Source: a virus (Duplodnaviria; Caudoviricetes). From it: a DNA stretch of 62,169 nt. The notes beneath the pieces were generated by a model, which was not told where the DNA came from, did no database searches, and worked only from the letters and a program-made list of their open reading frames with translations. This document shows, in pieces, positions 1 to 62,169 of the stretch; within the stretch, counting starts at the first letter, position 1, and the number at the start of each line of letters is the position of its first letter. The stretch lies in IMG/VR virus record IMGVR_UViG_3300031696_000001, positions 1-62,169 of that record; one strand, 5' to 3'. The position numbers and the translations under genes were made by a program.

Positions 1-86
1 ATATAAATTCGTTTATAGATTCTTCTTAGCCTACCTCCTGACGCTCCGTTGTTCCAATTTTTAAAATTTAATGTAATTGTTTTCAT
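1..86 (-). CDS. small basic hypothetical protein, 5' part (MKTITLNFKNWNNGASGGRLRRIYKRIY...), probably continuing across the window junction
   Basis: ATG at 86. The frame stays open to base 1 and, if joined to the window end, reads ...ITKRNIINRAR-stop (39 aa). Confidence 0.4.
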   Translation of the reverse strand, partial: MKTITLNFKNWNNGASGGRLRRIYKRIY

Positions 87-99
87 AATTCTATTTCGC

Positions 100-236
100 C
101 TATAATTAGTGAGAGGGACTTTACTCTTAGTTAATTGTATTGGGGAGGTAACCACACCCCCCCTCTACTACTCAGGGCTGAAAAATTAAATGCTTTTAGG
201 TCTTACCCTTTATTTATTATTAATTATTTCCTGAGT
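100..236 (-). ncRNA. candidate structured intergenic RNA
   Basis: ACTCAGG/CCTGAGT inverted repeat (170-176, 230-236). GC-rich hairpin at 142-163 pairs fully only on the minus strand (G-U). Confidence 0.35.
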
Positions 237-254
237 GTTAATTTAAAGTTATGT

Positions 255-461
255 TTATGCTCTTGGCCCTGTGTCTGGTGATAATCCACCTGTTCGTGTT
301 TTACCTCCATACTGATCAGATTTTTCATTGACTTGTATTTTTACCCACACTTCTGCAAAGCGTATCAATTGTTCTTCAGTATACTCTTGCTTTCCTCCTG
401 GATCAAATATTGTATCCCATTCATTTAATTCATCAGAGTGTAAAAATTCTTTTGCTTTCAT
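255..461 (-). CDS. hypothetical protein
   Basis: 68-aa ORF in a tightly packed minus-strand operon. Confidence 0.65.
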   Translation of the reverse strand: MKAKEFLHSDELNEWDTIFDPGGKQEYTEEQLIRFAEVWVKIQVNEKSDQYGGKTRTGGLSPDTGPRA

Positions 462-467
462 AACTTA

Positions 468-851
468 TTATATTTCGTGTTCTTTTTTTATGTGTTCGCT
501 TGCTGGTCTGTTTCTATTATACTGGTCTACATTAAAGTTCTTGTCGTAGTTTCTCCTTTCTGCATCTAACTTATAATATAAGAATGCTTGGAAACCGTTA
601 AGGTGTGAGTCAGTAGGAAAGAAATATTTCCATCCCTTAGACATTCCTTTAGTTATATAATAACAAAAAGCAACCCCTATCTTTCCACTGCTCTTTTTAA
701 AATTAATCACAGCAGTATGATCTGAAGTTGGTATAACCTCATCCACTAAAAATGATTCGTTATTTCCATTTCCTTTTCTATTCTTGTGAGAGAATCTCTC
801 CGCTATTACTTTAGCGAATGTATGTAATTCTTTTGCTATTACTTTTTGCAT
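468..851 (-). CDS. hypothetical protein
   Basis: 127-aa ORF, operon packing. Confidence 0.8.
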   Translation of the reverse strand: MQKVIAKELHTFAKVIAERFSHKNRKGNGNNESFLVDEVIPTSDHTAVINFKKSSGKIGVAFCYYITKGMSKGWKYFFPTDSHLNGFQAFLYYKLDAERRNYDKNFNVDQYNRNRPASEHIKKEHEI

Positions 852-872
852 GGCCAGATAACTACTATGTTA

Positions 873-1124
873 TTATTCATATCGTTTTATAAAAATAGGA
901 GTTTTTTCTCCTACGTAAGATCCTACAGTATTGTAGTAAAAATGTTCAAGAGCATCTTCTTCTTCTATTCCGTCTTCTTCTACTAAACTTTTAATACATA
1001 AATCCATATCATATACAGCTACAGGATTTGATCCTTCTGTTATTCCTATTAAAGCTGACTCGTATCCATCAGCAAGAAGACATTCGTTATCACTCAATTG
1101 TTGCATTAATTCTTCATCTATCAT
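873..1124 (-). CDS. conserved phage hypothetical protein (acidic)
   Basis: LLADGYESALIG...AVYD...ALEHFYYNTVGSYVGEKTPIF resembles a common small phage family. Confidence 0.8.
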   Translation of the reverse strand: MIDEELMQQLSDNECLLADGYESALIGITEGSNPVAVYDMDLCIKSLVEEDGIEEEDALEHFYYNTVGSYVGEKTPIFIKRYE

Positions 1125-1465
1125 TTAATTCTTCTTTTATCTGTTACTATTCTATGGCAGTTAGCACACCTGACCTCACACTTGTCCATCTCTTTTGATA
1201 TTGCATTAATACAATAAGCTTTGTTTGACATATCAGAAATTGCCAGAATCTTATCTCCTTTAACGTGATCAAAATCTAATACTAAAGGGTTATTCTCTCC
1301 ACAATCTATACACTCTGATATTTCTTTTATAGACATTACAAACTCTCTATTTCTTAATCTCTGTATTTTGTTTCTTTTAAATGAACGGGCCTTAATTTCT
1401 TCTTTATTTTTTAAATAATGACGTCTTACTGCTGCTTTCTGATCTTTAGGATCTTTATAAGGCAT
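1121..1465 (-). CDS. HNH endonuclease
   Basis: CIDCG...LDFDHV...CEVRCANCH zinc/HNH motifs. Confidence 0.85.
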   Translation of the reverse strand: MPYKDPKDQKAAVRRHYLKNKEEIKARSFKRNKIQRLRNREFVMSIKEISECIDCGENNPLVLDFDHVKGDKILAISDMSNKAYCINAISKEMDKCEVRCANCHRIVTDKRRIK

Positions 1466-1473
1466 TTTTAATT

Positions 1474-1665
1474 TTACAGTTCATCCTCCATAGACTCAAT
1501 TATATCTTGCAATACTTTTATTAATTCTATACACCTGTCTTGTGCTTGATCATAATCTCTTTTCATCATATCCTCCTTCATATCATAGCCAAATCTATGT
1601 ATATTATCACAGGTAAATTCTATATGGGCTATCATCTTTGAATCTTTAGGAGATACTTTGGCCAT
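1474..1665 (-). CDS. hypothetical protein
   Basis: 63-aa ORF downstream of a promoter-like motif. Confidence 0.7.
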   Translation of the reverse strand: MAKVSPKDSKMIAHIEFTCDNIHRFGYDMKEDMMKRDYDQAQDRCIELIKVLQDIIESMEDEL

Positions 1666-1702
1666 TTGTCTTATTTAACTATTTTTGAACATTAATTATG
1701 GA

Positions 1703-1733
1703 CAAATTTAACAATTTATTTTTCTTTACCAAC
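1703..1733 (-). promoter_or_regulatory. Bacteroidota sigma-70-type promoter
   Basis: Minus strand GTTG-N19-TAAATTTG (-33/-7 boxes). Confidence 0.55.
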
Positions 1734-1748
1734 TATTTTAGATCTTTT

Positions 1749-1949
1749 TTAATTTAATTTTTTAAACTTCTCCTTAAATATCTTATCTATAGTTTCTTTA
1801 GATACATTAAAAAACCTTTCTACTTCAGTAACATTATTAGCTACCGAAAAAGATTTTAATATTTTATCTTTCTTTTCTTGGGTTAGACTGAGAAATGTTT
1901 TATTTTTCTTTGGTCCTCCACGTTTTATTTTAAGGCTTGGATGTGTCAT
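1749..1949 (-). CDS. hypothetical protein, possible HTH
   Basis: 66 aa; NVTEVERFFNVSKETIDKIF is HTH-like. Confidence 0.6.
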   Translation of the reverse strand: MTHPSLKIKRGGPKKNKTFLSLTQEKKDKILKSFSVANNVTEVERFFNVSKETIDKIFKEKFKKLN

Positions 1950-2263
1950 TTTATACTTAATTTTAAATTTAGTAGATCTAAATACTCATCCATAGATATA
2001 AGCTGTACATCTGCTAAAATAATATACTTTGAATCATCCTTTATTACTTCTAATGCAAAAGTAATTGGTTCTTCATCATCATCCACAATTACACCTCCTA
2101 AAACTGTAGATATTAATTTATTTGTAGGAACTGAATCTACATTTTGCTCAATAAACTTTGCAATTTTTATTCCAGTCCTAATATCCATGTCAGAAATACT
2201 TTCCATAAAGTCTTCTGCTACATCATAGCCCGCCTCCCTTATATACTTCTGTTCTGCACCCAT
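1946..2263 (-). CDS. hypothetical protein
   Basis: 105-aa ORF with overlapping start/stop coupling. Confidence 0.75.
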   Translation of the reverse strand: MGAEQKYIREAGYDVAEDFMESISDMDIRTGIKIAKFIEQNVDSVPTNKLISTVLGGVIVDDDEEPITFALEVIKDDSKYIILADVQLISMDEYLDLLNLKLSIK

Positions 2264-2471
2264 GTTTTTCTAATTCTTTTAATCTATACTCTTGTAATTT
2301 TGACAGTTTACCTGTTGGTCTTTTTACTTCTGAAAATAATACATCACAATTAGGAGGAATTGCAAGGAGATCGGGGATTCCATTCTTATTAGTCTTTATT
2401 AGCTTAAGAACATAGTATCCTTCCGACTCCAGTTGCTTAATCCTCTTTGCTTGTATTTGTTGTTCGGTCAT
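2223..2471 (-). CDS. VRR-NUC domain nuclease (Holliday junction resolvase-like)
   Basis: TEQQIQ...GIPDLLAI...FSEVKRPTGKLSKLQ; typical position next to an SF2 helicase. Confidence 0.9.
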   Translation of the reverse strand: MTEQQIQAKRIKQLESEGYYVLKLIKTNKNGIPDLLAIPPNCDVLFSEVKRPTGKLSKLQEYRLKELEKHGCRTEVYKGGGL

Positions 2472-2641
2472 TTCTTATGTGAACTCTCTGTTTGTCCGCA
2501 GTTAATACACCACCTCTCTTCATCTCCCATAAAATCATCATAAGTGTAAAACATATCGCATTTTTTTGGTTTGGTTAATACTTTAATAGTACCAACACTA
2601 CCTCCTTCTCCTTGTTCTTCTTTTTTTATTCCTTTTTTCAT
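2468..2641 (-). CDS. small hypothetical protein (57 aa, CxxC), below the ORF-track cutoff
   Basis: MKKGIKKEEQ...WCINCGQTESSHKK fills the gap and has an ATGA overlap with the VRR-NUC gene. Confidence 0.6.
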   Translation of the reverse strand: MKKGIKKEEQGEGGSVGTIKVLTKPKKCDMFYTYDDFMGDEERWCINCGQTESSHKK

Positions 2642-2650
2642 AATTATTAT

Positions 2651-3883
2651 TTACAAATTTATAAATTTTCTTCTAAAGTGTGTAAGGGTGTAGTCTTTCT
2701 TTTTTATTACAGCCTTGTATATATCACTCTCTATACCTCCTTTACTAAATATCCAATAGATATCATTCTTAAGTCTATCCTTAGTTGTCATCCGATCTCT
2801 ACTCTGCCAATATGATGTAGCACTAAAGTCAATATTGTAATATACTAAGGCATTAGCCTTTCGTAAACTAATACCTTCTCTTCCACTTACAATTTGAAGT
2901 GCTATATTTTTATCAGTGGTATTAAAACAATCTAACTCCGTACATATGTCATCTCCAAAAACTTCTTTAATAGCATTTAACTCTTCTTTAAATTTATAAA
3001 ATATACCTATTTTAAATCCTCTAAATGTTTTCTTTATAAACTCAGCTTTACTTAAATCAATTACCATAGAATTACCACTCTCAAACTTAATGGTTCCGCT
3101 ACATAGCTGATGTACCTTAGTCATTAGTTTAACTGACGTGTCAGCCAATATTACCTCAGAATCACCCTCTACTACTAAATCTCTTTTTAGTTTGCTTATA
3201 AGCTTTGTGGTGGATGATTTCATCTCAACCTCTAATACATGCTCATTGGTTTGTACAACAAACCCAGCGTCCTTCTGACTAAAGTTTATAGTATAAGGAG
3301 ACATAGCCTCAATAATTTTTTTACTTCCTTTTGAATAGTCATTGATATATAGACCTCCTATCTTTTTTTGAGTAACCTTTACATAGTCCTTAGCAAATTG
3401 ATAGAAATTTTTATAATGTGCAAAAGGATTATTGGGTATAAAAGAAATTTGATTATACATCTGAGAATAAGACTCTGGTGTTGGAGTCCCACTAAGTAAT
3501 ATTACATAAGGATTAGACCTAAATATAATGTTCTTTACTTTTTTAGTTCTACCACTTGGTTTTGGAAATGCTCCCATACCATGGGCCTCATCACAGATAA
3601 CTACATCCCATCCAGTCTGTCTAATTTTATGTAGAGACTCATAGTTTATAACCTCTAACTCAAACTGAGGCATTAGTAATTCAAAGTCATTAACAATACT
3701 TGATATTGCTTTCTTCTTTGTAATAAATAAAACTTTCTTAGCATCAATAAGATCACAAATTCCTAAACTTGTTAAAGTCTTTCCAGTCCTAACCTCCATA
3801 GCTAAGTAAAGAAATCTATGTTGTTTTATTATACCCACACCATCTGATATAATATGATTTTGGTACTCTCTAAACTCTATCAT
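2651..3883 (-). CDS. SF2 (SNF2-like) DNA helicase
   Basis: MEVRTGKT Walker A variant, DEAH, SGTP motif III, QSRDR motif VI. Confidence 0.9.
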   Translation of the reverse strand: MIEFREYQNHIISDGVGIIKQHRFLYLAMEVRTGKTLTSLGICDLIDAKKVLFITKKKAISSIVNDFELLMPQFELEVINYESLHKIRQTGWDVVICDEAHGMGAFPKPSGRTKKVKNIIFRSNPYVILLSGTPTPESYSQMYNQISFIPNNPFAHYKNFYQFAKDYVKVTQKKIGGLYINDYSKGSKKIIEAMSPYTINFSQKDAGFVVQTNEHVLEVEMKSSTTKLISKLKRDLVVEGDSEVILADTSVKLMTKVHQLCSGTIKFESGNSMVIDLSKAEFIKKTFRGFKIGIFYKFKEELNAIKEVFGDDICTELDCFNTTDKNIALQIVSGREGISLRKANALVYYNIDFSATSYWQSRDRMTTKDRLKNDIYWIFSKGGIESDIYKAVIKKKDYTLTHFRRKFINL

Positions 3884-6281
3884 TTGTATATTCTTGATGT
3901 TTTGATTTACTTATATAACTAATCCATTTACCTAACATATCTTTTCCTTGTAAAGGATTACAATCAAACTTATAATTTCCATAAGATATGAGCCATTTAC
4001 CAAACTTTATTCGGCTCACAGTCATTTTTGCTTTTGGACCATAGTCAGGATACTCATTAATAAAATCTAAATATAAATCATTTTGATAAATTCTTGTATC
4101 TAAACATAGCTTAGGGTTATCTATCCCATCAATTATTCCGCACCACTCAATAAATTCGTGAGATGTATCGGCAGATAGTACACGAGTCTTAAGATTTACA
4201 AATTCACTTTTTAACAAACCTTTTTCTAAATATAATTGTAAACACGTGATCATATAATTATCAAACTGACACCAATCATTATCATTCCATTCTCCAAACA
4301 TTAACTTACCGAACTCTACCAATGGAGTAAACTCTTTAGTATAAAATTGACTAAGTTCTAACTCCCACTTTCTACGAGCAAAAGAATTACCCTTTCCTTT
4401 TATAGCATAGTTAGTAGTGATAGCCACCTTTGGAGATTTACTAAATGGTATCTTAATAGAATCTTTATTTTTCTTTTCTAAAGTTAATCCTTCCGTAACC
4501 ACACTAAACAATCTCTCAAAGTCAAAGTGTTTTTTTACATCATCAAAACATAATATTTGAGTGTCAGCGGAAACTAATTGATAGGCAAATGATTTATCAA
4601 AGTTAAATGACTTACCATCTATCACTACTAACTTTTTCATTTGTGCTAACCCATTCATAAATAATCCCTTCCCTGTTCCTCCTTCAGGATTGTCAGATAT
4701 AACCTCATCATTTAGTATTGTAGCTGGACAATAGGATAAGTTTTTCCATCCATGTAATAAGTATCCAGTAGTAGATTCCATAGATAATGTTCTTTTAGCA
4801 TCCCCTCCCGATATATTATATATAAAGGTTTTAAAATCACAATCAGTAACATCACATACATCAAATACTCTATCAATAACATGATCCTTCCAAACATAAC
4901 CTCCTAAATCTAAATAATCAATAGGAATAATTTCATTTTTAGTTATCTTAACTGCACAATTAATGTAGTAAAGATATGCTGTGTTTTTAGTGTCAGCTAC
5001 AAAGTATACATTTATAGATCCAAGTAGAGTTAGAAATTCTTCTCTAAAATATTTTACACTTTCAGCAAAATAATTATATATACTCTTATCATCTATGTCT
5101 AAAAGAAAAGTTAATACAAAATCTTTTATTTCTTTTTCAGATGTATGGTCAATTAAATTGTTAGTTACCTTTACAAAAACATAACTTTTACTTCCCTCGG
5201 GACTAAACTTATAAAATCCATTATCTTCTAAGAATTGTTTAAAAGATATATGTATAATTTTTACAACTCCCTTCTCACTTTTTGTCCAAAACTTTTGTTC
5301 GTCTTGTTCTTCCTCTAACCTTTTTACTACATTATCTAAAACCTGATCCTCAACATCTAAGTTCTCTGCAATCTCAGATTTAATTTCAGAGGCAGTAGCC
5401 CCCTTTCTTAATTTTCTTTTAACATTATTTACCTTTTCCTCATCCTCATAATATTTAGTTCCAAAGTTTTGTACTTGCTTATATGCTGAATTAATAGTTC
5501 TTATTATTTCATTTTTTGGAAAATCTTTGCTTACAAAATTACCCATAACATACTCTGCTAAAGTTTTATTAATTCCAAAGTCATTAAACGCTGATGCCAA
5601 TATAAATACATTTTGATTTCTCTCTCCACTATTCAAACCATACTTTCTTTCCCACCACTTTAAAAGAATTTCTATAATCTTATTCTCATTAGTTATTGGT
5701 ATAGTCTGTACATCTTTATGCTTAACAACCTCTTGATACTCTTGCTCTATAACTTGATTAAAAATACTTGACTGCTCATTAATATATATTAACGGATCAT
5801 AGGATTCATAACATACTCTTGATACATTCTTACAAGATATATCAAAGTATTCACTATCATAATGATATTGTAAAGAATTAAAAAATTGTTTATGTGTTTC
5901 TTCTTCTGCTGGTATCTTAACTAATACCTTTAATCCTAAACCACTTGGTGATATAAAAACAGAAAATGTATATCTGTCTTTAGTTAGGGTTTCTTTTTTT
6001 TCCAACATATCTTTCTCTGAGGGAAAGTTATCAAAGTCTAAACACATAATTCCACTATGCTCAACTAAAGAAGAATCATTTCTTTTAGTAAATTTACCAC
6101 TAAAACATATAGCTGGTAATGATTGCTTTAATTTATTTCTTATTTCTTTATCCTTTTCTCCTCTTATTGACTTTACTATGTCTTGGGATGATCCTACTTG
6201 AATCCTTTCTAATATTCTTGATACGTCTCTATAGAAAGGTTGAGCAGTATCTTTAATATCTTTAAATATTGTTATTTCCAT
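3870..6281 (-). CDS. primase-helicase (VirE-N/BT4734-like N-terminus, PriCT, P-loop helicase)
   Basis: LPAICFSG, CLDFD, FISPSGLGLK, GERNQNVF, EGGTGKG Walker A, CFDD Walker B, TTNY. Confidence 0.88.
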   Translation of the reverse strand: MEITIFKDIKDTAQPFYRDVSRILERIQVGSSQDIVKSIRGEKDKEIRNKLKQSLPAICFSGKFTKRNDSSLVEHSGIMCLDFDNFPSEKDMLEKKETLTKDRYTFSVFISPSGLGLKVLVKIPAEEETHKQFFNSLQYHYDSEYFDISCKNVSRVCYESYDPLIYINEQSSIFNQVIEQEYQEVVKHKDVQTIPITNENKIIEILLKWWERKYGLNSGERNQNVFILASAFNDFGINKTLAEYVMGNFVSKDFPKNEIIRTINSAYKQVQNFGTKYYEDEEKVNNVKRKLRKGATASEIKSEIAENLDVEDQVLDNVVKRLEEEQDEQKFWTKSEKGVVKIIHISFKQFLEDNGFYKFSPEGSKSYVFVKVTNNLIDHTSEKEIKDFVLTFLLDIDDKSIYNYFAESVKYFREEFLTLLGSINVYFVADTKNTAYLYYINCAVKITKNEIIPIDYLDLGGYVWKDHVIDRVFDVCDVTDCDFKTFIYNISGGDAKRTLSMESTTGYLLHGWKNLSYCPATILNDEVISDNPEGGTGKGLFMNGLAQMKKLVVIDGKSFNFDKSFAYQLVSADTQILCFDDVKKHFDFERLFSVVTEGLTLEKKNKDSIKIPFSKSPKVAITTNYAIKGKGNSFARRKWELELSQFYTKEFTPLVEFGKLMFGEWNDNDWCQFDNYMITCLQLYLEKGLLKSEFVNLKTRVLSADTSHEFIEWCGIIDGIDNPKLCLDTRIYQNDLYLDFINEYPDYGPKAKMTVSRIKFGKWLISYGNYKFDCNPLQGKDMLGKWISYISKSKHQEYTNDRV

Positions 6282-6300
6282 TTTATTTGATTTATTATTT

Positions 6301-6468
6301 ATTATGTTAACTTTATGTTAACTTTTTTTTACTAACTACTACTTATATATTCTTTATTTATGACTATATGATAAGAAATATATATATATATATATAAAAG
6401 AAGTAAGTTTAGGTTTAGGCTTTATATAGAGAGTATATAAATTACAAGTAAAATCGTCATCTCATCAT
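6301..6468. repeat. origin-like element 1: inverted ATGAY pairs flanking an (AT)n tract
   Basis: ATGAC 6360 and ATGAT 6368; (AT)n 6378-6396; GTCAT 6456 and ATCAT 6464; tandem TATGTTAAC upstream; adjacent to the primase-helicase start. Confidence 0.6.
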
Positions 6469-6478
6469 TTTTAAGAGG

Positions 6479-6502
6479 AAAGAAAAGGGGCATGAAGCCC
6501 CT
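6479..6502 (-). terminator. intrinsic terminator after SSB
   Basis: AGGGGC-TTCAT-GCCCCT followed by TTTCTTT on the minus strand. Confidence 0.7.
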
Positions 6503-6525
6503 AATCTATTCTCTTGGGTTGAAAT

Positions 6526-6780
6526 TTAGAAAGGTAAATCTTCCTCAACTGCTGGTGCAGTTTCTTTCTTTGGCTCTGGTTTCCATGTGTCAACCGCTAC
6601 ATAATGAGTATTTCCGTACTCATCTACCGCCTTTTTTTCTTGTACAAGTAGTTTGATGTACTTCTTTCCGTTGTACTCAAACATGTGTTCTTGAGGTAAG
6701 TCTGTTAAACATACGCTACAAGCAACTTGGTTTCCATCAAATTTTGATGTTCCGTTTCCTACATAGATCTTTTCTGACAT
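6526..6780 (-). CDS. putative single-stranded DNA-binding protein
   Basis: Small beta-rich protein ending EEDLPF, next to recombination genes. Confidence 0.7.
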   Translation of the reverse strand: MSEKIYVGNGTSKFDGNQVACSVCLTDLPQEHMFEYNGKKYIKLLVQEKKAVDEYGNTHYVAVDTWKPEPKKETAPAVEEDLPF

Positions 6781-6901
6781 GATTTAATTTTTATAAATTA
6801 TTTTTTCCAACTGATTCATTGTAGCCTCCATGAGATTATCTCTTTCGGCTTGAGTATATAGATTGGTTGGAATTTCAATCCATACACTTTTTTTTGTTAC
6901 A

Positions 6902-7639
6902 TTAAAGTACTTCTTTAATGATATAATTTTCAATATCTTCTTTAGCATTTTTTCCATAAAATTTATTATACACTTCTATTGCTCTTTCTACTTTTTCCTT
7001 ACCATTCATTAGAAATGTTTGTGATGGATGGTATATGCCTAACTCAAATGTAGTCTTATCAACTACATAGAATACCATAGGCTTATCAAAGAATTGTTGG
7101 TATAGGTATGCTTGACTATCATAGTTATATTTCCTCGCACTATACTTAAAGTCCTTTATGTTTCCAGTAGTTTTAAGGTCAATTAACATATCTTTTCCTA
7201 CAATATCTGCTTTACCCTTCCACATCATACCCATAACCTCTTGTACTGCGGGTACTTCAAACTCATTAGCATCATCATAGATATCCTCAAAGAACTCTAA
7301 GTTATATTTCATTACAAGTACTGCACTATCTATTTTAGCTTTTTCTTTATCTAACATCATTAAAGTCCTACCATAACCAAGTATTTCTTCCTTGTACTTT
7401 TTAGAATTTCTACTTGTTACATCTATGCTTGTAAACTCTTCTGACACTAACTTCTCAGGCTCTAACATTGCAGTATGAAAATACCTACCGAGTAGCATTG
7501 GCATTGTAAAGTCTTTAGGCTTTCTAAATTCTTTAGGGTTATTAAGTAGGGTTATAATATCTGAATTAGATAAGTATTGTTTACCAAACTCCCCATAGTA
7601 ATGGTCATCATCTTTTAATTTTTCTAATATATCTTTCAT
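6902..7639 (-). CDS. PD-(D/E)XK exonuclease (RecE/exonuclease VIII-like)
   Basis: LSNSDI, GRYFHTAMLEP, KGKADIV, IDLKTT, YDSQAYLY. Confidence 0.85.
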   Translation of the reverse strand: MKDILEKLKDDDHYYGEFGKQYLSNSDIITLLNNPKEFRKPKDFTMPMLLGRYFHTAMLEPEKLVSEEFTSIDVTSRNSKKYKEEILGYGRTLMMLDKEKAKIDSAVLVMKYNLEFFEDIYDDANEFEVPAVQEVMGMMWKGKADIVGKDMLIDLKTTGNIKDFKYSARKYNYDSQAYLYQQFFDKPMVFYVVDKTTFELGIYHPSQTFLMNGKEKVERAIEVYNKFYGKNAKEDIENYIIKEVL

Positions 7640-7968
7640 AATTCTTTAAATAATTTTTCACCTTCAGTTCTTAATAATTCTAACTCATTTTCTTTATCTT
7701 GATCAAGTTTTTCAACCTTACTGAAATACCACTTAGCAAAGTTATCACACGCTGGTGGATCAGTAGATGCTACAACAGATATATTAATAGAATTATAATA
7801 TACATTAACAAGGAGTTGATTCTTATCTTTATTTTCTCCTATATTTTTATAATAATCTATTGTAACTGAAAACCCCTCTTCACTTATTATAGAAGAATCA
7901 TCATAATCTATCCAAGTTAATTTATCTAACTTAGTATTTATAAGTTCTTTAAGGTCTTTAAACTCCAT
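7636..7968 (-). CDS. hypothetical protein
   Basis: 110-aa ORF coupled to both neighbours. Confidence 0.75.
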   Translation of the reverse strand: MEFKDLKELINTKLDKLTWIDYDDSSIISEEGFSVTIDYYKNIGENKDKNQLLVNVYYNSINISVVASTDPPACDNFAKWYFSKVEKLDQDKENELELLRTEGEKLFKEL

Positions 7969-8573
7969 TACTTAATGTATTTAGATATTTCCTTTTTTAC
8001 CAATGGCTTTATCTTATACTTAACCTCTAAGTTCTTTACAATTTTAGGTAGTCCAAGATCCTTATTATCTCCTACATACTTTAATACCTTAGCAAAGTTT
8101 TCATCTCCAATATTTAATTCAACATGGGTTGGCTTACTTGGTACTGGAGTTTTACTTACTGCCATAGATGGCTTGATAGTTTGTACAATATCCTCTCCAA
8201 TCCATAAACTTAATCCTAATCCATGCATAGCAATTGCCTTTGCAGTTGATCGTTGGATTGCAGTATTCACATCCATTGAAGTTACCTTTTCAATTGCTAT
8301 TGAATTATTTCTATAATCCATAACTGGTAGGTAGTCTATATGCTCCATTCCCTCAATAATAATTCCTACCTTAACATAAGCAGTTTTACCATCAGTAAAA
8401 AAATTAAGTCCAGTATGCTCAGATTCATATACAACTCTTTGTGCAGTAGGGTGTTCTGATTTTATCATACTCCAAGCAGATGCCCAAGATAGATAACTAA
8501 ACTTTCCTTTCTTTTCTGTTTTATCCTTTACAGATATGGATGATAAATCCTTAAAAATGTTTTCGTTTTTCAT
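7968..8573 (-). CDS. Sak3/DUF1071-like single-strand annealing protein
   Basis: KGKFSYLSWASAW...LPVMDYRN...VNTAIQRSTAKAIAMHGLGL. Confidence 0.85.
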   Translation of the reverse strand: MKNENIFKDLSSISVKDKTEKKGKFSYLSWASAWSMIKSEHPTAQRVVYESEHTGLNFFTDGKTAYVKVGIIIEGMEHIDYLPVMDYRNNSIAIEKVTSMDVNTAIQRSTAKAIAMHGLGLSLWIGEDIVQTIKPSMAVSKTPVPSKPTHVELNIGDENFAKVLKYVGDNKDLGLPKIVKNLEVKYKIKPLVKKEISKYIK

Positions 8574-8576
8574 AAT

Positions 8577-8960
8577 TTAATTTAATTTATTTAATTGTTT
8601 TTGTCTTTTTGAATAATTAATAAGTAAGTTTTCTCTACTTGTTTTTAATTTTTGAATATGCTTATCATTCTTACGAGTATTTACCTCATTCCTTATTCTA
8701 TCCTCTATCATGTCTAATTTTCTCTTATAATTCATCATTGATAATCTTAAGCCTCCTTTGATCCATCCATGAATGAAAAATAAATCATACTCATCTTCAT
8801 TGCAGTCTTGGAAGTAATCTCCATTTCTACTACAATTTAGTATCTGAATATCAGAGTCAAATTTCTGAATCTTAACTCCATAATTTATAATACTATTTTG
8901 TGAGTGAATGGCTTTATAATCACTTAATGCTTGAGAATATATATCCTCTATACTATGCAT
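8577..8960 (-). CDS. hypothetical protein
   Basis: 127-aa ORF in operon. Confidence 0.75.
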   Translation of the reverse strand: MHSIEDIYSQALSDYKAIHSQNSIINYGVKIQKFDSDIQILNCSRNGDYFQDCNEDEYDLFFIHGWIKGGLRLSMMNYKRKLDMIEDRIRNEVNTRKNDKHIQKLKTSRENLLINYSKRQKQLNKLN

Positions 8961-9246
8961 CTTGTAATTTATTTACCACATCTTTAAAGTCTTGGTCGCT
9001 ATCAATAAGTTCTTTAGCTTTCTTATATCCATGTATGATAGTAGAGTGAGCAACTGAGTGTCCTTGTTCCTCCATGAATCTTTGGATGTATGAAATTCTA
9101 ATTGGTCTCTCCATACATAAATAGTATAGCATTTGTCTTGCATCTACTATCTCCCTCTTCTTTGTTTTATCAAACATCTGATCCATTGTCAGATGAAACT
9201 GCTTGGCTATTGCTATTGCATAACCATCAAAAATATCTTTTTTCAT
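8953..9246 (-). CDS. DnaA C-terminal (domain IV) HTH-like DNA-binding protein
   Basis: KKREIVDARQMLYYL...HSTIIHGYKK resembles DnaA domain IV. Confidence 0.75.
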   Translation of the reverse strand: MKKDIFDGYAIAIAKQFHLTMDQMFDKTKKREIVDARQMLYYLCMERPIRISYIQRFMEEQGHSVAHSTIIHGYKKAKELIDSDQDFKDVVNKLQDA

Positions 9247-9262
9247 ATTTAATTTAATTATA

Positions 9263-9340
9263 TAATATCAAGTGCAGTAGTCTAAATCTCGTTAGCCATT
9301 CTATTGATATTCCTTCCAATCCCTACTACACTTAATATTA
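9263..9340 (-). ncRNA. 18-bp stem with 42-nt loop in the 5' leader of the DnaA-like gene
   Basis: TAATATTAAGTGTAGTAG / CTACTGCACTTGATATTA pair at all 18 positions on the minus strand (2 G-U). Confidence 0.55.
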
Positions 9341-9355
9341 AATTTATTTAGGTGG

Positions 9356-9387
9356 CTAAGATAATACTTTAGTATTACTTTACCAAA
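9356..9387 (-). promoter_or_regulatory. Bacteroidota-type promoter for the replication/recombination operon
   Basis: TTTG-N20-TATCTTAG on the minus strand. Confidence 0.6.
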
Positions 9388-9398
9388 TTTTGTTCAAT

Positions 9399-9734
9399 TT
9401 ATTTTAAATTATTTAATTTATCTATCTCAAACCTAAGATGATTAATGGCTTTCTCAATGTCCTCAATGTGCTTAGCCTTATTATCCATCCCTTGTTCAAA
9501 TTTCTTTCCACACCTTAGTAAATAGCTGGTGGCAGTACCTATATTGTATGATAAATTCCAATCCTCAATTACTTTCCTTGCCTCATAACCATAGACCGAT
9601 CCAATGTAATAGTTTGGTATATTAATATTATCATTATCTGAAACTTTAATAGGTAAATCATTACTACCGAATTTAAATAATTCCTCTAAATTTTCTATTT
9701 GATCCTTAGTTCCTTTAAATTTTATTGTCTTCAT
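9399..9734 (-). CDS. DUF3310-like protein
   Basis: PNYYIG...YEARKVI...YNIGTATSYLLRCGKK...EDIEKAINHL. Confidence 0.75.
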   Translation of the reverse strand: MKTIKFKGTKDQIENLEELFKFGSNDLPIKVSDNDNINIPNYYIGSVYGYEARKVIEDWNLSYNIGTATSYLLRCGKKFEQGMDNKAKHIEDIEKAINHLRFEIDKLNNLK

Positions 9735-9850
9735 TTCTTTATTTTTTTAATGTAATCTGCCATTTGTTGTAGTTTTTGTATGATTTTTTTATTAGGATTT
9801 GGCTTTAATTTCTCTAATAATATCTTTTTATATATTTTAATTTTCTCCAT
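9731..9850 (-). CDS. small basic hypothetical protein (39 aa)
   Basis: MEKIKIYKKILL...; ATGA overlap with the next gene. Confidence 0.55.
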   Translation of the reverse strand: MEKIKIYKKILLEKLKPNPNKKIIQKLQQMADYIKKIKK

Positions 9851-9855
9851 TTTAT

Positions 9856-10224
9856 TTAATCTATTAAGTTAATTTCACTAATTTGCTCTACATATTCCCA
9901 GTACATTCCTATCTCGGAATGTGTCTGCCCATCTTCTCCAAGTCCTACACAAAATACAGTATCCTTACCGAAAGGATCTTTATTACATCCTTTAGAATCT
10001 TGTTTCTCTAACCAATTCATAATCTCTTTACACCAATCATCTGAATCGTACCATTGAATGTAATTGAATGTATAAAAGGTTTTATCATTTGGGTCTTCAT
10101 GTACATGTAGGTAATCTCCATCTGTTTTGTTTACGTCAATTTCATGTTTCCTTAGTATTTTATCAAATTCTTTTGACAAATCTCCAGTTTTTACTCCTAT
10201 AATTACTTTGCTTCTATATCCCAT
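9856..10224 (-). CDS. hypothetical phage protein
   Basis: MGYRSKVIIGV...VGLGEDG; 122 aa. Confidence 0.8.
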   Translation of the reverse strand: MGYRSKVIIGVKTGDLSKEFDKILRKHEIDVNKTDGDYLHVHEDPNDKTFYTFNYIQWYDSDDWCKEIMNWLEKQDSKGCNKDPFGKDTVFCVGLGEDGQTHSEIGMYWEYVEQISEINLID

Positions 10225-10235
10225 TTTATTTAATT

Positions 10236-10439
10236 TTAATTTATACTGGCTTGATGATAGTCATTATCATCATCATCATCATAATACCCTCTTACCGAAT
10301 TCTCTTCTCTCTCTATTGAAGCAAGACAATCTTCTAAGTCCCTTTTTTTATGGGTTTCGTTGTAATTCCCATACATCTCTATTTTCCTTGCCTTAATATT
10401 TTTCAACTCTTTATGTAATCCTTGTAATTTAGTTTGCAT
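10236..10439 (-). CDS. hypothetical protein (likely start MQTKLQ at 10439)
   Basis: The shorter start avoids overlap with the upstream gene. Confidence 0.6.
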   Translation of the reverse strand: MQTKLQGLHKELKNIKARKIEMYGNYNETHKKRDLEDCLASIEREENSVRGYYDDDDDNDYHQASIN

Positions 10440-10446
10440 AATATAT

Positions 10447-10725
10447 TTATAAGTGTCCTCCATATGAATGACCATCTTCATCAACGGGACATTGAAATCT
10501 CCATTCACTATCCATTTCAGTTTCATTCATTCCATCATAATCATCTACCCCACTTCCAAACTCTACTTTTGAGAATGTATACTTTGCATCCATTTGGTCA
10601 GCCCATAATTGCTCGTTATCATTTATCCAATCCATCATATCATCTTGTTCAACATCATTAGGAACTTCAATTTCTATCTCTGTAAACTTGTGGTACACAC
10701 TTCTTTGTTGTATTTTTACTATCAT
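10447..10725 (-). CDS. acidic hypothetical protein
   Basis: 92-aa ORF ending YGGHL. Confidence 0.75.
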   Translation of the reverse strand: MIVKIQQRSVYHKFTEIEIEVPNDVEQDDMMDWINDNEQLWADQMDAKYTFSKVEFGSGVDDYDGMNETEMDSEWRFQCPVDEDGHSYGGHL

Positions 10726-10726
10726 T

Positions 10727-10894
10727 TTATTTAGTTTCTACTGAACACATTATTACTACACTATCATCTAATTTAGATAATTCATTTTCAAACTCTTCAG
10801 CCATCATTTCAAAGTCATAAGTTATACTACCATCTTTATTTCTCATATAGTATGCTGGTACTATAATTTGGTTTACTGCAATTTCTCTTTCCAT
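10727..10894 (-). CDS. small hypothetical protein (55 aa)
   Basis: MEREIAVNQIIVPAYY...YDFEMMAEEFENEL fills the gap exactly. Confidence 0.65.
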   Translation of the reverse strand: MEREIAVNQIIVPAYYMRNKDGSITYDFEMMAEEFENELSKLDDSVVIMCSVETK

Positions 10895-11064
10895 TATTTT
10901 ATTTTTAGTCCATCGTTAATTTTAATAGCTTTCTTTAAGCTAAGTGTCCAGTCTTTGATAACATTATCAATATTTTTATCTATTGTAGCATTATGCTTAC
11001 CCTTAGATTTTTTAAGTTTCTCAATCTCTTGGATTAAGAATTCTTGTAATTTGTTATTTTTCAT
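10894..11064 (-). CDS. small hypothetical protein (56 aa)
   Basis: MKNNKLQEFL...; TAATG coupling to the next gene. Confidence 0.6.
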   Translation of the reverse strand: MKNNKLQEFLIQEIEKLKKSKGKHNATIDKNIDNVIKDWTLSLKKAIKINDGLKIK

Positions 11065-11069
11065 CTTAT

Positions 11070-11345
11070 TTATATTAAATTAATCATTACAGTACCAGCA
11101 TCATACCACTCAGAGTACCATCCTCTTTTCTTTAACTCTTCTTCCCATTTATTAAGTACTCCAAATACTCTGTTATTATGATCCTCAGAATAGTAGTCAT
11201 ATATTACCTCTCCTTTATACTCCTCCATAGATTCTCCACATAAGTGTATACCTCCAGTGCCTCCGCTAAAGTCTTCTGATGTACCTACAAACTCTTGATG
11301 TTTTGATAACCAATTCATCATTTGGTTTCTTTTTATTGCTTTCAT
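11070..11345 (-). CDS. hypothetical protein
   Basis: 91 aa, ...GWYSEWYDAGT. Confidence 0.8.
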   Translation of the reverse strand: MKAIKRNQMMNWLSKHQEFVGTSEDFSGGTGGIHLCGESMEEYKGEVIYDYYSEDHNNRVFGVLNKWEEELKKRGWYSEWYDAGTVMINLI

Positions 11346-11377
11346 TGTTTATTTAAATTTGATTATTAATTCGTTTG

Positions 11378-11409
11378 CAAAGATAAGTAATATATATTTA
11401 TTACACAAG
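11378..11409 (-). promoter_or_regulatory. Bacteroidota-type early promoter
   Basis: CTTG-N20-TATCTTTG on the minus strand. Confidence 0.7.
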
Positions 11410-11430
11410 TTTTATACAACTTATTTACAC

Positions 11431-11778
11431 TTATCGGTAGTCATCACAAAATAATTGCCATTCCATCCATCGCTCAATCTTTACCAGCTCTTTGATGGAT
11501 GTTAATTGCACATTTAATATTAATATTGATTTATCATTCTCTTTACTTATCTCATCACTATACTTTGGCATAATATCATCTCCATCATTGTTATACCAAA
11601 ACTCCCCAATAATTTCTCCACATATTGCCTCTATCTCAATTAAAGAATCATTGTAGTATCCTCCAGTACCTTTGTGCAATGCCTTTGAAATCTTATTAAC
11701 TATTGATTGCATCTCCTTAATTTGCTTATCTTGTTCTTGTGGTATCTCAACCTCGTATACATCGTTAAATACTTTCAT
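11431..11778 (-). CDS. hypothetical protein, paralogue of 12453..12782
   Basis: Shared QIKE..S...KI......TGGYYNDS(L/I)I motif. Confidence 0.8.
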   Translation of the reverse strand: MKVFNDVYEVEIPQEQDKQIKEMQSIVNKISKALHKGTGGYYNDSLIEIEAICGEIIGEFWYNNDGDDIMPKYSDEISKENDKSILILNVQLTSIKELVKIERWMEWQLFCDDYR

Positions 11779-11875
11779 TTTGTGTGCTTTAAATTTTAGG
11801 AATCAACTGTTGACTCCTTGTACCACCAAAACCTCACTACTTTCGTAGCAAGGCAAATGGTGTCCAACACACAAT
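11779..11875 (-). ncRNA. structured RNA motif copy A (GNRA hairpin, GGTA linker, RGGARTCAR/TTGATTCCT hairpin)
   Basis: Hairpins at 11824-11862 and 11798-11818; homologous to 13562-13655 with compensatory changes. Confidence 0.7.
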
Positions 11876-12160
11876 TTATCTATTTAAGGCATTCATTATA
11901 CCTTTACCTATTATCCTTTGTCTTTCTCTAAATTCAGAACAATCTATCTCTACCTTATCAAACCATTTTACATCCTTACTATTATCTAATTTGATGATGA
12001 CATCTCCATATTTATTTAGGATCTGTTGCTTGTACCTAATAAGACTATCTTTATCATACACTAATCTCATACTATCTCCTCCATTAGGCATATGTACTTG
12101 TCCTAAAAATATCTCCATTAACATATCATATGTTAACCATCTTAATTTCATTCTTATCAT
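11876..12160 (-). CDS. hypothetical protein
   Basis: 94-aa ORF. Confidence 0.75.
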   Translation of the reverse strand: MIRMKLRWLTYDMLMEIFLGQVHMPNGGDSMRLVYDKDSLIRYKQQILNKYGDVIIKLDNSKDVKWFDKVEIDCSEFRERQRIIGKGIMNALNR

Positions 12161-12165
12161 ATCTA

Positions 12166-12450
12166 TTATATTTCAGTTAATATTCCGTTAATCTCCTCAT
12201 ACTCATAGTCTTCAGGACATTCCCATTCAGTCCAATAGTAAATTTCATCATTGTAAGCCCATTCAAGTAGTCCATCATCATCTAATAAACTTAGAGGTAT
12301 ATCGTTTCCCTCTTCATCTTCAGCAGTCCAATCCTTACTCCTGAGTAGCTTAATTAAGTCCTTCTTATGCTTGATATATTCATTGTCATTGAATACATAA
12401 CCATCATTCATTCCCTCTCCCGTTACCGAGCAACATCTTGCATATTTCAT
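12166..12450 (-). CDS. hypothetical phage protein
   Basis: MKYARCCSVTGEGMNDGY...YYWTEWE. Confidence 0.8.
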   Translation of the reverse strand: MKYARCCSVTGEGMNDGYVFNDNEYIKHKKDLIKLLRSKDWTAEDEEGNDIPLSLLDDDGLLEWAYNDEIYYWTEWECPEDYEYEEINGILTEI

Positions 12451-12452
12451 AA

Positions 12453-12782
12453 TTATCTTTTTATTTCCTCCATTAGTAATTCAACCTTTACCATCTTAGT
12501 AATTGATGATAATGTTTCTTTTAAGTCCTTGATAGTAACCTTATTTTGAAGTCCTATCTCAACACTATAAACCATACTCTCCTCCTTTAAGTAGTATCCA
12601 TCAGCATCCATTATTCCATTTGCATAAGCAAACTCATCCCATATATAGCTTGAATCATCAGTACAGATTATACTATCATTATAGTAACCTCCCGTTGATT
12701 TACCTACTTGATTAGCAATCTTTCTCATTAAGGATGATACCTCCTTAATCTGTATCTGTTGAATTTGTGTATCTAATTTCAT
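12453..12782 (-). CDS. hypothetical protein, paralogue of 11431..11778
   Basis: Shared TGGYYNDS motif; lies directly downstream of the hammerhead. Confidence 0.8.
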   Translation of the reverse strand: MKLDTQIQQIQIKEVSSLMRKIANQVGKSTGGYYNDSIICTDDSSYIWDEFAYANGIMDADGYYLKEESMVYSVEIGLQNKVTIKDLKETLSSITKMVKVELLMEEIKR

Positions 12783-12808
12783 GTTGTTGGTGTTAATTGG
12801 TATCTTAT

Positions 12809-12863
12809 GATACTGACACTACTTGCGTAGTGTTTCGGCTAATAGAAGCCTCATCAGAGTATC
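12809..12863 (-). ncRNA. type I hammerhead ribozyme
   Basis: GAUACU-CUGAUGA-GGCU(UCUAUU)AGCC-GAA-ACACUAC(GCAA)GUAGUGU-C^AGUAUC: complete core, three perfect stems, GUC cleavage triplet. Confidence 0.93.
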
Positions 12864-12865
12864 TA

Positions 12866-13561
12866 TTATTTGTTATGATGGTGTATGTGAGTCTCTATCA
12901 AATCATCAGAGTATCTCTTGATTACCTCATTCCAATCTATAAGGTTTATATCATTTGCATTGAATTCATCCTCTCTAACTAATCTGAAGAATGTTTGTAA
13001 GATATCCTCTTTCCAATACTCAGTATTATCTAACACTAAACATAATCGGTAGGTTTGGATGTTTGTGTATCCGTTAACCTTTACACTATCCATAATTGAT
13101 TTACCAATTTCATCTCCATTCTCATCAATACAAGCATCATTCTGAGCATCTACCCAAGCATCTGATTGATATTTTTTAACATCAACTGCATCTCCATTCT
13201 CATCAAAATCTCCTAAGATATCCTCATCTCTGCAATCAGGACATATATCACAGAAATCATGTTCTTCTCTTGTCATGTCTTTATCACATACCTCACAAAT
13301 AGGTTCAAACTCCTCTCCAGCTATTCTCGGTAGGAAATGCTCATCCTCTGCATATATACCTTTGAAATCATGCAGTACATCCGTTAACCTATGCTCTAAG
13401 TTATTTACTACTGCTATTACCCATTCTGGGTTTAATTCTACTACTCTGCCTATTGCCGTCTTACTATCTACTCCAAAGTTTAACTGCCAATCTTGGCTAA
13501 GGAAAAAATTCATTGGCATAAGGAAATTTAATCTTGGTACTAACATCTCATCTCTTTTCAT
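12866..13561 (-). CDS. hypothetical protein with Cys cluster (likely start MKRDEML at 13561)
   Basis: CEVC...CDICPDC and two DENGD repeats. The ORF-track start at 13588 lies inside an RNA hairpin, while 13561 follows the TTAAARCACACAA leader. Confidence 0.75.
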   Translation of the reverse strand: MKRDEMLVPRLNFLMPMNFFLSQDWQLNFGVDSKTAIGRVVELNPEWVIAVVNNLEHRLTDVLHDFKGIYAEDEHFLPRIAGEEFEPICEVCDKDMTREEHDFCDICPDCRDEDILGDFDENGDAVDVKKYQSDAWVDAQNDACIDENGDEIGKSIMDSVKVNGYTNIQTYRLCLVLDNTEYWKEDILQTFFRLVREDEFNANDINLIDWNEVIKRYSDDLIETHIHHHNK

Positions 13562-13655
13562 CTTGTGTGTTTTAATGGTAGGAATCAATTGCTGATTCCC
13601 TCTACCTCGAATAACTCACATATCTCTATGCAAGTCGTTCGGTAGTGGTGTTAGG
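13562..13655 (-). ncRNA. structured RNA motif copy B
   Basis: Hairpins at 13602-13645 and 13580-13600; same layout as 11779-11875. Confidence 0.7.
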
Positions 13656-13868
13656 TTAGATAGTATCGTATCCTAACTCAGATAACCATTCGTTATAAAA
13701 TTTGTACATTTCCTCCTTAGTACGGTACATTATACCTGCTGAAGTAGGGTGATTGGATATACTCTGATAGTAAGTAATACATCCGTTACCATCTGACATC
13801 TTCTCCTTATAAAGATATATCTTGTATCCCTCGCAAACCTTGTCCATATGTAATGTGTGTAATAGCAT
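13656..13868 (-). CDS. hypothetical protein
   Basis: 70-aa ORF. Confidence 0.7.
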   Translation of the reverse strand: MLLHTLHMDKVCEGYKIYLYKEKMSDGNGCITYYQSISNHPTSAGIMYRTKEEMYKFYNEWLSELGYDTI

Positions 13869-13886
13869 AATTTATTCTCTTTTTTA

Positions 13887-14162
13887 TTAGTTATTTAGGT
13901 ATAATTCTGATTTCTCAATGTTCTTGATTTCATACTTAGGTAATTCATCTAAGTACATGGTGTAAACATCCCATATTGACTCGCACTTATCATTTATCTT
14001 ATCCCATTCCCTCCCTTCTTCCCCAATTAGATTGGAAATTATATCTCTTGCATCATTACAGGAATGATACTTGCTTAACCATGTTGTTGCCTTGTTTACA
14101 AGGGATTGATTCTTCTTGTTTACTGCTGTAATTGTCTCATCGTAGACTCTAATTTTACTCAT
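13887..14162 (-). CDS. hypothetical protein (first early gene)
   Basis: 91 aa, preceded by TTAAAGCACACAATT and a promoter. Confidence 0.8.
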   Translation of the reverse strand: MSKIRVYDETITAVNKKNQSLVNKATTWLSKYHSCNDARDIISNLIGEEGREWDKINDKCESIWDVYTMYLDELPKYEIKNIEKSELYLNN

Positions 14163-14202
14163 AATTGTGTGCTTTAAGTTAATGTTGTGTTTAAATTCTG
14201 TG

Positions 14203-14233
14203 CAAAGATAGTTTATTAAATTGGATAATCAAC
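14203..14233 (-). promoter_or_regulatory. Bacteroidota-type early promoter
   Basis: GTTG-N19-TATCTTTG on the minus strand. Confidence 0.7.
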
Positions 14234-14435
14234 TATAATTTCAAAAGAATTGTTGTTCCATATACTCAAGATACTGTAAGTGATTGATAATCAGCATACA
14301 TAAGATATCTTAATTTACCTGGTAAATTGGTGATATGTTTATGTGTTTGGGGTGTCGATGGGGTACTAAGAGACATCTCTTTGTCTCTATTAATTCTCTT
14401 TAAGTTTATAATGTGGGGAGTATTGGGGAATCCGT

Positions 14436-14460
14436 AGTCATTAAGGAGTCATTAAGGAGT
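14436..14460. repeat. tandem 11-bp repeat AGTCATTAAGG x2 plus AGT
   Basis: Read directly from the sequence. Confidence 0.9.
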
Positions 14461-14491
14461 AAGTAATGCGTGTAACGAGGGAACAGTAGGG

Positions 14492-14534
14492 GTGTGCATG
14501 GGGCTGAGACTGGCAGTGTGCATGGGGCTGAGAC
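14492..14534. repeat. 19-bp direct repeat GTGTGCATGGGGCTGAGAC x2 with 5-bp spacer
   Basis: Copies at 14492-14510 and 14516-14534. Confidence 0.9.
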
Positions 14535-14669
14535 AAAAAGACGGATTTAAATCAATGAAAATTTAGCTTTTCCAGAAAACTTTTGAAAAAAATATTCGTT
14601 TCCTGAGAGGGGGTGCTGTGCGTATGACATATAATAACCCTCAACCCCGAGACGTCTAAAAAAATTTTT

Positions 14670-14677
14670 TATCTTTG
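14670..14677 (+). promoter_or_regulatory. -7 promoter box TATCTTTG (first promoter of the plus arm)
   Basis: Matches TAnnTTTG, 14 nt before ATG 14692. Confidence 0.65.
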
Positions 14678-14691
14678 CTAAAATAAACACT

Positions 14692-14739
14692 ATGAAAAAG
14701 AAAACTAAAAAGAAAGTAAAAACAACAAAAGGATATTAA
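14692..14739 (+). CDS. 15-aa Lys-rich micropeptide MKKKTKKKVKTTKGY
   Basis: Lies between the promoter and the next ATG (1-nt gap). Confidence 0.45.
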   Translation: MKKKTKKKVKTTKGY

Positions 14740-14740
14740 T

Positions 14741-14968
14741 ATGAAAAAAATGACAAACCCATTTATAGGCTCTGACAATGTAGACGGCTTATATGTAAAG
14801 GACGGTAGACTAATGAATGAACGTGAGGACGGTGAGACTGGTATAGCACAGGCTTCTCGTTATAGAAAGCAAATGAAAAAACAATACAAGATTGATTGTA
14901 TAGCGGACGGTATTGAGCGTGCTGAGATGAGAAAAAAAATGGATCGTTTCGATAAATACGATTACTAA
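14741..14968 (+). CDS. hypothetical protein
   Basis: 75-aa ORF followed by a terminator. Confidence 0.75.
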   Translation: MKKMTNPFIGSDNVDGLYVKDGRLMNEREDGETGIAQASRYRKQMKKQYKIDCIADGIERAEMRKKMDRFDKYDY

Positions 14969-14992
14969 ATAATTTATTTGTTGACTGTTGAG

Positions 14993-15035
14993 AAGGGGTT
15001 GGATGCATTGATTTGATGTTCACCCCCTTTTTTTT
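14993..15035 (+). terminator. intrinsic terminator
   Basis: AAGGGG...CCCCCTT imperfect hairpin followed by a T-run. Confidence 0.55.
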
Positions 15036-15040
15036 ATATC

Positions 15041-15236
15041 CATGACAAGAACCTGTCATACTCATGATAGCTTAAAAACAAACTCGTCATAGCCTAACTA
15101 ATTGGTTTCTATTCTTTTATATTTATTTATGACAAGATGACAAGAATAAAGTAGTTATTCTATAAAGAAAAGTATAAAGAAGAGTAGTGTATATATATAT
15201 ATATAAATAGAAAACTTTTTTTTATCATATTGTCAT
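15041..15236. repeat. origin-like element 2: inverted ATGAY pairs flanking an (AT)n tract
   Basis: ATGAC 15129 and 15137; (AT)n ~15190-15205; ATCAT 15224 and GTCAT 15232; extra ATGAC/GTCAT at 15042-15090. Confidence 0.6.
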
Positions 15237-15277
15237 ATTATATTTTAAATATAATTCTTTACTTTATTTTATTTTAT

Positions 15278-15285
15278 TATCTTTG
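15278..15285 (+). promoter_or_regulatory. -7 box TATCTTTG upstream of groEL
   Basis: TTATTATCTTTGC. Confidence 0.65.
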
Positions 15286-15317
15286 CAGCAAATTAAATCA
15301 ATTTAAATTCTATTACA

Positions 15318-16898
15318 ATGCAAGAACAGGGATACGTACCTAAGGACCTTCACTTCGATGAGTCTGCTCGTGAAAAACTAATATCGGGAATCTCCAAAAT
15401 ATCTAATGCAGTTAAGAGTACTCTTGGGCCACAAGGGCAGACAGTGCTTATTGAATCTACAGAACATACTCAAGGATTAACAGTAACTAAAGATGGTGTT
15501 ACTGTAGCTAAGAGTATATTCCTTATTGATCCTGTAGAGAACTTAGCGGTTAGGATGATGAAGCAAGCTTCGGAGAAGACGGCTAACACCGCAGGTGATG
15601 GAACCACTACAGCAATTGTTTTGACTGAGGCATTAGTAAAGGCTGGTCAGAAGTATATTAGTAAAAAGGATAATACTATCCAGGTTGTTAGAGAGATTAG
15701 AGCTGCAGGGGATAAGCTATTAGAAAGAATTAAAAAAGAGTCAAGAGAGGTAACTGACGAAATGCTTGTAGATATTGCAACTATCTCTGCAAATAACGAC
15801 AAGGAGATTGGCGATATCATTGCTAAGGCATACAAAGAGGTTGGTAGAGATGGTATAGTTACTGTAGAGAGATCTCAAACTGATAAGACATATGCTGAGG
15901 TCACTAATGGTATAAAGGTTGATAGAGGGTATACTTCTACAATGTTCATTAATGACCAAAGAAAAGACGAGTGTATTTTGGAAGGGGTTAAGGTTCTCTT
16001 ATGCGATACTGAGATTACTAATATCCTGCAAATTGAGAATATACTTAAACCAATTATTAATTCTGGTGACAAATTACTGATCATAGGTAACTGTTCGACT
16101 AATGTTATTAATACTTTAGCTGCAAATGTGCAGCGTAATGGGTTAAAGTTCTGTAATATTATGGTACCATCCTTTGGATACAAGGCTCACGAGCTAATGC
16201 AAGACATCGCATTCTCTGTAGGAGCTAAATATTTTTCAGAACAAACAGGAGATGACTTATCTTTAATCAGAATGGAGGACTTAGGTATAGCTGATAAAGT
16301 TATAGTAGGTAAAGACTCTACCATTATTATTAAGGATGGTGAGATTACTAAGGAAATAGAGGATCGTGTAGAAGAGCTTAGAGTGCAGCAAACAACTTTA
16401 ACGGCAAAACATGAGCGTGAGTTTGTGAATGAGCGTATAGCGTCCTTAATTGGAGGTATAGGTTGTATTCAAGTAGGTGCTACATCAGACATTGAGCAAA
16501 AAGAAAAATTCGACAGAGTCGATGACTCTGTCTGTGCAGTGCGTTCTGCACTACAGGAAGGAATTGTAGCGGGAGGTGGGTTGTTATTATCTACTTTAGC
16601 TAAAGAGTTTAAGGGAGATAGTGCATGTGATAGAATATTAAAGGAAACTTTAGAAGCACCTATAGCACAGATATTAAAAAATGCAGGATTAGATGTTACT
16701 AAAATATATACTAAAGCATTAAAAGAAAATGAAGGTTATAATGTGGTTACTGGTGAATTTGGGGATATGTTTGAGATGGGTGTTATTGATCCTGCTAAGG
16801 TTACAATACAAGCCCTATCTAACGCAATCAGCGTTGCAACCACAATACTTACTACGAACGCTATTATTACTCATGCAAGAATTCATACCGATGCTTAA
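15318..16898 (+). CDS. groEL: phage-encoded chaperonin GroEL
   Basis: STLGPQG, VTKDGVTVAK, AGDGTTTA, GIVAGGG, GVIDPAKV; lacks the GGM tail. Confidence 0.96.
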   Translation: MQEQGYVPKDLHFDESAREKLISGISKISNAVKSTLGPQGQTVLIESTEHTQGLTVTKDGVTVAKSIFLIDPVENLAVRMMKQASEKTANTAGDGTTTAIVLTEALVKAGQKYISKKDNTIQVVREIRAAGDKLLERIKKESREVTDEMLVDIATISANNDKEIGDIIAKAYKEVGRDGIVTVERSQTDKTYAEVTNGIKVDRGYTSTMFINDQRKDECILEGVKVLLCDTEITNILQIENILKPIINSGDKLLIIGNCSTNVINTLAANVQRNGLKFCNIMVPSFGYKAHELMQDIAFSVGAKYFSEQTGDDLSLIRMEDLGIADKVIVGKDSTIIIKDGEITKEIEDRVEELRVQQTTLTAKHEREFVNERIASLIGGIGCIQVGATSDIEQKEKFDRVDDSVCAVRSALQEGIVAGGGLLLSTLAKEFKGDSACDRILKETLEAPIAQILKNAGLDVTKIYTKALKENEGYNVVTGEFGDMFEMGVIDPAKVTIQALSNAISVATTILTTNAIITHARIHTDA

Positions 16899-16983
16899 GT
16901 TTTTAAAAAGTTTATTTACTTTAAAGGAGAGTGGAAACCAAAGATTATTAAGAAAAATAAAAGAATATGAAACCAATAGGTAA
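16891..16983 (+). CDS. small hypothetical peptide (30 aa) between groEL and groES
   Basis: MLKFLKSLFTLK... overlaps both neighbours. Confidence 0.4.
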   Translation: MLKFLKSLFTLKESGNQRLLRKIKEYETNR

Positions 16984-17224
16984 GTACATTGTAATTAAAA
17001 TGATTAAAGAAGAGCTTAGAACTGAGTCTGGTCTTTTATTGTCTGCTCAAGATGCTTCAGAGTTTAGGTATAAAAAAGGAGAAGTAATTAAGGAAGGTAC
17101 TGATGTGAGTGTTATTACTACTGGAGATATAATTTACTATGATGCAGGAGCTGGTCATAATATGTTAATTGAAGAAAATCCTTACACCATTATTCAGGAG
17201 AGAGATGTCGTTGTTGTTTTATAA
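16967..17224 (+). CDS. groES: co-chaperonin GroES
   Basis: MKPIGKYIVI...TESGLLL...GEVIKEG...GDIIYY...IIQERDVV. Confidence 0.9.
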   Translation: MKPIGKYIVIKMIKEELRTESGLLLSAQDASEFRYKKGEVIKEGTDVSVITTGDIIYYDAGAGHNMLIEENPYTIIQERDVVVVL

Positions 17225-17663
17225 ATTCATTCATCTCTATAATCATATTTCTATAAACCTTATCCATATAAGAGGCATCATGTCTAAATAAAGGATTTGC
17301 CCTTGGTGTCTCACCAATCTCCTCTCCGTTAAGTTTCTTGTATATAGTATTTATAAGTCGCTTACCCTTATATGATAACTCATATAGAGTTGTTTCATTA
17401 CCCTGTCTCTTTCTCCAAACATGTATCCATCCTTCTTTAAGGAGCTCATGAAACCTGGACTCATCCCAAGACATACACTCTTCAAACTCTTTAAACTTTG
17501 TTTTATTGAATATTTGTTCGCTGTATAGAAAGAATAACATGTCTATAGCGGGAGTTCCGACTTTGTATTTGGCTTTAGCCCAATACCTTATCACCCTCCA
17601 GTACTTCATGTAATCATGAGAGGGTTGAACTCTATCGTAATTCTTACGTATTATATTAGCCAT
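17190..17663 (-). CDS. putative winged-helix DNA-binding regulator (likely start MANIIRK at 17663)
   Basis: Lone antisense gene in the late arm; RFHELLKEGWI...YELSYKGK resembles a MarR/wHTH wing. Confidence 0.65.
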   Translation of the reverse strand: MANIIRKNYDRVQPSHDYMKYWRVIRYWAKAKYKVGTPAIDMLFFLYSEQIFNKTKFKEFEECMSWDESRFHELLKEGWIHVWRKRQGNETTLYELSYKGKRLINTIYKKLNGEEIGETPRANPLFRHDASYMDKVYRNMIIEMNEFIKQQRHLSPE

Positions 17664-17676
17664 TAAATTTAATTTG

Positions 17677-17721
17677 TATCTTTGCAATACCAAAAGTAAT
17701 AAATAAATATTATTATCTTTG
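17677..17721. promoter_or_regulatory. overlapping divergent promoters
   Basis: Plus-strand TATCTTTG at 17677 and 17714; minus-strand TACTTTTG at 17691-17698. Confidence 0.55.
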
Positions 17722-17746
17722 TCAAAATATTAAAAAAAAATAAATC

Positions 17747-18151
17747 ATGGGAGTTAAAGTAAAACCAAGAGAAGGAGGTCCAAAAGTAAAAGTAAATTTA
17801 AATAGAAAAAAAACCATACCAATGGTTGGAGCCCCTGTTGTTAAGAAAAAGACTGTTGTTAAGAAAAAGACTGTGGTTAATAAAAAGCCTGTGGTTAAAA
17901 AAAAGCCTGTGGTTAAAAAAAAGCCTGTTCTTAAGAATAAAAACATTGTAGATACTAAGATGAAAAATGTAGTACCAATGGTTAAAAAGAAGGTGAGACA
18001 AAAAATAAAGAATATTAAAAATTCTACTCCTAAACAGTTAGTTAAAAAATCAATTAATGCCGTTACAAGTAAGGTTAAAAAATATTACATTAAACCAACC
18101 ATTCGTAGAGCAAAAGCTTTAAAGAGTTTATACGGAAGAATAACAAAATAA
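17747..18151 (+). CDS. Lys-rich histone-H1-like basic protein
   Basis: Six (P/T)VVKKK-type hexapeptide repeats. Confidence 0.7.
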   Translation: MGVKVKPREGGPKVKVNLNRKKTIPMVGAPVVKKKTVVKKKTVVNKKPVVKKKPVVKKKPVLKNKNIVDTKMKNVVPMVKKKVRQKIKNIKNSTPKQLVKKSINAVTSKVKKYYIKPTIRRAKALKSLYGRITK

Positions 18152-18351
18152 TGAAAAAGCAAGGTTATAACGCAAGACTTGATGACTCTTTAGGATCAAA
18201 GCATAAAGGATCACACTCACAGTCTATGAAGTCAAGAAGAAATGAGTCTAAGGCTATGTCTAAAAAGATGTATGGACATGAATACGGTGGAGACTATAGT
18301 ATGAAGTATGAAGGTACTAAGAAGGAAAATACTAAGAATATTAGAAAATAA
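18151..18351 (+). CDS. small basic protein
   Basis: MKKQGYNARLDDSLG...SMKSRRNESKAM. Confidence 0.75.
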   Translation: MKKQGYNARLDDSLGSKHKGSHSQSMKSRRNESKAMSKKMYGHEYGGDYSMKYEGTKKENTKNIRK

Positions 18352-18548
18352 TGGCTGGTAGAACTAAAAAGAAATTCCCACAAATTAAAAAGTCTAATGA
18401 AGGCAAGTTTACTAAGTGGGCAATGAATAACGGATTCAAAGATGCGTGTAGTGGTGCTTCTGCTGTAATGAAAAATACAAGTAATTATTCTAAGTCAGTA
18501 GTAGAAATGGCAAACTATGCTAAGAACTTTGGATGTAAAACAAAATAA
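18351..18548 (+). CDS. small basic protein
   Basis: IKKSNEGKFTKWA...MANYAKNF. Confidence 0.75.
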   Translation: MAGRTKKKFPQIKKSNEGKFTKWAMNNGFKDACSGASAVMKNTSNYSKSVVEMANYAKNFGCKTK

Positions 18549-18549
18549 T

Positions 18550-18648
18550 ATGATTAAAGAAATTAAATGTAAATGGAACTCGTTATTGAATATGTTAATG
18601 TTTGATACAGATAAATGCCCTTACAAAACCTGTACTTGTAAAAAGTAA
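18550..18648 (+). CDS. small Cys-rich peptide (32 aa)
   Basis: MIKEIKCKWN...CPYKTCTCKK fills the gap exactly. Confidence 0.5.
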   Translation: MIKEIKCKWNSLLNMLMFDTDKCPYKTCTCKK

Positions 18649-18650
18649 TT

Positions 18651-18833
18651 ATGAAAAGAACTCGAATAGAACCAAAATCAAAAGGCTTAGGAGATACTAT
18701 AGAAAGATTTACCAGAGCTACAGGAGTAAAAAAAGTAGTAGACACAGTAGTAGAGGCAACAGGCAGTAAGGGATGCGGTTGTGGTGCAAGAAAAGATAAT
18801 CTTAATAGAATGTTCCCTTACAAAAATAAATAA
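18651..18833 (+). CDS. conserved small phage protein
   Basis: SKGLGDTIERFTRATG...GCGCGARKDNLNRMFPY. Confidence 0.8.
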   Translation: MKRTRIEPKSKGLGDTIERFTRATGVKKVVDTVVEATGSKGCGCGARKDNLNRMFPYKNK

Positions 18834-18837
18834 AAAA

Positions 18838-19365
18838 ATGGCATATCAAAAATTACAAACCAGAGAAGCTTTAGCAGTAATAACATCAGATGATGTTCGT
18901 ATACCTGATCCTAACACAGTTGTTGTATTAGATACGGCTACAGGAGCTACAGTAGGTGCAGCTGCATTTAATGTTGCAAATACATTAACAGATGTAGGTA
19001 CTGAGTTTTTATCTGCAGGTATAAGCACAGGGGCTATTGTATATAACACTACAGCAGGAAAGGCATACCATGTTGTATCTGTGGATAGTAACACTCAGAT
19101 TACTTTATCTGGATCTACTGCAGGAGGTGCTACTGATTCATATAGTATTTATACTAAACCTACAATTGGATGTACTCTATTTGTTGGTACAACAGGTAAT
19201 GTTAGAGTTCAGATGGCACAACAAAATGGAAACACTTCAACAGCAGCAACACCAGCTAATGAGGCGGTAACCTACAAAAATATTGCAGACGGATCTTTCT
19301 TGCCAATACAGGTAGTTAGGGTAGATGATAATACTACCGCTACTGATATTATAGCAATGTGGTAA
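18838..19365 (+). CDS. putative virion structural protein (start MAYQKLQ at 18838)
   Basis: Thr/Ala/Gly-rich; C-terminus GSFLPIQVVRV...TTATDIIAMW. Confidence 0.7.
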   Translation: MAYQKLQTREALAVITSDDVRIPDPNTVVVLDTATGATVGAAAFNVANTLTDVGTEFLSAGISTGAIVYNTTAGKAYHVVSVDSNTQITLSGSTAGGATDSYSIYTKPTIGCTLFVGTTGNVRVQMAQQNGNTSTAATPANEAVTYKNIADGSFLPIQVVRVDDNTTATDIIAMW

Positions 19366-19435
19366 TATGAATTGGATACAAACAAGCACATTAATTGAAG
19401 AGATAATATATATTTCTACTTCTACCAAATAAAAA

Positions 19436-19591
19436 ATGACTAAAGAATTGAAAGATACAGTAGAAGTAATCGCTGCCAATGGAGGAGCGTTAGGATTAAC
19501 ATTAGTACAGTGTAATGAAATGCTTCAATTTATTTCACTTACACTCGCAATAGGATTTACACTTTATAAGTTTATTAAGAAAACAAAGTAA
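19436..19591 (+). CDS. putative holin (51 aa)
   Basis: Hydrophobic segments and basic C-terminus, directly upstream of the endolysin. Confidence 0.55.
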   Translation: MTKELKDTVEVIAANGGALGLTLVQCNEMLQFISLTLAIGFTLYKFIKKTK

Positions 19592-19593
19592 TC

Positions 19594-19959
19594 ATGAAAT
19601 ATTTTACCTTACAGGAATTTGATTCCTCTGATAAGCCAGGCTCAGGTAAATATATGGATGATGATTTCTTAGAGATGTTAGATTGTGCTCGTGAAGAAGC
19701 ACAGATTCCTTTTAAAATTAATAGTGGGTTTCGTACTGAAGCTAAGAATAATGATATCTATAAGGGTTTAGGTAAGGATCCAGTTAGATCTTCTCATTTA
19801 AAAGGATATGCAGCGGATATACACTGCACTAATTCAAAACACAGATCAATAATAGTTAGAGCTTTAATTAATGTCGGTTATACAAGATTGGGGATTGCAA
19901 AATCATTCATACATGTAGACAACGATCCTGATAAGTCTGACGCAATTTGGTTATATTAA
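19594..19959 (+). CDS. endolysin, peptidase M15 family
   Basis: INSGFR...SSHLKGYAADI...FIHVD zinc motif. Confidence 0.88.
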   Translation: MKYFTLQEFDSSDKPGSGKYMDDDFLEMLDCAREEAQIPFKINSGFRTEAKNNDIYKGLGKDPVRSSHLKGYAADIHCTNSKHRSIIVRALINVGYTRLGIAKSFIHVDNDPDKSDAIWLY

Positions 19960-19960
19960 T

Positions 19961-20215
19961 ATGGCAACTCCAAGAAAGGGAAAGGCTAAAGTAAAAATTA
20001 CCTCAACAGGTAAGAGGATTAGTTATGGTCAGGCAGGAAAAGCTAAAGGAGGTGGTCCGAGAGTTAAACCAGGAACGTCAAAAGGAGATGCTTATTGTGC
20101 AAGAAGCTATGGAATAAAAATGGGATTACCTATAGGTAAAAGAAATGATCCTAACACACCTAATAACTTATCTCGTAAGAGGTGGGGGTGTGTAGGTAAA
20201 AAATCAAGACGATGA
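19961..20215 (+). CDS. small basic protein
   Basis: ISYGQAG...GDAYCARS...NNLSRKRWGC. Confidence 0.75.
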   Translation: MATPRKGKAKVKITSTGKRISYGQAGKAKGGGPRVKPGTSKGDAYCARSYGIKMGLPIGKRNDPNTPNNLSRKRWGCVGKKSRR

Positions 20216-20619
20216 TAAAAAATATATTAGGAGGTTTGTTTGGTAAGGTTGTTGAGCATGCTGAAGGAATATTAGATGAGATTATTACTACAGATGAGGA
20301 GAGAGATAGAGCGAAGCTTGCTATAAAAAAAATTATGTTGGATGCCGAAAGAGAGGCTTTCAATAAAGAAGTAGAAGACCGAAAGGATGCAAGGTCATTA
20401 TATAAGGACGATGCTATTATTCAAAAAATATTAGCAGCACTTTTTACCTTAGGATACTTTGCACTTACCTACACTATGTTTAAGTATTTCGTTCTCCACG
20501 AAGTTATTTTATCTGAATATGAGATAGGATTTATATCTACTGTATTTGGGGCTATGTCCGCTAAGGTCAATACAATTATAGACTTTTTCTTTGGAGGTAG
20601 TAGTAAGCAAAATAAATAA
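20212..20619 (+). CDS. membrane protein, holin-of-3TMs-like
   Basis: N-terminal amphipathic helix, coiled segment, two TM helices, FFFGGSS. Confidence 0.65.
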   Translation: MIKNILGGLFGKVVEHAEGILDEIITTDEERDRAKLAIKKIMLDAEREAFNKEVEDRKDARSLYKDDAIIQKILAALFTLGYFALTYTMFKYFVLHEVILSEYEIGFISTVFGAMSAKVNTIIDFFFGGSSKQNK

Positions 20620-20640
20620 AACATATTCCAATCTTTTTAT

Positions 20641-20648
20641 TATCTTTG
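20641..20648 (+). promoter_or_regulatory. -7 box TATCTTTG
   Basis: TTTTTATTATCTTTGT upstream of 20681. Confidence 0.65.
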
Positions 20649-20680
20649 TAAAAAATTAATTATTAATAAAATCTATTAAA

Positions 20681-20935
20681 ATGAAAAAGATCGAAGAACA
20701 AGAGTTAGCACAATTACAAGAATTAAATAATGAATTTTCTAAATTAAAAACCAATTTAGGGGATTTAGAATTACAGAAGCATGGTATTTGCTTAAGAGTA
20801 GAAGGAATAAAAAGTGAATTTCAAATTTGCGAAAAATCTTTAATGGAAAAGTATGGTGATAACTCTGTAATTAACTTAGAGACTGGAGAGGTAAAAGAAA
20901 AAGAAGAAGAAGCTGAAGTAATAGAGAGTAAGTAA
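20681..20935 (+). CDS. coiled-coil hypothetical protein
   Basis: ...LMEKYGDNSVINLETGEV. Confidence 0.8.
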   Translation: MKKIEEQELAQLQELNNEFSKLKTNLGDLELQKHGICLRVEGIKSEFQICEKSLMEKYGDNSVINLETGEVKEKEEEAEVIESK

Positions 20936-20941
20936 AACTTA

Positions 20942-21697
20942 ATGAGAATTCAAACATACCCTATAGCTGCAGATATAAAAACTGGAGATAAGTGGATTGG
21001 AACTAAAGAAGGAACCAATGCTACTAAAAATTTCTCTGTTAAAGAAGTCATTGATTTTTTAAATGAAACTTCATCTGTTGATTCTCAAACTTTAAGGTAT
21101 AAGTTTCAATTTTTAAATTTATCTGGAGTAGGGCCTGATCTTGTAAGGGAAAAAGGAACAATATCTTTTAAGCCACAACTACCAGCACCTCCAGGTAAAA
21201 CAATATCGTTAAATTCTGATTTAGAGATTCTTCTTAGTAATTATTCTCTAAAGTATCTATCTCAGCCATTATCTCCAGACATATCTTCTTTTTATACTAA
21301 ATTAATTGATTCACGTGTTTTTTTAACTAATACAGAGGATATCACTCAATTTGGAGTTTATACTTGGGCTAATGCTGTTCAAAATGCAGCAGAACCTAAT
21401 TTTACTGACGTAAGTTTAACTAAAATACAAGGTCAAGGTGACCTTATAGCGGGTAAACAATATTTCATATCTTTGCTGCAATGGGATCCAGCTAATGATA
21501 CAGATAAAAATTTCGTTTTTGATCAAGCAATACCTTCTGCAGTATGGACGGTACAGCATAATTTAAATAAATTTTGTTCTGTTACAGTAGTAAATTCCTT
21601 TGATGAAACAGTTTTTGGCAACGTAGAATATATAGATAAAAATAATTTAACAATAACATTTGCATCTCCTTTTTCTGGAGAAGCATTTTGTAACTAA
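20942..21697 (+). CDS. putative tail/fibre-associated structural protein
   Basis: MRIQTYP...DKWIGT...TKNF N-terminus; C-terminal WTVQHNLN...FSGEAFCN module. Confidence 0.7.
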   Translation: MRIQTYPIAADIKTGDKWIGTKEGTNATKNFSVKEVIDFLNETSSVDSQTLRYKFQFLNLSGVGPDLVREKGTISFKPQLPAPPGKTISLNSDLEILLSNYSLKYLSQPLSPDISSFYTKLIDSRVFLTNTEDITQFGVYTWANAVQNAAEPNFTDVSLTKIQGQGDLIAGKQYFISLLQWDPANDTDKNFVFDQAIPSAVWTVQHNLNKFCSVTVVNSFDETVFGNVEYIDKNNLTITFASPFSGEAFCN

Positions 21698-21709
21698 CAA
21701 AAAAAGATA

Positions 21710-23605
21710 ATGGCAATTAAGTTTTTAGACAATTTAGACCTAACAGGACTACAAATAACCAAAGTAAGACTACAAAACTCAGCAGGTACTCCTGGAACAA
21801 ATCTTGGTGGAGGACAAATAGTATATGATTCAACTGCGGGTACTATAAAGTACTACGATGATGTAACTAATGCTTGGATTGAGTTAGATGGGGAAGGTTC
21901 TGGTGGTACAGTTACCTCTGTTGGTGGAGGTACCTCTACATTTGTTACCAATACAGTTACTAATGGTTCATCTAATGCAGTATTAACGTCTACATTAAGT
22001 GCTACTGGAACTCCAAATTCAACAACTTTCTTAAGAGGTGATAACAGTTGGGCAACTATCCCAGCAGCAATGAGTTTTTCTATCTCGGATGGATCTGCTT
22101 CTTATACTGTTACTCAAGGGGATACTGTTACGTTATCAAGTCCAAATAGTACAATATCTATAAGTGCAGCAGTAGCTGACACAATAAAGCTTGACTTAAC
22201 AGCTTCAGGAGTAACAGCAGGAGCTTATACTTCAGCAAATATTACAGTAGATACTTTTGGTAGAGTTACAGCAGCCTCTTCAAGTGGTGGAGGAACAATG
22301 ACATCATGGAAAATTGGTTCAACAAGTGGTGCTGATCAAACAGTTAGTAATGGTGAGGTAGTTGATGTTGTTGGTGGAACAGCAATATCAGGAACTATAG
22401 CTGGTACTCGAACTGTAACTCTTAATCATGATGCATTTGGTACAGCAGCAACATTCGCTTATCCATCTTCAGTTACAACTAATAGTACTGGTCACATAAC
22501 TTCTATAACTGCAGGTTCTGCTCCAGGGACAATGTCAAGTTTTACATTAACTGGTGATACTGGTACTTCTCAGACTGTAGGTAACGGACAAACGGTAAGT
22601 TTACTGGGTTCTGTAGGAATAGACACAGTGGTTAGTAATACAGATACTGTAACAGTTAACTTAGACTTAAACGAATTAGTTACAACATCAACATGGACTC
22701 AAGCTTCTGATTTTTTAACTGTAGTTGATGGAGGTAATAATAGAAAAATATTATCAGGTAATATCCCAATAAATGATTGGGGAACTGCTGATGGTAATAT
22801 TTCAATGGATGGAAATAAATTTACAGGGCTTGGAGCTGGTACTGCTGGTAGTGATTCAGTTAATTTATCACAAGTTCAAGCTTTAGTTGCAGGTGTTGGT
22901 GTATTCCAAGGAGCATATAATGCAACTACTAACTCTCCAGCATTAACTGGAAGTAGTAATGTGGCTCTTACAACAGGTGATTACTTTGTTGTATCAGTAG
23001 ACGGTACTAATGCAGTATTAGGAACACTTGAAGTTGGTGATTTAATATTTGCTAATAATAATATTGCAGCGAATTCTTCTCCAGCTATTGCTAATTATAC
23101 AGTAGTAATTCAAGACGCAAACATTGCAGGTGCAGGATCGACAGATGGAGGTACTGAAAAAGGTGTTGCTGGATTTGACTCTGCAAACTTTACTGTATCG
23201 GCTAATGGATGGGTTCAATTAGGAACTTCAGGCGTAACTGCTGGTGTTTACGGATCAGCTTCATCAGTTGGAAAATTCACTGTAGATGCTGAAGGGTTAA
23301 TAACATTAGCATCAAATCAAGCAATAGATATAGCAGCATCACAGGTTCAGAACTTTTGTACTGAGGTTGAATCATGTATCTCAACTGCTACAACTAAAAA
23401 CGGAATTCTTGGAGCTGGAACTTCCTTTCCAATTACTCATAATTTTGGAACAAGAGCGGTTCAGGTAGAGGTGTACTTAAATAGTGGTAATTACGATACT
23501 GTTTATGCAAGGGTAATAAGACAATCTGTAAATGCAATAACAATTACGGTAGCAGCGTCAGTAACGGCAAATACATTAGCATATAGTATAATTAAAGCAG
23601 CATAA
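21710..23605 (+). CDS. tail fibre-like protein
   Basis: G/T/S-rich; GVTAGAY...VDTFGRVT and FLRGD repeats. Confidence 0.75.
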   Translation: MAIKFLDNLDLTGLQITKVRLQNSAGTPGTNLGGGQIVYDSTAGTIKYYDDVTNAWIELDGEGSGGTVTSVGGGTSTFVTNTVTNGSSNAVLTSTLSATGTPNSTTFLRGDNSWATIPAAMSFSISDGSASYTVTQGDTVTLSSPNSTISISAAVADTIKLDLTASGVTAGAYTSANITVDTFGRVTAASSSGGGTMTSWKIGSTSGADQTVSNGEVVDVVGGTAISGTIAGTRTVTLNHDAFGTAATFAYPSSVTTNSTGHITSITAGSAPGTMSSFTLTGDTGTSQTVGNGQTVSLLGSVGIDTVVSNTDTVTVNLDLNELVTTSTWTQASDFLTVVDGGNNRKILSGNIPINDWGTADGNISMDGNKFTGLGAGTAGSDSVNLSQVQALVAGVGVFQGAYNATTNSPALTGSSNVALTTGDYFVVSVDGTNAVLGTLEVGDLIFANNNIAANSSPAIANYTVVIQDANIAGAGSTDGGTEKGVAGFDSANFTVSANGWVQLGTSGVTAGVYGSASSVGKFTVDAEGLITLASNQAIDIAASQVQNFCTEVESCISTATTKNGILGAGTSFPITHNFGTRAVQVEVYLNSGNYDTVYARVIRQSVNAITITVAASVTANTLAYSIIKAA

Positions 23606-23618
23606 ATAAATTTAAATA

Positions 23619-24698
23619 ATGGCAATAGTATTTAAGGATGATATTGAAGTGCCAGATATACAGGTTGGCGGATTAGCTTTAGGAACTTTAGCATTCTCAA
23701 GCGCTACAATTCCTACTAATAACAATCAAATAACCAATGGAGCTGGTTATGTAACTTCAAGCGGAAACACAACTATAGGTATTAATCAAAATAATACTCT
23801 TAACACTTCTACTGTATTTGCAACTTTAAACTTTACAAATGGTGTAGCTACATCTGCAACAACAAGAACTCTAACACTTGGAAACCTTGGATTTACAGGA
23901 GCAACTAATGCTAATTATATAACTAATAATAATCAGTTAAGTAACGGTGCTGGTTATACTACAAATACAGGAACAGTTACAGCAGTAACGGGTACATCTC
24001 CTGTTGTATCATCAGGAGGCACAACTCCAGCAATTTCAATGCCAGCTGCAACTTCATCAGCTAATGGTTACTTAACAAGTGCTGATTGGCAACTTTTTAA
24101 TAATAAGACTTCTAATGTAGGTACTATTACTAATGTTATTGCGGGATCAGGATTGAGTGGCGGAGGAACATCTGGTGCAGTTACACTAAACGCAACAGGT
24201 CCGTCAGGAGATAAAGGATCTTTTTATCCTACATCAACGCAATCAATTGGTTCTGGAGGTTCTGTGTTATCAAGAACAACATTATTATTACCAGGAAATA
24301 GTATTGTTGCTGTAAATATGTCATCTAATTCAAATGGAAATGAAATTACAGTTGATAATACACAAACTATAGAAATTAATTTAAATTTTGCAAGTATTGC
24401 AAGTACAAATCCTAATAGAATATTAGCCGCAGCTGTTGTTCAGAAACTAAATGATTCAGGAGAAAGGTGGGAAGATATACAAGGAACAGAGGTTTATAAT
24501 TATGATAGAGGAGTTGGTCAAGCCAGCTCATCATATGGGTATATATATGCGGGAAGTGGTTCAAGCACTGTTTTAGAAGATATAGAACAAGAAAGTTCTA
24601 AATTTAGGGTACAATTTTGGATAGAAGGTAGAGCTTCAACAGGAACGGGGATCACAACTGTTATTACTGGATGTCGACTATCAATAAAAGGAGTATAG
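23619..24698 (+). CDS. tail fibre-like protein
   Basis: TNNNQ(I/L)xNGAGY repeats; AGSGLSGGGTSGAVTLN. Confidence 0.75.
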   Translation: MAIVFKDDIEVPDIQVGGLALGTLAFSSATIPTNNNQITNGAGYVTSSGNTTIGINQNNTLNTSTVFATLNFTNGVATSATTRTLTLGNLGFTGATNANYITNNNQLSNGAGYTTNTGTVTAVTGTSPVVSSGGTTPAISMPAATSSANGYLTSADWQLFNNKTSNVGTITNVIAGSGLSGGGTSGAVTLNATGPSGDKGSFYPTSTQSIGSGGSVLSRTTLLLPGNSIVAVNMSSNSNGNEITVDNTQTIEINLNFASIASTNPNRILAAAVVQKLNDSGERWEDIQGTEVYNYDRGVGQASSSYGYIYAGSGSSTVLEDIEQESSKFRVQFWIEGRASTGTGITTVITGCRLSIKGV

Positions 24699-24713
24699 TA
24701 AATTTATTTTTAT

Positions 24714-24721
24714 TATCTTTG
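24714..24721 (+). promoter_or_regulatory. -7 box TATCTTTG
   Basis: TTTTTATTATCTTTGT, 14 nt before ATG. Confidence 0.65.
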
Positions 24722-24735
24722 TAAAAAACTAAGTA

Positions 24736-27498
24736 ATGGCAAAAATAGAAAATACCACCGTATATCCTACGGTACTTCCTGCATCAAATGACTTACTAAT
24801 TGCAACTGATGTTAGTAATGATAACGCAACCGTTACATTTTTAGTAAGTAGTTTAACAGGGGCTGGAGGAGTTGCTCAAGATTTACAATCAGTTTTAACT
24901 ACTGGTAATACCGCAGTAGAAGATATTAACCTTACGGGTAACATAATAGTTACAGGTATGGTTCAGCCTACTACTATAGGAGCTAATAATGGAGTGGGTA
25001 CGGCAGGGCAGGTTTTAAGTTCTACTGGTGCAGGATTACAGTGGATTGCTGCGGCTGGGGCTACTAATCAAAGCTTAGATCAAACGCTAACAGTAGGGAA
25101 TACATCTTCACAAAACATAATATTAAACAGTGGTATATTTACAGCAAATGGAGTAGGTAGTGGAGTAGCTATAAACTCTGCTGGAACTTTAACAAATGCA
25201 GGAGTTAGTACATTCACAGGTAATGTAAATATTAATTCTACAGACTTAATTTTTAACACTACAGGTCAAATAAGTGCTGGGGGATCAACAGGTACAGTAG
25301 GGCAATGGTTAGTATCTACAGGCACAGGATTAGAGTGGTCAAGTTCTATACCATCAGCATCTTGCTGCCCTTTACAGTCTACTTTACTTGGAGGAAATAC
25401 CGCTAATAATATTGGAATAATATTCACAGGAACAAGTACAACATCATTTACGGCTAACAATAGTATAACTTCATTAGGAACAAATTCTTGGGGAGGACAG
25501 AATACATTTAGTGGACCAATAATATTATCATCAACAGTTTCTGACGGTACTACTATTGGAACAGCTGGGCAGGTGTTATCATCAACAGGATCTGGAGTTT
25601 CATGGATTACACCAGCATCAAGTACAAACACATTACAACAAGTATTAGATGCGGGTAATACCGCTACAGGAACTAATGCACTTATAAATATAACAGGTTC
25701 TCTTACTGCTGGTACTATATTAGATACATCTTTATCTCCTGGAGGATCAGGTCAAATATTAAGCTCAACAGCAACTGGATTATCTTGGGTGAATATAGCT
25801 TGCTGTAATTTAGATAATACTCTATCAATGGGTAATACCTCTGCTCAAAGTATACTTTTAACAGGAACTTCAACTTTAACTGTACCAAAAGTTATCCCTG
25901 CAAGCATACAAGATACGGGAGGATCTATAGGAGCAAACGGTCAGGTTTTAGGAATTTTAGGAGGTGTTCTTTCATGGGTTTCTCCAGGTTTGGTAGATAC
26001 TACTTATACTTATGACGTGCCAAATGGAACAACTTCTCTAAGTTTATTAGATAGCAATGCGGGAGTTCAAGATATTAGCTTAACAGCAACAGCACCAGGC
26101 CTAACAATTACAAGAAATAGTTCGTCACAATTAACATTCAAAAATACTGGTACAACTTCTTTAATTGCAAATACTTCATTACTTAACACAACTGCAATTG
26201 TTGAGGGTTGTACAATTAATAATACAGCTGGATCCGCATCTACAATTACCTTATTAAGATATAATGGTGGTTCAAATATAGGTATGGTTCCTACAGGAGG
26301 AAATAATACAACATTCCTAAGGGGTGATGGTACATGGCAACCTGGAGCTGGTGGTGTAACATCATTAAATTTAACAACAGCAATACCCTCAGTAAATTCA
26401 TCTCCATTAGCACTTAATGCAACAACAGGAGCGGTTGTAATTACTCCTAAAACGTATGCTGGAGGTGGTTCTATAGGTTTTGTTCCACTTGGCGGAACTG
26501 CTACTACTTTTTTAAGGGGTGATGGTACATGGCAAGTAATTGGTGCAGGTGCAGGTGTAACTACTTTATCTTTAACTACAACTTCTGGACTAACATCACC
26601 TGTATCAGGTAGTATAGGTGGGGCTACATTAACTTTGAATTCAAATGTATTTGGTGGATCTAATCTTGTAGGATATGTTCCAGATTCATCAGCTTCAGAT
26701 CAAAGCACAACATTCTTAAGAGCAGATGGTAGTTGGGTAACCCCTGTAGGTTCGGGTGTTCAGTCCGTAACTCAGACTTTAGGAAATAATAATACTGCTC
26801 CATTGAATGCTTCAATTGCTGGTACTGTATTGAGTCTTCAAAACAATGTATTTAGTGGATCTAATTTTGTAGGATATGTTCCATCTTCAATAGCATCTTC
26901 ACAAACAACAACTTTCTTAAGGGCAGATGGTACATGGGCAACACCAGCAGGAGGAGCAGGAGGAGCAGGAGGATATATAGAAAGATTTACTTTTTCTGCT
27001 GTTAATACAAATTTTAATCAATCCTTTGGATTTCATTCTTTTGGTAATGTTCTGCAAAATGGATTTAATTCACTTAGAGCGGATACTCTTGTCTCAATTG
27101 GATCTCCAAATGCTCCAAATAATTGGAATGATATAGAATTAATAGGAGGTACAGTTTTTTCAAATGATTATACAGGTGAAGGTTCATGTGCAGCTGGCGC
27201 AGAGGGAAGTAAAGTATGTTCTGCTCATATTACAGGTGTTGCAAATAACGAACTTTCCCTTACTTTTGACTTATATAAACTTGATTTATGTAACGGAGAA
27301 GTTGCAACTGGAGTAGGTACAGTTACGGTACCAGTGGGAGGTGGTAAATTTTGTGCAGACTTTACTGCTCTTGGAGGAGGGGCTTTAAATATAAGTTTAA
27401 CACAAACACAAAGTCTTGTTTTTACTGTAAGGGGGGATAATGCGACTGTAAGTATACAAGGTTATGTTTCTATGCATATTGTACCTTTTGCAACATAA
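24736..27498 (+). CDS. long repetitive tail fibre
   Basis: Five L(Q/D)xxLxxGNT repeats, five GxxGQxLxxxGxxxxW repeats, four TTFLR(G/A)DG(T/S)W repeats. Confidence 0.8.
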   Translation: MAKIENTTVYPTVLPASNDLLIATDVSNDNATVTFLVSSLTGAGGVAQDLQSVLTTGNTAVEDINLTGNIIVTGMVQPTTIGANNGVGTAGQVLSSTGAGLQWIAAAGATNQSLDQTLTVGNTSSQNIILNSGIFTANGVGSGVAINSAGTLTNAGVSTFTGNVNINSTDLIFNTTGQISAGGSTGTVGQWLVSTGTGLEWSSSIPSASCCPLQSTLLGGNTANNIGIIFTGTSTTSFTANNSITSLGTNSWGGQNTFSGPIILSSTVSDGTTIGTAGQVLSSTGSGVSWITPASSTNTLQQVLDAGNTATGTNALINITGSLTAGTILDTSLSPGGSGQILSSTATGLSWVNIACCNLDNTLSMGNTSAQSILLTGTSTLTVPKVIPASIQDTGGSIGANGQVLGILGGVLSWVSPGLVDTTYTYDVPNGTTSLSLLDSNAGVQDISLTATAPGLTITRNSSSQLTFKNTGTTSLIANTSLLNTTAIVEGCTINNTAGSASTITLLRYNGGSNIGMVPTGGNNTTFLRGDGTWQPGAGGVTSLNLTTAIPSVNSSPLALNATTGAVVITPKTYAGGGSIGFVPLGGTATTFLRGDGTWQVIGAGAGVTTLSLTTTSGLTSPVSGSIGGATLTLNSNVFGGSNLVGYVPDSSASDQSTTFLRADGSWVTPVGSGVQSVTQTLGNNNTAPLNASIAGTVLSLQNNVFSGSNFVGYVPSSIASSQTTTFLRADGTWATPAGGAGGAGGYIERFTFSAVNTNFNQSFGFHSFGNVLQNGFNSLRADTLVSIGSPNAPNNWNDIELIGGTVFSNDYTGEGSCAAGAEGSKVCSAHITGVANNELSLTFDLYKLDLCNGEVATGVGTVTVPVGGGKFCADFTALGGGALNISLTQTQSLVFTVRGDNATVSIQGYVSMHIVPFAT

Positions 27499-27523
27499 AT
27501 AAAAATAAATTAAATTAAATGAA

Positions 27524-27742
27524 ATGGACATTAGAAAAATATCAATTGGCGCAGACTATAAGTCAGGCGCAATGCACTATATTGTAGGGCAAGACGTCTT
27601 AGGGGGGTCACATAAAATACATCTTATTCAGCATGTAGAGAGTTCATATAAAATATGGATTCAAAAAGGTGATGTTATTTATGTATGGAAAGAATTTTTA
27701 ACTACACTACCAATATCGTTAGAGTTTAATATAAACTTTTAA
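27524..27742 (+). CDS. conserved hypothetical protein
   Basis: IRKISIGADYKSGAMHYIVGQ. Confidence 0.8.
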   Translation: MDIRKISIGADYKSGAMHYIVGQDVLGGSHKIHLIQHVESSYKIWIQKGDVIYVWKEFLTTLPISLEFNINF

Positions 27743-28305
27743 TGAGGTCTCCATATAACTTTATTGTTACCCCCTTAAATAATAAGAGGTATGACAATAC
27801 AAAAGAAATAGGTAATACTGAATTTATTACAAGCGTTTCTGAAGAAGACCATATTGCATCTAATAGATTAGCTACAGTTATATCCTTACCTATAAATTAT
27901 AATGGACCTATAAAAAAAGGAGACACTTTATTAGTTCACCATAATGTATTTAAGTTTTATAATGACGTAAAGGGTAGGCGAAAAAGTGGACGTAGTTTTC
28001 TAAAAGACAATTTATTCTTAGTAGACCCTGATCAATTCTTTTTATATAAGCAAGATGATAATTGGAAGGCTTGGGGTAAATATTGTTTTATAAAACCAAT
28101 GTCTACTAAAGATTCTTATCTATTTAAAAATTGTAAAGAGGAGCCATTGTTTGGTACGGTAAAATATATTAATCAAGAACTATTAGATTTAGGAGTAAGC
28201 GTTGGAGATCAAATATCATTTACTCCAGAAAGTGAATATCCATTTACTGTGGATGATGAAAAACTATATAGAATGTTTACTAATAATATAACTATGGTAT
28301 TATGA
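27742..28305 (+). CDS. tandem GroES-like protein
   Basis: Two segments resembling the GroES beta-barrel (ATVISLP...IKKGDTLLV; GTVKY...VSVGDQISF). Confidence 0.55.
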   Translation: MRSPYNFIVTPLNNKRYDNTKEIGNTEFITSVSEEDHIASNRLATVISLPINYNGPIKKGDTLLVHHNVFKFYNDVKGRRKSGRSFLKDNLFLVDPDQFFLYKQDDNWKAWGKYCFIKPMSTKDSYLFKNCKEEPLFGTVKYINQELLDLGVSVGDQISFTPESEYPFTVDDEKLYRMFTNNITMVL

Positions 28306-28877
28306 TATATACTTTAGATAATTTTATAGATAAAGATTTATTTAAAATTGCTACTGATTATTTAAATAAAGGAGATTTTTTAAAACATACTGTAGGAGAA
28401 AAAGACTTTTACGTACAGGAATCTCCAGAGTCATTCGATAACTACGTTTTAAGGAAGTTAGGGCTAATGGAAGGTAAGTCATTAGAAAAGATATTAAGCT
28501 TCTTTAGAGTGTCTACAGATGAGTTAGACAACACTTGGCGTATACATTCGGATTTAAATATAAAAGGAGAAAAGCCAGATAGAGCAGCGGTTATTTATAT
28601 GTCTCCAAGAGAAAGGGAGGAGCTTCATGGTACAGCGTTTTGGGAACATGAGGTGTATGGTGATAGTTTACCTTCTCATATAACGGATGAAGAATATGAT
28701 AGAACTCTAAGAAAAGATTCAGAGGAATTAGATATGTGGAGATTAGTTTCTGTTTCTGGATATAAGCAAAACAGAATAATATCTTATCCTGCTAATTACT
28801 TTCATAGTAAGTATCCTAATAAGTCTTGGAAAGAAGGAAGACAGGTATATGTAATATTTTATAAATTTAAAAATTAA
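28302..28877 (+). CDS. 2OG-Fe(II) dioxygenase-like protein
   Basis: IHSD...GTAFW...NRIISY...FHS...RQVYVIF (HxD...H...R). Confidence 0.8.
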   Translation: MIYTLDNFIDKDLFKIATDYLNKGDFLKHTVGEKDFYVQESPESFDNYVLRKLGLMEGKSLEKILSFFRVSTDELDNTWRIHSDLNIKGEKPDRAAVIYMSPREREELHGTAFWEHEVYGDSLPSHITDEEYDRTLRKDSEELDMWRLVSVSGYKQNRIISYPANYFHSKYPNKSWKEGRQVYVIFYKFKN

Positions 28878-28880
28878 ATC

Positions 28881-29081
28881 ATGGGAGTGCAAAAAAACAT
28901 CGGACTATTAAAATCTAAGAACGATCAGGTAACAGAAAATTTAAAAATGTTAATTATTGAAGAGCAAAAAACAAGAGAGCTTGTTGTTGGCTGTTTAGAA
29001 TTATTAAAATTAATGCCAGGATATGATAAAGCATTAGAGCAATTAACAGAAAGAAATGAAGATGGACATAAGAGAGATTAA
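28881..29081 (+). CDS. hypothetical protein
   Basis: 66-aa ORF. Confidence 0.7.
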   Translation: MGVQKNIGLLKSKNDQVTENLKMLIIEEQKTRELVVGCLELLKLMPGYDKALEQLTERNEDGHKRD

Positions 29082-29340
29082 GATAAGTATAATAGAGGCT
29101 GGAGAAAAAGCAGTTAAGCAACTTGTAAAGGTTGCTAAGGCTGAAATTATAAAGGTTGATGCAGAAGATCCTTTAGCTGCTGATAAATTAAAGAATGCTG
29201 CAGCTACTAAGAAGTTAGCTATCTTTGATGCTTTTGAGATACTTAAAAGAATTGAAGAAGAAAAAGCGTTGTTAGATGGAAAGGTAGCTGATAAAAAAAC
29301 TAATACCCCAAAAGGATTTGCAGAGTCAAGATCAAAATAA
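29056..29340 (+). CDS. putative terminase small subunit
   Basis: Helical protein immediately upstream of and overlapping TerL; call is positional. Confidence 0.5.
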   Translation: MKMDIREIKISIIEAGEKAVKQLVKVAKAEIIKVDAEDPLAADKLKNAAATKKLAIFDAFEILKRIEEEKALLDGKVADKKTNTPKGFAESRSK

Positions 29341-31564
29341 ATTATATACTAAAGTAAATAAGCTCATTACAAACTCTGTTATAGTTAATAAGAACAGGGG
29401 TAGGACTTGGTTATATGGGTATAATGAAAAGTATGATGTGGTTGTTATATCAAAGACAGGTCAGATTGGATCTGTTATAGATATTAATGGGCTAAAGATT
29501 GCATTACCAAAACCCCCTAAAGATGTATATAAAAGAGATAATAAAAAAGAAGAACAATACTGGCACTCTACTCCAATACCAAAGGAATTAAATAGGATAA
29601 AATCTATATTTCAGTGGCATGATACTCCTGATATATTTAAGGATAAGTGGGTTGACTATATAGAATCAGAGTTTGATAAACGAGAACAGGGTTATTGGTT
29701 TATGAATAATGGGGTTCCCACTTATATAACAGGAACTCATTACATGTACCTTCAGTGGACTAAGATTGATGTCGGAAATCCCGACTTCAGAGAAGCTAAT
29801 AGAATTTTCTATTTATTTTGGGAGGCATGCAAAGCTGATAAAAGAAGTTTTGGTATGTGTTATTTAAAAATAAGACGTTCAGGATTTTCTTTTATGAGTT
29901 CTTGCGAGGGAGTTAATCAAGCTACTATTACTAAAGACTCAAGAATAGGTATACTTTCTAAAAGTGGAGCAGATGCTAAAAAAATGTTTACAGATAAAGT
30001 AGTACCTATATCTAATAATTATCCATTCTTTTTTAAACCTATACAGGATGGTATGGATAAACCTAAAACTGAATTAGCATATAGAGTTCCTGCGTCTAAG
30101 ATTACTAAAAAGAATATGTTTCATTTAACAGATGATGAGTTAGAGGGATTAGATACAACTATTGACTGGAAAAATACTGGAGACAATAGTTATGATGGTG
30201 AAAAATTACAATTACTCTTACATGATGAGAGTGGTAAATGGGAACGTCCAGATAACATACTTAATAACTGGCGTGTAACTAAAACATGTTTACGATTAGG
30301 GAGTAAAGTTATTGGTAAATGTATGATGGGATCAACATCAAATGCTTTAGATAAAGGTGGGAGAAATTTTAAATCTCTTTTTGATGATTCTCTTCCTTCT
30401 AAAAGAAATGCAAATGGTCAAACAAAAAGTGGATTGTATTGCTTATTTGTTCCTATGGAATGGAACTTTGAGGGATATATAGATGTGTATGGAATGCCTG
30501 TATTTAAAACTCCAAAAGTTCCCATAATGGGAATTGATGGGGAATTAATTACTATAGGAGCTATTAACTATTGGGAAAATGAAGTTGCATCTTTATCTCA
30601 AGATCCAGATGCGTTAAATGAATTTTATAGACAATTCCCTCGTACTGAGTCACATGCGTTTAGAGATGAAAGTAAGCAATCTATCTTTAACTTAACAAAA
30701 ATATATCAACAGGTAGATTACAATGATTCTTTAATAATAGATCATCACATTACAAGAGGATCTTTTTCTTGGGAAAACGGAATAAAAGATACTAAAGTAA
30801 TATGGTCTCCAAATAAGCATGGTAGATTTTTAGTGAGTTGGACTCCGCCTCCTGGTATGGATAATAAAGTTATAATGCAAAGAGGTAATAAAAAACCAGG
30901 GAACGAACATATTGGTTCATTTGGATGTGACTCTTATGATATTTCTGGAGTAGTTGTAGGTAAGGGGTCTAATGGAGCATTACATGGATTGACTAAATTT
31001 ACTATGGATCAAGCGCCAAGTAATCACTTTTTTTTAGAATATATTGCCAGACCACAAACTGCGGAGATATTTTTTGAAGAAGTTTTAATGGCATGTGTTT
31101 ATTATGGAATGCCAATACTTTGTGAAAATAATAAGCCCAGATTATTATATCACTTTAAGAATAGAGGTTATAGGGGGTATTCATTAAACCGACCAGATAA
31201 AGTATATACAAAATTATCTAAAACAGAAAAAGAATTAGGAGGTATTCCTAATACATCTGAAGACGTTAAACAATCACATGCTTCTGCGATTGAATCATAT
31301 ATTGAGAAGCATATAGGTATTGATTTTAATGGAGATTACAGAGAGGCTGGTGATATGGGAGTAATGTATTTTGGAAAAACTTTAGAGGATTGGGCAAAGT
31401 TTGATATAAGTAATAGAACTAAATTTGATGCCGCTATTAGTTCTGGATTAGCTATCATGGCTAATCAGAAGCATTTATATACACCATCTAAACAAAAATC
31501 AAAAATAAGTATTAACTTTGCAAGATATAATAATTCAAGCAATACAAGCAATATAATTACATGA
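29318..31564 (+). CDS. terL: terminase large subunit
   Basis: LKIRRSGFS Walker A variant, LLHDESGK Walker B, GSTSN, FGCDSYD nuclease, FDAAISSGL. Confidence 0.9.
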   Translation: MQSQDQNKLYTKVNKLITNSVIVNKNRGRTWLYGYNEKYDVVVISKTGQIGSVIDINGLKIALPKPPKDVYKRDNKKEEQYWHSTPIPKELNRIKSIFQWHDTPDIFKDKWVDYIESEFDKREQGYWFMNNGVPTYITGTHYMYLQWTKIDVGNPDFREANRIFYLFWEACKADKRSFGMCYLKIRRSGFSFMSSCEGVNQATITKDSRIGILSKSGADAKKMFTDKVVPISNNYPFFFKPIQDGMDKPKTELAYRVPASKITKKNMFHLTDDELEGLDTTIDWKNTGDNSYDGEKLQLLLHDESGKWERPDNILNNWRVTKTCLRLGSKVIGKCMMGSTSNALDKGGRNFKSLFDDSLPSKRNANGQTKSGLYCLFVPMEWNFEGYIDVYGMPVFKTPKVPIMGIDGELITIGAINYWENEVASLSQDPDALNEFYRQFPRTESHAFRDESKQSIFNLTKIYQQVDYNDSLIIDHHITRGSFSWENGIKDTKVIWSPNKHGRFLVSWTPPPGMDNKVIMQRGNKKPGNEHIGSFGCDSYDISGVVVGKGSNGALHGLTKFTMDQAPSNHFFLEYIARPQTAEIFFEEVLMACVYYGMPILCENNKPRLLYHFKNRGYRGYSLNRPDKVYTKLSKTEKELGGIPNTSEDVKQSHASAIESYIEKHIGIDFNGDYREAGDMGVMYFGKTLEDWAKFDISNRTKFDAAISSGLAIMANQKHLYTPSKQKSKISINFARYNNSSNTSNIIT

Positions 31565-33996
31565 AAGATGTTACAATAAAAATACAGTCTACTGCTTTCC
31601 CTGATCAATTTGCTTCTGACAAAGAAAAAGCTAAAATTGAATTTGGTTTAAAAGTAGGTCAAGCAATACAATATGAGTGGTTTAGAAAGGATGGTAATGG
31701 ATGTAGGTTTTATGATCAGTGGGGAGAATTTCATAGATTAAGATTATATGCACGTGGAGAACAATCAGTAGCTAAGTATAAAAATGAATTAGCTGTAGAT
31801 GGTGATTTATCTTATTTAAATTTAGATTGGACACCAGTACCTATAATACCTAAATTTGTAGATATAGTGGTTAATGGTATGTCTGATAGATTATTTAAAG
31901 TTAATTGTACTGCTATGGACGCTATGTCAGCTGAGAAGAGAAGTGAGTTTCAGGATATGGTACAAACTAATGTTGTAGCTCAAGACTTATTTAAACAAAT
32001 AGAAAAAGACTTTCAGATGGAGGTGTTTCAGGTTGATCCTAAGACACTACCAACAAGTGATGCTGAAATGGAATTATATATGCAGCTCAATTATAAGCCA
32101 GGGATTGAAATAGCAAATGAAATAGCAATAGATACAATGTTTCGGGAAAATCATTATTCTGATACAAGAAAAAGAATTGACCTTGATATTACTACTTTAG
32201 GTATAGGTATAGCTAAACATAGTTTTCAGAAAGGGGATGGTATTAAGGTTGAGTATGTTGATCCTGCTAATGTTGTTTATAGTTACACAGAAGACCCTTA
32301 TTTTAAAGATACATTCTATTGGGGAGAAATAAAAACTGTTCCTATTGGAGAGGTAGTTAAAATTGATCCAACTGTTACTCTTGAACAGATGGAAGAAATA
32401 TCTAAGTACAGCCAGTCTTGGTATGATTATTATAATAGTCAGGCAATGTATAATAACAGCATGTTTTCAAGAGATACTTGTACTCTTTTATATTTTAATT
32501 ATAAAAGCACAAACAGTTTTGTTTACAAGAAAAAACAAATGGCTGAAGGTACATTTAAAACTGTAGAAAAAGATGATGAGTTTAATCCTCCTCAAGAAAT
32601 GATGGATGAAGGGAATTTTGAAAGAGTAGAAAAAAGAATTGATGTTTGGTATGAAGGTGTTATGGTGATGGGAACAAACATTATGTTAGAATGGAAGATG
32701 ATGGAGAATATGGTTAGACCAAATTCTGCAAACCAATATGCAATGCCTAACTATGTAGCTTGTGCTCCAAGAATGTATAAAGGAAATTTAGAATCTTTAG
32801 TTAGAAGAATGATTCCTTTTGCTGATTTAATTCAAATAAGTCATTTGAAGATACAGCAAGTTGTAGCTAAAGTAGTTCCCGATGGAGTGTTTATAGATGC
32901 TGATGGATTAAATGAAATTGATTTAGGAACTGGTCAGGCATATAATCCTGAAGATGCTTTGCGATTATATTTTCAAACAGGTTCTGTTATTGGTAGAAGT
33001 TATACTCAAGATGGAGAATATAATAATGCTAAAGTACCAATTACTCAACTTACTTCTAATAGTGGTCAGAGTAAAATGCAAATGCTCATAGGGAATTATA
33101 ATCATTATTTAGGAATGTTAAGGCAGGTAACTGGGCTTAATGAAGCAAGAGATGCTTCTACTCCTGATCCAAATTCTTTAGTTGGAGTTCAGAAGTTAGC
33201 GGCTTTAAATTCTAATGTAGCAACACGACACATTTTACAATCAAGTCTTTATATAACTAAAACCTTAGCAGAATGCTTATCTATAAGAACAGCTGATGTT
33301 TTAGAGTATGCTGATTTTAGAGAGGAGTTTGCAATGCAAATAGGTAAATATAATTTAGGAATATTAGAAGATATTAAAAATCTTTATTTACATGACTTTG
33401 GTATATTTATAGAAATGAGTCCAGATGAAGAAGAAAAAGCTCAATTAGAAACTAATATTCAAATGGCCCTACAGCAAGGTGGGATTGACTTGGAGGATGC
33501 TATTGATATTAGAACTATCAATAATTTAAAAATGGCTAACCAGTTGTTAAAGGTTAAGCGTAAGCAAAGTGCTGCTGAGAAGAGAGAACAAGAACAACAA
33601 GCTCAAGCTATGCAAAATCAGCAACAACAACAACTTCAACAACAGGCTGCTCAAGCTGCAATGCAGCAAAGTCAACAGGAAATGCAGACTAAGATTCAAA
33701 TTAAACAGGCTGAGATAGCTTTTGAAATAGAAAAACAAAAGAATGAGGCGGATCTTAAGCGTCAATTAATGCAGGTTGAGTTTAATATGAATATGCAGTT
33801 AAGAGGAATGGATGAGCAGAAGATTGACGCAAGAGAAACTCAGAGAGAGGATGCAAAAGCAAAGCGTATAAGTCAGGCTGGAACTCAACAATCTAAAATG
33901 ATTACTCAGAGAAAAACAGGAGGAACACCTATAAATTTTGAATCTAATGAAGATAGTTTAGATGGTTTTGATTTAGCTGAATTCAACCCAAGATAG
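31561..33996 (+). CDS. portal protein
   Basis: 811 aa after TerL; PIIPKFVDIVVNGM; Gln-rich coiled-coil C-terminus. Confidence 0.85.
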   Translation: MKDVTIKIQSTAFPDQFASDKEKAKIEFGLKVGQAIQYEWFRKDGNGCRFYDQWGEFHRLRLYARGEQSVAKYKNELAVDGDLSYLNLDWTPVPIIPKFVDIVVNGMSDRLFKVNCTAMDAMSAEKRSEFQDMVQTNVVAQDLFKQIEKDFQMEVFQVDPKTLPTSDAEMELYMQLNYKPGIEIANEIAIDTMFRENHYSDTRKRIDLDITTLGIGIAKHSFQKGDGIKVEYVDPANVVYSYTEDPYFKDTFYWGEIKTVPIGEVVKIDPTVTLEQMEEISKYSQSWYDYYNSQAMYNNSMFSRDTCTLLYFNYKSTNSFVYKKKQMAEGTFKTVEKDDEFNPPQEMMDEGNFERVEKRIDVWYEGVMVMGTNIMLEWKMMENMVRPNSANQYAMPNYVACAPRMYKGNLESLVRRMIPFADLIQISHLKIQQVVAKVVPDGVFIDADGLNEIDLGTGQAYNPEDALRLYFQTGSVIGRSYTQDGEYNNAKVPITQLTSNSGQSKMQMLIGNYNHYLGMLRQVTGLNEARDASTPDPNSLVGVQKLAALNSNVATRHILQSSLYITKTLAECLSIRTADVLEYADFREEFAMQIGKYNLGILEDIKNLYLHDFGIFIEMSPDEEEKAQLETNIQMALQQGGIDLEDAIDIRTINNLKMANQLLKVKRKQSAAEKREQEQQAQAMQNQQQQQLQQQAAQAAMQQSQQEMQTKIQIKQAEIAFEIEKQKNEADLKRQLMQVEFNMNMQLRGMDEQKIDARETQREDAKAKRISQAGTQQSKMITQRKTGGTPINFESNEDSLDGFDLAEFNPR

Positions 33997-34023
33997 ACCT
34001 TAATGAAACAATAAAAATAGTAT

Positions 34024-34031
34024 TAACTTTG
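34024..34031 (+). promoter_or_regulatory. -7 box TAACTTTG
   Basis: Upstream of scaffold/MCP. Confidence 0.6.
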
Positions 34032-34051
34032 CACAAATTAAATTAAATAAA

Positions 34052-35158
34052 ATGGAAACAGAAGAAAAATTTATCGTCAAGGACGTTAGTGGGGTTGAAA
34101 AATCCAAAGTAGAGGTTGAAGAGCAGTTACTTAAAGAGCATGAAGAAAAATTTGATCCAGTAAGTAATGAGGATTCAATAGACAAGGTAGATATACCTGT
34201 AGAAGAAACTCCCGTATCAGAGTTAAATGATGCAGACGTTCTTTCTTATATTAAGAATAGGTATGATAAAGATATTGAATCAGTAGATCAGTTGTTTGAA
34301 ACGAAAGAATCAAATGAAGAATTACCTGAAGATGTATCTGCTTATTTTAAATATAAAAAAGAGACTGGTCGTAGTATTCAAGATTTTGTTAAATTACAAC
34401 AGAATTATGATGAAATGGACAGCAACAAATTGTTGTCTCAATATTATTCTCAAACTGAAGAAGGTTTAGATAGTGAGGATATAAAAGACTTAATGGAGGA
34501 TAAGTTTGGTTATGATGAAGATTTAGATGAGCCAAGTGATATTAAGAAAATTGAGAGGGCAAAGAAAAGAGAACTTGTAAAAGCTAAAAAGTTTTTAAAC
34601 GAACAGAAAGATAAATATAACATTCCTCTTGAGTCAAGCGGGAATGGATTATCTGGAGATCAATTAGAAGATTTTAATAGCTATAAAAGTTATGTAGAGG
34701 AATCTAACACTGCAAAAGAAGCACAGAAGAAAAGGTATGATTACTTTTTAAATAAGACTGATGAGGTCTTTAACGATGAGTTCAAAGGTTTTGAGTTCAA
34801 TATCGGAGATAAGAGTATAACCTTTAAACCTGGTGATAAAGATGAGTTGAAAAGTAAACAATCTAATGTGAATAATTTCGTGGATAAGTTCATGGATAAA
34901 GAATCAGGATTGATGAATGACGCTCAGGGATATCATAGAGCTATGTCAGTAGCTATGAATCTTGACAAATTTGCTGAATTCTTTTTTAATCAAGGGATGA
35001 CGGATACTATTGATAATGTTTCTAAAAAATCAAAAAACATTAATATGGATGTACGTCCCACCCCTCAGAATTTCAGTAAAGATGGATTGAAGATTAGAGC
35101 TGTAGGCGATTCGAGCAGTGGTAAAGGACTCAAAATTAGAAGTGCAAAAAAATTATAA
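34052..35158 (+). CDS. putative capsid scaffolding protein
   Basis: Acidic and helical, between portal and MCP. Confidence 0.65.
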   Translation: METEEKFIVKDVSGVEKSKVEVEEQLLKEHEEKFDPVSNEDSIDKVDIPVEETPVSELNDADVLSYIKNRYDKDIESVDQLFETKESNEELPEDVSAYFKYKKETGRSIQDFVKLQQNYDEMDSNKLLSQYYSQTEEGLDSEDIKDLMEDKFGYDEDLDEPSDIKKIERAKKRELVKAKKFLNEQKDKYNIPLESSGNGLSGDQLEDFNSYKSYVEESNTAKEAQKKRYDYFLNKTDEVFNDEFKGFEFNIGDKSITFKPGDKDELKSKQSNVNNFVDKFMDKESGLMNDAQGYHRAMSVAMNLDKFAEFFFNQGMTDTIDNVSKKSKNINMDVRPTPQNFSKDGLKIRAVGDSSSGKGLKIRSAKKL

Positions 35159-35175
35159 ATTAAAAAACAAAAAAA

Positions 35176-36627
35176 ATGCCAGTAATCACCCCCCCAGGCT
35201 TTGACTTGCAACCAAGTGGTCAGCAAGTAGCCTTAGCATCAAATTACATTACTAACTTTGATTTTCTTAATCAGTATCTTCCAGATACATATGAAAAAGA
35301 ATTTGAAAGATTTGGTAATAGAACAGTAGCATCATTCTTAAGAATGGTAGGTGCTGAAATGCCTTCAAACTCAGACCTTATCAAATGGGCTGAACAAGGA
35401 AGGTTACACACTAAATACACAGCATGTACAGCTCCAGGAGCTGTAGCAGCAGCTAATGATGTATTTACTATTCCAGGAGCACAAGTAAACCCAGGAGTTC
35501 CAGCATCAAGTGCTCCAGCAAATGGATTTACAGCTATTAGAGTAGGTCAAACAGTTATGATCTCTGATGAGACTGCAGGATCTGTATTAAGTAATAAAGG
35601 TATTGTAACAGCAGTAACATCAGTAGCACCATTTACAGTTTCAGTAGCATTCTATGAGGCAGCAGGTAAAGCTATGTTGCCAGCAGCTACAACAACTATA
35701 TTTATTTATGGTTCTGAATTCCAAAAAGGAACTGAAGGTATGGCTGGATCTATCGAAGCTCAAGACTTTATCTTTGAAAATTCTCCAATTATCATTAAGG
35801 ATACTTACGAAGTAAGTGGTTCTGACATGGCACAAATTGGATGGGTTGAGGTAACTACTGAGAATGGTGGTTCAGGATACTTATGGTACTTAAAATCTGA
35901 GCATGAAACAAGACTTCGTTTTGAAGACTATCTTGAGACTGCAATGGTTGAAGCAGTTCCAGCAGCAGCAGGTTCTGGTGCAGCAGCAATTTTACCAGGA
36001 GCTGTAGGAGGAATGGGTAATAAAGGTTCTGAAGGAGTATTCTTTGTAGTAAACAACAGAGGAAATGTTTGGAATGGAGGTAACCCAGTTGCTCTTGCAG
36101 GATTTGATAATGTAATCCAAAGATTAGATAAGCAAGGTGCTATTGAAGAAAATGTTATTTTCTGTAATAGACAATTCTCATTCGATATTGATGATATGTT
36201 AGCTGCACAAAACTCTTACGGAGCAGGTGGAACTTCATATGGTTTATTTGACAATGACGAAGAAATGGCTTTAAACTTAGGTTTCACAGGATTCCGTAGA
36301 GGTTATGATTTCTACAAGTCTGACTGGAAATACTTAAATGATCCTACAATGAGAGGTGGTTTAACAGGAGGTGCAATCAACGGACTTATGGTTCCAGCTG
36401 GTTCAACTACTGTATATGACCAAATCTTAGGTAAGAACGCTAAGAGACCATTCTTACATGTAAGATACAGAGCTTCTGAAACTGAAGATAGACGTTACAA
36501 AACTTGGATCACTGGTTCAGCTGGTGGAGCAAGAACATCTTCTTTAGATGCAATGACTGTTAATTTCTTATCTGAAAGAGCTGTATGTACTTTAGGTGCA
36601 AACAACTTCTTCTTATTTAGAGATTAA
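35176..36627 (+). CDS. major capsid protein
   Basis: Position, size, strongly biased codons, strong terminator; IKWAEQGRLH, FLSERAVCTLGANNF. Confidence 0.85.
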   Translation: MPVITPPGFDLQPSGQQVALASNYITNFDFLNQYLPDTYEKEFERFGNRTVASFLRMVGAEMPSNSDLIKWAEQGRLHTKYTACTAPGAVAAANDVFTIPGAQVNPGVPASSAPANGFTAIRVGQTVMISDETAGSVLSNKGIVTAVTSVAPFTVSVAFYEAAGKAMLPAATTTIFIYGSEFQKGTEGMAGSIEAQDFIFENSPIIIKDTYEVSGSDMAQIGWVEVTTENGGSGYLWYLKSEHETRLRFEDYLETAMVEAVPAAAGSGAAAILPGAVGGMGNKGSEGVFFVVNNRGNVWNGGNPVALAGFDNVIQRLDKQGAIEENVIFCNRQFSFDIDDMLAAQNSYGAGGTSYGLFDNDEEMALNLGFTGFRRGYDFYKSDWKYLNDPTMRGGLTGGAINGLMVPAGSTTVYDQILGKNAKRPFLHVRYRASETEDRRYKTWITGSAGGARTSSLDAMTVNFLSERAVCTLGANNFFLFRD

Positions 36628-36643
36628 TAAATAACAATAATTC

Positions 36644-36670
36644 GGGGAGGAGAAATCCTCCCCTTTTTTT
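36644..36670 (+). terminator. intrinsic terminator
   Basis: GGGGAGGA-GAAA-TCCTCCCC-T7. Confidence 0.92.
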
Positions 36671-36693
36671 AAATTTAATTAAATTATAATAAA

Positions 36694-37449
36694 ATGAAAA
36701 AAGCAACAACCGCTGTTTCAAGACAGTACAGATTAAAAAGAGACGTAGCACCATTATGTTTTATGTTAGCGTCAAACCACAATAAAAGATCCTCATTACT
36801 TTATTTTGATGAAGACACTAATACCAACAGACCACTTCGTTACGCAAGGAATCAGAAAAGCCCATTTGAAGATGAGCAAGATGGAAATGCTATTTTAGAG
36901 CCTGTTGTATTTGAAGATGGATTTTTAAATGTAGATAGATCAAATCAAGTTCTTCAAGAGTTTTTATCTTATCATCCAGGAAATGGAATGATATTTGAAG
37001 AAATAGATAATAAAAAAGATGCAGCTGCAGAGTTAGAGATTGAAGAATTAATTTTAGATGCTCAACTTTTAGCAAGAGATTTAGATATCAAAATGCTGGA
37101 GACGGTATCAAGAGTTCTTATAGGATCTGCAGCAGATAAACTAAGTACAGCAGAACTTAAAAGAGATATATTAGTTTTCTCAAGAAATTATCCTGAAGAA
37201 TTTATTGATGTATTAAATGATCCTGCATTACAAATGTATGATGATGTAGTTCAATTTTTTGGAGTAGGGTATCTTATTATGAAAAATCAAAATAGAGACG
37301 TGTACTTTAACTTGATAAAAAATAAAAGTAAAATGTTAACAGTACCTTATGGAGAAGACCCTACAGATATTGTTGCTTCTTACTTCCAAACAGATGATGG
37401 TGTAGAAACATATAAGCTATTATCTAATACAATGAAAAAAAAGAAATAA
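36694..37449 (+). CDS. conserved hypothetical protein downstream of MCP
   Basis: RPLRYARNQKSPFEDEQ. Confidence 0.8.
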   Translation: MKKATTAVSRQYRLKRDVAPLCFMLASNHNKRSSLLYFDEDTNTNRPLRYARNQKSPFEDEQDGNAILEPVVFEDGFLNVDRSNQVLQEFLSYHPGNGMIFEEIDNKKDAAAELEIEELILDAQLLARDLDIKMLETVSRVLIGSAADKLSTAELKRDILVFSRNYPEEFIDVLNDPALQMYDDVVQFFGVGYLIMKNQNRDVYFNLIKNKSKMLTVPYGEDPTDIVASYFQTDDGVETYKLLSNTMKKKK

Positions 37450-37471
37450 AAATTTCTAATTATAACTCAGA

Positions 37472-37502
37472 AAGAGCATCCTAATAAGGGTGCTTTTTTT
37501 TT
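37472..37502 (+). terminator. intrinsic terminator
   Basis: AGAGCATCCT-AATA-AGGGTGCT followed by a T-run. Confidence 0.85.
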
Positions 37503-37546
37503 GTTTATATTTGCACTTTATTAACCCATTAAAACCTTTTTATAAA

Positions 37547-37825
37547 ATGGAAAAATTTATCAAAGTTACAAATGCTCCTATTACTAATGCATTAATTAGT
37601 CTTAGCGGAGTAAAATCAATCGGTACAACATCTGCAACTGCAACAACAGTTGTGATCAAGTACATGGATGGAACAGCTACTACAGTAACAACTGCAGCAC
37701 AAGTTGCTCACAATGTTTATAATGCTATTGTTATTGCTCATGAAGCTGCTTTAGTTACAAGTTGGACAAGACCAATGTATTCTATTGCATTGCCTAAAGC
37801 TGTAACAAGTATTGTAAATGCTTAA
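37547..37825 (+). CDS. small virion protein, possibly capsid decoration (start MEKFIKV at 37547)
   Basis: Own promoter (TATATTTG 37506-37513) and terminator; Ala/Thr-rich. Confidence 0.65.
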   Translation: MEKFIKVTNAPITNALISLSGVKSIGTTSATATTVVIKYMDGTATTVTTAAQVAHNVYNAIVIAHEAALVTSWTRPMYSIALPKAVTSIVNA

Positions 37826-37852
37826 TTAGTTTAAGTATATCAGTAAATAAAG

Positions 37853-37887
37853 AGAGGTCTACAAATAAAGTGGGCCTCTTTTTTTTT
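37853..37887 (+). terminator. intrinsic terminator
   Basis: AGAGGTCTAC-loop-GTGGGCCTCT followed by a T-run. Confidence 0.85.
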
Positions 37888-37889
37888 AT

Positions 37890-37897
37890 TATCTTTG
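37890..37897 (+). promoter_or_regulatory. -7 box TATCTTTG for the tail operon
   Basis: Abuts the terminator T-run. Confidence 0.65.
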
Positions 37898-37915
37898 TAA
37901 AAATGTTTAAATAAT

Positions 37916-38869
37916 ATGGCTGCATCAATAAACGAAGTAAGAAATACTGTATTAGCAATAGCGAATAAAAATAACTACGGATATATATCTCCTCAGGACT
38001 TTAACCTTTATGCTAAACAAGCTCAAATGGATATGTTTGAGGATTACTTTTATTCATATAATAATTGGATTAATAGAGAAAATGGAAGAACTTCAGGAAC
38101 AGGATATGCAAATATAACCAAGGGGTTAGTTGAGGTAATAGATGGGTTTTCAACTCAAGTTTTTTTAGCTCAAAATATTTCTAATACTTTCTCTTTACCT
38201 AATGATTTTTATTTAATTAATAAATTATTTTATTATTCTACCCCTTTATTTACAGGAACCGCAACAACTGTACTTGCTAATTCATTGGTAGATTTTAATG
38301 CTGTAGGATGGAATACAATACCAGCATCATCTCCAACACCTAAAATAGGATCGTTAATAGTAAACACAACTACCTTAAAACAAGCTTATGTTACTGGAGT
38401 TGTAAGTACAACTCAAATAACTTTAAGTGATAATATATTTAATGTTATTGGAGAATCTTATATAATATATTCTAACACTAATATTAGGGAGGTGGAACGA
38501 GTAAGTCAAAATAAAATATTTTTGTTAACTAATTCTATGTTAACAGCACCAACTAAAACTTATCCAGCATATGTATTAGGTGGTAATATAGTTACTATAT
38601 ATCCTTCTACAATTTTAAATGCTGGAGATATACAAGCTCAATATGTAAGGTATCCACTTTCTCCAAGATGGACATACTTAAATTTAGAATTAGGAGAGCC
38701 ACAATTTGATCCAACACAATCTGACTTTCAAGAGTTTGAATTACCAGATTCTGATGAGCCTACGTTAATAGCAAAAATTTGTCAGTATGTAGGAATAGAA
38801 ATTAGAGAGGCTGATGTTTATAATTTTGGGGCAACTGAAGAAGGTAACGATACACAAGAAACAAGTTAA
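37916..38869 (+). CDS. head-tail adaptor / ring protein
   Basis: INEVRNTVLAIANKNNYGYISPQDFNLYAKQAQ resembles crAss-type ring proteins. Confidence 0.65.
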   Translation: MAASINEVRNTVLAIANKNNYGYISPQDFNLYAKQAQMDMFEDYFYSYNNWINRENGRTSGTGYANITKGLVEVIDGFSTQVFLAQNISNTFSLPNDFYLINKLFYYSTPLFTGTATTVLANSLVDFNAVGWNTIPASSPTPKIGSLIVNTTTLKQAYVTGVVSTTQITLSDNIFNVIGESYIIYSNTNIREVERVSQNKIFLLTNSMLTAPTKTYPAYVLGGNIVTIYPSTILNAGDIQAQYVRYPLSPRWTYLNLELGEPQFDPTQSDFQEFELPDSDEPTLIAKICQYVGIEIREADVYNFGATEEGNDTQETS

Positions 38870-38871
38870 CT

Positions 38872-39792
38872 ATGGCATATATTACAGATTATCAATACTA
38901 TGAAAACGGAGGAGTTATTCCTGAAGACGCTAACTGGGGTTCTTATCAATATGTAACATTAGAAAATATTGTAAATAATTTTATGTTAATGTATCAAGGT
39001 AATAATGAAATTATAAATAATATAAATCGTTATCAAGTTATATTTCATGCAAAGAGAGGAATTCAAGAATTGAATTACGATGCAATGAAAGAAATAAAAA
39101 TATTAGAATTACAAGTTTGTGATCAGTTAAGATTTGTGTTACCACCAGATTATGTTAATTGGGTAAGGATATCAGAAATGAGAGATGGAATGTTATTTCC
39201 TTTAACAGAAAATATTCAAACCAATTGGAGTGGAGCTTATTTGCAAGATCATGACTGTAAAGTATTATTTGATATAGATGGAAATGTTATTAAACCTCAT
39301 GATTCTTTCTTTGATATAGAAAGGTTGGCTGGTAAACAACAAAACATGTATTTAGGTAGTGGTCCTTATAATGGTCAGATGGGATGGAATGTAGATGGTA
39401 ATTGGTGTTTTGATTATAATGTGCAAGGACGATTCGGATTAAATACAGAAACTGCAAATGTAAATCCTACTTTTAGTATTAATAAAAAAGGAGGTGTAAT
39501 TAATTTTACATCAGTAATGTCAGGTAAGTATGTGGTATTAGAATATGTTTCTGATGGAATGGAAAATGGTGATGATTCAAACGTGAGTGTAAATAAAATG
39601 TTTGAAGATTTTATATATGCATATATTAAATACGCTATTTTAAATAGTAGACATGGAGCTCAAGAATATATTATCAATAGAGCAAGAAAAGATAAATCAT
39701 CTTTATTAAGAAATGCTAAAATAAGATTAAGTAATATACACCCAGGGAGGCTTCTAATGAATATGAGGGGTCAGAATAAATTGATAAAATAA
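38872..39792 (+). CDS. tail tubular / ring protein
   Basis: FHAKRGIQELNYD, LPPDYVNWVRIS, LEYVSDG, LRNAKIRLS. Confidence 0.65.
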   Translation: MAYITDYQYYENGGVIPEDANWGSYQYVTLENIVNNFMLMYQGNNEIINNINRYQVIFHAKRGIQELNYDAMKEIKILELQVCDQLRFVLPPDYVNWVRISEMRDGMLFPLTENIQTNWSGAYLQDHDCKVLFDIDGNVIKPHDSFFDIERLAGKQQNMYLGSGPYNGQMGWNVDGNWCFDYNVQGRFGLNTETANVNPTFSINKKGGVINFTSVMSGKYVVLEYVSDGMENGDDSNVSVNKMFEDFIYAYIKYAILNSRHGAQEYIINRARKDKSSLLRNAKIRLSNIHPGRLLMNMRGQNKLIK

Positions 39793-39793
39793 T

Positions 39794-42700
39794 ATGGCAC
39801 AATCACGTACTGATTTCATAGCTGGGAAGATGAATAAAACGGTGGACGAAAGGTTAGTTCCACAAGGAGAATATGTAGACGCTTTAAATGTTAGGTTAGG
39901 ATCTACTGAGGGTACTGAAATAGGCGCTGTAGAGAACTCTAAGGGAAATACTCTTCTTGCAGATGTTCAGTATGGTGGATCCACCTTAAGTCCTGCAGCA
40001 AGGACTATAGGAGTTTATGAGGATGGGGTTAATGAGACTCTATACTGGTTTATAAATGATCCTTCTAATGCAAACTCTGTAGTAACGGGAAAAGTAGATT
40101 TAATAGTTTCTTATAATACAAACACTTCTACTTTAATATATCATGTTATTAGTACATCTGTTTTAAATTTTGATAAAGAGTTTTTAATAACAGGAGTTAG
40201 TAAAATAGAAAATCTTTTATTTTTTACTGATGATTTAAATCCTCCAAGAGTTATAAATGTACAAAAATCACCACCAGGATATTTACAGCCTTTTGCAAAT
40301 ATAGATCTGTTAGTAGAAGAAGATATTAGTGTAATTGTAAAACCACCAGGTTATGAATATTACGATCCTCTTACACAAGTTGCTCCTTTAGGAACACCTC
40401 ATGTAGAATTACTTGATATTCTACCACCAGATCAAGATAACCCTTTATACCCTAATCAAATTACTGTTGGAGGGGAACAGAATTATATAAAAACAAGATT
40501 TTTATCTTTTGCATACAGATATAGATATGAGGATGGTGGGTATAGTGCTATATCTTTATTTTCACTTCCAGCATTTCAACCCGAATCATTTCAATTTAGT
40601 ATTCAAAACTATTTAAATGCTGGTATGTTTAATAGGTACAATGCCTGTAATGTTACCTTTTCTACAGGACCGAAACAGGTAGTAGAAGTAGATTTACTTT
40701 ATAAGCAGACAACAAGTAATGTTATATATGTAATTAAAAGATATAACAAGGTAGATGAAGGATGGTCAAATAATGACTTTCACACAATTCTATTTGATAA
40801 CAGTGAAATATATACGACATTAGGGTCAGATGAATTATTAAGATTATATGATAATGTACCAAGAATTGCTAAGGCTCAAACTATTCAAGGTAATAGATTG
40901 ATTTATGGTAATTATGTAGATGGGTATGATATTAAAGATGCTCCAGGTGGAAATGAAATAAGGATAGAATATAATACACAACCTTTTTCAGAAGATATTG
41001 CAGGAGAAAAAATAGGTGATGCTGGAGCTACTAATCCTATCGTTTCTTCTTCACCCTATACTATATCAGGTACTTCAGTTTCAGGACAAGATTCTGTACT
41101 TACATGGGATCTTTCAGCGGCTAATATTGCAGGTGGAATTCCAATAGGAACAGTGTTTAATTTTAGATTTGAAATAGCTACAACTACTACAATAAGTGGA
41201 TTTAATCAGCAATCTCCATTTACTATAAGCATGACATTTACTGCAGATCAAGTTTATGCAGATGCTACCGCTATGTGTGCTTCTCAAGAATTTAGAAATA
41301 GAATAGGAGGGTCTATAGGTCAAAATCAAGGAATAATGTCAGACCTTTATCCTTGTAATAATTCTGATTCAGGAGCTACATTATCAGATAAATTTTATGG
41401 AGAGGCAGCAGAAATAATTACAGGAACTGCTTTTGAATTAGTTAATGGTGGTAGAGACGCTGCAGACGCATGTACTCCATCAATATTTCCTGCGCCATGT
41501 AATACTACTATTATGGGTTCTGGAACAACTTCCTGTGGTCCTAATCCACCAAATACAATTCTATGCTCTACTGGTGTATTAACAGATGATACTGCTGGTG
41601 TAGATTTTACTGATCCACTTCAATTTCCACCAAATGGTATTGCTGTAGGAGATATAGTTAAAGACAATACAACAGGGTTTACTGCAGAAGCTATAGCTCC
41701 AATAGGTACTAATACTTTGGTTTTAATAAATACTGTATCTGGATTTACACCTAATGGGTTAGATGATGCTGTAGCATTATTAGAGGTGTCAGGCGCTGAC
41801 TATCAAGTATTTTCAGGAGGGGCAGGAACAGCTTCTTGTTCTCCACAGGGGTTTACATATATTTCTGATGCAACTACTACTCCAGATGGATTTAGTATTG
41901 CTCTTCCTTCTACTCAATATTATGATGGAACAACTTCAGAATATATATACTATTATTTTGTACCCTACGGATGTACAGCTGGATACTTTCTAACCTCTGA
42001 TCAAGGTAGTTTACACTCTAATAGAGATTATGAGACAGGGATTGTTTATATGGATGATCAAGGTAGAGCGTCTACTGTATTAGTAAGTAATGAGAATACC
42101 ACATTTTTTGATCCTCAGACATCTGTTTTAAAAAATAAAATAAAAGTAACTCTTGATAATAAACCTCCATACTGGGCTACAAAATATAAGTTTGTAGTTA
42201 AACCAAGTGAGGGTACTTATTTTACTATATTCTCTAATATATTTTACCCTCAAGATGGTTCTGGAAAAGATCCATCTAATGTAGATAATGCTAACGACCC
42301 AAGTTTAGTATGGTTTAAGTTGGATGGTAATAATCAGAATTTAGTAAAAGTAGGTGATGAGCTTATAGTAAAAGTAGATACAGCAGGGCCTGTTTTAGAT
42401 GAAGAGAAAACTACGGTGTTAGCAATTGAATCTTTTAGTTCTCAAGGTATTACAAAAAATTCTTTAAAAGGATTATACATGTTACTTAAGCCAGGAGGAT
42501 GGACTATTGAATCTACTAAACAAAATTACTTTAGAGGAGCAAAAAATAAAGATGCTGATGATAAAGGAAATTTTACAAAAGGATGTATTGATAATTATTC
42601 TCTTAATGTGGATGAATCATCAACAGTAAATCCTAAAGTACCTTATGATATTCCTGCTGGATCAAGTATTAGGATAAAAATTAGTAACTGGCGTGGTGGT

Positions 42701-45034
42701 GGTGGTGGTAATTGTGATAGTAAAAAATTAAAATATGACAAAAGTTTTGTGTCAACAACTGACTACCCAGATTTTCATGCATGGTCAGTAGGTGATGATT
42801 TACAAAGCCAAATGAATAAAGCTAATTCTTCTACAGCTTATGAGATGAACATTAAATTTAATCCTGCTCTTGCTGGTGGTGGATGTGTTTCTACTCAATT
42901 TACAGCTGTGTGTAAGGTAAGAAAATCTGGTAATGGAGGAATGTATTTTGTAAACTCCTGTGGTATACCAAGATGTTGGGAATGGACAGAATATTATAAT
43001 GGTCACTGTCAGACTCTTATTGAAGTAACAAGAGGAGGTTCATTATTAGTGTGGGAGACAGTTCCTTTAGATGCTGATCCAAATTTATTTTATGATGCTT
43101 CAGATTTATTAGATATTAAATCTGCTACTCCAGGTGGTACTCGAAACCACATGGCTGATAGAACTTTTGTACCAGGGCCTAATACATATACTTTTGATGA
43201 TGGAGGGCAAAATCAAAATATAGATTTAGGAGTTCCTTTAATTACAAACTTAGATTTTATAAACTGTTTTACATTTGGGAATGGAGTAGAAAGTTTTAGA
43301 ATTAATGATAGCCCTTCAGGAAAAACATTTAGTTTAGGAGAAAGAGTTTTAGCTGTTTCTAATCAAGATTTTAAAGAGGCAGATCGTTTTGCTGGAATGA
43401 CATATAGCGGAGTATATAGTGATTCTAATAATTCTAATAATTTAAATGAATTTAACTTAGGATTAGTTAATTATAAAGACTTAGAAACTTCATTTGGACC
43501 TATACAAATATTACATTCCAGAGAGACTGATATACTTACTTTACAAGAAGATAGAATATCTTATGTATTAGCAAAAAAGAATGTTATTACTGATTCTACT
43601 GGCGGAGGAGCTATTTCCTCTGTGCCTGAAGTTTTAGGAACGCAAATTGCAAGAATAGAAGAATTTGGTATTAGTTTTAATCCTGAAAGTTTTTCTGCTT
43701 GGGGAGAACAAATATTTTTTACAGATACTAAAAGAGGATCCGTTATTAATTTAAGAGGGTCAGATAGAGGTAATGATAAAATTGAAATTGTTTCTCGTTA
43801 TGGTATGAACTCATGGTTTAGAGATAGATTTAACGCTACCCTAACAAGCCAAAAATTAGGTGCTTACGACCCTTACATGAATGAGTATGTATTAACTATA
43901 AATAATGAATCAGTTCCAAGACCAAAATCTAAACTTCCTTGTGGTACTACTATTAGTCAATTAGGTAATTCTGGAACTCTTACTTATGATGTTGATTTAG
44001 GATTAAATATAGGAGATATTAATATTCCTTATACTGTAACTTTAGGTAGTATTACTATTAATGTAACTTGGAATGGAGTGGTTTATAGTTCAGGAGTTTT
44101 AACACCAGCATCAACTTCAACTTTTAGTTTTGCAAAAACAACTAACGCTCCAACAATTGCAGAAGTAGAGATTGTAGCTTCAGTAGCAAGTACTTATGAC
44201 ATTGAAGTAGAGTGTGCTCCTGAAATTCCTGTAACAATTATACAGGTAGTGGTTAACTCACCTAATTATGATACCCAAACTATACACACTAATTATAGCT
44301 GTACTGATGGTTCATATATTAGTCCCTTTACAGGAATATCTCCTTCAATATTAGTTATACCTCAACCTTCTGAATATCTAATAAGTAATGGGTTTAGAGG
44401 TGTAGGTAATTTTCCATATGATGGTTGGGATGTAACACTTAGAACTGAACAAATAAATCCTGATAATTTTAATTTTGATCCAAATATTCATAAGCTTAAA
44501 ATATTATCTTCTAATACCCTATACACTAATAGTAATGCAGATATAAATGCATTGTTAGCGGCTTCAAGTGTAGCGGGTGGTGGTGTATATACTAATCCAT
44601 CAGCTGGAATATTTCAAGCAACTGAGACAGCATTTAGTATGCCACTTGGTAATCTATATGTATATTTAGTTTGGGAGTTTGTTTTTGAAAATAGTCAAAC
44701 AGTATGTTACTGTTCTACAAGTGCACAAGATGCGTGTTGTGACTGTATACTGCCATGTGAAACAGCTTACTTTAGTCCTCAAGTGCAAGGTCAAACTGGA
44801 GTCTGTAGTGTAAATATTAATAGTCCAGGAAATCTTGGTCAATTAGGATTTAATGGAACAGGATCAATACCTACAATAGGAGATATTGTATTTGATTCAA
44901 GTAATTGTGATAATGGTAATTATTTAGCTAATGGTTTTTATGTTGTAACTCCTGGTTCAACAGCTACAGTTCCTAAAAATTGGATTCAAATAGGTGTTAA
45001 TGGTGAAGTAATAGGTTCAGGAGTATGTCCTTAA
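39794..45034 (+). CDS. tail stabilisation/muzzle protein, N-terminal part with insertions
   Basis: GKMNKTVDERLVPQGEYVDALNV, LFFTDDLNPPR, FAYRYRYEDG, GNRLIYGNY, FGISFNPESF. Confidence 0.75.
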   Translation: MAQSRTDFIAGKMNKTVDERLVPQGEYVDALNVRLGSTEGTEIGAVENSKGNTLLADVQYGGSTLSPAARTIGVYEDGVNETLYWFINDPSNANSVVTGKVDLIVSYNTNTSTLIYHVISTSVLNFDKEFLITGVSKIENLLFFTDDLNPPRVINVQKSPPGYLQPFANIDLLVEEDISVIVKPPGYEYYDPLTQVAPLGTPHVELLDILPPDQDNPLYPNQITVGGEQNYIKTRFLSFAYRYRYEDGGYSAISLFSLPAFQPESFQFSIQNYLNAGMFNRYNACNVTFSTGPKQVVEVDLLYKQTTSNVIYVIKRYNKVDEGWSNNDFHTILFDNSEIYTTLGSDELLRLYDNVPRIAKAQTIQGNRLIYGNYVDGYDIKDAPGGNEIRIEYNTQPFSEDIAGEKIGDAGATNPIVSSSPYTISGTSVSGQDSVLTWDLSAANIAGGIPIGTVFNFRFEIATTTTISGFNQQSPFTISMTFTADQVYADATAMCASQEFRNRIGGSIGQNQGIMSDLYPCNNSDSGATLSDKFYGEAAEIITGTAFELVNGGRDAADACTPSIFPAPCNTTIMGSGTTSCGPNPPNTILCSTGVLTDDTAGVDFTDPLQFPPNGIAVGDIVKDNTTGFTAEAIAPIGTNTLVLINTVSGFTPNGLDDAVALLEVSGADYQVFSGGAGTASCSPQGFTYISDATTTPDGFSIALPSTQYYDGTTSEYIYYYFVPYGCTAGYFLTSDQGSLHSNRDYETGIVYMDDQGRASTVLVSNENTTFFDPQTSVLKNKIKVTLDNKPPYWATKYKFVVKPSEGTYFTIFSNIFYPQDGSGKDPSNVDNANDPSLVWFKLDGNNQNLVKVGDELIVKVDTAGPVLDEEKTTVLAIESFSSQGITKNSLKGLYMLLKPGGWTIESTKQNYFRGAKNKDADDKGNFTKGCIDNYSLNVDESSTVNPKVPYDIPAGSSIRIKISNWRGGGGGNCDSKKLKYDKSFVSTTDYPDFHAWSVGDDLQSQMNKANSSTAYEMNIKFNPALAGGGCVSTQFTAVCKVRKSGNGGMYFVNSCGIPRCWEWTEYYNGHCQTLIEVTRGGSLLVWETVPLDADPNLFYDASDLLDIKSATPGGTRNHMADRTFVPGPNTYTFDDGGQNQNIDLGVPLITNLDFINCFTFGNGVESFRINDSPSGKTFSLGERVLAVSNQDFKEADRFAGMTYSGVYSDSNNSNNLNEFNLGLVNYKDLETSFGPIQILHSRETDILTLQEDRISYVLAKKNVITDSTGGGAISSVPEVLGTQIARIEEFGISFNPESFSAWGEQIFFTDTKRGSVINLRGSDRGNDKIEIVSRYGMNSWFRDRFNATLTSQKLGAYDPYMNEYVLTINNESVPRPKSKLPCGTTISQLGNSGTLTYDVDLGLNIGDINIPYTVTLGSITINVTWNGVVYSSGVLTPASTSTFSFAKTTNAPTIAEVEIVASVASTYDIEVECAPEIPVTIIQVVVNSPNYDTQTIHTNYSCTDGSYISPFTGISPSILVIPQPSEYLISNGFRGVGNFPYDGWDVTLRTEQINPDNFNFDPNIHKLKILSSNTLYTNSNADINALLAASSVAGGGVYTNPSAGIFQATETAFSMPLGNLYVYLVWEFVFENSQTVCYCSTSAQDACCDCILPCETAYFSPQVQGQTGVCSVNINSPGNLGQLGFNGTGSIPTIGDIVFDSSNCDNGNYLANGFYVVTPGSTATVPKNWIQIGVNGEVIGSGVCP

Positions 45035-45060
45035 TAAATAATAAAATAAAATAAAATAAA

Positions 45061-47586
45061 ATGTCAAATCCTTCGTGTAATAATCAAACTCAAGTATATT
45101 GGAACGGAACTTCTTTCTTTTCAGCTACTGCATTTTTTAGTGATTCTACTCTTACAACTCCATCACCTGACGGGTGGTATGCTTTTGGTGGTATGATTAG
45201 GCAAATTTTAAACGGTGTTTTATTAAGTGCTGTTCCTTGTGATTCATGTGTAATCCCTTGTGGTGATCCCTTTATGTTTAATGGTGGAGGAACTGGTAAG
45301 TATATAATTAATTTTGGTATGGGGCTTACTTCAGGTGCGGCTGTTATTACTTTTAATACTGGTATTAGTGAAACAACTTGGTTTCCTGTTCCAGATCAGT
45401 GCACATGGACTTATGACGGTGTTAGTGCTTCTGAATACAGCTCTTTAACAGGCGGTTATATGAAAGGACTTATCGGAGGTCCAGATGGAACTAACCCTAA
45501 TAACTCTGGACTTAAGTTTTGTCTTTACCAACAAAATCCTGCAGGGCTAACGACTGTAAACTTAGGTACTGGAGGATTACAGTCAGTTGGAGAGGAGTAC
45601 CCTTATGATATATCTTTAAATAATTTTCCTTCTTCTGGGCCTATAGTCAATTTAGGAAGTCAAGTTGGACCTATTGGATGGACAGGATTAACTAATAATG
45701 CAGGGGCATATCAATCTACATTATTAAATTGGAATTGCGCAGATAAAACAACAGTGAATTGCGGTGGTGGAAATAGTAGTGTAGGAGGAGTAAATACTGG
45801 TATGTTAGGCGTCCCTTCAAGTCCTTATAATGATAGCCTTCCTTTAGCTCCAAACTTACAATCATTTTCTCCAGGAGGAAATACTCAGTGGAATGCTCAA
45901 GGAAATGAAACACGTAATAGTGTAATGGTAGTACCATCTCCACCCAATACAACTTCTAATGTATTAACAATATCTATTGTTGGTCCTTGCTCCAGCACAT
46001 GGTGGGCAATTGATGTTAAATGTCCAGAGCCATTAACAAAAATACCATGCTCAACAACATTTGGTGATTTAGAAGAGCCTTCAATTGGGCAATTAAAAAC
46101 ACCGCTTGCGGATGTTTGTGCTTATCCATTAAACAGATTTATTTATCATGTTCCCGTAGATGCTTGGGGTAATGCTAACCCTAATTCTATTTATCATGTG
46201 CCTGGAGATCTTTTTCCTTTAGCCTCTAATTTTGATCCAATTACTGGCCTTCCTTTAGGTCAGCCAAAGGGAGTTTTAGGATTGGGAGATTGGGTGTTTG
46301 AAGATGAAAACGGAGTAACTCCTGTAGCTGTTGGTGTTTATAAAACTCAGTTTGATGCATTAGATGGTTTAGGTCTTCGTAGTTGGGCGGTACAAGTTGG
46401 ACCCAGAGAATATAAAGACATGGGTTTATCTAATGTAATAGGAGGATTAGTTGCATCGCCTCCTGAAGATTATGTTGATCAAGTTTGGGCTCCAGATTGG
46501 GCAGGAGGAATTACAGCTGCAGATGTGCAACTTACTGGAGCGAGAGTACCTGGCATAGTTAGATCAATTACTCCTTGTGATCCAATTGACTCTTTTGATT
46601 GTGATCCTACAACTGGAAATTGTTCGGATCCAGGTACAGGTTTAGGTCAGTACCTTACATTATCTGATTGTAATGCTAATTGTAATCCACCTCAATCTTG
46701 GGATTGTGTTGGAGGAAACTGTGTAGATCCAGGTACAGGTTTAGGCCAGTACTCTACATTATCTGCTTGTAATGCTGTTTGTAATCCTATAGCTCCTTGT
46801 AGTGGATCTTTTGCTACACCAATATTACCTGTAGGGCAATATAATATAGATATGGATGCAGGTTCAACAACGGGAGCAGTTATTATTCGTTTTGAGCCAT
46901 ACCAAGTTCCTGATAGATGCACATGGACGTATGATGGCGTTAGTGCATCGGAATATAGTTCTCCTACTGTTGGGTATCTACAAGGATTAATAGGGTCAGA
47001 GGATGGTGGTGGAGTAAATGGTTGTGGACAACCAAGTGGATCAAATCCAATGATTACAAATGCAGATGGTTCAGATGGAGTGCAGTTTGCTGGTACTATT
47101 TCAAATTGGGATCCTATTACAAGTACGTTTATTTCAACAGGGAGTTCAGTAAATATGGGTCCTTATACTAATCAGGCTGCTGGAGGCGTTACTCTTACAG
47201 CAGACGCTGCAGGGCCTGGATATAGTATGATGGTAGTACCAAAACCTAATGCAACTCCATCTTTAATGTCATTTCAGATGGATGGTCCTTGTGGTTCAAC
47301 TATATTTAATTTTGAAGCAAATTGCCCTGTTGAATTATCTTTAAAAAATCGTGGTGTTTTAGGCGGTATATGCCAAGCTTATACTACTGATTTTTATACA
47401 GCATCTCCACATACAACTGATGGATTAAGCCAATTCAATTTACAGGTTCATGACTGGGTGTTTGAAGATATAAACGGTGTAACTCCTTTACCTGCAGGTG
47501 ATTATCCTGCAAGATTCCCAGGAGGTCCACATAAAATAATGACGGTATCAAGTAATGGAGTTATAACTGCACTTGTAGGATGCTAA
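45061..47586 (+). CDS. Cys/Pro/Gly-rich virion appendage protein with internal duplications
   Basis: Duplicated VPDxCTWTYDGVSASEYSS domain; tandem CxDPGTGLGQYxTLSxCNAxC. Confidence 0.7.
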   Translation: MSNPSCNNQTQVYWNGTSFFSATAFFSDSTLTTPSPDGWYAFGGMIRQILNGVLLSAVPCDSCVIPCGDPFMFNGGGTGKYIINFGMGLTSGAAVITFNTGISETTWFPVPDQCTWTYDGVSASEYSSLTGGYMKGLIGGPDGTNPNNSGLKFCLYQQNPAGLTTVNLGTGGLQSVGEEYPYDISLNNFPSSGPIVNLGSQVGPIGWTGLTNNAGAYQSTLLNWNCADKTTVNCGGGNSSVGGVNTGMLGVPSSPYNDSLPLAPNLQSFSPGGNTQWNAQGNETRNSVMVVPSPPNTTSNVLTISIVGPCSSTWWAIDVKCPEPLTKIPCSTTFGDLEEPSIGQLKTPLADVCAYPLNRFIYHVPVDAWGNANPNSIYHVPGDLFPLASNFDPITGLPLGQPKGVLGLGDWVFEDENGVTPVAVGVYKTQFDALDGLGLRSWAVQVGPREYKDMGLSNVIGGLVASPPEDYVDQVWAPDWAGGITAADVQLTGARVPGIVRSITPCDPIDSFDCDPTTGNCSDPGTGLGQYLTLSDCNANCNPPQSWDCVGGNCVDPGTGLGQYSTLSACNAVCNPIAPCSGSFATPILPVGQYNIDMDAGSTTGAVIIRFEPYQVPDRCTWTYDGVSASEYSSPTVGYLQGLIGSEDGGGVNGCGQPSGSNPMITNADGSDGVQFAGTISNWDPITSTFISTGSSVNMGPYTNQAAGGVTLTADAAGPGYSMMVVPKPNATPSLMSFQMDGPCGSTIFNFEANCPVELSLKNRGVLGGICQAYTTDFYTASPHTTDGLSQFNLQVHDWVFEDINGVTPLPAGDYPARFPGGPHKIMTVSSNGVITALVGC

Positions 47587-47599
47587 TAAATAAATAAAT

Positions 47600-48439
47600 A
47601 TGCCAAAACAATATTATCCACCAACAACATTAACATATAGCCCTGACGTACAGGGGTGGCCATCCTTCTATTCTTACTTAGCAGATTACATGGTAGGTAT
47701 GAATGGGTTTTTTTATACATGGGCGGGAGGTCAATTATATAGACACAATACAAATGTATTGCGCAATAACTATTATGGAGTACAGTATAACTCTACAATA
47801 ACTTCTGTGTTTAATGAGGCTGCTATGACTATTAAATTATTTAAGACTATGTCTTATGAGTCTGATGATAAATGGGAATGTACTTCTTTGTTTACAGACT
47901 TAAGTCAAGGGTCAATGCTGTCTACTTATTTTGTACAAAAAGAAGGAGAGTGGTTTACATTTTTAAGAGAAAATGATGGATCAGTAAACTTTAAAGCAAG
48001 ATCATCAGCTGGTATAGGGACTATACTTAGTGCTACTGGACCTATAGGTGCTATTGTTGTGACGTTTGACTTAGATGATTTAGGAAGTATAATTAGTGTA
48101 GGAGATATAGCTTATCAAGTACTACCTTCCATAGTAGTTCCTACTCCTTTAAATCCATATCCTCCAGCTGGAGCTCCTACTTTGATAGGTCCTATTGATA
48201 ATATTGTTAGAAAAAAGACAACAAATATTGCTACAGGGGTAGTTACTCTACCATCTATTACTATAAATTCTGCAGGTGTTGTTCCACTTGTTGGAAACTT
48301 TTGTTTAGGACTAAAAAATTCAGTTGCAGAGTCTCATGGTGCAAGAGGATATTACTTACATTTTACACTTGAAAATACCAATACTGATACTGTTGAATTA
48401 TTTTCAGTCGGTAGTAGTGTAATGAAAAGTTTTCCGTAG
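47600..48439 (+). CDS. tail stabilisation/muzzle protein, C-terminal part
   Basis: TLTYS...GWPSFYSY...NNYYGVQY...KLFKT...KEGEWF...RGYY...ELFSVGS. Confidence 0.65.
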   Translation: MPKQYYPPTTLTYSPDVQGWPSFYSYLADYMVGMNGFFYTWAGGQLYRHNTNVLRNNYYGVQYNSTITSVFNEAAMTIKLFKTMSYESDDKWECTSLFTDLSQGSMLSTYFVQKEGEWFTFLRENDGSVNFKARSSAGIGTILSATGPIGAIVVTFDLDDLGSIISVGDIAYQVLPSIVVPTPLNPYPPAGAPTLIGPIDNIVRKKTTNIATGVVTLPSITINSAGVVPLVGNFCLGLKNSVAESHGARGYYLHFTLENTNTDTVELFSVGSSVMKSFP

Positions 48440-48447
48440 AATTTTAC

Positions 48448-48455
48448 TATCTTTG
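48448..48455 (+). promoter_or_regulatory. -7 box TATCTTTG, 5 nt before ATG
   Basis: Matches TAnnTTTG. Confidence 0.6.
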
Positions 48456-48460
48456 CATAA

Positions 48461-48871
48461 ATGAAATTAAATATACAACCACTAAAAAAAACAGACTATG
48501 AAGATATTCTGTGTGGTTGGTGGAGAGATTGGAAATGGACACCTCCTTCTAAAGACTTTTTACCTGAAGATGGGATGGGTGGTTTTATGGTTTATGATGG
48601 TGATATTCCAGTATGTGCAGGCTTTATGTATGTAACTAATTCAAAAGCAGTATGGTGTGACTGGATTATATCTAATAGATTTTATTTAGATAGACAAAAC
48701 AGGAAGGATGGCTTAGAATTATTAGTTCAAACTATAAGTGATAAGGCTGAAGGATTAGGAAAAAAATATATATATGCATTAATAAAAAATAAACCTTTAG
48801 TTAATGTATATAAAAAAGTAGGTTTTATTGAAGGGAGTACCTACACCCATGAAATGATTAAAAAAATATAA
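48461..48871 (+). CDS. GNAT-fold acetyltransferase-like protein
   Basis: PVCAGFMY...LVNVYKKVGF; precedes internal virion genes, as in many podoviruses. Confidence 0.65.
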   Translation: MKLNIQPLKKTDYEDILCGWWRDWKWTPPSKDFLPEDGMGGFMVYDGDIPVCAGFMYVTNSKAVWCDWIISNRFYLDRQNRKDGLELLVQTISDKAEGLGKKYIYALIKNKPLVNVYKKVGFIEGSTYTHEMIKKI

Positions 48872-48872
48872 T

Positions 48873-49562
48873 ATGGCAGCAGTAACAGCAGCAGTAATAG
48901 GAATAGTAGGTTCGGGAGTTTCAGCAGTGCAATCTTTTTCAGCAGCAGCCGATGCAAAAGAAGCATCTACTCAAGCAAATGAAGCAGCAGCAGAGGCAAT
49001 GGCAGACGCTAAACGAAAAGCAGAGAAAGATGAATACTCAGGATTAGCAATTCCCTTAGATGCCTATGAAGCAGAGTTTGAAAATAACTTACAAACTCAA
49101 ACTCAATCTGTAGAAGCTCTTCAAGAAGGTGATGCAAGAGGTTTAGCGGCAGGGGTTGGAGCAATAGGTGCTCAAGCTACAAATGCGGCAGAAGGAACAC
49201 GTATCGAAATGGGTGAGGAAATTTCAGACTTAAATATGATGAAGGCTCAATCTAAAGATTCTATAAACCAACAACTTATTGAGATGGATGTGGCTAATGC
49301 CAGGGAGCAAAACCAAAGAAGAGCAGATTCGGATGCATTTAGAGCACAAAGTATAAACTCTGGAATTAATTCTGTTACAAGTGGTTTACAATCAGCAGCG
49401 GATTTAGTTCCATTATATAAAAATAATAAAAATTTCCAGGCAGATAGTAAAACTTTTAAAAATGCAGATGGAACGCCTGCTAAATTAATGAGTGAAAGAC
49501 AAAATAAAAAAGATTTTAACTTTTACCAACAAGGAAAAACATTTGGGACTCCAATAAAATAA
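48873..49562 (+). CDS. internal virion (ejection) protein
   Basis: Ala/Gln-rich helical protein with hydrophobic N-terminus. Confidence 0.65.
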   Translation: MAAVTAAVIGIVGSGVSAVQSFSAAADAKEASTQANEAAAEAMADAKRKAEKDEYSGLAIPLDAYEAEFENNLQTQTQSVEALQEGDARGLAAGVGAIGAQATNAAEGTRIEMGEEISDLNMMKAQSKDSINQQLIEMDVANAREQNQRRADSDAFRAQSINSGINSVTSGLQSAADLVPLYKNNKNFQADSKTFKNADGTPAKLMSERQNKKDFNFYQQGKTFGTPIK

Positions 49563-49577
49563 TAATAAGATATAAAC

Positions 49578-51491
49578 ATGGCAATACCAAGTAAAAGAAA
49601 TATAGACTTTGATGTTTACGAAAGGCAAGACCCCACAACACAGGTAGATTGGGGTGCACAAGCTACTAAAATTACAAAAAAATTTGAAGGAATTCGTGAT
49701 GAAAGACAGGGGAGAAAAGATCTTTTAGAAAAAAACATTGAAGAGCAGAGGGTAGCTCTTAATGATATTGGTGAATATGATTCTCAAAACCTACGGCAAC
49801 TTGCTTTAAAATCATCTCAACAAAGTGCTGATATGCTTACCAGAAAGGCAGAATTAATGAGGAATGGTAAAATTAAACCTAATGAATTGATGCAATTTAA
49901 ATCTAATCAAAGTGCTGGTTGGACTCTATTTAAAAAAAATGCAGAAAATTGGAATGGAAAGTTTGTAGAATATACAGAAAGAATGAATGCCGTACCGCCT
50001 CTAAGTTCTAAGTTAGAACAGCAATTAGCTCAATCTTTAGCGGGGTTTGGTAATTTAGAAAATATGTCTTATCTTGCTGATGATGATGGTAATATGTCTT
50101 ATGTTAGAACAGATGAAGAGGGAAATATTCTTCCAGGGGAATCTATGAGTGCTAACGAACTAACAAACCTTTTAAATCAAAAGATTGATAACTACGATTC
50201 TGTAGCTGCAGCAAAGAAGGCGGGAGAGGAAATTGGTACTATAGTTAATGATACTCTTACTCAAAATGGTATAAGAGTTGATATTGAATCTTTACAAAAG
50301 AGTAAAGCAACGGCTGACTTTTTAGGATCAGAAGAAGCTGCAAAAGTATTAAGAACATTCGCTGAAACAATGACTGCAGTTCCTCAAAACTTAGCGGTTA
50401 TGATGACACAAAATGTTAAGATTCCTAATACTGATACAGTATATGAAGGAGATTATGGTGGAGAATTACATGATGCTTGGGCTAAAGAAAATTCTGGTAA
50501 GGATCAAAGCTTAAACCCTTATATAGCAATGAGGATGAAAAGCGGTACTTATGTACCAGATGTTACTAAAGAGCAAGAAGCTGTAGCTACCGAGTATGCT
50601 GAAGGTTTAATAAGATATACTCTTAACATTAAGAAAACTATAAAAACTTCGAACAGTCAGGTAAGAGGTAAAACTGGAGCTGAATATGAAGAAGAAAAGG
50701 ATAATAAAGAAATACGTAGTACAGGTGTTCTTTTAAATGAATATGTGACTGGGGATATAAATACAGCTAATGCTGCTGGTAATGCTATTGTATTAAAATA
50801 TAATAAAGAAAAAGATAAGGATTCTCCAGTTATGGAGAGCTTTAGAAGAGTAGATAGGAAAGCAACTCAATTGGATGTGGATAAAGGTTATGCTGATGAA
50901 GTAGGGCAGGATATTATAGGATCTTATGAAATAAAAATTAAGGATATGATTCTTGATCCACTGGATGCTTATGATGATGATGGCAACCAACTTAGTGTTG
51001 AAAATGCTATAACAACATTATGGAAAGAAGCAGGTTTAAAAGGTGAACCAACTGATTATTTGAATGATAAAGATAATGAAATCGGAGGGTCTTTAGGTTC
51101 TGGTAATGCTGGGGGTAAGGGTAAACGAAAGGAAAGTAAGTATAATCGAACTCCAGTAGATCCAGCAACGGGAGAAAGAATAGAAATGGAGGATTGGAAT
51201 ACTATAGCATCAAAACATAGCGGAAGAAAGATACGGCATCTAAAACTAAAATTTGACGATTTAATAGCCTCAAGAGGATTTCTGCCACCCGCTTTAAAAG
51301 ATTCTGTTAAATCAATAGAATCAGTGGATGGTCAATTAGTTATCACTATTGGGAAAAGTGAGATTAAAATAGATGATTATGAGAATGTAATAGGTAGTAA
51401 GAATAGGATTTTAATTCAAAAAATACAGGATACTATTGAAAAAGAAAATAAAAGATATAACAAAGGAGGTGGTGGAGGCGAATTAGATTAA
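49578..51491 (+). CDS. internal virion (cargo) protein
   Basis: 637 aa, helical, between the small and giant cargo genes. Confidence 0.6.
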   Translation: MAIPSKRNIDFDVYERQDPTTQVDWGAQATKITKKFEGIRDERQGRKDLLEKNIEEQRVALNDIGEYDSQNLRQLALKSSQQSADMLTRKAELMRNGKIKPNELMQFKSNQSAGWTLFKKNAENWNGKFVEYTERMNAVPPLSSKLEQQLAQSLAGFGNLENMSYLADDDGNMSYVRTDEEGNILPGESMSANELTNLLNQKIDNYDSVAAAKKAGEEIGTIVNDTLTQNGIRVDIESLQKSKATADFLGSEEAAKVLRTFAETMTAVPQNLAVMMTQNVKIPNTDTVYEGDYGGELHDAWAKENSGKDQSLNPYIAMRMKSGTYVPDVTKEQEAVATEYAEGLIRYTLNIKKTIKTSNSQVRGKTGAEYEEEKDNKEIRSTGVLLNEYVTGDINTANAAGNAIVLKYNKEKDKDSPVMESFRRVDRKATQLDVDKGYADEVGQDIIGSYEIKIKDMILDPLDAYDDDGNQLSVENAITTLWKEAGLKGEPTDYLNDKDNEIGGSLGSGNAGGKGKRKESKYNRTPVDPATGERIEMEDWNTIASKHSGRKIRHLKLKFDDLIASRGFLPPALKDSVKSIESVDGQLVITIGKSEIKIDDYENVIGSKNRILIQKIQDTIEKENKRYNKGGGGGELD

Positions 51492-51501
51492 ATAAATAAA
51501 T

Positions 51502-54500
51502 ATGGATAATTTAGAAAAATTATATAACGTTTTAAAAAGGGATGGGTTTATTACTAAATCTTTTGATGAATTCGTTGATCAAGCAACTCAGGATTCTGAC
51601 TATCAGGATAAAATATTTAATGTAGTAAGTCGTGAAGATTTGTTTACTGGAAGTCCAGATGAGTTTTCAAAAAAATATTTTTCAGAACTTGCTACATCTC
51701 CTGTTGAAGAGGTAAAAAAAAAAGACGATTCTCAACCTACTGGGGAAGAGGAAGTTATGGTATCCGATACAGAAGTGGTGGACGAGCGTGGATCATCGGA
51801 GCCTTCTGTTCAGATAAATTCTGAAGAAGAAATTGTTGATCCTGAAACTTTAGGTGAAATAGAACAAATTCAAGAAGTTCCAAATAGATTTGGAGCGGAC
51901 ACTCCCAAAGAAGAGATGTTTCTACATGATGATGAAATTGCTATTGGCGTTCAGCCAGGTGAGGAAGATACTACTATTGAAGAAATATTTGGTAAAAATG
52001 AATTCACTGATTTCTTTGGTGATATGTGGAGAGCTGGAGCTCAAGGGCAAGCTCAAGGAGGGACTGTAGATGAATCATTAGAACTTTTAATGAAAGGAGG
52101 AAATGCTTCTCAGAATGATATAGAAGAATTCTTAATTTCATATCAAGCAATGCAAAGGGCTGGTGTATCTGATGAAATGAATGCCTTCAATAAAATATAC
52201 CAAAAAGATGGCGGAGGTATATTAGGTTTTATAAAAGGAGTTGCCGCTAACCCAACCGTTGTACCTCAATTATTTATCTCATCTGTAAGTGCTATGGTAA
52301 ACCCTACTGTACTTGCAGCGGCTACAGCAGGTGCTGTAGCGGGTAGTGTTATTCCAGGAGCGGGTACTATAGCTGGTGGAATGTTTGCAGCAGGTACTAC
52401 ATTAGAAACAGCCCTTACATTTGGTGAGCTTTTAGAGGAGGCTCTTGATGGTGAGCCAATGACAAACGCTAACATTCGTTCTGTACTTGAAGATGCTGAA
52501 AAAATGAGTAGTATAAGAATGAAAGCACTGGGGCGTGGTTTAGCTATTGGTGCTATTGATGGTTTAACAGGTGGTCTTGCAACTAAGTTAACTACAAGTG
52601 TTGCTAAGGCTACATCAAAAGCTGGTAAAACTGTATCTCGATTAACAGCTGCAACAGCTGGCGGTACACTTGAGGCTGTAGGTGGATCAACAGGTGAAGT
52701 TGTTGGTAGATTAGTTGCGGGTCAAGAAATGGATGTTGCTGAAATATTATTTGAAGGTGTTGCTGGTACTGCTACAGCTCCGATTACTGTAGGTGCTGGA
52801 TTACTTAATGCTGCAAGAAAACCTCCCGTTTATGAAATGAATAAAGGCCCTGCTACAAGAGCAGATATAATAGAGCTTTTAGAAAGTGATGATACTGATG
52901 CTATATTAGATGCTGAAGTTAGTGTTGAAAATGATCCTGAATTAAGTAAACAAGTTGAGGCTGCTAAGAAAAAAATATTAGATAAAAAAGTTTTAAATAG
53001 AGATTTAAAAGATGCTGGTATTACAGATCAAAATGCTATAGATGAAATGACTGCTTTAGAAGAAGAGGCAGAAGCTTTAAAGGGAAATAATACAAGAGCA
53101 GGGAAGAGAAGATTAGCTGAAATTAATCAACGTATTGATGATATACTTGATACGGCAGCAGTAGAACAAGAGGTTGAGGTTACAATCGAAGATAAAGTAA
53201 CTACAGAGTCTGAAAGATTAGCGGCATTAGAAGAAACTTTAGAGGGTAAAGATTTAGAAGTATTGCAACTGATGAGGGATAAAAATAAGAGTCAGGATAT
53301 GATTGATAATCATATTAAAAATAAAGCTAAAAATACTGGTAAAGGAAATCAACTATCAACAAAATTTAAAGCCGAAGACACATTACTAAATCCTGAAGGA
53401 AAATCATTTGCTGAATTAGTATCAGCTTATTCTTTAATATTTGAAGGTAAAAACCTACCAGTAAAAACAATACAAGATATATTAGCGGATACTCCTGATT
53501 TAAGAGATTTAAATTTAGGAAATACTAATAGGTTTTATCCTCTTCAACAAGCTATTCTAAATTTTGAATCTTATCAAAATAAAAAAAATAACCAAAAAAC
53601 TAAACAAGATGCCATTCAAGAGGTAAGCGTAGAAGAACAAGAGGTTGAAATACAAAAAGAGAGGGATGATTATGAAAAAAAATATTTTACCCTTGATGAA
53701 GAAAATCAAAAAAATAAAGATAAAGGAGAGACTTATTCATACTCTGCAGAAAACCTTAACGAAGGATTTACTTTAGAAGAAGCTCAGGAAGCAAAAAGGG
53801 TAATGGAAGCTAAACATGATAATTTATTAAAAACTAAAACTGAACAAAATGCCATTCAAGAGTCAAGCACAGAGAGCGTGGATGTACAAGAACCTACCGA
53901 AAGTAGCACAGAAGTGGGAGACGGAAACACCCAAAGGAACGCTACCCAAGAAAGTATCGAGAGTGAAGCAGATACTGAAACGCAATCGCAAGAGGAAGTA
54001 GAAACGGTTACTGAAAATAGTGATGGAACTTTAAGTATACCTAATCCAAAAACAGGAAAGGTTGCTAAGTTAAAAGGTAAAAAGATAGGGGAAACATCAA
54101 ATCTTTATATTTCAGATATGATATCTGAAAACATAGATCCTTCATATGAAGGTAATACAGAAGCTAAAACTAAGCAAGAGAATTATATAACAAAAATTGC
54201 AATTAAAGCAGCTAAATCTATTGCTAAGTTATTGCCTAATACAAATATAATATTACATAGTACAGAGGCTTCATATAATAAGGGAGCTGGTCAAGTATCT
54301 CAAATATATACAAGAAAAAAGGGATCACGTGGGGTTTTTAAGCCAACCACAAACGATATTCATATTAATATGACTCATGCTAATGCCAAGACAATAGCAC
54401 ATGAAATATTTCATGCTTTACTTTATAATAAGTTTAAGAGTGATGAGAGGATAGGTATTGTTACTTATAAAATGGTTGAGTCTATTAAGAAAAAAATTAC

Positions 54501-57500
54501 AGATCCAAAATTAAAGAAACAACTACAGAAATTTAGTGATAATTATACTGAAACTCCACAGTTTCAAGATGAAGAATATCTTGCTGAATTAATTGGTACT
54601 CTTGCAGATAATTATAAATCATTAAAAAGGCCTGAAAAAACTATAGTTCAGAAGTGGTTAAATAAATTAAAGAATATAATGGGTATGGAGGCAGAGGTAA
54701 TAGATACTGATGCTGATACATTAGATTTATTAGCTACTATTGCTGAGAATATTAAGGAAGGTAAAGAAATTACAGAGTCTGATATTTCTCAATTAGATAC
54801 GTTTGAACAAGGAGAAGGCGGTGAAGTAGGTGTTTTAAACTTTTCAGATAAAGAATCTAAAATAAACCCAGCCCCAAAAGTCGAGTCAGATAGTAGGCCA
54901 TTTTCAAGCCTTATAAAAAATAAAGATATTAGTGACTTTGATGGTCAAAACTTTGTTACCAATATGTATGACTTTACTACAGCTGGTATAGTTGATATTG
55001 GTAATGGTATTACTTTACAGTTGGAGGGCGGTAAAAGTTATGTTCCATTAATGATGAGTAGAAAAGGGTTAAAAATAGGTGATGTATCAAATCTTGCTGC
55101 CTTTAACACTAAGTCTCAAGCTGAAGGGTTTATTAGAAACTCACAAGAGGGTAACGCTAAACTATTTATGCCTCACTCTGGAACATTAGAAGGGTCTTGG
55201 CAGTTCCAACAATCTATATTTGAACAGATTATTAAAGTTATTTTAGACAATAAGATTGTAACAAACAAAGAATTAATATCATCTCTTAGTAAGGGTCTTG
55301 TAAATAAAAAGGGAAAAGAAATAAAAGAGTGGAGAATATTTAAGGAAAATTACAAGAAGGCTACAGGTAAAGACATAAATAACCTTGATTCTTTTGTTAA
55401 AGATCCGTTGCAATTAGTTAAATTATTAGATATTGAAAACAACTACTCTCCAGATTTAAGAAAAAGATTTAACTCATTGGTAATCTCTATCAAAAAATTT
55501 AAAGATGCGACTGGAGTAACAAGTAAAACAGACTTTGCTTTAAAGATAATGGATCCTCTTAATGAAGGTATAGAAGCGTTTGATCTTATGTCCGTTATAG
55601 AGTTTGATAATACAACTTTTGAAATAAGTAAGCCTAAAAAAGGAGATGTTGATTATCATCCATCTTTTGCGTGGACTATTAAAGCAAAAATCAAAGGTAT
55701 ATACCAACCAACTAATTTTCAGAAGTCTTATGATATAACTGATTCATATGTTAAATATAATCAAGAGGGACCTTCAAAATCTACAAGAGATAATAAGTTA
55801 GAAAGAGAATATGGATTAGCGTTAAAAGGAAAAAAGATTAACGATAAAGGAAAGGTTGTAAAGCGAAGTAAATCAGAGATTGGGGGTGAATTTTATGAGG
55901 GAACATACCCAGAGTTTCAAGAATATAAGTTTCAAGTATCTAACGTAGCAAGTAGTGCAGGGTCTATACCAAAGGTAGCTAAAGTAAATAATACAACTGA
56001 TAAAGCACAGAAACTAACAACTGAAGAGGTATATTCTGAAATAGGAATGACTACTGATGAGGTTAAGGCTTGGAAAAAGGATAACAATAAAAGTATTAAA
56101 ATGCCTCATCCTAAGGCAGCTCTTGAGGCAGCTAATAGTTACTCTAATGGAGATATAACTCTTAATGAATACAATGAAATTATTCAAAAAGAAATGCCTA
56201 TTACTCCTTACACTAAGGTTCCAAAGCCTGCTACTATAAAGGATGTAGTTTTAGCATTACAGCCTAATAAAGTTCAGAAAGGAATTATAGGATTAACAAC
56301 AGAAATTAAGGATGGAGAAAAAGTATCATCTCGTTTAGATATACCATCATATCAATCTCATGGTATATATGTAGATACTATTCATGGTCCTAAAGGTAAA
56401 GGAGTACTTGGATACGGGCAGACAGCTGTTCTTAAAAATGTAGAATTTACAAGTAATGCTAAAAAAGCATTAGGGGTAGCTAAAGGTACTCAATCAAAAT
56501 CACCATTTGCCGTTATGGATGGGTCGTATGTTAATGAAAGTACAGAGAGTGCAACTAAGAGAGCTCAAGAAGCTCTTAATAGTAATGAGTGGGTTCAGGT
56601 AGGATTTAATCCTTATCGTCAAGCATCATTCTATAATAAAGCAGATAGCAGGCCTGTTACATCAGCTGCTGAAATTATACAAGTTGGACCATTAGTAATG
56701 GCTAAAGGAGTGAAGTATGGTAAGCCTTTAAAAATATCACCAGATGGAAATGAAAGATTTCAATTAGTGGATGATTATTCTGTAAAAGAAACAGGTCAAG
56801 GAGAGTTTACATTAATGAAGGGAATTAGAAGGGCGGGAGAGATGTCTATTGCTGAATTACAATCTGATAAACCAAGTGTATCCCAAGTGTACATCAAAAA
56901 ATTTGATCAAGGGAAAGGATTAGCTCCTGATATGTATAGAGAGATAGCTAATATATTAGCTCTTAAAGGAAAAATATTAACATCTTCTAAGTTCACTAAT
57001 AATGCTTCACAAGGAGTATGGAAAAGATTAGTTAAAGATGGTGATGCAATAGTTATAGGCAGTCGTATTGATGCTGAGGGTAAAAAAAGAGATCTATATT
57101 CTATGCTTCCTACAGATCCTTTATTAGAAGGAGTATCTAATGAACGTGAGCAAAAAACAACTCCTGATAGTATTGAGGGATATAATAGAATGATTAAGGA
57201 GGTTGAAAATATTATATCTAAATCTGAAAAACGTGGGGTAAAGTTTAATGATATTTCTAAGAATGTAATTAATTACATCCAAGGATCTAAGGTTTATGAA
57301 ATAGCTACTGACATCCAGCGTGAGGATATTATAAGGGATGTGAGAGCAAAATTTGGTATAAAAGAAAAAGCAGCTCCATCAGTAAAGAATGTAATAGGTA
57401 AGGCAATGTCTGTTCTTTTTGGAGAAACAAAAGAAATAAAAAAGTTTACTGTAACAGAGAAACAATTATTAATACAAAGACTTAAGCAATTAAACGAAGG

Positions 57501-60500
57501 AGCTAAAACAGCTAAGAAATCTTTTATGAAGGCCAGTAAAGAACTTGCAGATGGTGTATCTGAAATGGTTTCTATTGGTAAAATATCTACCAAACAAGCT
57601 GCTGCTGTTATAAAAAGATTCAGTAAGGTTAATATGTTTAATGAGGCATCTATAGAAAGATTTGTAGACTATATGGCTAAAGTATTTGCTAATGCTGAAT
57701 ACGCTGAACAGATTGCATTTGCAAGAAAGAAAGTTAAACAGGCTAATAAAAACATCAGAACAAAACTTGGTATAGCAACTGACTTAATTAATCCACTACA
57801 AAGATTATTTAGTATTGATCCAACATTAATTCCTGACAGTGTATTTAAAAAATACCTATCACTTGTAGAGGTGTTTGGGGAAAGAGCAACAGTTCTTACA
57901 TTAGAGCAAAAGCAAGAAACTCTTAAGGAAGTTCAAGATGTACTTGATAAAATAAATGAGGAGCAAAGTCAAGCTGAGGAGATGGCTTTGATATTTGCTG
58001 ATTATAAAAATAAAGTATTCAACGATGATGGTAAACTAAACTACGCTGAGACTATTAAAGCTATGTTAGAAGACGGAAAAATTGATGAAGACTCCGCAGC
58101 TATTATGCGTAAGTATAAGAGTGATATTTTACCTCAAATTGATGCAGTAGAAAAAACTGATGAGCAAATTCAAGAAGAAAAGGATGAGGTTATAGAGGAG
58201 TTTAATAATATAATTATGGATGTCTCTAATCTTCCAAGTCAAGATGAAAGAAATTTAGCTCGTAGATTAAATAAGTTAATAGATACAGTGGCTCTTGATA
58301 AGCTTAATCTTACTCAACTTAAGAACTTACTTAAGGTTATTGATAATATTAATAATGGATACTTGCCTCACTATTCTCAGTTGTTAGTAGAACAAATGAA
58401 TTCAATAAACGATTCAGAAAAATTAACTGACGCTATAGGTAACGCAAAACCATTACTAATTTCTAAATTTATAGCTAAGATTAAAACACTTTTAACAAAA
58501 AAGAAAGATGCTTATTTAGAGATGATAAGAAGAAATCCTTTATATAATATAGACCAATTATTTGGTAATTGGAAAGGGAAAGAAATTTTTGATTCTTTAT
58601 TTTCTAAGGTTGCCGAGGGAGTAGCGACTTATAATTCTGAGTACAATAAAATTCAGAAAAAAATAGAAAAATCTATTAATGATGTATCTAAGTCATTTAA
58701 AGGTAATCCAGCTAAAACATTAGAATCATCATTTAAACAAATGGCTTATATGATTCAGTTAGAGTTTCAATCTAATCCAGATAGCAAACAAGTTAATCCT
58801 GCATCTGAGTATATGAAAAAGACTATAAAAGCTATAAGAGATGGGAAATCTGCTTTATACACAGAGAATGATGCTCAAGTTCTTGAGAAAATACTAAAAG
58901 ACTTTAGTGATAAAGACGGAAATATTAGTTTAGAAAAGTTAGATAAATCATTTAATAATGCTGAAAAAAACTCTATAAAAACTGTTAGAGAAATAAACCA
59001 ATCTCTTTTACCTGTAGCTGAATACACATCAGCTATTATAAGAGGAGATAAAATAAACCCACTAACAAATTACATTCACTTACCTGTAATGAATGAATCA
59101 AAGCCTATAGATGTTACAGCTGATGTTGTTAGAAGTTTTGGTGAATCTCTTAATCCATCTACAAAAGCAAAGTCTTTAATAGAAAGAACTGGGAAGGTTT
59201 CTCCTATCAATTTTAATATATATTCATCGGTTCAAAAAGGATCTAAAATGGTATTGATGGATAGACACCTAACAGAACCTATTAGAACAGCAAGACGTAC
59301 TCTTAATAGGACAGAATCTACATTAGAAACAGAAAATGGAGGAACAATTCCAGTAGAACAAAGAAAGGTGTTTAATGCTATTAAGGCTGCTTTTTTAGAA
59401 TCTTCAGATAATCTTTTACAAAATACATTTACAGAAACTACTATAGCTGATGATGTTGTTAATTATATTAGTAAGCAAGGATATAGATCTGTTCTTGCTG
59501 GTACCCCCAGATTTATGGCTGAACTTACTTCTAATATAGGATTTGCATTAATGATTAATCCTAAGGCATTTAAAACAGGTATTAATAATAGAGGGTTTAT
59601 TTTATCTGCTGAAGCTCCATCTGTAATGCAGAATGTAGGTAGTAAGCAAACAGGCAGAATATTTTCTGGAGATACATTATCTGGTAAAATGATAGACACT
59701 AATATACTTAACCAAAGTGCAGGTACAGAAAATGGCAGAACCAGGGGGATTATAGCTAATAAGATTCAACAAATATATAATCTATCATTAAAGAAATATA
59801 TAAACTTTGTAGAGTTAACTGCTGACGCTTTAATATCTACTCCTGATAAATTAGTAATGAGGCCTATATGGTTTGGGGATTTTGCTAATGTATTTAAGGC
59901 TGAGGCAGGTGTTGAGGTGGACTTCAATAAGATAGCTGCTAATGATGAGGCTTATATGAAAGAGTATTCTGAAGCAATACAGAAGGCTAAAGATGCTGCC
60001 GATGAAACATCTGTTAAGACTGGAGCAACTGATAATCCATTTATGAATGTACTAAAAGGTAAATCAAAACCTAATCAAACAGCTTTTCTTAGAGCTTTCA
60101 ATAACTTTAATGGTTTTATGATGAATTTTTTACTATTTGAATATGTGACAGCAAGAACAGGTCTTTATGCCGCTATGGGTAATGGTACTATTACAAAAAA
60201 GCAAGGGATAGCAACTTTAGCTGCAGTAACAACTCGTATGATAACATATACTCTACTAACTCAAATGCTTGGGTCTGGGTTAATCGGACTTCTGTTTGGT
60301 AGTGATGAGGAAGAAGAAAAAAAATCTATAGGAAAACAGATTGGACAAGCTATTTCTTCTGCATTCACATCATTATTAATTGGAAGAGACTTTGGAAATG
60401 CTGTTAAATCAATACTAAATCAAGGAGTTGAAGTGTTTAACGAAGAGTATCTTGACTTTCTAAGAGAAGGTGAGTATGATCCGTATAAAGATAGTATTCA

Positions 60501-60885
60501 GTACACTATAGTTCCTAAGAAAGCTAAGGAAGATTTTAGAGGTACAGGTATTGGCGATATTCTTCTTAGACTTACAGGGTCATTTGGTCCTGCTTTAAAG
60601 ACACTTGATTTAATAACTAAAAAATATACAGAGAGTGTTAAAAAAACACCAGCTGCTCGAATGAGACAGGTTAAAGAGATAACTCAAAGAATACCATTAG
60701 AGGTATTTGGTCACTTAGGATTAATTCCTCTATATAAAGACATTAGAAAAGTAGTTATGAAAAAACTTTATAAAGATCTCAGAAACTCAGATAAAAAAGT
60801 TTCTAAAAAATCTAAATCTAAATCTAAATCAAAAACATATGATAGTGATATGTTTGATGATTCATCTGGAATGTTTGATGATTAA
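51502..60885 (+). CDS. giant internal virion / polyvalent cargo protein
   Basis: 3127 aa; Gly/Ala hydrophobic segment, HEIFH...EEYLAE zincin motif, QGKGLAPDMY GNAT-like motif. Confidence 0.75.
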   Translation: MDNLEKLYNVLKRDGFITKSFDEFVDQATQDSDYQDKIFNVVSREDLFTGSPDEFSKKYFSELATSPVEEVKKKDDSQPTGEEEVMVSDTEVVDERGSSEPSVQINSEEEIVDPETLGEIEQIQEVPNRFGADTPKEEMFLHDDEIAIGVQPGEEDTTIEEIFGKNEFTDFFGDMWRAGAQGQAQGGTVDESLELLMKGGNASQNDIEEFLISYQAMQRAGVSDEMNAFNKIYQKDGGGILGFIKGVAANPTVVPQLFISSVSAMVNPTVLAAATAGAVAGSVIPGAGTIAGGMFAAGTTLETALTFGELLEEALDGEPMTNANIRSVLEDAEKMSSIRMKALGRGLAIGAIDGLTGGLATKLTTSVAKATSKAGKTVSRLTAATAGGTLEAVGGSTGEVVGRLVAGQEMDVAEILFEGVAGTATAPITVGAGLLNAARKPPVYEMNKGPATRADIIELLESDDTDAILDAEVSVENDPELSKQVEAAKKKILDKKVLNRDLKDAGITDQNAIDEMTALEEEAEALKGNNTRAGKRRLAEINQRIDDILDTAAVEQEVEVTIEDKVTTESERLAALEETLEGKDLEVLQLMRDKNKSQDMIDNHIKNKAKNTGKGNQLSTKFKAEDTLLNPEGKSFAELVSAYSLIFEGKNLPVKTIQDILADTPDLRDLNLGNTNRFYPLQQAILNFESYQNKKNNQKTKQDAIQEVSVEEQEVEIQKERDDYEKKYFTLDEENQKNKDKGETYSYSAENLNEGFTLEEAQEAKRVMEAKHDNLLKTKTEQNAIQESSTESVDVQEPTESSTEVGDGNTQRNATQESIESEADTETQSQEEVETVTENSDGTLSIPNPKTGKVAKLKGKKIGETSNLYISDMISENIDPSYEGNTEAKTKQENYITKIAIKAAKSIAKLLPNTNIILHSTEASYNKGAGQVSQIYTRKKGSRGVFKPTTNDIHINMTHANAKTIAHEIFHALLYNKFKSDERIGIVTYKMVESIKKKITDPKLKKQLQKFSDNYTETPQFQDEEYLAELIGTLADNYKSLKRPEKTIVQKWLNKLKNIMGMEAEVIDTDADTLDLLATIAENIKEGKEITESDISQLDTFEQGEGGEVGVLNFSDKESKINPAPKVESDSRPFSSLIKNKDISDFDGQNFVTNMYDFTTAGIVDIGNGITLQLEGGKSYVPLMMSRKGLKIGDVSNLAAFNTKSQAEGFIRNSQEGNAKLFMPHSGTLEGSWQFQQSIFEQIIKVILDNKIVTNKELISSLSKGLVNKKGKEIKEWRIFKENYKKATGKDINNLDSFVKDPLQLVKLLDIENNYSPDLRKRFNSLVISIKKFKDATGVTSKTDFALKIMDPLNEGIEAFDLMSVIEFDNTTFEISKPKKGDVDYHPSFAWTIKAKIKGIYQPTNFQKSYDITDSYVKYNQEGPSKSTRDNKLEREYGLALKGKKINDKGKVVKRSKSEIGGEFYEGTYPEFQEYKFQVSNVASSAGSIPKVAKVNNTTDKAQKLTTEEVYSEIGMTTDEVKAWKKDNNKSIKMPHPKAALEAANSYSNGDITLNEYNEIIQKEMPITPYTKVPKPATIKDVVLALQPNKVQKGIIGLTTEIKDGEKVSSRLDIPSYQSHGIYVDTIHGPKGKGVLGYGQTAVLKNVEFTSNAKKALGVAKGTQSKSPFAVMDGSYVNESTESATKRAQEALNSNEWVQVGFNPYRQASFYNKADSRPVTSAAEIIQVGPLVMAKGVKYGKPLKISPDGNERFQLVDDYSVKETGQGEFTLMKGIRRAGEMSIAELQSDKPSVSQVYIKKFDQGKGLAPDMYREIANILALKGKILTSSKFTNNASQGVWKRLVKDGDAIVIGSRIDAEGKKRDLYSMLPTDPLLEGVSNEREQKTTPDSIEGYNRMIKEVENIISKSEKRGVKFNDISKNVINYIQGSKVYEIATDIQREDIIRDVRAKFGIKEKAAPSVKNVIGKAMSVLFGETKEIKKFTVTEKQLLIQRLKQLNEGAKTAKKSFMKASKELADGVSEMVSIGKISTKQAAAVIKRFSKVNMFNEASIERFVDYMAKVFANAEYAEQIAFARKKVKQANKNIRTKLGIATDLINPLQRLFSIDPTLIPDSVFKKYLSLVEVFGERATVLTLEQKQETLKEVQDVLDKINEEQSQAEEMALIFADYKNKVFNDDGKLNYAETIKAMLEDGKIDEDSAAIMRKYKSDILPQIDAVEKTDEQIQEEKDEVIEEFNNIIMDVSNLPSQDERNLARRLNKLIDTVALDKLNLTQLKNLLKVIDNINNGYLPHYSQLLVEQMNSINDSEKLTDAIGNAKPLLISKFIAKIKTLLTKKKDAYLEMIRRNPLYNIDQLFGNWKGKEIFDSLFSKVAEGVATYNSEYNKIQKKIEKSINDVSKSFKGNPAKTLESSFKQMAYMIQLEFQSNPDSKQVNPASEYMKKTIKAIRDGKSALYTENDAQVLEKILKDFSDKDGNISLEKLDKSFNNAEKNSIKTVREINQSLLPVAEYTSAIIRGDKINPLTNYIHLPVMNESKPIDVTADVVRSFGESLNPSTKAKSLIERTGKVSPINFNIYSSVQKGSKMVLMDRHLTEPIRTARRTLNRTESTLETENGGTIPVEQRKVFNAIKAAFLESSDNLLQNTFTETTIADDVVNYISKQGYRSVLAGTPRFMAELTSNIGFALMINPKAFKTGINNRGFILSAEAPSVMQNVGSKQTGRIFSGDTLSGKMIDTNILNQSAGTENGRTRGIIANKIQQIYNLSLKKYINFVELTADALISTPDKLVMRPIWFGDFANVFKAEAGVEVDFNKIAANDEAYMKEYSEAIQKAKDAADETSVKTGATDNPFMNVLKGKSKPNQTAFLRAFNNFNGFMMNFLLFEYVTARTGLYAAMGNGTITKKQGIATLAAVTTRMITYTLLTQMLGSGLIGLLFGSDEEEEKKSIGKQIGQAISSAFTSLLIGRDFGNAVKSILNQGVEVFNEEYLDFLREGEYDPYKDSIQYTIVPKKAKEDFRGTGIGDILLRLTGSFGPALKTLDLITKKYTESVKKTPAARMRQVKEITQRIPLEVFGHLGLIPLYKDIRKVVMKKLYKDLRNSDKKVSKKSKSKSKSKTYDSDMFDDSSGMFDD
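53849..54001 (+). CDS. nested (+1 frame) 50-aa basic protein MPFKSQAQRAWMYKNLPKVAQKWETETPKG...
   Basis: Open frame with an A-rich start context; resembles small phage proteins of the MPFKSxAQRxxM...AxxW type. Confidence 0.65.
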   Translation: MPFKSQAQRAWMYKNLPKVAQKWETETPKGTLPKKVSRVKQILKRNRKRK

Positions 60886-61303
60886 AAATTATTTTAAATA
60901 TCTATTTAAAATATTAAAGTATTATGATGTGCAACCTTTACTATTATTTTGGTGCGTATCTGATATATTAAACAATCAAGTTCTTTGGACGGACTATAAG
61001 TATTGGTTTGATTTAGGTCAGCCTAATACATATTATTTATATTGTGCTTACTTGGTGGTTAGTTTAGGAGTTTTTTTATCTATGTATTCTATTAAGAGAT
61101 GTAGTTATTTTGTATCGGCTTATCTAATATTAACTTTATTTGCTACTGTTAGATATGTAGTTAGTTTAGTTTCTAATCCTGAATCTACATTTGACTTATC
61201 TGTATTAAGAGCATTAATAATTACATTCTTTTATTTATTAATATGGGTTTGGATATGGGTTAAATTACAAAGAGAAATGTTAGATAGAAAAATGAAAAAA
61301 TAA
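60878..61303 (+). CDS. multi-pass membrane protein (likely start 60878)
   Basis: About four hydrophobic helices. Confidence 0.7.
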   Translation: MIKNYFKYLFKILKYYDVQPLLLFWCVSDILNNQVLWTDYKYWFDLGQPNTYYLYCAYLVVSLGVFLSMYSIKRCSYFVSAYLILTLFATVRYVVSLVSNPESTFDLSVLRALIITFFYLLIWVWIWVKLQREMLDRKMKK

Positions 61304-61590
61304 TGGATCAAAATTTAATGACAATAATAACATCATTAATTGCCGTACTATTTGGTGGTGGTGCTTGGAAATTTTATGAGTTTATAATAAAGAAAAAGGC
61401 TGGAGATAAAAAAAGCATTAGATCAGAACAGACTATGTATAGGGATGATCTTATTTCAAGAGTAGAAAGATTAGAAAAAGACAAAGATAATTGTAGTGAT
61501 AAGCTAATGGATATAAGCCAGAAACTTGCAGCTTTAACCGTAGAACTTGAATTTATAAAGAAAGAAAATGAAAGACTAAAATATAAATAA
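61303..61590 (+). CDS. membrane-anchored coiled-coil protein (holin/spanin-like)
   Basis: N-terminal TM (LFGGGAWKFY) then coiled coil. Confidence 0.65.
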   Translation: MDQNLMTIITSLIAVLFGGGAWKFYEFIIKKKAGDKKSIRSEQTMYRDDLISRVERLEKDKDNCSDKLMDISQKLAALTVELEFIKKENERLKYK

Positions 61591-61591
61591 T

Positions 61592-61828
61592 ATGAAAAAC
61601 TTTAACGAAGACTTGTGTATGAGGAATAGTTATGAATTGCTTTTAGGGAAGAAGACAATAGATCAATTAGTTGATAACAATGATAACTTATATTTAATCT
61701 TCAGTCCTGAGTACAAGCTGGTTATAATGGAGGATGATGTATATGATTCTCTTATTGATTACTTTATTTATACTGAGGAGTATGAGAAGTGTGCGGAGAT
61801 ACTGAACCTTAAGAACTCTTTGGTTTAG
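61592..61828 (+). CDS. hypothetical protein with UVR-like C-terminal motif
   Basis: YFIYTEEYEKCAEIL. Confidence 0.7.
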   Translation: MKNFNEDLCMRNSYELLLGKKTIDQLVDNNDNLYLIFSPEYKLVIMEDDVYDSLIDYFIYTEEYEKCAEILNLKNSLV

Positions 61829-61934
61829 ATTTTTTATTATATTTTCTTGATATCTTATCTTCTATATATCTTATAAATATAATCATAAAGGCTATAAACA
61901 ATACTAAAAAGGCTATTAAGTTTAGATACATCAT
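61809..61934 (-). CDS. small membrane protein (41 aa)
   Basis: MMYLNLIAFLVLFIAFMIIFI then a basic tail; ATGA overlap. Confidence 0.55.
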   Translation of the reverse strand: MMYLNLIAFLVLFIAFMIIFIRYIEDKISRKYNKKSKPKSS

Positions 61935-62107
61935 TCTGATAAAAGTCTTAGTAGTTGGCTGCTTGTGTAAATACGGTCCTCCCCGTCATAATTTTCATAG
62001 ATCATAGTAAAATTATCATCCTTCCAAGTCCATAAAGACCTAACATTCTTTTTGATATTATCTTTTAATATCCATTTAATTGTTTTGTATGTTCTTTTTT
62101 CTTCCAT
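61931..62107 (-). CDS. small hypothetical protein (58 aa)
   Basis: MEEKRTYKTIKWILKDNIKKNVRSLWTWKDDNFT... Confidence 0.65.
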   Translation of the reverse strand: MEEKRTYKTIKWILKDNIKKNVRSLWTWKDDNFTMIYENYDGEDRIYTSSQLLRLLSE

Positions 62108-62169
62108 AGTTTAATATCCAAATTCTTTGCAGCGTTCATCTTGCTCTGTTAATTATATTTCTTTTAGTT

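What the first reader, a model, noticed from the sequence alone, without database searches (positions are those of the whole stretch)
11779..11875. Unassigned two-hairpin RNA motif, copy A: candidate new processing element or ribozyme
Seen (minus strand): CACCA-uuu-GCCUUGCUAC-GAAA-GUAGUGAGGU-uu-UGGUG-GUACA-AGGAGUCAA-cag-UUGAUUCCU, then UUAAAGCACACAA and AUG. Compared with copy B it shows compensatory changes (UAC/GUA vs AUA/UAU; C-G vs A-U), a retained GNRA loop, retained G-U pairs and the GGUA-N-A linker. The 5' UUGUGUGUU can also pair with AGCACACAA next to the start codon, closing a three-way junction. It does not fit the hammerhead, twister, pistol, hatchet or HDV consensus as I recall them. 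Established: several ribozyme classes were found through genomic association with known ribozymes.
Basis: partly seen in the sequence, partly recalled or inferred. Interest (0 to 1): 0.8.

Follow-up and report, generated by a model that had tools for sequence, protein, structure and literature searches.

The report
Hammerhead-replacing RNA hairpin in phage operons
A conserved, previously uncatalogued RNA hairpin sits between early genes of a marine Bacteroidota-type phage exactly where related phages carry hammerhead ribozymes, so it is probably a second way of cutting or punctuating the early messenger RNA.

Summary
Window 11779-11875 (minus strand) is a whole intergenic spacer that folds as described. 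A second copy lies at 13562-13655.

The conserved unit is only the first hairpin: a lower stem, a U-rich internal loop and an upper stem, followed by an invariant GGUA. A covariance model finds 44 copies (E<0.01), all on the early-gene strand, in 28 of 85 sources. Pattern scans add at least 182 more. Both stems covary, and frequent U.G pairs make the fold strand-specific, so it acts as RNA.

The second hairpin is optional (24 of 38 copies). The proposed closing helix and three-way junction are not conserved. GNRA loops are common but not required.

No Rfam 15 family matches. The same operons hold 26 complete type I hammerheads at the same kind of site: just after a stop codon and about 25 nt before the next AUG. 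In 6 of 17 multi-member families of downstream genes, some members follow a hammerhead and others follow the hairpin.

Best reading (about 0.5): a hammerhead-equivalent mRNA processing or punctuation element, most likely cut by a host nuclease. A new self-cleaving ribozyme is not excluded (about 0.2). No cleavage evidence could be obtained.

The parts
11779..11875 (-). Copy A: the whole intergenic spacer between ORF 11876-12160 and ORF 11431-11778
   Evidence: Fold -40.4 kcal/mol, z -6.94. R1 hit 11818-11870, 55.5 bits.
11824..11862 (-). Copy A hairpin 1, the conserved core: lower stem CACCA/UGGUG, internal loop UUU/UU, a 10-bp upper stem with U.G and G.U pairs, and a GAAA loop
   Evidence: Family covariation for the upper stem and the lower stem.
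11819..11823 (-). Copy A linker GUACA. It holds the family-invariant G-U-A that follows the lower stem, and it lies about where a hammerhead's cleavage site would lie.
   Evidence: Invariant columns in A5. The GGUA-to-AUG distance matches the hammerhead cleavage-site-to-AUG distance.
11798..11818 (-). Copy A hairpin 2 (9 bp, loop CAG). This is an optional leader hairpin, not part of the conserved core.
   Evidence: Present in 24 of 38 copies.
11779..11797 (-). Copy A A-rich leader up to the AUG of ORF 11431-11778. In copy A only, its CA-rich end can pair with 11864-11872.
   Evidence: The pairing is not conserved.
13562..13655 (-). Copy B: the whole intergenic spacer between ORF 13656-13868 and ORF 12866-13561
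   Evidence: R1 hit 13600-13652, 39.1 bits.
13602..13645 (-). Copy B hairpin 1: lower stem CUACC/GGUAG plus GAA/UUC, a 10-bp upper stem and a GAGA loop. The lower stem's register is shifted, so the GGUA is itself paired.
13580..13600 (-). Copy B hairpin 2 (8 bp, loop GCAAU)
12809..12863 (-). Type I hammerhead ribozyme in the spacer between ORF 12866-13561 and ORF 12453-12782. It has CUGAUGA, GAAA, three stems and a GUC triplet, with predicted cleavage between 12815 and 12814. It is the functional counterpart of hairpin 1 in this operon.
   Evidence: Sequence. Architecture script. Weak RAGATH-1-hammerhead match, 24.5 bits, E 0.39, below the gathering score of 56.3.
11431..11778 (-). Gene downstream of copy A (115 aa, no Pfam family). 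It is a paralogue of ORF 12453-12782, which lies downstream of the hammerhead.
   Evidence: blastp 41% identity, E 1.9e-13. Pfam gave no match.
12453..12782 (-). Gene downstream of the hammerhead (109 aa), paralogue of the gene downstream of copy A

Best explanation
Hairpin 1 plus its GGUA tail is a cis-acting RNA element of the phage's early polycistronic mRNAs. It does the same job as the type I hammerheads in these operons: it punctuates the transcript between one gene's stop codon and the next gene's short A-rich leader.

The most likely mechanism is endonucleolytic processing at or just 3' of the hairpin, in the GGUA-N-A region or the U-rich internal loop. The cutting enzyme would be a host nuclease, either RNase III-like acting on the bulged helix or a single-strand-specific enzyme acting on the linker.

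After the cut, the upstream mRNA would end in a protective hairpin. The downstream mRNA would begin with a 5' leader of about 20-35 nt, often carrying its own small hairpin.

Shown here:
- the structure
- its strand specificity
- its position
- its interchangeability with hammerheads

Inferred, not shown:
- that the RNA is cut
- where it is cut
- what cuts it
For: (1) Real structured RNA.
- R1 finds 44 hits with E<0.01 in 28 of 85 sources (1.36 Mb, both strands). All 44 lie on the primase/early-gene strand.
- Upper stem: 94.7% of cells paired vs 73.3% in shuffles. 6 of 10 pairs change on both sides, 81 compensatory cells, 0 of 500 shuffles as high, and slid controls reach at most 51%.
- Lower stem: 4 of 5 pairs change on both sides and 91.9% of cells are paired. 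Cognate 5' flanks give -6.69 vs -4.44 kcal/mol for swapped flanks.
- Explicit lower-stem switches are seen: CGUGG/CCACG, GGUGG/CACC, CUAGG/CCUAG, GUAGG/CCUAC, GGUAG/CUACC.
- U.G pairs dominate some columns (UG 32 of 43), so the complementary strand would not fold.

(2) Breadth. They gave 182 copies with stems of 7 bp or more and 88 distinct upper hairpins.

(3) Position.
- The element starts 2-11 nt after a stop codon in most copies.
- 176 of 182 copies have an ORF start within 80 nt. The median GGUA-to-AUG distance is 23 nt (quartiles 16-34), or 34 nt in the primase-linked set.
- The distance from the hammerhead cleavage site to the AUG has a median of 25 nt in 26 hammerheads.

(4) Hammerhead equivalence.
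- 26 complete type I hammerheads lie on the same strand in 18 sources, and 11 of those sources also carry the hairpin.
- 6 of 17 multi-member clusters of downstream proteins contain both hammerhead-preceded and hairpin-preceded members. One case is the window's own paralogues.
- In pattern-selected loci, hammerheads occur on the same strand in 19 of 96 and 12 of 74 loci, and on the opposite strand in 0.

(5) The AUAR-loop leader hairpin that follows hairpin 1 also follows 4 of 26 hammerheads. This points to a modular layout: a cutting module, then an optional leader hairpin, then the leader.

(6) A review states that bacterial hammerhead and twister ribozymes have been proposed to process polycistronic transcripts (PMC6765202, passages seen).
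Against: - No cleavage was observed. RNA-library contigs of run X17 bridge copy A (11047-11964) and the hammerhead (12425-13519). These contigs therefore cannot report cuts, and DNA carry-over is possible.
- Total helix length is often only 13-19 bp, short for a classical RNase III substrate (recalled requirement of about two helical turns).
- One strand is strongly conserved in sequence (GG at the stem base, UUU, GGUA). That is more than a structure-reading nuclease should need.
- Pfam found no nuclease of the RNase III, E or Y type among 43 phage ORFs. The enzyme would have to come from the host.
- Several copies sit just downstream of TAnnTTTG promoter boxes rather than after a gene. There, separation from an upstream cistron is not needed.
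Confidence: 0.5

Rival explanations
1. Hairpin 1, with or without flanks, is a new class of self-cleaving ribozyme. It would cut itself near GGUA or in the U-rich internal loop without any protein.
For: - It occupies the same slots as hammerheads and swaps with them before homologous genes.
- This kind of association is how pistol and related classes were found (PMC4604425, passages seen).
- Nucleotides are invariant or nearly so beyond what pairing needs: the GG at the stem base, UUU and GGUA.
- No Rfam family matches, even at E up to 10 with lax filters.
- No phage nuclease was found.
Against: - The conserved unit is one bulged hairpin of about 45 nt. No conserved junction, second helix or pseudoknot was found. 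The best excess pairing between flanks is 0.14 in 238 copies.
- The 5' strand of the internal loop varies from 0 to 7 nt with no conserved sequence, and the lower stem shifts register.
- Terminal loops vary freely.
- Every known small self-cleaving class has a multi-helix or pseudoknotted core (recalled).
- By my recollection many ribozyme-associated candidate motifs did not cleave when tested. The source paper is not held.
Confidence: 0.2
2. A leaky intrinsic terminator or attenuator: the upper hairpin plus the U run stops part of transcription between early genes, possibly under phage antitermination control.
For: - The stem has a G+C-rich base followed directly by UUUU, often with a tetraloop.
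- The 5' flank is A-rich in some copies.
Against: - There are only 4 U. The phage's evident terminators carry 8-9 U (alignments). The consensus scan does not call A or B.
- The lower stem covaries using bases 3' of the U run, so the read-through RNA is the form under selection.
- The downstream gene starts about 23-34 nt later with no TAnnTTTG box in between.
- A terminator is not a natural substitute for a hammerhead.
- The element is rare in cellular genomes: strong matches on 6 contigs among 100 pattern hits in 596 Gb.
Confidence: 0.1
3. A binding site for a protein, or for RNA polymerase or the ribosome, that regulates the downstream gene without cleavage. Possible modes are translational operator, put- or nut-like antitermination, or a stabilising 'insulator' fold.
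For: - Sequence conservation is one-sided (GGGG-UUUU-SGUGG-UA) on a helix scaffold, as expected for sequence-specific recognition.
- The spacing to the AUG is fixed and short.
- Some copies lie in 5' UTRs directly after promoter boxes.
Against: - It does not explain replacement by a catalytically intact hammerhead at homologous genes.
- The downstream genes are diverse: 46 clusters.
- The element ends more than 14 nt before the start codon and does not occlude it.
- Hairpin 2, which a put-like two-hairpin RNA would need, is optional.
Confidence: 0.2

Closest known systems
Type I hammerhead ribozymes of the same phage group (e.g. window 12809-12863, minus strand)
   Same: - Same strand and same slot: directly after a stop codon.
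- Similar size, about 50 nt.
- Similar distance to the next AUG: median 25 nt vs 23-34 nt.
- Found before homologous genes.
- Sometimes followed by the same AUAR-loop leader hairpin.
   Different: - No CUGAUGA/GAAA core and no three-way junction.
- One bulged hairpin with a conserved 3' strand.
- No match to the hammerhead models.
RNase III processing sites of phage T7 early mRNA (R0.3 to R1.3). Recalled, not tested here.
   Same: Repeated intergenic hairpins made of an upper and a lower stem around an internal loop. They lie between early genes and after early promoters, and share sequence among copies.
   Different: - The host is a Bacteroidota-type bacterium.
- The helix is shorter.
- The invariant GGUA lies outside the helix.
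- Cleavage by RNase III is not shown.
Ribozyme-associated candidate RNAs (RAGATH motifs) of Weinberg et al. 2015
   Same: A structured motif recognised by its genomic association with hammerheads in phage-like DNA.
   Different: - No Rfam match, whichever RAGATH families Rfam 15 holds. RAGATH-1-hammerhead, RAGATH-6 and RAGATH-18 were seen named. No family of any name overlapped copy A or B.
- The original paper and its supplement could not be read, so identity with an unpublished-in-Rfam candidate is not excluded.
Synthetic ribozyme insulators such as RiboJ (hammerhead plus a downstream hairpin). Recalled.
   Same: The layout is a cutting element, then a small hairpin, then the translation start. 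It frees the downstream gene from its upstream context.
   Different: The element here is natural, and cleavage is unproven.

Membership tests
Hammerhead ribozyme | Conserved core CUGAUGA ... GAAA ... UH at a three-way junction | tested here: not met
   The core is absent from copies A and B. Rfam hammerhead models hit the three true hammerheads of L011 but not the hairpin at L011:1747-1799. The three-way junction is not conserved.
Twister, twister-sister, pistol, hatchet, HDV-like, hairpin ribozymes and the RAGATH families that Rfam holds | Match to the family covariance model | tested here: not met
   0 matches at the gathering score in the window. With lax filters and E up to 10 over 11400-14000, 5 matches were found and none overlaps A or B. 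The same holds for L011:1-2000.
Self-cleaving ribozyme (any class) | Site-specific self-scission giving 2',3'-cyclic phosphate and 5'-OH ends | not testable with these tools
   Only assembled contigs of RNA libraries were available. They bridge even the hammerhead.
RNase III processing hairpin (T7 type) | Extended helix of about two turns interrupted by an internal loop | tested here: inconclusive
   The upper stem is 9-10 bp and the lower stem 4-9 bp, with an asymmetric loop. Many copies total fewer than 20 bp.
RNase III processing hairpin (T7 type) | Cleavage by RNase III | not testable with these tools
   No assay was possible.
Intrinsic terminator | G+C-rich hairpin followed at once by a long U tract, with the RNA ending there | tested here: not met
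   Only 4 U. Not called by the scan. The covarying lower stem uses bases beyond the U run.
HK022 put-like antitermination RNA (recalled definition: two obligatory stem-loops after early promoters) | Two conserved hairpins | tested here: not met
   Hairpin 2 is absent in 14 of 38 copies. Most copies follow a gene rather than a promoter.
T-box leader (recalled GGUGGUACC resemblance to the T-box sequence) | Match to the T-box model, with Stem I/specifier and antiterminator | tested here: not met
   No Rfam match. The resemblance covers seven bases only.

The most novel reading that the evidence does not exclude
Hairpin 1 with its GGUA tail is the core of a new, very small class of self-cleaving ribozyme. 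It would be widespread in marine Bacteroidota phages and used interchangeably with hammerheads to cut early polycistronic mRNA about 25 nt ahead of each start codon.
Probability: 0.2. Interest if true: 0.9.

Novelty: new variant of a known kind. Interest (0 to 1): 0.7.

Why it matters
The biological role of hammerheads in phages is still open. This phage group uses a hammerhead or a quite different hairpin at the same sites, before homologous genes. That gives a natural substitution experiment: whatever the hairpin does is probably what the hammerhead is for.

If the hairpin is cut by a host nuclease, it defines a compact processing signal for Bacteroidota, a phylum with unusual translation initiation and few genetic parts. 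If it cuts itself, it would be a new and unusually small ribozyme class.

Either way it is an abundant structured RNA that Rfam lacks. The scans hit their limits at 120 viral and 119 metagenome stretches.

Tried and rejected
- **Three-way junction (P1).** It is predicted for copy A but absent in B. Cognate and swapped flanks pair equally well, so it was rejected as a family feature.
- **Naive 5-mer pairing test for the lower stem.** The background was too high because G.U pairs form with GU-rich flanks. It was replaced by energy tests and a structure-aware alignment.
- **MAFFT alignment with trimmed 5' ends.** It did not put the lower stem in register. R2 was therefore built from 8 copies of equal geometry. 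R2 is narrow: 33 hits.
- **First strict A/B pattern in viral contigs.** 0 hits.
- **blastn of 3.5 kb around the copies against GenBank phages.** No match.
- **blastn of a consensus-like copy against GenBank phages.** Only 5 partial hits with E of 3 or more.
- **R1 without filters on MW202828.1 and Flavobacterium phage elemoF early regions.** Nothing above 12.2 bits. No cultured phage with the motif was found.
- **RNA libraries.** 4 runs (X17-X20, contigs only) hold the early region.
  - X17 contigs bridge copy A and the hammerhead, and an X18 contig bridges the hammerhead.
  - Cover is low over 13536-13849 in all four runs.
  - X18 and X20 contigs stop at 11868 and 11876, but not at a common place.
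  - None of this is evidence for or against cleavage.
- **Contig ends in metagenome hits.** They show no pile-up next to the motif: 1 end within 120 nt downstream and 0 upstream among 78 copies.
- **Pattern hits in cellular genomes.** 100 hits, roughly the number my own estimate gives for chance. Only 6 contigs score 35 bits or more with R1. The three alphaproteobacterial hits look like a conserved coding region.
- **Reverse complement of the conserved strand elsewhere in the window** (a possible trans partner). Only coding-region near-matches.
- **Promoter reading.** No TAnnTTTG box lies between the motif and the AUG.
- **Terminator scan.** It does not call A or B.
- **The roughly 90-nt extra segment after the motif in L050 and L028.** No Rfam match, fold z -1.38.
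- **Literature.** Searches for hammerhead/bacteriophage/intergenic/self-cleaving/polycistronic (listing), RAGATH (listing) and hammerhead/phage/Flavobacteri terms (listing) showed no description of this motif. Weinberg et al. 2015 is not held.

Full report
**What the window is.** The 62,169-base window is a complete IMG/VR virus record.
- Small genes on the minus strand, from about 15065 down to 470, include a primase-helicase, an SNF2 helicase, a PDDEXK nuclease and a Sak annealing protein.
- The plus strand carries GroEL/GroES, terminase, portal and virion genes.
- TAnnTTTG boxes, which I recall as the Bacteroidota -7 promoter element, precede plus-strand genes (repeat families D7 and D12). 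They also precede minus-strand genes at about 14203-14210 and 11378-11385.
- The closest GenBank relatives by primase are an uncultured podovirus (64.7% identity) and Flavobacterium phages.
- The host is therefore probably a member of the Flavobacteriia. This is an inference.

**The observation.** It fills the spacer between ORF 11876-12160 and ORF 11431-11778.
- It folds into the described closing helix, bulged hairpin 1 and hairpin 2 (-40.4 kcal/mol, z -6.94).
- Copy B (13562-13655) is 71% identical over 65 nt. It folds into the two hairpins but has no closing helix.
- The compensatory differences between A and B are real.
- With filters off, a model of the family finds only these two copies in the window: 55.5 and 39.1 bits, with 11.7 bits next.

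**The family.** The primase gene led to 80 related viral loci; more than 597 stretches matched.
- blastn, and then a covariance model R1 built from 31 copies, found 44 matches with E<0.01 in 28 of 85 sources. All 44 are on the early-gene strand.
- The conserved unit has a 4-9 bp lower stem and an internal loop whose 3' side is (U/A)UUU and whose 5' side varies from 0 to 7 nt.
- Above the loop is a 9-10 bp upper stem whose base is CC(U)C/GGGG, closed by a variable loop. An invariant GGUA follows the lower stem, usually then N-A.
- Upper stem: 94.7% of cells are paired against 73.3% in shuffles. 6 of 10 pairs change on both sides, and slid controls reach at most 51%.
- Lower stem: on a structure-aware alignment of 33 copies, 4 of 5 pairs change on both sides. 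That alignment is fitted to the model, so it leans towards the structure.
- Independently, each copy's own 5' flank stabilises the helix by -6.69 kcal/mol against -4.44 for flanks swapped between copies. Relatedness was not removed in that test.
- Whole-strand switches such as CUAGG/CCUAG and GUAGG/CCUAC are visible.
- In some copies the 5' strand pairs with UUGG instead of SGUGG. The register therefore floats, while the 3' strand stays constant.
- U.G pairs are the commonest state in some columns. The fold therefore belongs to the sense strand, meaning the mRNA.

- Of 251 pattern matches, 182 have stems of 7 bp or more. They show 88 distinct upper hairpins and 60 distinct 5' arms.
- In 596 Gb of cellular genomes the same pattern gave 100 stretches, about what my own estimate gives for chance. 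Only 6 contigs score 35 bits or more with R1. Most of these are Bacteroidota-like or small MAG contigs.
- The element is therefore phage-borne rather than a general host signal.

**What is not conserved.**
- Hairpin 2 is present in 24 of 38 copies (20 of them at -3 kcal/mol or lower) and absent in 14.
- Where present, hairpin 2 falls into sequence classes with their own compensatory changes.
- The closing helix is no better between cognate flanks than between swapped flanks.
- A scan of 238 copies for fixed-register pairing between the flanks found no excess above 0.14.
- GNRA loops occur in 20 of 88 distinct hairpins.

**Comparison with known RNA families.**
- Rfam 15 gives no match at the gathering score in the window or in eight related loci beyond two tRNAs.
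- It gives no match over the copies with lax filters and E up to 10.
- In the same searches the neighbouring hammerheads do appear, weakly. They score below the gathering threshold but with full-core alignments.

**The hammerhead link.**
- The spacer 12783-12865 holds a complete type I hammerhead.
- A script requiring the core, three stems and a UH site found 26 such hammerheads on the early strand in 18 sources. 11 of those sources also carry the hairpin.
- Both elements start within a few bases of a stop codon.
- The hammerhead cleavage site lies a median 25 nt before the next AUG. GGUA lies a median 23 nt before it in the 182 pattern-selected copies and 34 nt in the primase-linked set.
- Clustering the 70 downstream proteins gave 46 clusters, 17 with more than one member. 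6 of these are mixed, with homologous genes preceded by a hammerhead in one phage and by the hairpin in another.
- The window itself shows this. The 109-aa gene after the hammerhead and the 115-aa gene after copy A are paralogues (41% identity, E 1.9e-13).
- A small AUAR-loop hairpin like hairpin 2 also follows 4 of 26 hammerheads.

**Mechanism.** The catalytic core of the hammerheads is intact, so cleavage is what these sites need. The hairpin that replaces them most likely also marks a cut, or at least a defined RNA boundary.
- I favour processing by a host nuclease. The conserved unit is a single bulged hairpin with a floating lower stem and a free-form 5' loop strand. That is a weak scaffold for catalysis. 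It resembles phage T7's RNase III sites (recalled).
- Against this view, the one-sided sequence conservation and the short helix are unusual for RNase III. Pfam found no phage nuclease among 43 ORFs.
- Self-cleavage remains possible at about 0.2.
- A leaky terminator is unlikely. There are only 4 U, covariation extends beyond the U run, the scan does not call it, and no promoter follows.
- A pure protein-binding regulator does not explain the hammerhead swap.

**Direct evidence.** Four RNA libraries hold the region, but only as assembled contigs. Some contigs bridge both copy A and the hammerhead. They say nothing about cuts.

**Novelty and limits.**
- The motif is absent from Rfam 15. No description turned up in three literature searches (listings only).
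Prior listing there cannot be excluded.
- E-values of R1 and R2 are rough because calibration was shortened.
- The pattern-selected sets are biased towards the consensus core.
- The covariation counts include related sequences.

Noticed in passing
window 12809-12863 (-): A complete type I hammerhead ribozyme lies between two early genes, with predicted cleavage between 12815 and 12814. It scores below Rfam's gathering threshold, as do all 26 hammerheads found in the relatives, so standard annotation would miss them.
   Followed up: yes
window 12800-12813 (-): Right after the hammerhead cleavage site, the 3' product can fold into a 5-bp hairpin with an AUAA loop. This reuses the stem I strand and resembles the class of hairpin 2 seen after the motif in relatives.
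   Followed up: partly
window 14163-14770 (-): A 600-nt non-coding stretch upstream of the first early gene holds direct repeats (a roughly 19-nt unit twice and a roughly 11-nt unit twice). A TAnnTTTG box lies about 40 nt before the AUG at 14162. This may be a regulatory or origin region.
   Followed up: no
window 11378-11385 (-) and 15272-15290, 17710-17746, 20637-20673, 37886-37922 (+): Recurrent TTATTATCTTTG-type boxes lie ahead of genes. They fit the Bacteroidota -7 promoter element as I recall it, and suggest that host RNA polymerase is used on both strands.
   Followed up: partly
window 6282-6525 (-) and 15066-15317: (TA)n runs of about 16-18 bases lie in two long non-coding regions, one after the primase gene and one in the divergent region between the early and late genes.
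   Followed up: no
window 17835-17960 (+): Six tandem 18-nt repeats lie inside ORF 17747-18151, encoding a lysine/valine-rich repeat.
   Followed up: no
window 15318-17224 (+), 51502-60885 (+): The phage encodes GroEL and GroES homologues and a 3127-aa protein of unknown function (PHROG 32588). One ORF matches the crAss-virus muzzle protein C-terminal domain.
   Followed up: partly
L248:3340-4560 (+): Three motif copies on a 12.8-kb MAG contig each carry an extra conserved 5' hairpin (a 7-bp stem with a CCGA loop) that overlaps the lower-stem 5' strand.
   Followed up: no
L050:1963-2060 (+), L028:396-500 (+): In two relatives the motif is followed by a shared non-coding segment of about 90 nt instead of a short leader. 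It has no Rfam match and its fold is not exceptional (z -1.38).
   Followed up: partly
L011:1231-1294, L006:5456-5549, L021:67-455 (+): Some hammerheads in relatives carry large insertions in stem III (up to about 60 nt).
   Followed up: no

Follow-up and report, generated by a model that had tools for sequence, protein, structure and literature searches.

The window, by which we mean the whole 62,169-nt stretch of DNA that was analyzed, carries its first leftward operon on the minus strand: seven small ORFan genes behind one Bacteroidota-type promoter, whose -7 element TATCTTTG occupies 14210-14203 with a TTG about 22 nt upstream (Table 1). Judged by its sequence, the window represents the entire 62-kb genome of a marine phage infecting Flavobacteriia; CheckV rates it as a 100% complete virus record, and a terminase comparison places its closest terminases in phages of Flavobacterium, Cellulophaga and Tenacibaculum. 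Terminase peptide patterns are matched by at least 599 viral contigs, and the operon region has no blastn match among 50,697 phage records.

The next TAnnTTTG on the minus strand stands at 11385, with none between it and 14210, the intergenic modules described below included; host RNA polymerase would read the operon from a single TAnnTTTG promoter into a seven-gene RNA. A sigma-70 promoter scan was set aside as uninformative for this type of host. Neither the seven operon proteins nor the next three downstream belong to a family in Pfam or PHROGs, and genes 4 and 7 are paralogs to judge from the GTGGYYNDS stretch common to their translations, which were read by eye. From gene 1 to gene 7 the intergenic gaps measure 18, 94, 83, 2, 5 and 97 nt, so that exactly three are long; they hold motif B (94 nt), a hammerhead ribozyme (83 nt) and motif A (97 nt), which bears out the arrangement of promoter and gap-filling elements given in a preliminary description of this DNA.

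Table 1. Features of the first leftward operon; paired strands of each helix are joined by "with".
Feature	Position	Strand	Basis
Promoter of the early operon, Bacteroidota-type (TTG ... TATCTTTG)	14203-14233	-	motif reading
Leader copy 1, before ATG at 14162	14165-14177	-	exact match
Gene 1, 91 aa, ORFan	13887-14162	-	no Pfam/PHROG family
Gene 2, 70 aa, ORFan	13656-13868	-	no Pfam/PHROG family
Motif B, B-type module	13562-13655	-	fold, covariance model
Motif B, P1	13645-13638 with 13611-13602		
Motif B, P2 hairpin, GAGA loop	13636-13627 with 13622-13613		
Motif B, P3 hairpin	13600-13593 with 13587-13580		
Leader copy 2, after motif B, before gene 3 start 13561	13563-13575	-	exact match
Gene 3, 231 aa; pieces stand as genes of their own in relatives	12866-13561	-	comparison with relatives
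Type I hammerhead ribozyme, predicted cut between 12815 and 12814	12809-12863	-	core, covariation
Leader of predicted 3' cleavage product: 5-bp hairpin (12813-12800), CA-rich variant leader, to ATG 12782	12783-12814	-	sequence, fold
Gene 4, 109 aa	12453-12782	-	ORF list
Gene 5, 94 aa	12166-12450	-	ORF list
Gene 6, 94 aa	11876-12160	-	ORF list
Motif A, A-type module	11779-11875	-	fold, covariance model
Motif A, P0 (anti-leader with leader)	11874-11866 with 11788-11780		
Motif A, P1	11862-11858 with 11828-11824		
Motif A, P2, GAAA loop	11854-11845 with 11840-11831		
Motif A, P3	11818-11810 with 11806-11798		
Leader copy 3, in motif A, before gene 7 start 11778	11780-11792	-	exact match
Gene 7, 115 aa	11431-11778	-	ORF list
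-7 element of next promoter, end of unit	11378-11385	-	motif scan

The 13-nt leader TTAAARCACACAA is matched exactly at three places in the 62169 nt, in each case on the minus strand with 1-2 nt between it and an ATG, confirming a shared start motif at the genes beginning at 14162, 13561 and 11778; shuffled sequences lead one to expect 0.01 copies, and three were reached in none of 100 shuffles. With up to two mismatches there are seven matches against 7.9 expected, which is about chance level, and only the exact copies therefore count. All three have an A at -3, two of the three are preceded by a hairpin, and in motif A the leader doubles as the 3' strand of the closing helix. Gene 4, whose start at 12782 also follows a long gap, has a CA-rich leader in variant form. 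According to the available text of PMC6847099, initiation in Bacteroidetes relies on an unstructured leader and an A at -3, not on a Shine-Dalgarno sequence. A search with the B-type leader pattern returned only the two contigs already known.

The ribozyme in the 83-nt gap is, on the evidence of its core and covariation, a genuine and conserved canonical type I hammerhead. The core reads CTGATGA, GAAA and GTC; stems I, II and III have 6, 4 and 6 bp, with stem I open and stems II and III closed by loops, and the pairs next to the core (1.1-2.1, 10.1-11.1 and 15.1-16.1) are T-A, G-C and A-T, the lack of any mispair directly beside the core being a hammerhead criterion quoted in PMC3088659. A script search yielded 14 complete copies (12 distinct) in the window and 11 further loci, which represent 10 contigs and not 11 since L005 and L026 are one contig; every copy is intergenic and on the gene strand. 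An alignment of 12 sequences from related phages has 99.5% of its 199 cells paired and compensatory changes on both sides in 14 of 17 pairs, against 23-46% pairing when the partners are slid; the core columns are invariant in 12/12 copies, the free position 7 excepted, and columns 6-52, 14-27 and 31-50 are paired in all 12. The covariance model R2 found copies in 14 of 29 related viral records (five of the seven that are at least 90% complete) and in one of five GenBank phage records (four cultured isolates and one uncultured assembly), the match being the cultured Flavobacterium phage vB_FspP_elemoB_14-3B. There it occupies 17213-17270 on the minus strand of NC_062741.1, and the predicted cut lies 5 nt inside the 3' end of the match.

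The window hammerhead scores below every Rfam gathering threshold (the best is RF03152, 24.5 bits vs 56.3), and there are no gathering-level matches in the window or in nine related loci; the gathering score is a threshold of curation and not a structural criterion. There is no obvious tertiary contact between a loop and stem I: in the window copy, 6 nt that overlap the 5' flank of stem I show complementarity to loop II, in relatives a 3' flank could be the partner instead, and the sequence is AT-rich and the partner inconsistent among copies. Given the canonical core and the covariation, the hammerhead would cut itself after the C at 12815; the upstream mRNA would then terminate in the ribozyme hairpins, and gene 4 would keep a 32-nt leader beginning with a 5'-OH and a small hairpin. 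The same layout of hairpin plus leader after the hammerhead is found in L015, L010, G025 and G031. Among the matches listed in a literature search that linked hammerheads with flavobacterial phage names, none contained the word “hammerhead”, and the supplementary alignments of Perreault et al. (2011) might already include members of this group.

Motifs A and B had been described as two different motifs. They share 71% identity over 65 nt and are found by a single covariance model, and on sequence and fold together they are two forms of one structured-RNA family of the sense strand, with some 15 copies in eight viral records and three metagenome contigs. The common architecture is a GC-rich hairpin with a GNRA-type loop (P2), to which a short helix (P1) is added beyond a conserved T-rich bulge, so that P1 and P2 form an irregular arm of about 13-19 bp with a bulge or internal loop; 3' of it come an invariant GTA junction, the P3 hairpin and the leader. 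P3 is present in the copies of the window and most others and missing from two short copies in G044. P0 is missing from B-type copies; where other phages have an A-type copy, 14-17 nt separate the end of P0 from the ATG, so that the window has the only copy in which the start region would clearly be masked.

Several measures support the fold. The two minimum free energy z-scores obtained for the family are -6.6 and -4.8; in an alignment of nine sequences 95.5% of 224 cells pair and eight of 29 pairs are compensatory (slid control, 33-46%), and for P2 across 15 sequences the values are 98.5% of 135 cells and six of nine pairs. One P2 pair is T-G in 10 of the 15 sequences, which restricts the fold to sense-strand RNA. 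Few unpaired positions are conserved beyond TT...G..GTA.

The distribution of the family is patchy: its covariance model R3 matched in 5 of 34 records of one search and 2 of 37 of another, with many fragments among them, and found no module in the five GenBank phage records. A metagenome pattern scan gave 120 stretches; among the 80 loci listed, four (L092, L118, L080 and L048) carry an A/B module by model scoring, and L056 was a false match; a separate pattern scan gave a single match, L035, by chance. An exact-pattern scan of viral contigs for the P3 hairpin returned two matches, both in unrelated coding sequence. No Rfam family matched A or B in a cmscan of 11300-14700 at E up to 10, and none reached the gathering level in the window; ARAGORN predicted no tRNA genes in the window, the tRNA clan gave nothing at E up to 10, and the P3 loops, of 3-5 nt, are not T-loop-like, which sets these modules apart from tRNA-like punctuation. 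The apex of P2 in motif A differs from stem III of the window hammerhead at one of 14 nt, and degenerate hammerheads were considered for this reason; the modules were rejected as such, having no CTGATGA or cleavage triplet in place. Elements consisting of a hairpin plus GTYAGTTACAAA in L005 were likewise discarded, as half-sites of hammerheads cut in trans and as integron attC-like sites, the flanking bases being unfit by eye in either case.

In related phages the modules, each followed by a CA-rich leader, lie upstream of early genes, and three genomes (the window, G025 and G026) have them in the succession B, hammerhead(s), A. Across the five tabulated genomes with A/B modules, nine of ten hammerheads are followed by a CA-rich leader and an ATG within 17-27 nt, and all three B modules run into such a leader (printed through to the ATG for two, and read from separate output for the third). 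G031 has the series promoter, gene, B, gene, B, gene, B, gene, hammerhead, gene, with the same leader each time. The tenth hammerhead, in G026, is followed by a B module and not by a leader, the two lying 22 nt apart in one gap; hammerhead and B are therefore not simply interchangeable, though the tandem is compatible with B acting uncut. The A-type module is the same in G008 and G026 and sits behind different genes. L005 has a promoter-driven small RNA, the 5' part of which is antisense to the common leader of that phage.

The repeats had also been suggested as possible recombination points, and a blastn comparison of the operon with 18 related loci does place the modules at mosaic breakpoints. 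Islands of similarity remain at the promoter regions, parts of gene 3, the hammerhead and its leader (95% to L015), motif A (78-83%) and a block where genes 5 and 6 adjoin (12241-12143, 81-88%). Matches within genes 1 and 2 are confined to short stretches, and none falls in gene 4, gene 7 or the greater part of genes 5 and 6. That similarity is kept mainly at modules and promoters fits cassette shuffling, and since the modules are conserved and the genes between them are not, the modules may also serve as homology patches for cassette exchange.

Four sequencing runs on record as RNA, from two studies, gave assembled contigs covering 34-82% of the window. Contigs bridge the predicted hammerhead cut in three of the four runs (X17, X20 and, by only 33 nt, X18), so that either uncleaved RNA or contaminating DNA exists, and they span motif A in two of the four. 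The stretch 13540-13666, with motif B, lies outside the contigs of all four runs, and most of motif A outside those of X18 and X19; strain variants in the same samples break contigs at these places, leaving loose ends at 13561 and 14169. Uncovered parts carry no finding under these circumstances, and the contigs decide nothing on cleavage.

The sequences, structures, covariation, conserved order and mosaicism are observations, and the overall reading of them that we prefer, to which we give about an even chance of being right, is that A/B modules are locally folding, uncut insulators that act alongside a self-cutting hammerhead, CA leaders and cassette patches. The cleavage, insulation and coupling that we infer for the operon would work as follows. 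Genes without tight coupling to their predecessor would receive a self-contained 5'-UTR module, made of a folded RNA and a conserved unstructured CA-rich leader ending 0-2 nt before the ATG. An A/B module need not be cut, as its local folding would keep the leader single-stranded whatever cassette lies upstream; folding of A/B and cutting by the hammerhead would reach the same insulation. The predicted accessibility of the leader, taken as the mean unpaired probability over -18..+6, is 0.82 behind motif B, and 0.88 uncut and 0.93 post-cut behind the hammerhead. For motif A it is 0.60, rising to 0.86 with the stop-proximal 37 nt held open; in A-type modules the anti-leader, right after the upstream stop codon, would mask the leader through P0 until the terminating ribosome melts this helix, which would couple gene 7 to gene 6. 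Counting against the preferred reading, the T-rich bulge and the GTA junction are conserved, and pure insulation leaves this unexplained.

The preliminary description had proposed that one early transcript is cut into separately stabilized mRNAs, and its in silico part holds: there is one promoter for seven genes, the hammerhead is conserved, and A/B are structured on the sense strand. Extended to A/B, this would make them protein-dependent processing signals, an enzymatic counterpart of the hammerhead, with the P1-P2 arm or P0 cut by a host endonuclease, whether specific for double strands or not; the upstream mRNA would retain a 3' hairpin and the downstream mRNA would begin at P3 and the leader. 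We consider this unlikely but a serious contender. A/B occupy the same slots as the hammerhead, with the same downstream hairpin and CA leader, and the hammerhead precedes gene 4 where motif A precedes its paralog, gene 7; the irregular P1-P2 arm becomes a nearly continuous 17-bp helix in G026, and the 3' side of the internal loop is conserved, as a nuclease site might be. However, the helices are under two turns in most copies, RNase III sites are not predictable from sequence, and the tandem of G026 would be redundant; no phage-encoded RNase was found among 20 left-arm proteins scanned, and the RNA-library contigs crossing motif A in two runs speak against cutting there. A broader proposal, which we regard as rather doubtful, is that A/B are a new processing or control module used by phages of Flavobacteriia interchangeably with hammerheads, either as a self-cleaving class or as a guide for a host nuclease; the A-type anti-leader would then be a ribosome-operated switch, and module and CA leader together a portable “expression cassette boundary”.

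It seems improbable that P2 and the T-rich run form a weak intrinsic terminator or attenuator that steps expression down, with P3 and the leader belonging to the next gene. In 15/15 copies the GC-rich hairpin is directly followed by a T-rich run of 4-5 nt (TTTT, TTATT, ATTT or TATT), but runs of 9-10 T mark the genome's clear terminators, such as those ahead of the promoters at 37506 and 37890, and a consensus terminator scan of 11000-15400 on the minus strand found none. Compensatory changes, moreover, accompany the pairing of P1 across the T-run, a feature dispensable for a terminator, and the contigs of two runs continue through motif A.

That A/B are a new class of self-cleaving ribozyme sharing the slots of hammerheads strikes us as very improbable. 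Association with hammerheads led to the discovery of twister-sister, pistol and hatchet, and here the two kinds of element stand together in the same operons; the conserved fold, the GNRA-type loop, the invariant short junction and the lack of a matching Rfam family would all suit such a class. Against it, very few unpaired nucleotides are conserved, there is free variation in the P3 loop and on the 5' side of the internal loop, the short forms of G044 do without P3, and G026 has its module in tandem with a hammerhead. We give least credence of all to the modules being operators for an RNA-binding protein of phage or host, or for a trans-acting RNA, that jointly silence the leader-bearing early genes, with genes 1 and 3, whose leaders are identical, perhaps as trans targets of the anti-leader of motif A: three genes do have identical 13-nt leaders, the only sense-strand copy of the anti-leader is in motif A (11867-11874), sequence conservation extends over the 3' half of the module and L005 encodes its antisense small RNA, but the complementarity extends over just 9-11 nt, there is no candidate protein, and B-type copies lack P0.

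In phage T7, RNase III sites are structured intercistronic elements of the early polycistronic RNA made by the host polymerase, and are thought to leave protective hairpins at the mRNA ends. The elements described here would likewise stand between cistrons of an early RNA made by host polymerase; they differ in that A/B are modules of two or three helices with a junction, whereas the T7 sites are single hairpins with an internal loop, and in that one site here is predicted to be self-cleaving.

Clustered hammerheads were proposed to process long phage transcripts into gene-length mRNAs by Perreault et al. (2011; PMC3088659), who also describe the hammerhead of halovirus HF2, located 13 nt before an early gene with a mapped 5' end within 3 nt of the cut. 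The window and related phages resemble these cases in having canonical hammerheads between the genes of one transcription unit. It is unlike the cases in the accessible part of that paper in that the copies are from marine flavobacterial podophages and all lie below Rfam gathering scores, each hammerhead is fused to a conserved CA-rich leader, and the slots are shared, in alternation, with a second module that is not a hammerhead. Given the 2011 proposal of hammerhead-punctuated phage operons, the suggestion of an undescribed system goes too far for the hammerhead part and stands only for the A/B family, whose folded module looks new from the comparisons made.

In the synthetic insulator RiboJ a ribozyme and a 23-nt hairpin are placed ahead of the ribosome-binding site (PMC6206723, in the excerpt consulted), a layout, with a hammerhead that strips away what lies upstream and a hairpin that then begins the RNA ahead of the translation start, that would equal that of the window, L015, L010, G025 and G031; unlike RiboJ as given there, the elements here are natural, lie inside an operon and not after a promoter, and have a leader without a Shine-Dalgarno sequence. 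The PeSL cassettes of T4-type phages consist of a promoter and a terminator stem-loop (Arbiol et al., 2010; PMC2839356); both they and our modules are small conserved cassettes between non-essential ORFan genes that mark shuffling breakpoints, but, set against PeSL as portrayed in the excerpted text, our modules have neither a promoter motif nor a T-run of terminator grade. Cluster K mycobacteriophages have a 13-nt repeat (SAS) a few nt from the starts of non-structural genes of different families, with an inverted repeat just upstream of about half the copies (extended SAS) and a proposed role in translation (Pope et al., 2011; PMC3203893). The three exact leaders 1-2 nt before an ATG, two of them after a hairpin, are alike in layout only, the sequences being unrelated: in the passages available, SAS has a Shine-Dalgarno core, whereas the present leader is CA-rich and belongs to hosts of a group that takes no account of Shine-Dalgarno sequences (PMC6847099), and it follows larger upstream structures, a ribozyme among them.

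The ribozyme here stands within a very regular design of module, leader and gene; as a cultured relative has the same kind of hammerhead, the processing hypothesis of 2011 is directly testable. If A/B are cut or gate translation, they would be a second natural “insulator” part and would help to explain how early ORFan cassettes are exchanged and yet expressed in hosts without Shine-Dalgarno recognition. Should the modules be portable expression cassette boundaries, ORFan genes could be shuffled without loss of expression. The design itself, a structured module leading into a fixed leader and then a gene, is kept throughout a clade of phages that abound in the sea.

The record is rated 100% complete (62169 nt, about 32% G+C) and consists of two arms diverging from a non-coding region. 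In the leftward arm, small ORFans come first; the replication and recombination genes behind them encode, among others, an exonuclease, a Sak-like annealing protein, a helicase and a primase/helicase. The rightward arm begins with a Cpn60-family chaperonin, also holds the terminase and structural genes, and ends in a single very long ORF. Given terminase identities of 45% to Flavobacterium elemo phages and 31–38% to Cellulophaga and Tenacibaculum phages, together with Bacteroidota-type promoters (TATCTTTG recurs ahead of many genes), we infer that the host is probably a marine member of the Flavobacteriia; the terminase of one uncultured podovirus record is 72.6% identical. The divergent non-coding region, which contains short direct repeats and a block with 79–86% identity in four relatives, could serve as an origin or as a control region.

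The early operon noted in the preliminary description was confirmed: one promoter is followed by seven minus-strand ORFs with junctions of 18, 94, 83, 2, 5 and 97 nt, and the three long junctions (94, 83 and 97 nt) are those that hold motif B, the hammerhead and motif A. The 13-nt CA-rich leader occurs in three exact copies, all 1–2 nt ahead of an ATG (0.01 expected), and its near-matches show no excess over chance. Genes coupled tightly (gaps of 2–18 nt) are without the leader, and later operons of the window share another, AT-rich one.

Coordinates of features in the window
Feature	Position	Strand	Detail
Leftward arm	1-14.2 kb		
Next TATCTTTG element	11385	-	
End of last operon ORF	11431	-	
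Motif A	11779-11875	-	
Motif A, P2 apex	11848-11835	-	
Hammerhead	12863-12809	-	
Predicted cut site	12815/12814	-	after GTC
Hammerhead stem III	12829-12816	-	
14-nt repeat, hammerhead copy	12864-12851	-	stem I and CTGATGA box
14-nt repeat, coding copy	12916-12903	-	3' coding part of gene 3
Motif B	13562-13655	-	
Operon TATCTTTG element	14210-14203	-	
Divergent non-coding region	14233-14700		
Short direct repeats	about 14450-14545		
Conserved block	14595-14699		contains rightward promoter
Rightward TATCTTTG element	14670	+	
Rightward arm	14.7-62 kb		
Cpn60/TCP-1 family chaperonin, phage-encoded	15318-16898	+	526 aa; E 4e-56
Long ORF at arm end	51502-60885	+	3127 aa

The hammerhead reads, in strand order, stem I, CTGATGA, stem II, GAAA, stem III, GTC and the 3' strand of stem I; stem I (6 bp) is open, stem II (4 bp) has a 6-nt loop and stem III (6 bp) a GCAA loop. 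Rfam gives no match at gathering level, the best being a sub-threshold RAGATH-1-hammerhead (24.5 vs 56.3 bits), and none of the relatives' copies reaches the gathering score. Despite this, its identity is settled, because the copies in related phages support it. A script scan of related loci, retrieved via the Sak-like protein, found 14 complete copies (12 distinct), all on the gene strand, beginning at or just past a stop codon and ending 17–35 nt before the next ATG. When the 12 sequences are aligned, 99.5% of cells are paired, against 23–46% in a control with the partners slid, and both sides vary in 14 of 17 pairs. Of 29 related viral records, 14 are matched by the model built from this alignment, among them 5 of the 7 that are at least 90% complete; it also matches 3 of 37 terminase-anchored records, a set with many fragments that lack the early region, and one of five GenBank phage records, of which four are cultured isolates and one is an uncultured assembly. 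The GenBank match is the cultured Flavobacterium phage vB_FspP_elemoB_14-3B (NC_062741.1, 17213–17270; 1714–1771, minus strand, in locus L165; 48.9 bits, E 1.9e-13), where the annotated GTG start of RefSeq gp69 sits within the hammerhead; an ATG 22 nt past the ribozyme is the likelier start.

Since all that can be tested in silico agrees with it, we take the window's hammerhead to be self-cleaving. The first 14 nt of its 3' product are predicted to be able to form a 5-bp hairpin that re-employs the stem I strand, with the CA-rich leader unpaired behind it, and this layout also follows hammerheads in four related loci or records (L015, L010, G025 and G031); it corresponds, in natural form, to the synthetic insulator RiboJ as described in PMC6206723. 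Perreault et al. 2011 (PMC3088659) describe clustered hammerheads beside genes in prophages, with processing to gene-length mRNAs proposed and in vitro cleavage demonstrated, and a halovirus early-gene hammerhead with a mapped 5' end. The window's hammerhead belongs to this already known phage/prophage type and is itself a new instance. A 14-nt direct repeat, its copies 52 nt apart, links gene 3 to the ribozyme; the homologue in L005, a related locus, shares the coding copy and has no hammerhead after it. In L010, one hammerhead (6757–6875) carries a 58-nt insertion in the stem III loop, and a second copy (5048–5181) has an altered core (CTGAAGAT) with its 3' hairpin and CA leader unchanged.

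Motifs A and B are 71% identical over 65 nt and much more stable in fold than their shuffles (z −6.6 and −4.8, respectively). Common to both are hairpin P2, capped by a GNRA loop, a short helix (P1) closing it over a T-rich bulge, a GTA-containing junction, and a second hairpin (P3) with the leader directly after it. With a covariance model, with pattern scans and by searching the full records behind the loci, the family was brought to about 15 distinct copies in eight viral records, the window included, and three metagenome contigs: A-type in G007, G008, G024, G025 (truncated at the end of the contig), G026 and the three contigs, B-type in G025, G026 and three times in G031, and, in G044, two short forms without P3 and with weak scores. 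In a nine-sequence alignment 95.5% of 224 cells are paired, falling to 33–46% when slid, with compensatory change at 8 of 29 pairs; for P2 across 15 sequences the figures are 98.5% of 135 cells and 6 of 9 pairs. Within P2, 10 of the 15 copies have T-G at one of the pairs, and the fold therefore exists only in gene-strand RNA. P1 is paired in every copy inspected, in differing registers, and is countable in the nine-sequence alignment only; P3, where present, is always a hairpin and is not alignable column by column. Coming from few and related sequences, this covariation shows a conserved structure and is not evidence of function. In A-type copies there is also a closing helix (P0), formed between a stretch starting 0–2 nt past the stop codon upstream and the CA leader or what remains of it, and three copies have an additional hairpin that makes a four-way junction. 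ARAGORN and Rfam returned nothing tRNA-like or otherwise known, Rfam had no match for the family, and a literature search by name found no paper on it. The P2 apex of motif A differs from hammerhead stem III at 1 of 14 positions, and the B-type P1 helix CTACC/GGTAG recurs as stem III in hammerheads of several relatives; these likenesses suggest that parts may have been swapped between module types.

Across five tabulated A/B-carrying genomes, the CA-rich leader and ATG follow 9 of 10 hammerheads and all three B modules (two of these leaders were tabulated directly, and that of G026 was taken from a separate reading of the record); the tenth hammerhead, in G026, has a B module 22 nt downstream. 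The design is displayed most clearly by G031, which its terminase (87%) places as a closer relative and which runs promoter, gene, B, gene, B, gene, B, gene, hammerhead, gene, with an identical leader every time. G026 runs promoter, gene, a hammerhead with B directly after it, three further hammerheads and A, and G025 runs B, hammerhead, hammerhead, A; with the window, the order B, hammerhead, A is thus conserved in three genomes.

A blastn comparison of the operon with 18 related loci gave islands of similarity: the upstream non-coding block, gene 1 and the sequence just before it in short stretches (67–79%), two domains of gene 3, the hammerhead with its leader (95% to L015, 79–87% to others), the gene 5/6 junction block (81–88%), motif A (78–83%) and the next promoter. 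Gene 4, gene 7 and most of genes 5 and 6 had no match among these loci. The same A-type module stands behind different genes in G008 and G026, and gene 3 corresponds to separate genes in L005. This pattern, which is observational, is as expected if the modules are homology patches for cassette exchange, as had been suggested. Free of promoter or terminator, the modules differ from the PeSLs of PMC2839356, which they resemble in their place at shuffling breakpoints; the likeness to the SAS/ESAS of Cluster K mycobacteriophages, as described in PMC3203893, lies in a shared start motif and upstream inverted repeat.

Punctuation of another, denser kind is seen in the syntenic early region of L005 (1–4690 of an IMG/VR contig), which also holds one hammerhead: each of twelve small genes is preceded by a variable hairpin, GTYAGTTACAAA and a shared ACTACAATG start context, and L027, another related locus, has 10 elements of the hairpin and GTYAGTTACAAA kind. 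In L005, a structured non-coding stretch (about 2990–3185) lies downstream of a TATATTTG promoter. In its 5' part it is exactly antisense to both halves of that locus's own shared leader, over 9 + 9 nt that take in the start codon; in its 3' part, an acceptor-like stem of 8 bp is found with a 5-bp arm whose 7-nt loop resembles a T-loop. ARAGORN called no tRNA or tmRNA there. The stretch is a candidate for an anti-leader RNA acting in trans.

The proposal that one early transcript is cut into separately stabilised mRNAs, partly by self-catalysis, is supported in part: cleavage is what we take the hammerhead to do, and for the A/B modules we favour, at modest odds, a fold that acts without a cut. 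The data do not discriminate between this and its rivals, in which the modules would be a site for a nuclease, a ribozyme of a new class, an attenuator or an operator. The tandem of hammerhead and B in G026 fits a module working uncut; the conserved T-rich bulge and GTA junction are left unexplained by a fold acting alone, which is a point against it. Predicted openness of the leader is 0.82 for B and 0.93 for the hammerhead product, and in the window's A copy, where P0 masks the leader, it is 0.60, rising to 0.86 once the stop-proximal strand is held single-stranded. Acting by their fold, the A/B modules would form locally and keep the leader open whatever cassette lay upstream. Initiation in Bacteroidetes is described in PMC6847099 as tuned by leader structure and an A at −3, not by a Shine-Dalgarno sequence; because it depends on leader structure, shielding the leader from the upstream cassette would have value.

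Follow-up and report, generated by a model that had tools for sequence, protein, structure and literature searches.

A compact type I hammerhead ribozyme of 55 nt (12809..12863, minus strand) lies between two small genes in the window, that is, the whole stretch of 62,169 nucleotides of phage DNA analysed here. We consider it quite probable that this ribozyme is functional and that it lies in the sense strand of a leftward polycistronic mRNA, which it presumably cuts. By its predicted cleavage, with a likewise predicted effect on expression, it most likely splits this mRNA so that three upstream genes are separated from four downstream genes. The window represents a marine phage of about 62 kb that encodes GroEL and is probably a flavobacterial podovirus. 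The ribozyme truly belongs to a class of phage hammerheads that is known and very common; for the window itself the result is ordinary, one more phage hammerhead.

The ribozyme was identified by reading the sequence, by a structural descriptor and by the family model R1 (see below). On the minus strand, stem I has 6 bp, GAUACU (12863-12858) being paired to AGUAUC (12814-12809), and the core strand CUGAUGA (C3-A9) occupies 12851..12857. Stem II, GGCU/AGCC, has 4 bp and a 6-nt loop, UCUAUU, and is followed by G12, A13 and A14 (12834..12850 for the whole segment). Stem III (12816..12833), ACACUAC-GCAA-GUAGUGU, has 7 bp including A15.1-U16.1 and is closed by a GCAA tetraloop. The predicted scissile bond (12814..12815) lies 3' of C17 (12815) and 5' of A1.1 (12814), with the consensus GUC before it and A after it. 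This order of elements, with stem I open and stems II and III closed by loops, is the type I topology. All the hammerhead elements that the initial annotation had listed at 12863-12809 are present to the base on the minus strand.

The core is complete both in the sequence and by the descriptor (CUGAUGA, GAA, the A-U closing pair, and C17, a non-G at position 17). The pairs adjacent to the core are intact (1.1-2.1, A-U; 10.1-11.1, G-C; 15.1-16.1, A-U), with no mispair; a mispair beside the hammerhead core is a criterion for rejection in PMC3088659. Our own descriptor, applied to both strands of the 62,169-base genome, detects no type I hammerhead other than the element at 12863-12809. Loose matches, with stems of at least 4/3/4 bp, arose in 16 of 1000 dinucleotide-preserving shuffles, and stems of 6/4/7 bp or better in none of the 1000, which excludes a chance origin of the motif. 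The minimum free energy (MFE) structure of the isolated 55-mer is the hammerhead secondary structure, at -17.3 kcal/mol.

The Rfam hammerhead models, which had been suggested as a check, did not recognize the element. At gathering thresholds Rfam 15 gave no match in the window (hammerhead families RF00163, RF00008, RF02275-7 and RF03152), the best family being RF03152 with 24.5 bits against a required 56.3. RF00008 (Hammerhead_3), with 12.6 bits against 48.5, is the best listed match within clan CL00010, for which the output gives the best match only and has no row for Hammerhead_1. The same thresholds were also blank for 13 further loci with R1-positive ribozymes. A permissive Rfam scan of the whole window revealed no other ribozyme, just weak rows at chance level, and a search of the window for tRNA and tmRNA found none.

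The family was collected from viral contigs with a pattern in which only the core and stem II were fixed (one stem II variant). This gave at least 123 matches in at least 119 viral contigs, and 111 of the 123 listed complete a type I fold. For the model R1, 79 distinct hammerheads from viral (phage) contigs were used, with the window left out. It matches the window once in the genome, at 12866-12806 and over its full length (1-58), with 58.2 bits and an E-value of 2.6e-13; since the core and stem II of the window itself served to retrieve the family, 20 of the 58 positions of the model agree by construction. The score falls inside the range of 42-62 bits of the clear matches in relatives.

Stem I has 6 bp in 99 of the 111 family matches listed. 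CUGAUGA is invariant in all 79 family rows, which were chosen by that very pattern; in relatives the core varies at position 7 and rarely elsewhere. The inner pairs of stem III covary in the family. Four non-core positions are conserved in at least 90 per cent of the family, and the window matches all four: an A preceding stem I, another A following it, and in loop II the first U together with an A. The former two are unpaired in the window, directly 5' of stem I (12864) and directly 3' of it (12808), on the minus strand; they correspond to the nearly invariant columns A3 and A56/A59 of the family alignments A1/A2, the rows of A2 having been preselected for pairing by our own descriptor.

Further hammerheads were found in related marine phages that, like the window, encode GroEL. 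In 79 loci around GroEL homologues, R1 gave 61 matches at E <= 0.1; 48 of them, spread over 27 loci, reach E <= 1e-3. All 61 lie upstream of GroEL and on the opposite strand, as in the window, in the same leftward gene block. In an alignment of 40 distinct rows from these relatives (A4), 96.9 per cent of the cells pair, the rows being aligned to the model structure, which favours pairing. Changes on both sides of a pair were observed at six of six pairs in stem I, three of four in stem II and three of five in stem III; the stem II pair G10.1-C11.1 is invariant. The assignment to type I hammerheads made by the initial annotation therefore stands, on the core and three helices, on the R1 score, and on compensatory changes in all three stems of relatives.

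Four runs (X16-X19) from two studies provide RNA-library contigs that cover parts of 11400-14200. These contigs, being assemblies, are silent on ends, strand and level and may include DNA, and stretches left uncovered (e.g. 12710-12781 in X17 and most of X18) are uninformative. The cleavage site is bridged by two contigs, X16 record 2 (12425-13519) and X17 record 8 (12782-13526). Uncleaved RNA or contaminating DNA thus exists across the site; the bridging contigs are compatible with partial cleavage or with none, and neither prove nor exclude it. A third contig, X19 record 19, equals the window over 12483-12810, differs from it only inside the ribozyme, and is unrelated to it past 12864. The four substitutions and four indels listed for it all fall within the ribozyme, yet the fold is still that of a hammerhead with perfect stems of 6, 4 and 6 bp, stem III being replaced by a different one that is also fully paired. 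Its change at 12811 keeps both stem I and the hairpin downstream of it paired through a wobble pair.

The bridging contigs would also be expected if the element were an inactive relic or a chance look-alike without cleavage at physiological Mg2+, for example because its 6-nt loop II does not dock on the end of stem I. A tertiary contact between stem I and loop II is needed for fast hammerhead cleavage under these conditions. The length of the loop is indeed unusual: 92 of the 111 family matches listed have 5 nt between the stem II arms, and 5 of the 111 have the 6-nt insert of the window, which may weaken the presumed contact. The unmet Rfam thresholds point the same way, as do degenerate hammerhead copies in the relatives L146 (2861-2915), L139, L154 and L157 (5834-5875). 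We nevertheless give this reading hardly any weight, as every core position and core-adjacent pair conforms, none of the 1000 shuffles was as good, close relatives hold intact versions through compensatory changes, and the family includes members whose stem II arms are 6-8 nt apart (L025, L014, L084 and L098).

The gene upstream of the ribozyme (12866..13588, minus strand) encodes 240 amino acids of unknown function, with no Pfam or PHROG match, and ends with the stop TAA at 12868-12866. The downstream gene (12453..12782, minus strand), with its ATG at 12782, encodes 109 amino acids, also of unknown function; this protein has a marginal PHROG match only (phrog_34609, E 0.008), and no relative of it was found in the viral contigs searched. 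Eight neighbouring ORFs gave no Pfam match and nothing usable among PHROGs, and a blastn search of 12400-13600 against 50,697 phage records gave no match. The spacing described initially was confirmed: the ribozyme begins 2 nt past the upstream stop, and the predicted cut between 12815 and 12814 falls 32 nt ahead of the ATG. The resulting A/C-rich leader of the 3' product (12783..12814, minus strand) contains no Shine-Dalgarno motif.

This packing is typical of the family. The gap between stop and ribozyme has a median of 1 nt (2 nt in the window) and is within -6..10 nt in 49 of 96 cases; the distance from cleavage site to start has a median of 25 nt (32 nt in the window), and 66 of the 96 leaders are 15-45 nt long. 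The same arrangement recurs in relatives: L126, L127 and L145 each have a homologue of the 240-aa gene, with a hammerhead 1-9 nt past its stop.

A single leftward transcription unit is predicted to extend across the ribozyme. A weak candidate for the leftward promoter (14203..14232, minus strand) was found by consensus match alone, to the Bacteroidota-type motif TTG-N17-23-TAnnTTTG in a search without a shuffle control; the next such motif on the minus strand is at 11378-11408. Matches to sigma-70-type promoters were fewer than expected by chance (16 versus 24.5 in shuffles) and are uninformative. No terminator-like site was found on the minus strand from 15400 to 11000. Stem III was also considered as a terminator and rejected, as it is not followed by a U-run and no terminator-like site occurs on this strand in 11000-15400. 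The early timing attributed to the flanking genes would follow from the gene layout only.

In the preferred reading, the 55 nt of the nascent RNA would fold into a three-way junction, in which the 2'-OH of C17 (12815) would attack its own 3' phosphate. The upstream fragment, with the genes of 91, 70 and 240 amino acids, would end in a 2',3'-cyclic phosphate and be capped by stems II and III. The downstream fragment, with the genes of 109, 94, 94 and 115 amino acids, would carry a 5'-OH at its start, with the first AUG 32 nt further on. The two halves of the mRNA could thereby gain independent stability and translation, as with a natural ribozyme insulator.

At the 5' end of the 3' cleavage product, a 14-nt hairpin, GUAUC-AUAA-GAUAC (12800..12813, minus strand), re-uses the 3' strand of stem I. 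Both the presence of this hairpin and its competition with stem I had been proposed in the initial annotation. The hairpin is present and is identical in four close relatives (L145, L126/L127 and L146), with no covariation. Taken alone, it does not exceed chance: a 5-bp hairpin arises in 635 of 10,000 shuffles of its own 20-nt flank. Nor is it a general feature of the class, an idea that we rejected, since hairpins of at least 5 bp occur in 13 of 96 family members as against 15.5 per cent of shuffled flanks, which is no enrichment.

The competition is thermodynamically real. With the native flanks, the MFE structure breaks stem I and includes the hairpin; the pair probability of stem I is at most 0.02, and the ddG is 2.7-4.8 kcal/mol. 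For the class this is unremarkable, as 22-33 of 93-95 family members have competing folds as bad or worse. The window ribozyme is not an outlier among these members, and the suggestion that it is unusually prone to misfolding was rejected.

The same data bear on the view that the element is a regulated switch, in which GAUAC (12804-12800), and perhaps the upstream repeat copy GAUACU (12915-12910), competes with stem I. Cleavage would then be limited to a short co-transcriptional window or tied to ribosome traffic at the adjacent stop, and the hairpin formed after cleavage would shield the 5'-OH end as a cap and prevent re-ligation. The entry of the hairpin into the MFE structure once flanks are added is consistent with this, as is its identity in L145, L126/L127 and L146, where stems II and III differ, and the wobble pair that preserves both helices in the X19 variant. 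With the stop 2 nt from stem I, a terminating ribosome of the established footprint size would be expected to cover the 5' strand of stem I, and the engineered RiboJ likewise joins a hammerhead to a hairpin directly downstream (PMC8794103). The hairpin copies are, however, identical rather than covarying, and in L140/L197, where stem I has changed, the downstream hairpin has lost one pair without compensation. Given also the frequency of such hairpins in shuffled flanks, their lack of enrichment in the family and the commonness of competing folds of equal or larger ddG, we regard a switch as very unlikely.

The ribozyme varies in presence and in surroundings among relatives. At the site after the gene 10447-10725, a ribozyme is present in L002, L155 and L140/L197 and absent in the window; in L002, the position orthologous to that of the window ribozyme has no more than a possible remnant. 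Because presence and absence differ at these orthologous sites, the ribozyme is dispensable at a given site. In L128 and L156, several hammerhead copies flank single genes. Many copies in the GroEL-phage group have the stem I sequence NAUACU/AGUAUN in common, and a leader of the form CCAAUUAA(C/A)AC..ACA is common to the window, L145, L126 and L146, ahead of non-homologous genes. The genes after the combination of stem I and leader (AGUAUC-AUAA-GAUAC-CAA..) are not homologous, with products of 109 aa in the window, 74 aa in L145 and 35 aa in L146, and in L145 and L146 the combination also sits after unrelated genes. In the wider family, the 144 proteins flanking the ribozymes form 128 clusters, and none of them matches any of seven window proteins at E <= 1; a tie of the family to particular gene families was therefore rejected.

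This variation might suggest that ribozyme and leader are mainly a selfish or recombinogenic module, the boundary of a portable cassette, whose conserved segments are crossover points, which spreads among intergenic sites of the leftward gene block and whose effect on expression is secondary. The differences at orthologous sites, the shared stem I, the recurrence of stem I and leader between changing neighbours, the diversity of the flanking protein clusters and the abrupt divergence of X19 record 19 past 12864 all agree with such a module. A purely selfish element would need neither the strict sense orientation (61 of 61) nor the tight packing of stop, ribozyme and start, nor a complete core kept through compensatory change. 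In addition, no transposase, integrase or homing endonuclease adjoins the ribozyme, as judged from the eight neighbouring ORFs without a Pfam match. We therefore consider this rather unlikely as the main explanation; it is compatible with the preferred reading of a functional ribozyme in the leftward mRNA and not exclusive of it.

A combined reading can be put forward tentatively, as a possibility that we hold to be unlikely: in these GroEL-encoding marine phages, the hammerhead and its leader would form the boundary of a portable gene cassette, which would both process the leftward mRNA and offer short homologies through which small accessory genes are exchanged, acquired and lost, with stem I NAUACU, CUGAUGA, GAAAC, GUC-AGUAU and the leader as the swap-point segments. 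If so, the ribozyme would influence not only how the genes of the leftward block are expressed but also how the block evolves in modules. A direct repeat of 16/17 nt on the minus strand, between 12903..12919 in the upstream ORF (codons K-R-Y-S-D-D) and the 5' edge of the ribozyme (12851-12867), would then be the footprint of such a swap. The coding copy of this repeat is ancestral, being present in L002.

The ribozyme is a true positive missed by standard annotation, since the curated thresholds of Rfam 15 are blank for the window and the 13 further loci. The compact class is abundant, one stem II variant of the pattern being sufficient to retrieve at least 119 viral contigs. An abundant class that is missed in this way implies that gene calling and operon models for phages, in particular marine and flavobacterial ones, are systematically blind to an RNA-processing signal. 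In the literature, we found no description of hammerheads in Flavobacterium, Cellulophaga or GroEL-encoding marine phages; the available portion of PMC13481778 deals with RNA viromes and does not mention phages. The purpose of phage hammerheads has been open since 2011 (PMC3088659), and a cultured Flavobacterium phage with such a ribozyme (see below) offers a tractable test system.

The occurrence of hammerheads between genes of phages was already described in 2011 (Perreault et al. 2011, PMC3088659); ribozymes of this kind, located beside genes in polycistronic RNAs of phages and prophages, undergo cleavage both in vitro and in E. coli (PMC3088659). The window ribozyme resembles them in its consensus core, its sense orientation between genes of a polycistronic unit and its variable flanking genes. 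Several copies are sometimes found around single genes in that study, likewise in L128 and L156 here, and the role proposed there is the same, namely the cutting of long phage transcripts into shorter mRNAs. PMC3088659 stresses bacterial type II forms with pseudoknots, whereas the window ribozyme is of type I: its stem I of 6 bp is open and ends in unpaired A's, and it lacks a pseudoknot. Dataset S1 of the same paper may already list the compact type I class.

RiboJ resembles the window in the succession of hammerhead, hairpin directly after it and translation start region, and cleavage of RiboJ takes away the RNA upstream, so that what follows has a defined 5' end (PMC8794103). RiboJ was engineered from sTRSV and has a separate hairpin of 23 nt, whereas the hairpin of the window has 14 nt, re-uses the 3' strand of stem I and competes with it (PMC8794103 for RiboJ). 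The RAGATH-1 hammerhead (RF03152) and the window ribozyme agree in the type I arrangement, in the shortness of stem I and in an A/U-rich segment immediately 5' of that stem; the upstream hairpin and stem II consensus of the RF03152 model are unmatched by the window, whose ribozyme falls outside the family at the curated threshold. Type I hammerheads of satellite DNA and Schistosoma (Hammerhead_1) have the same topology and the same catalytic core. In these classical forms, stem I is long and contains an internal loop, which docks on loop II, whereas stem I of the window ends after 6 bp.

A cultured counterpart is a hammerhead of the Flavobacterium phage vB_FspP_elemoC_15-9A (MT497098.1:45113-45176; R1 49.3 bits, E 7e-11). 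In that record, a 108-nt (35-codon) CDS annotated as 'hypothetical protein' covers the hammerhead on the opposite strand. This phage, a GroEL-encoding podovirus of about 60 kb, resembles the window in carrying a compact type I ribozyme between two small genes of the same strand, with the stop abutting stem I and an ATG about 27 nt after the cut. It differs in having a C at the variable position 7 of the core, a GroEL 39 per cent identical to that of the window, and a ribozyme located on the GroEL strand of the record, whereas that of the window belongs to the block divergent from GroEL.

The virus record is complete (62169 bases, 32.7% G+C). About 32 ORFs form a leftward block (255 to ~14200), and the first gene of the rightward block, at 15318, encodes GroEL. 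The minus-strand sequence 12863-12809 reads, in order, stem I 5' strand GAUACU, core CUGAUGA, stem II with its loop (GGCU-UCUAUU-AGCC), GAA, stem III with its loop (ACACUAC-GCAA-GUAGUGU), and a C at position 17 followed by the stem I 3' strand AGUAUC. This readout bears out all the coordinates and elements of the type I hammerhead ribozyme described in the initial annotation. All core positions carry the consensus residue, and the core-adjacent pairs are free of mispairs. Upstream lies an ORF of 240 aa (12866..13588, minus strand), whose TAA (12868-12866) is 2 nt ahead of stem I; downstream, an ORF of 109 aa (12453..12782, minus strand) starts 32 nt past the predicted cut 12815/12814. Our own descriptor (CUGANGA, stem II of at least 3 bp, GAA, A-U-closed stem III, non-G at position 17, stem I of at least 4 bp) has 12863-12809 as its sole match on both strands of the genome. 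Dinucleotide-preserving shuffles of the genome gave a loose descriptor match in 16 of 1000 cases, and stems of 6, 4 and 7 bp in 0 of 1000. At the level of structure, there is very little doubt that this is a genuine type I hammerhead.

The comparison with Rfam proposed in the initial annotation left the hammerhead call unconfirmed. With Rfam 15, the window has no match at gathering scores; in permissive mode (261 nt), the top model is RF03152 (RAGATH-1 hammerhead; 24.5 bits versus a gathering score of 56.3, E 0.039), and Hammerhead_3 reaches 12.6 bits (gathering score 48.5). This miss is a blind spot of the library and not a weakness of the window site; 13 loci with ribozymes of the same class likewise lack a hammerhead match at gathering scores.

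Contigs of IMG/VR were scanned with a pattern in which only the core, GAAAC and the two stem II arms of the window were fixed, and at least 119 contigs matched. The type I fold is complete in 111 of the 123 listed matches; three score as type III (two weakly) and nine as neither fold. The 111 listed type I matches represent 96 distinct sequences. Stem I has exactly 6 bp in 99 of these 111, and stem III ends in a tetraloop in 78. The residue at the cleavage site is C in 97 matches and A in 14. The two arms of stem II are separated by 5 nt in 92 matches and by 6 nt, the window's length, in five. An alignment of 79 of the 96 distinct sequences (short loops, stem I of at least 5 bp, window left out) was used to build R1, a covariance model of compact phage type I hammerheads. 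It matches the window at 12866-12806 (58.2 bits, E 2.6e-13), the genome's sole hit up to E 10. Both-side changes occur at 6/6 stem I pairs of this alignment, whose rows were preselected for pairing, so that 111/123 listed matches is the unbiased figure. Beyond the core and helices, four positions are at least 90% conserved, and the window carries all of them: an A directly on each side of stem I, and the first U and an A of loop II. They may form the tertiary contact between stem I and loop II in these short-stemmed ribozymes.

Homologues of the GroEL protein (38-85% identity) led to 79 viral-contig loci, in which R1 gives 61 hits at E <= 0.1 and 48 hits, in 27 loci, at E <= 1e-3; 27/79 is a lower bound, as many loci have little upstream flank. 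All 61 hits are located upstream of GroEL, on the strand opposite to it; the window's ribozyme has the same block and orientation. When 40 distinct rows from these phages were fitted to R1, pairing was found in 96.9% of cells. Both-side changes affect 6/6 pairs of stem I, 3/4 pairs of stem II (G10.1-C11.1 is invariant) and 3/5 pairs of stem III (the two core-proximal pairs are invariant). In each of the loci L126, L127 and L145, a hammerhead comes 1-9 nt past the stop of the homologue of the 240-aa gene. The window's stem I and downstream leader recur in L126/L127, L146 and the second copy of L145, whereas stems II and III of these copies differ from the window and are internally compensated. 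Some loci carry several copies: a single 41-aa ORF, its product starting like a lipoprotein signal peptide (a hydrophobic stretch, then L-S-S-C), lies between two hammerheads at L128 4681-4944, and L156/L161 have three hammerheads in about 900 nt.

The presence of the ribozyme at a given site varies between relatives. After the homologue of window gene 10447-10725, there is a full copy at L002 3878-3935 (54.6 bits), with further copies at L155 2453-2512, L140 2722-2780 and also in L197, and a truncated hammerhead at L146 2861-2915; the window has no hammerhead there (10430-10450, minus strand), just AAAUAUA before the next start. At its 3' end (12866-12893), the window's 240-aa gene is homologous to the end of L002 gene 1372-1629. 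Past this end, L002 1629-1670 has a hairpin and GUC-AGUUAC, with neither CUGAUGA nor stem II, and may be what is left, as a 3' half, of a hammerhead that decayed at the orthologous site. Record 19 of the RNA-library run X19 is identical to the window over 12483-12810 and unrelated beyond 12864; the four substitutions and four indels listed all fall inside 12811-12845, and a sequence with these edits retains a perfect hammerhead fold, its stems being 6, 4 and 6 bp long. Identical stem I and leader sequences stand ahead of non-homologous genes in the window, L145 and L146. Together, the site variation, the L002 remnant, the X19 variant and this shared segment suggest a portable ribozyme-plus-leader module. 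The stronger claim, that the module drives gene shuffling, appears unlikely.

The 240-aa protein is mosaic, with residues 11-90 and 172-234 each matching a different L002 gene (412-756 and 1372-1629, in the opposite order) and residues 136-171 matching longer proteins in L003-L005. A 16/17-nt direct repeat (minus strand, 12851-12867 and 12903-12919) places a copy of the ribozyme's 5' edge (A + GAUACU + CUGAUGA) 52 nt upstream, in codons K-R-Y-S-D-D of this ORF; the genome contains exactly two copies of the 12-mer ATACTCTGATGA. As the same 14 nt are present at L002 680-693, the coding copy is the ancestral one. In L126 and L145, the protein motif is kept and the DNA match is partial. The 109-aa protein and the 115-aa protein (11431-11778, minus strand) have in common, by eye, the motif K-(S/G)-T-G-G-Y-Y-N-D-S-(I/L)-I at similar positions, and may be paralogues. 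Two other repeats were observed. The exact 19-nt direct repeat GTGTGCATGGGGCTGAGAC (14492-14534, two copies 24 nt apart) lies in the G+C-richer region separating the leftward and rightward blocks and may serve in regulation or replication. In the rightward block, 46615-46787 contains two 74-nt copies (86% identity, spacing 99 nt) and looks like a coding repeat with Cys-rich-looking codons.

Among the 96 distinct listed ribozymes, the median gap is 1 nt from the upstream stop codon to stem I and 25 nt from the cut to the next start codon, some extreme values being artefacts of stop or start triplets within stem I. The window, with 2 and 32 nt, is in line with these distances. With a Bacteroidota-type promoter consensus (TTG-N17-23-TAnnTTTG; 11 matches on the minus strand, four on the plus strand), a candidate promoter is found at 14232-14203 (minus), before the first leftward gene, and the next at 11408-11378 (minus), just upstream of leftward genes. 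No terminator-like site was found on the minus strand over 15400-11000. The motif positions and this lack of terminator-like sites fit a single transcript of ~2.8 kb, which the ribozyme would divide into three upstream and four downstream genes. The leader has no Shine-Dalgarno motif, which would fit a Bacteroidota host. Early timing is presumed solely from the make-up of the block, small unknown ORFs that diverge from the GroEL gene. Parts of the region are present in four RNA-library runs (two studies), as assembled contigs only. Contigs bridging the cleavage site (X16, 12425-13519; X17, 12782-13526) show that uncut RNA or contaminating DNA is present, and are compatible with cleavage or no cleavage. 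The hammerhead is likely active in vivo, and the best-supported mechanism would be that of an intercistronic processing or insulating site.

The initial annotation had also noted a hairpin competing with stem I. This hairpin, GUAUC-AUAA-GAUAC, is present at 12813-12800, and with flanks added it appears in the minimum free energy (MFE) structure with stem I broken (stem I pair probability <=0.02), but its kind is not enriched over shuffles: hairpins of at least 5 bp re-using the stem I 3' strand occur in 13/96 listed family members versus 15.5% of shuffled flanks. The window hairpin itself arises in 635/10000 shuffles of the window flank. It is kept in four distinct relatives, without covariation; in L140 and L197, stem I is changed and the hairpin has one pair fewer. 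The hammerhead fold with flanks costs 2.7-4.8 kcal/mol more than the MFE under an energy model that ignores tertiary stabilisation. The penalty is equal or larger in 22-33 of 93-95 listed family members, and that of the window is not unusual for the family. The hairpin is plausibly an accessory element; it can be likened to the hairpin of the engineered insulator RiboJ (PMC8794103).

By GroEL, the closest cultured phages are Flavobacterium podoviruses of ~60 kb in the genus Elemovirus (39% identity). One of them, vB_FspP_elemoC_15-9A, has an R1 hit between two same-strand genes (MT497098.1:45113-45176, 49.3 bits, E 7e-11), and offers a laboratory system for phage hammerheads; R1 gave no hit on MW202828.1. 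The 108-nt 'hypothetical protein' CDS elemo159A_phanotate55 (45101-45208; L204 14955-15062) overlaps this hammerhead on the opposite strand and is probably a false ORF prediction.

Phage hammerheads have been known since 2011, and the practical interest of the present class is that it is missed by curated models, clusters in a single gene block of one marine phage group and shows site turnover. The genes flanking the listed family members are not conserved: their 144 flanking proteins form 128 clusters, and none resembles the window's genes. In this variety the family agrees with the hammerheads of Perreault et al. 2011 (PMC3088659), which flank varied genes in prophage polycistronic units; some cleave in vitro and in E. 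coli, their function being left open there.

What the first reader, a model, noticed from the sequence alone, without database searches (positions are those of the whole stretch)
13562..13655. Unassigned two-hairpin RNA motif, copy B
Seen (minus strand): CUACC-GAAC-GACUUGCAUA-GAGA-UAUGUGAGUU-AUUC-GA-GGUAG-A-GGGAAUCAG-caa-UUGAUUCCU-ACCA-UUAAAACACACAAG-AUG. It fills the intergenic gap exactly. A second CUACC at the end of hairpin 2 could pair with GGUAG instead, giving an alternative fold. It also implies the downstream gene starts at 13561.
Basis: partly seen in the sequence, partly recalled or inferred. Interest (0 to 1): 0.7.

Follow-up and report, generated by a model that had tools for sequence, protein, structure and literature searches.

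The report
Phage intergenic RNA hairpin punctuation motif
This is one copy of a conserved, previously uncatalogued RNA hairpin element that marine phages place between genes of their early operon, in the same slots where related phages carry hammerhead ribozymes, so it probably marks where a long message is cut or ended.

Summary
The 94-nt gap 13562-13655 (minus strand) folds into the hairpins described (z -5.1). A second copy lies at 11779-11875.

It belongs to a family of 74 distinct sequences from about 60 marine viral contigs. It matches no Rfam family.

The conserved core is narrower than "two hairpins":
- a 10-bp hairpin with a GAAA loop and strong covariation;
- a nearly invariant 3' tail, UUU-S-GUGGUA, that pairs back to a C/A-rich 5' flank to give a 15-22 bp imperfect helix;
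- an A-rich leader followed by AUG.

Hairpin 2 is present in only 34 of 69 copies. The proposed alternative CUACC pairing occurs in 1 of 69. The ATG start at 13561 is supported.

The element always lies between co-directional genes. It usually starts 10-18 nt after a stop codon and shares operons with type-I hammerhead ribozymes; one sits in the window at 12863-12809. At one homologous gene junction the motif and a hammerhead replace each other.

My best reading (about 0.4) is an RNA-level transcript punctuation site: a host-nuclease processing and 3'-end-stabilising hairpin. Partial terminator is the main rival. A new ribozyme is unlikely, about 5%.

The parts
13641..13645 (-). Copy B, P1 5' strand CUACC (extended by GAA 13640-13638)
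   Evidence: Pairs with GGUAG 13606-13602 and UUC 13611-13609 in the MFE fold. Family column C-N-A-Y-C is conserved.
13613..13636 (-). Copy B, P2 hairpin: GACUUGCAUA / GAGA loop / UAUGUGAGUU
   Evidence: In the family, 8 of 10 P2 pairs change on both sides and 97.5% of cells are paired.
13602..13612 (-). Copy B, conserved 3' tail AUUCGAGGUAG (family consensus W-UUU-S-G-U-G-G-U-A); includes the P1 3' strand
   Evidence: Columns 62-71 of alignment A6 are 92-100% conserved, apart from the two-state S column. This also holds in the 27 distinct sequences that do not match the scan pattern.
13580..13600 (-). Copy B, hairpin 2 (GGGAAUCA / GCAAU / UGAUUCCU); accessory
   Evidence: A hairpin in this segment (MFE <= -3 kcal/mol) is present in 34 of 69 distinct members.
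13562..13579 (-). Copy B, A-rich leader ACCAUUAAAACACACAAG
   Evidence: UUAAA in the leader is 70-100% conserved per column in the family. The same UUAAAGCACACAA leader follows the operon promoter upstream of ATG 14162.
13559..13561 (-). ATG start of the 231-aa gene (12866-13561)
11776..11875 (-). Copy A of the motif. P1 is 11862-11858 with 11828-11824; P2 is 11854-11831 with a GAAA loop; tail is 11830-11821; hairpin 2 is 11818-11798; leader follows, with ATG at 11778-11776. A long-range helix joins 11874-11866 to 11788-11780.
   Evidence: 107.9 bits.
12809..12863 (-). Type-I hammerhead ribozyme filling the neighbouring gap: CUGAUGA 12857-12851, GAAAC, GUC with predicted cleavage after C12815. 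It is a sibling punctuation element of the same operon.
   Evidence: Weak RAGATH-1-hammerhead hit of 24.5 bits, below the gathering score of 56.3.
14203..14210 (-). Bacteroidota-type -7 promoter box (TAnnTTTG) at the head of the leftward operon that carries both motif copies and the hammerhead
   Evidence: That this box is the promoter consensus is recalled, not tested.

Best explanation
The element is one member of a conserved family of intercistronic RNA 'punctuation' signals in roughly 60-kb marine phages, probably of Flavobacteriia. It acts on the sense-strand transcript. A GAAA-capped 10-bp hairpin (P2) is extended by pairing of its conserved G/U-rich 3' tail (UUU-S-GUGGUA) with a C/A-rich 5' flank (P1), giving a 15-22 bp imperfect helix. 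The helix usually begins 10-18 nt after the upstream stop codon. It is followed, often after a small second hairpin, by an unstructured A-rich leader and the next AUG. I infer that this helix is where the polycistronic early message is separated into units. A host endonuclease (RNase III-type is the best guess) would cut at or beside the invariant U-bulge and tail. The stable hairpin would then stay on the 3' end of the upstream message, and the downstream cistron would keep its own leader. That is the same outcome the neighbouring hammerhead ribozymes achieve by self-cleavage. Shown: the family, the structure, the strand, the positions, and co-occurrence and exchange with hammerheads. Inferred: that cleavage occurs, where, and by which enzyme.
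For: - **Structure.** z is -5.1 and -6.4 for the two window copies. In 74 distinct sequences, 8 of 10 P2 pairs change on both sides, 97.5% of cells pair, and the covariation score is 0.514 against 0.218 in shuffles and at most 0.099 when partners are slid.
- **Sense-strand RNA.** 128 P2 cells are G.U or U.G, which would be A.C mismatches on the other strand, against 18 non-standard cells.
- **P1.** The added energy is -8.7 against -6.0 kcal/mol for shuffled 5' flanks, and 19 of 62 copies beat at least 95 of 100 shuffles. In one member P1 and P2 form an unbroken 17-bp helix.
- **Position.** 67 of 74 copies have an upstream ORF ending nearby. The stop-to-P1 gap is under 10 nt in only 4 of 67 and 10-18 nt in 47 of 67. 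71 of 74 have a downstream ORF, with a median of 34 nt from GGUA to AUG.
- **Operon layout.** In ten mapped operons the genes abut, and the large gaps hold a motif copy, a hammerhead or a TAnnTTTG box.
- **Hammerhead partnership.** Hammerheads lie on the same strand in the same operons (54 rows, 29 distinct). In 54 further motif loci, 9 also carry a hammerhead, and 11 of 11 of those are on the motif's strand.
- **Exchange with hammerheads.** The gene after a motif copy in L005 is homologous to genes that follow a hammerhead in L007 and L096 (68% and 66% identity over 57-58 aa, E about 1e-23). In the window, the paralogous 109-aa and 115-aa genes follow the hammerhead and copy A respectively (41% over 102 aa).
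- **Single genes flanked.** A DNA methyltransferase gene is bracketed by two copies in L036, as described for hammerheads in prophages (PMC3088659, passages read).
- **Phage-specific.** The family pattern hits 67 stretches in viral contigs but only 2 in 185,579 species genomes.
Against: - There is no direct evidence of cleavage. The RNA runs are held only as contigs and show no ends.
- The helix (15-22 bp with bulges) is at or below the length usually quoted for bacterial RNase III substrates (recalled).
- P1 is weak in some members: 43 of 62 are not better than 95% of shuffles.
- An invariant UUU directly after a hairpin with a G+C-rich base is the classic mark of an intrinsic terminator.
- In a subgroup the motif follows the major head protein gene (2 of 2 tested), a place where attenuators are common.
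- The near-invariance of S-GUGGUA is only partly explained by pairing. It may point to a sequence-specific partner I have not identified.
- The motif is patchy: 12 of 42 related phage records carry it.
Confidence: 0.4

Rival explanations
1. It is a partial intrinsic terminator or attenuator. P2 plus the UUU tract stops a fraction of host RNA polymerases, which lowers expression of downstream cistrons and leaves a hairpin-ended upstream message.
For: The stem is 10 bp with a G+C-rich base and a GAAA loop, followed by UUU that is 97-100% conserved regardless of what lies opposite. The motif sits directly after the major head protein gene in L120, L151 and L172. The hairpin starts beyond the reach of a terminating ribosome. 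PeSL stem-loops in T4-type phages act as terminators in the same kind of slot (PMC2839356, passages read).
Against: The tool's terminator scan (at least 5 T in 8) does not call either window copy. The U run is always cut short by S-G (96% G at the next column). A canonical terminator in the same gene array has a long U tract, GGGGC..GCCCC UUUUCUUUCC in gap 6282-6525. P1, the conserved GUGGUA and hairpin 2 have no role in termination. The copies lie inside operons with an AUG 12-42 nt downstream. A hammerhead would not be a functional substitute.
Confidence: 0.25
2. It is an uncleaved structural insulator or decay barrier. The hairpin blocks 3'-to-5' exonucleases and keeps upstream coding sequence from pairing with the A-rich leader, which must stay open in an organism that starts translation without a Shine-Dalgarno sequence. 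In some copies a long-range helix couples translation of the two genes.
For: Every copy is followed by an unstructured A-rich leader with a conserved UUAAA. A related phage (L010) has a different, simple repeated hairpin in the same slots, also followed by an A-rich leader. In copy A and several relatives, a helix between the sequence just after the stop codon and the leader encloses the whole motif.
Against: It does not explain the near-invariant tail sequence or the fixed 10-bp length of P2. The long-range helix is absent in copy B, and its frequency (32 of 69 with a 6-bp match) was not controlled against chance.
Confidence: 0.15
3. It is a binding site for a sequence-specific protein or for RNA polymerase: a translational operator, a phage endoribonuclease site, or a nut/put-like antitermination signal.
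For: The GAAA loop and the tail UUU-S-GUGGUA are conserved as sequence and not only as pairs. The element is essentially confined to phage contigs.
Against: No candidate partner gene was identified. There are 1-3 copies per operon at varying distances from the promoter, and the motif also occurs after structural genes. Its patchy presence among close relatives fits a self-contained module better than a dedicated phage factor.
Confidence: 0.08
4. It is a new class of self-cleaving ribozyme that replaces the hammerhead.
For: It has the same slots, strand and operons as hammerheads, and is exchanged with one at a homologous junction. This is the association logic that led to pistol, hatchet and twister-sister (recalled).
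Against: The anatomy is a plain helix. P1 and P2 are fully paired in one member. Hairpin 2 is optional (34 of 69). The 4-nt loop leaves no room for a pseudoknot. There are few conserved unpaired bases other than UUU.
Confidence: 0.05

Closest known systems
Hammerhead ribozymes flanking genes in phage and prophage polycistronic transcripts (Perreault et al. 2011, PMC3088659; passages read)
   Same: Intercistronic position, same strand and same operons. It flanks single genes or short gene blocks and is followed by a short leader and AUG. It is exchanged with a hammerhead at a homologous junction.
   Different: No CUGAUGA/GAAA core and no three-way junction. Self-cleavage is not expected from the anatomy.
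RNase III processing hairpins between phage T7 early genes (R0.3-R1.3; recalled, no paper read)
   Same: An imperfect hairpin with an internal loop or bulge on the 3' side, lying between cistrons of a host-polymerase-made early transcript. After cutting, the hairpin would stay on the upstream message.
   Different: Different host phylum. The helix is somewhat shorter. The 3' tail is strongly conserved as sequence and the loop is GAAA. Cleavage is untested.
PeSL cassettes of T4-type phages (PMC2839356; abstract and passages read)
   Same: A repeated regulatory cassette spanning stop codon to ATG, with a stem-loop. It flanks small ORFan genes and accessory genes, and is a likely substrate for modular shuffling.
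   Different: PeSLs contain a strong host-type promoter. No TAnnTTTG box lies inside the motif copies of the ten mapped loci.
Intrinsic (rho-independent) terminators
   Same: A stem with a G+C-rich base, a stable tetraloop, and U residues directly after the stem.
   Different: Only 3-4 U, always followed by S-GUGGUA. The tail pairs back to the 5' flank. The position is inside operons, immediately before an AUG.
RAGATH motifs (RNAs found near twister and hammerhead-associated genes; Weinberg et al. 2015, recalled)
   Same: Found by the same kind of association with hammerhead ribozymes in phage-like marine sequence.
   Different: No Rfam family, RAGATH models included, matches the motif.

Membership tests
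Hammerhead ribozyme | Catalytic core CUGAUGA ... GAAA ... UH at a three-way junction | tested here: not met
   The core is absent from 13562-13655 and 11779-11875. There is no hammerhead hit on the motif at E<=10. The neighbouring gap 12783-12865 does have the core.
Any Rfam 15 family | Covariance-model score at or above the gathering score, or any hit at a permissive E-value | tested here: not met
   0 matches in the whole window at gathering. None fall on the motif at E<=10 in 11000-14500. None fall on other copies at E<=1 in 15 loci; all 7 hits there are sub-threshold hammerheads.
Intrinsic terminator | G+C-rich hairpin | tested here: met
   10-bp P2 with a C-C-U / G-G-G base.
Intrinsic terminator | U-rich tract after the stem (tool rule: at least 5 T in 8) | tested here: not met
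   Neither window copy is called. The family consensus is UUU followed by S-G-U-G-G-U-A.
Intrinsic terminator | RNA polymerase release at the U tract | not testable with these tools
   Needs in vitro transcription or Term-seq.
RNase III processing site (T7 R1.1 type) | Roughly two turns of imperfect double helix with an internal loop | tested here: inconclusive
   P1 plus P2 is 15-22 bp with a U bulge or internal loop. P1 is weak in part of the family.
RNase III processing site (T7 R1.1 type) | Lies between cistrons of a polycistronic early transcript | tested here: met
RNase III processing site (T7 R1.1 type) | Cut by RNase III | not testable with these tools
   Needs an enzyme assay or end mapping.
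PeSL cassette | Contains a host-type early promoter | tested here: not met
   No TAnnTTTG box lies within any motif copy in the ten mapped loci. The boxes lie in other gaps.
HK022 put-type antiterminator RNA | Two obligatory stem-loops, one site just downstream of each early promoter (recalled) | tested here: not met
   The second hairpin is present in only 34 of 69 copies. There are 1-3 copies per operon at varied distances, and the motif also follows a head protein gene.

The most novel reading that the evidence does not exclude
The element is a protein-independent functional twin of the hammerheads it alternates with. It would be a very small new self-cleaving RNA, or a cis-acting RNA that acts directly on the polymerase or ribosome, using the invariant GAAA loop and the UUU-S-GUGGUA tail.
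Probability: 0.06. Interest if true: 0.85.

Novelty: new variant of a known kind. Interest (0 to 1): 0.5.

Why it matters
What hammerhead ribozymes do in phages is still an open question; processing of long transcripts is suggested but not proven (PMC3088659, PMC6765202, passages read). These phages put hammerheads and a non-hammerhead hairpin family into the same slots of the same operon, and swap them in front of homologous genes. That gives a natural comparison. Whatever the hairpin does (cut by a host nuclease, end the message, or insulate the next start site) is likely to be what the ribozyme is there to do. It also adds an uncatalogued structured RNA family from abundant marine Bacteroidota-type phages. 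It fixes a gene start at 13561 and shows how such phages organise translation units without Shine-Dalgarno sequences.

Tried and rejected
- **First pattern scan.** An exact pattern from hairpin 2 plus leader gave 3 viral stretches. On folding they were unrelated chance matches.
- **Other searches without useful result.** blastn of 11400-14200 against phage records found no match. The search for related loci with the 231-aa protein returned 4 weak loci that were not used further.
- **N4-type DNA-hairpin promoter.** I considered this because the window encodes a 3127-aa ORF. I rejected it because the pairs work only on the sense strand (128 G.U cells), a host-type promoter heads the operon, and the giant ORF has no recognisable polymerase match.
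- **Resemblance of CCUCACUAU to T7/T3 promoter cores.** This is a recalled similarity. I rejected it because the stem covaries freely.
- **Shine-Dalgarno-like role for GGUGGU or GAGGU.** Rejected because of spacing: it lies 12-42 nt from the AUG.
- **Host chromosomal repeat or terminator family.** Rejected: only 2 hits in the species genomes, and the one I examined (L172) lies after a 425-aa ORF like the head-protein contigs.
- **RNA runs.** Six RNA-labelled seawater runs hold the region, and four were laid, all as assembled contigs. One contig spans copy A. Cover is low over 13539-13805 in all four runs, and contigs of one study stop near 13519-13526. Contigs cannot show ends or levels, and DNA carry-over is possible, so I draw nothing from this for or against processing.
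- **Ribozyme scan of relatives.** No other ribozyme class was found at gathering score in six related loci.
- **Long-range helix.** A 6-bp match is present in 32 of 69 copies, but this was not controlled against chance.
- **Rows dropped in the P1 test.** Of 73 distinct sequences, 4 had no P2 by my simple finder. A further 7 had a short flank or an over-extended stem. That left 62.
- **Sources not seen.** Supplements of the papers were not opened. Dataset S1 of PMC3088659 (hammerhead alignments) might already list these phage hammerheads.

Full report
**Observation.**
They fold into CUACC(GAA)/(UUC)GGUAG around a 10-bp stem with a GAGA loop, followed by an 8-bp hairpin. The energy is -28.4 kcal/mol, with z -5.12 and 0 of 200 shuffles as stable. 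A second copy fills the gap 11779-11875 (repeat family D8; -40.4 kcal/mol, z -6.44). The two copies differ at several stem positions on both sides. No Rfam family matches either copy, at gathering score or at E<=10.

**What the window is.**
The record is the whole 62,169-bp contig. It encodes terminase, portal, a primase/helicase-like protein, GroEL and a 3127-aa ORF of unknown family. GroEL's nearest named relatives are podoviruses of Flavobacterium (39% identity) and an uncultured virus (56%). Promoter-like boxes of the TAnnTTTG type recur; that this is the Bacteroidota consensus is recalled. Both motif copies lie in a leftward operon that starts at such a box (14210-14203).

**The family.**
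- GroEL brought in 79 related loci.
- A covariance model built from the two copies found 29 matches, all on the strand opposite GroEL as in the window. A second model found 36.
- In whole records, 12 of 42 relatives carry 1-3 copies (7 of 29 near-complete ones).
- A degenerate pattern of stem base, GARA loop and tail hit 67 stretches of the viral collection but only 2 in one genome each of 185,579 species. One of those is a Flavobacteriaceae MAG scaffold where the motif follows a 425-aa ORF.
- Searching 68 sources gave 99 matches and 74 distinct sequences.

**Anatomy.**
- *P2* is a 10-bp stem. 8 of 10 pairs change on both sides and 97.5% of cells are paired. The covariation score is 0.514, against 0.218 in shuffles and at most 0.099 with slid partners. 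The alignment was fitted to the model, which favours it.
- *Strand.* 128 P2 cells are G.U or U.G against 18 non-standard, so the fold belongs to the sense strand, which is the transcript.
- *Loop.* It is G-A-A-A at 88-100% per position.
- *Tail.* The ten bases after P2 are the best conserved part: U, U, U, S, G, U, G, G, U, A. Apart from the two-state S column, they are 92-100% conserved overall, and they are similarly conserved in the 27 distinct sequences that do not match my scan pattern.
- *P1.* The tail pairs with a C/A-rich 5' flank, consensus C-N-A-Y-C. The added energy is -8.7 against -6.0 kcal/mol for shuffled flanks, and 19 of 62 copies beat at least 95 of 100 shuffles. In one member the two helices are continuous for 17 bp. 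Part of the tail's conservation may be the usual asymmetry of a G/U-rich strand. The invariant UUU, often opposite unpaired or variable bases, needs another reason.
- *Hairpin 2* is present in 34 of 69 copies.

**Context.**
- 67 of 74 copies follow an ORF. The gap from the stop codon to P1 is under 10 nt in 4 of 67 and 10-18 nt in 47 of 67.
- 71 of 74 copies precede an ORF, with a median of 34 nt from GGUA to AUG and a conserved UUAAA in the leader.
- The same leader follows the operon promoter before ATG 14162, so the leader is a general start region and not part of the fold.
- This context, and the homologues of the 231-aa protein that also start right after their own motif copy, support ATG 13561 over TTG 13588.

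**Hammerheads.**
- The gap 12783-12865 holds a textbook type-I hammerhead: CUGAUGA, GAAAC, GUC, three stems. Rfam scores it below threshold.
- A pattern scan found 54 such sites (29 distinct, one of them weak) in the related loci. In GroEL-oriented loci all but the weak one lie on the operon strand. Rfam gave only sub-threshold hammerhead hits for them.
- Operon maps of ten loci show abutting genes whose large gaps hold a hammerhead, a motif copy or a promoter box, for example H-H-M-M-M in L036 and M-M-M-H in L005.
- In 54 further motif loci, 9 have a hammerhead, and 11 of 11 are on the motif's strand.
- The gene after a motif copy in L005 is homologous to genes after a hammerhead in L007 and L096 (E about 1e-23). 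The window's 109-aa and 115-aa paralogues follow the hammerhead and copy A respectively.
- Upstream genes include a DNA methyltransferase bracketed by two copies, an anti-restriction protein and, in another phage group, the major head protein.
- A relative without the motif (L010) uses a different repeated hairpin in the same slots.

**Interpretation.**
The element is an RNA-level punctuation mark of polycistronic phage messages. I favour endonucleolytic processing at the U-bulge and tail of the P1-P2 helix, leaving a hairpin-ended upstream message and a downstream cistron with its own leader. This resembles the RNase III sites of T7 early RNA (recalled) and the processing role proposed for phage hammerheads (PMC3088659, passages). 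The main rival is a partial intrinsic terminator. The invariant UUU and the position after a head-protein gene favour it. Against it are the short U run always closed by S-G, the absence of a call by the terminator scan, the canonical long-U terminator elsewhere in the array, P1, hairpin 2 and the hammerhead exchange. A passive insulator, a protein operator and a new ribozyme remain possible, in falling order. The plain-helix anatomy makes the ribozyme unlikely.

**Novelty.**
I found no description of it. Rfam 15 has no match. Searches of papers for RAGATH, hammerhead and phage terms returned nothing on such a motif. The kind, a structured intercistronic signal in phage operons, is known. The family and its pairing with hammerheads appear to be new.

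Noticed in passing
window 12809-12863 (-): A complete type-I hammerhead ribozyme fills the gap between the 231-aa and 109-aa genes, with predicted cleavage after C12815. Rfam scores it only 24.5 bits (RAGATH-1-hammerhead, gathering score 56.3). Similar sub-threshold hammerheads are common in the relatives.
   Followed up: yes
window 11431-11778 (-) and 12453-12782 (-): Paralogous small genes (41% identity over 102 aa, shared K.TGGYYNDS). One follows motif copy A and the other follows the hammerhead. No Pfam family matches.
   Followed up: partly
window 51502-60885 (+): A 3127-aa ORF matches only an unknown-function PHROG (phrog_32588). It has no PDB sequence match and one sub-threshold Pfam hit. 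Whether it is a virion-packaged polymerase like those of N4 or crAss-type phages is open.
   Followed up: partly
L010:4007-8088 (-): A relative without the motif carries another repeated perfect hairpin (GGGUCUCG-UCAG-CGAGACCC core) in at least four intergenic gaps of the same operon. Each is followed by an A-rich leader.
   Followed up: no
L025:5795-5913 (-), L018:7886-8309 (-), L036:8435-8507 (-): Hammerheads with very long insertions in stem III (about 35-70 nt). One copy in L025 (gap 7489-7622) has a variant core, CUGAAGAU.
   Followed up: no
window 11866-11874 with 11780-11788 (-): [quoted passage not shown] It encloses the whole motif. Similar pairing is seen in L088, L096 and L044, but its frequency was not controlled.
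   Followed up: partly
window 6282-6525 (-): A canonical terminator-like hairpin with a long U tract (GGGGCUUCAUGCCCC UUUUCUUUCC) lies inside the same leftward gene array, ahead of the primase/helicase-like gene.
   Followed up: no
window 17835-17960 (+): Six tandem 18-nt repeats lie downstream of GroEL (repeat finder family D1).
   Followed up: no
L036:5226-5990 (-): A DNA methyltransferase gene is bracketed on both sides by motif copies (5988-6057 and 5144-5217). This looks like a gene cassette.
   Followed up: partly
window 12817-13025 and 13208-13322: In one RNA run (X5), a contig replaces these stretches with other letters, so a variant strain with a different middle of the 231-aa gene co-occurs in seawater.
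   Followed up: no
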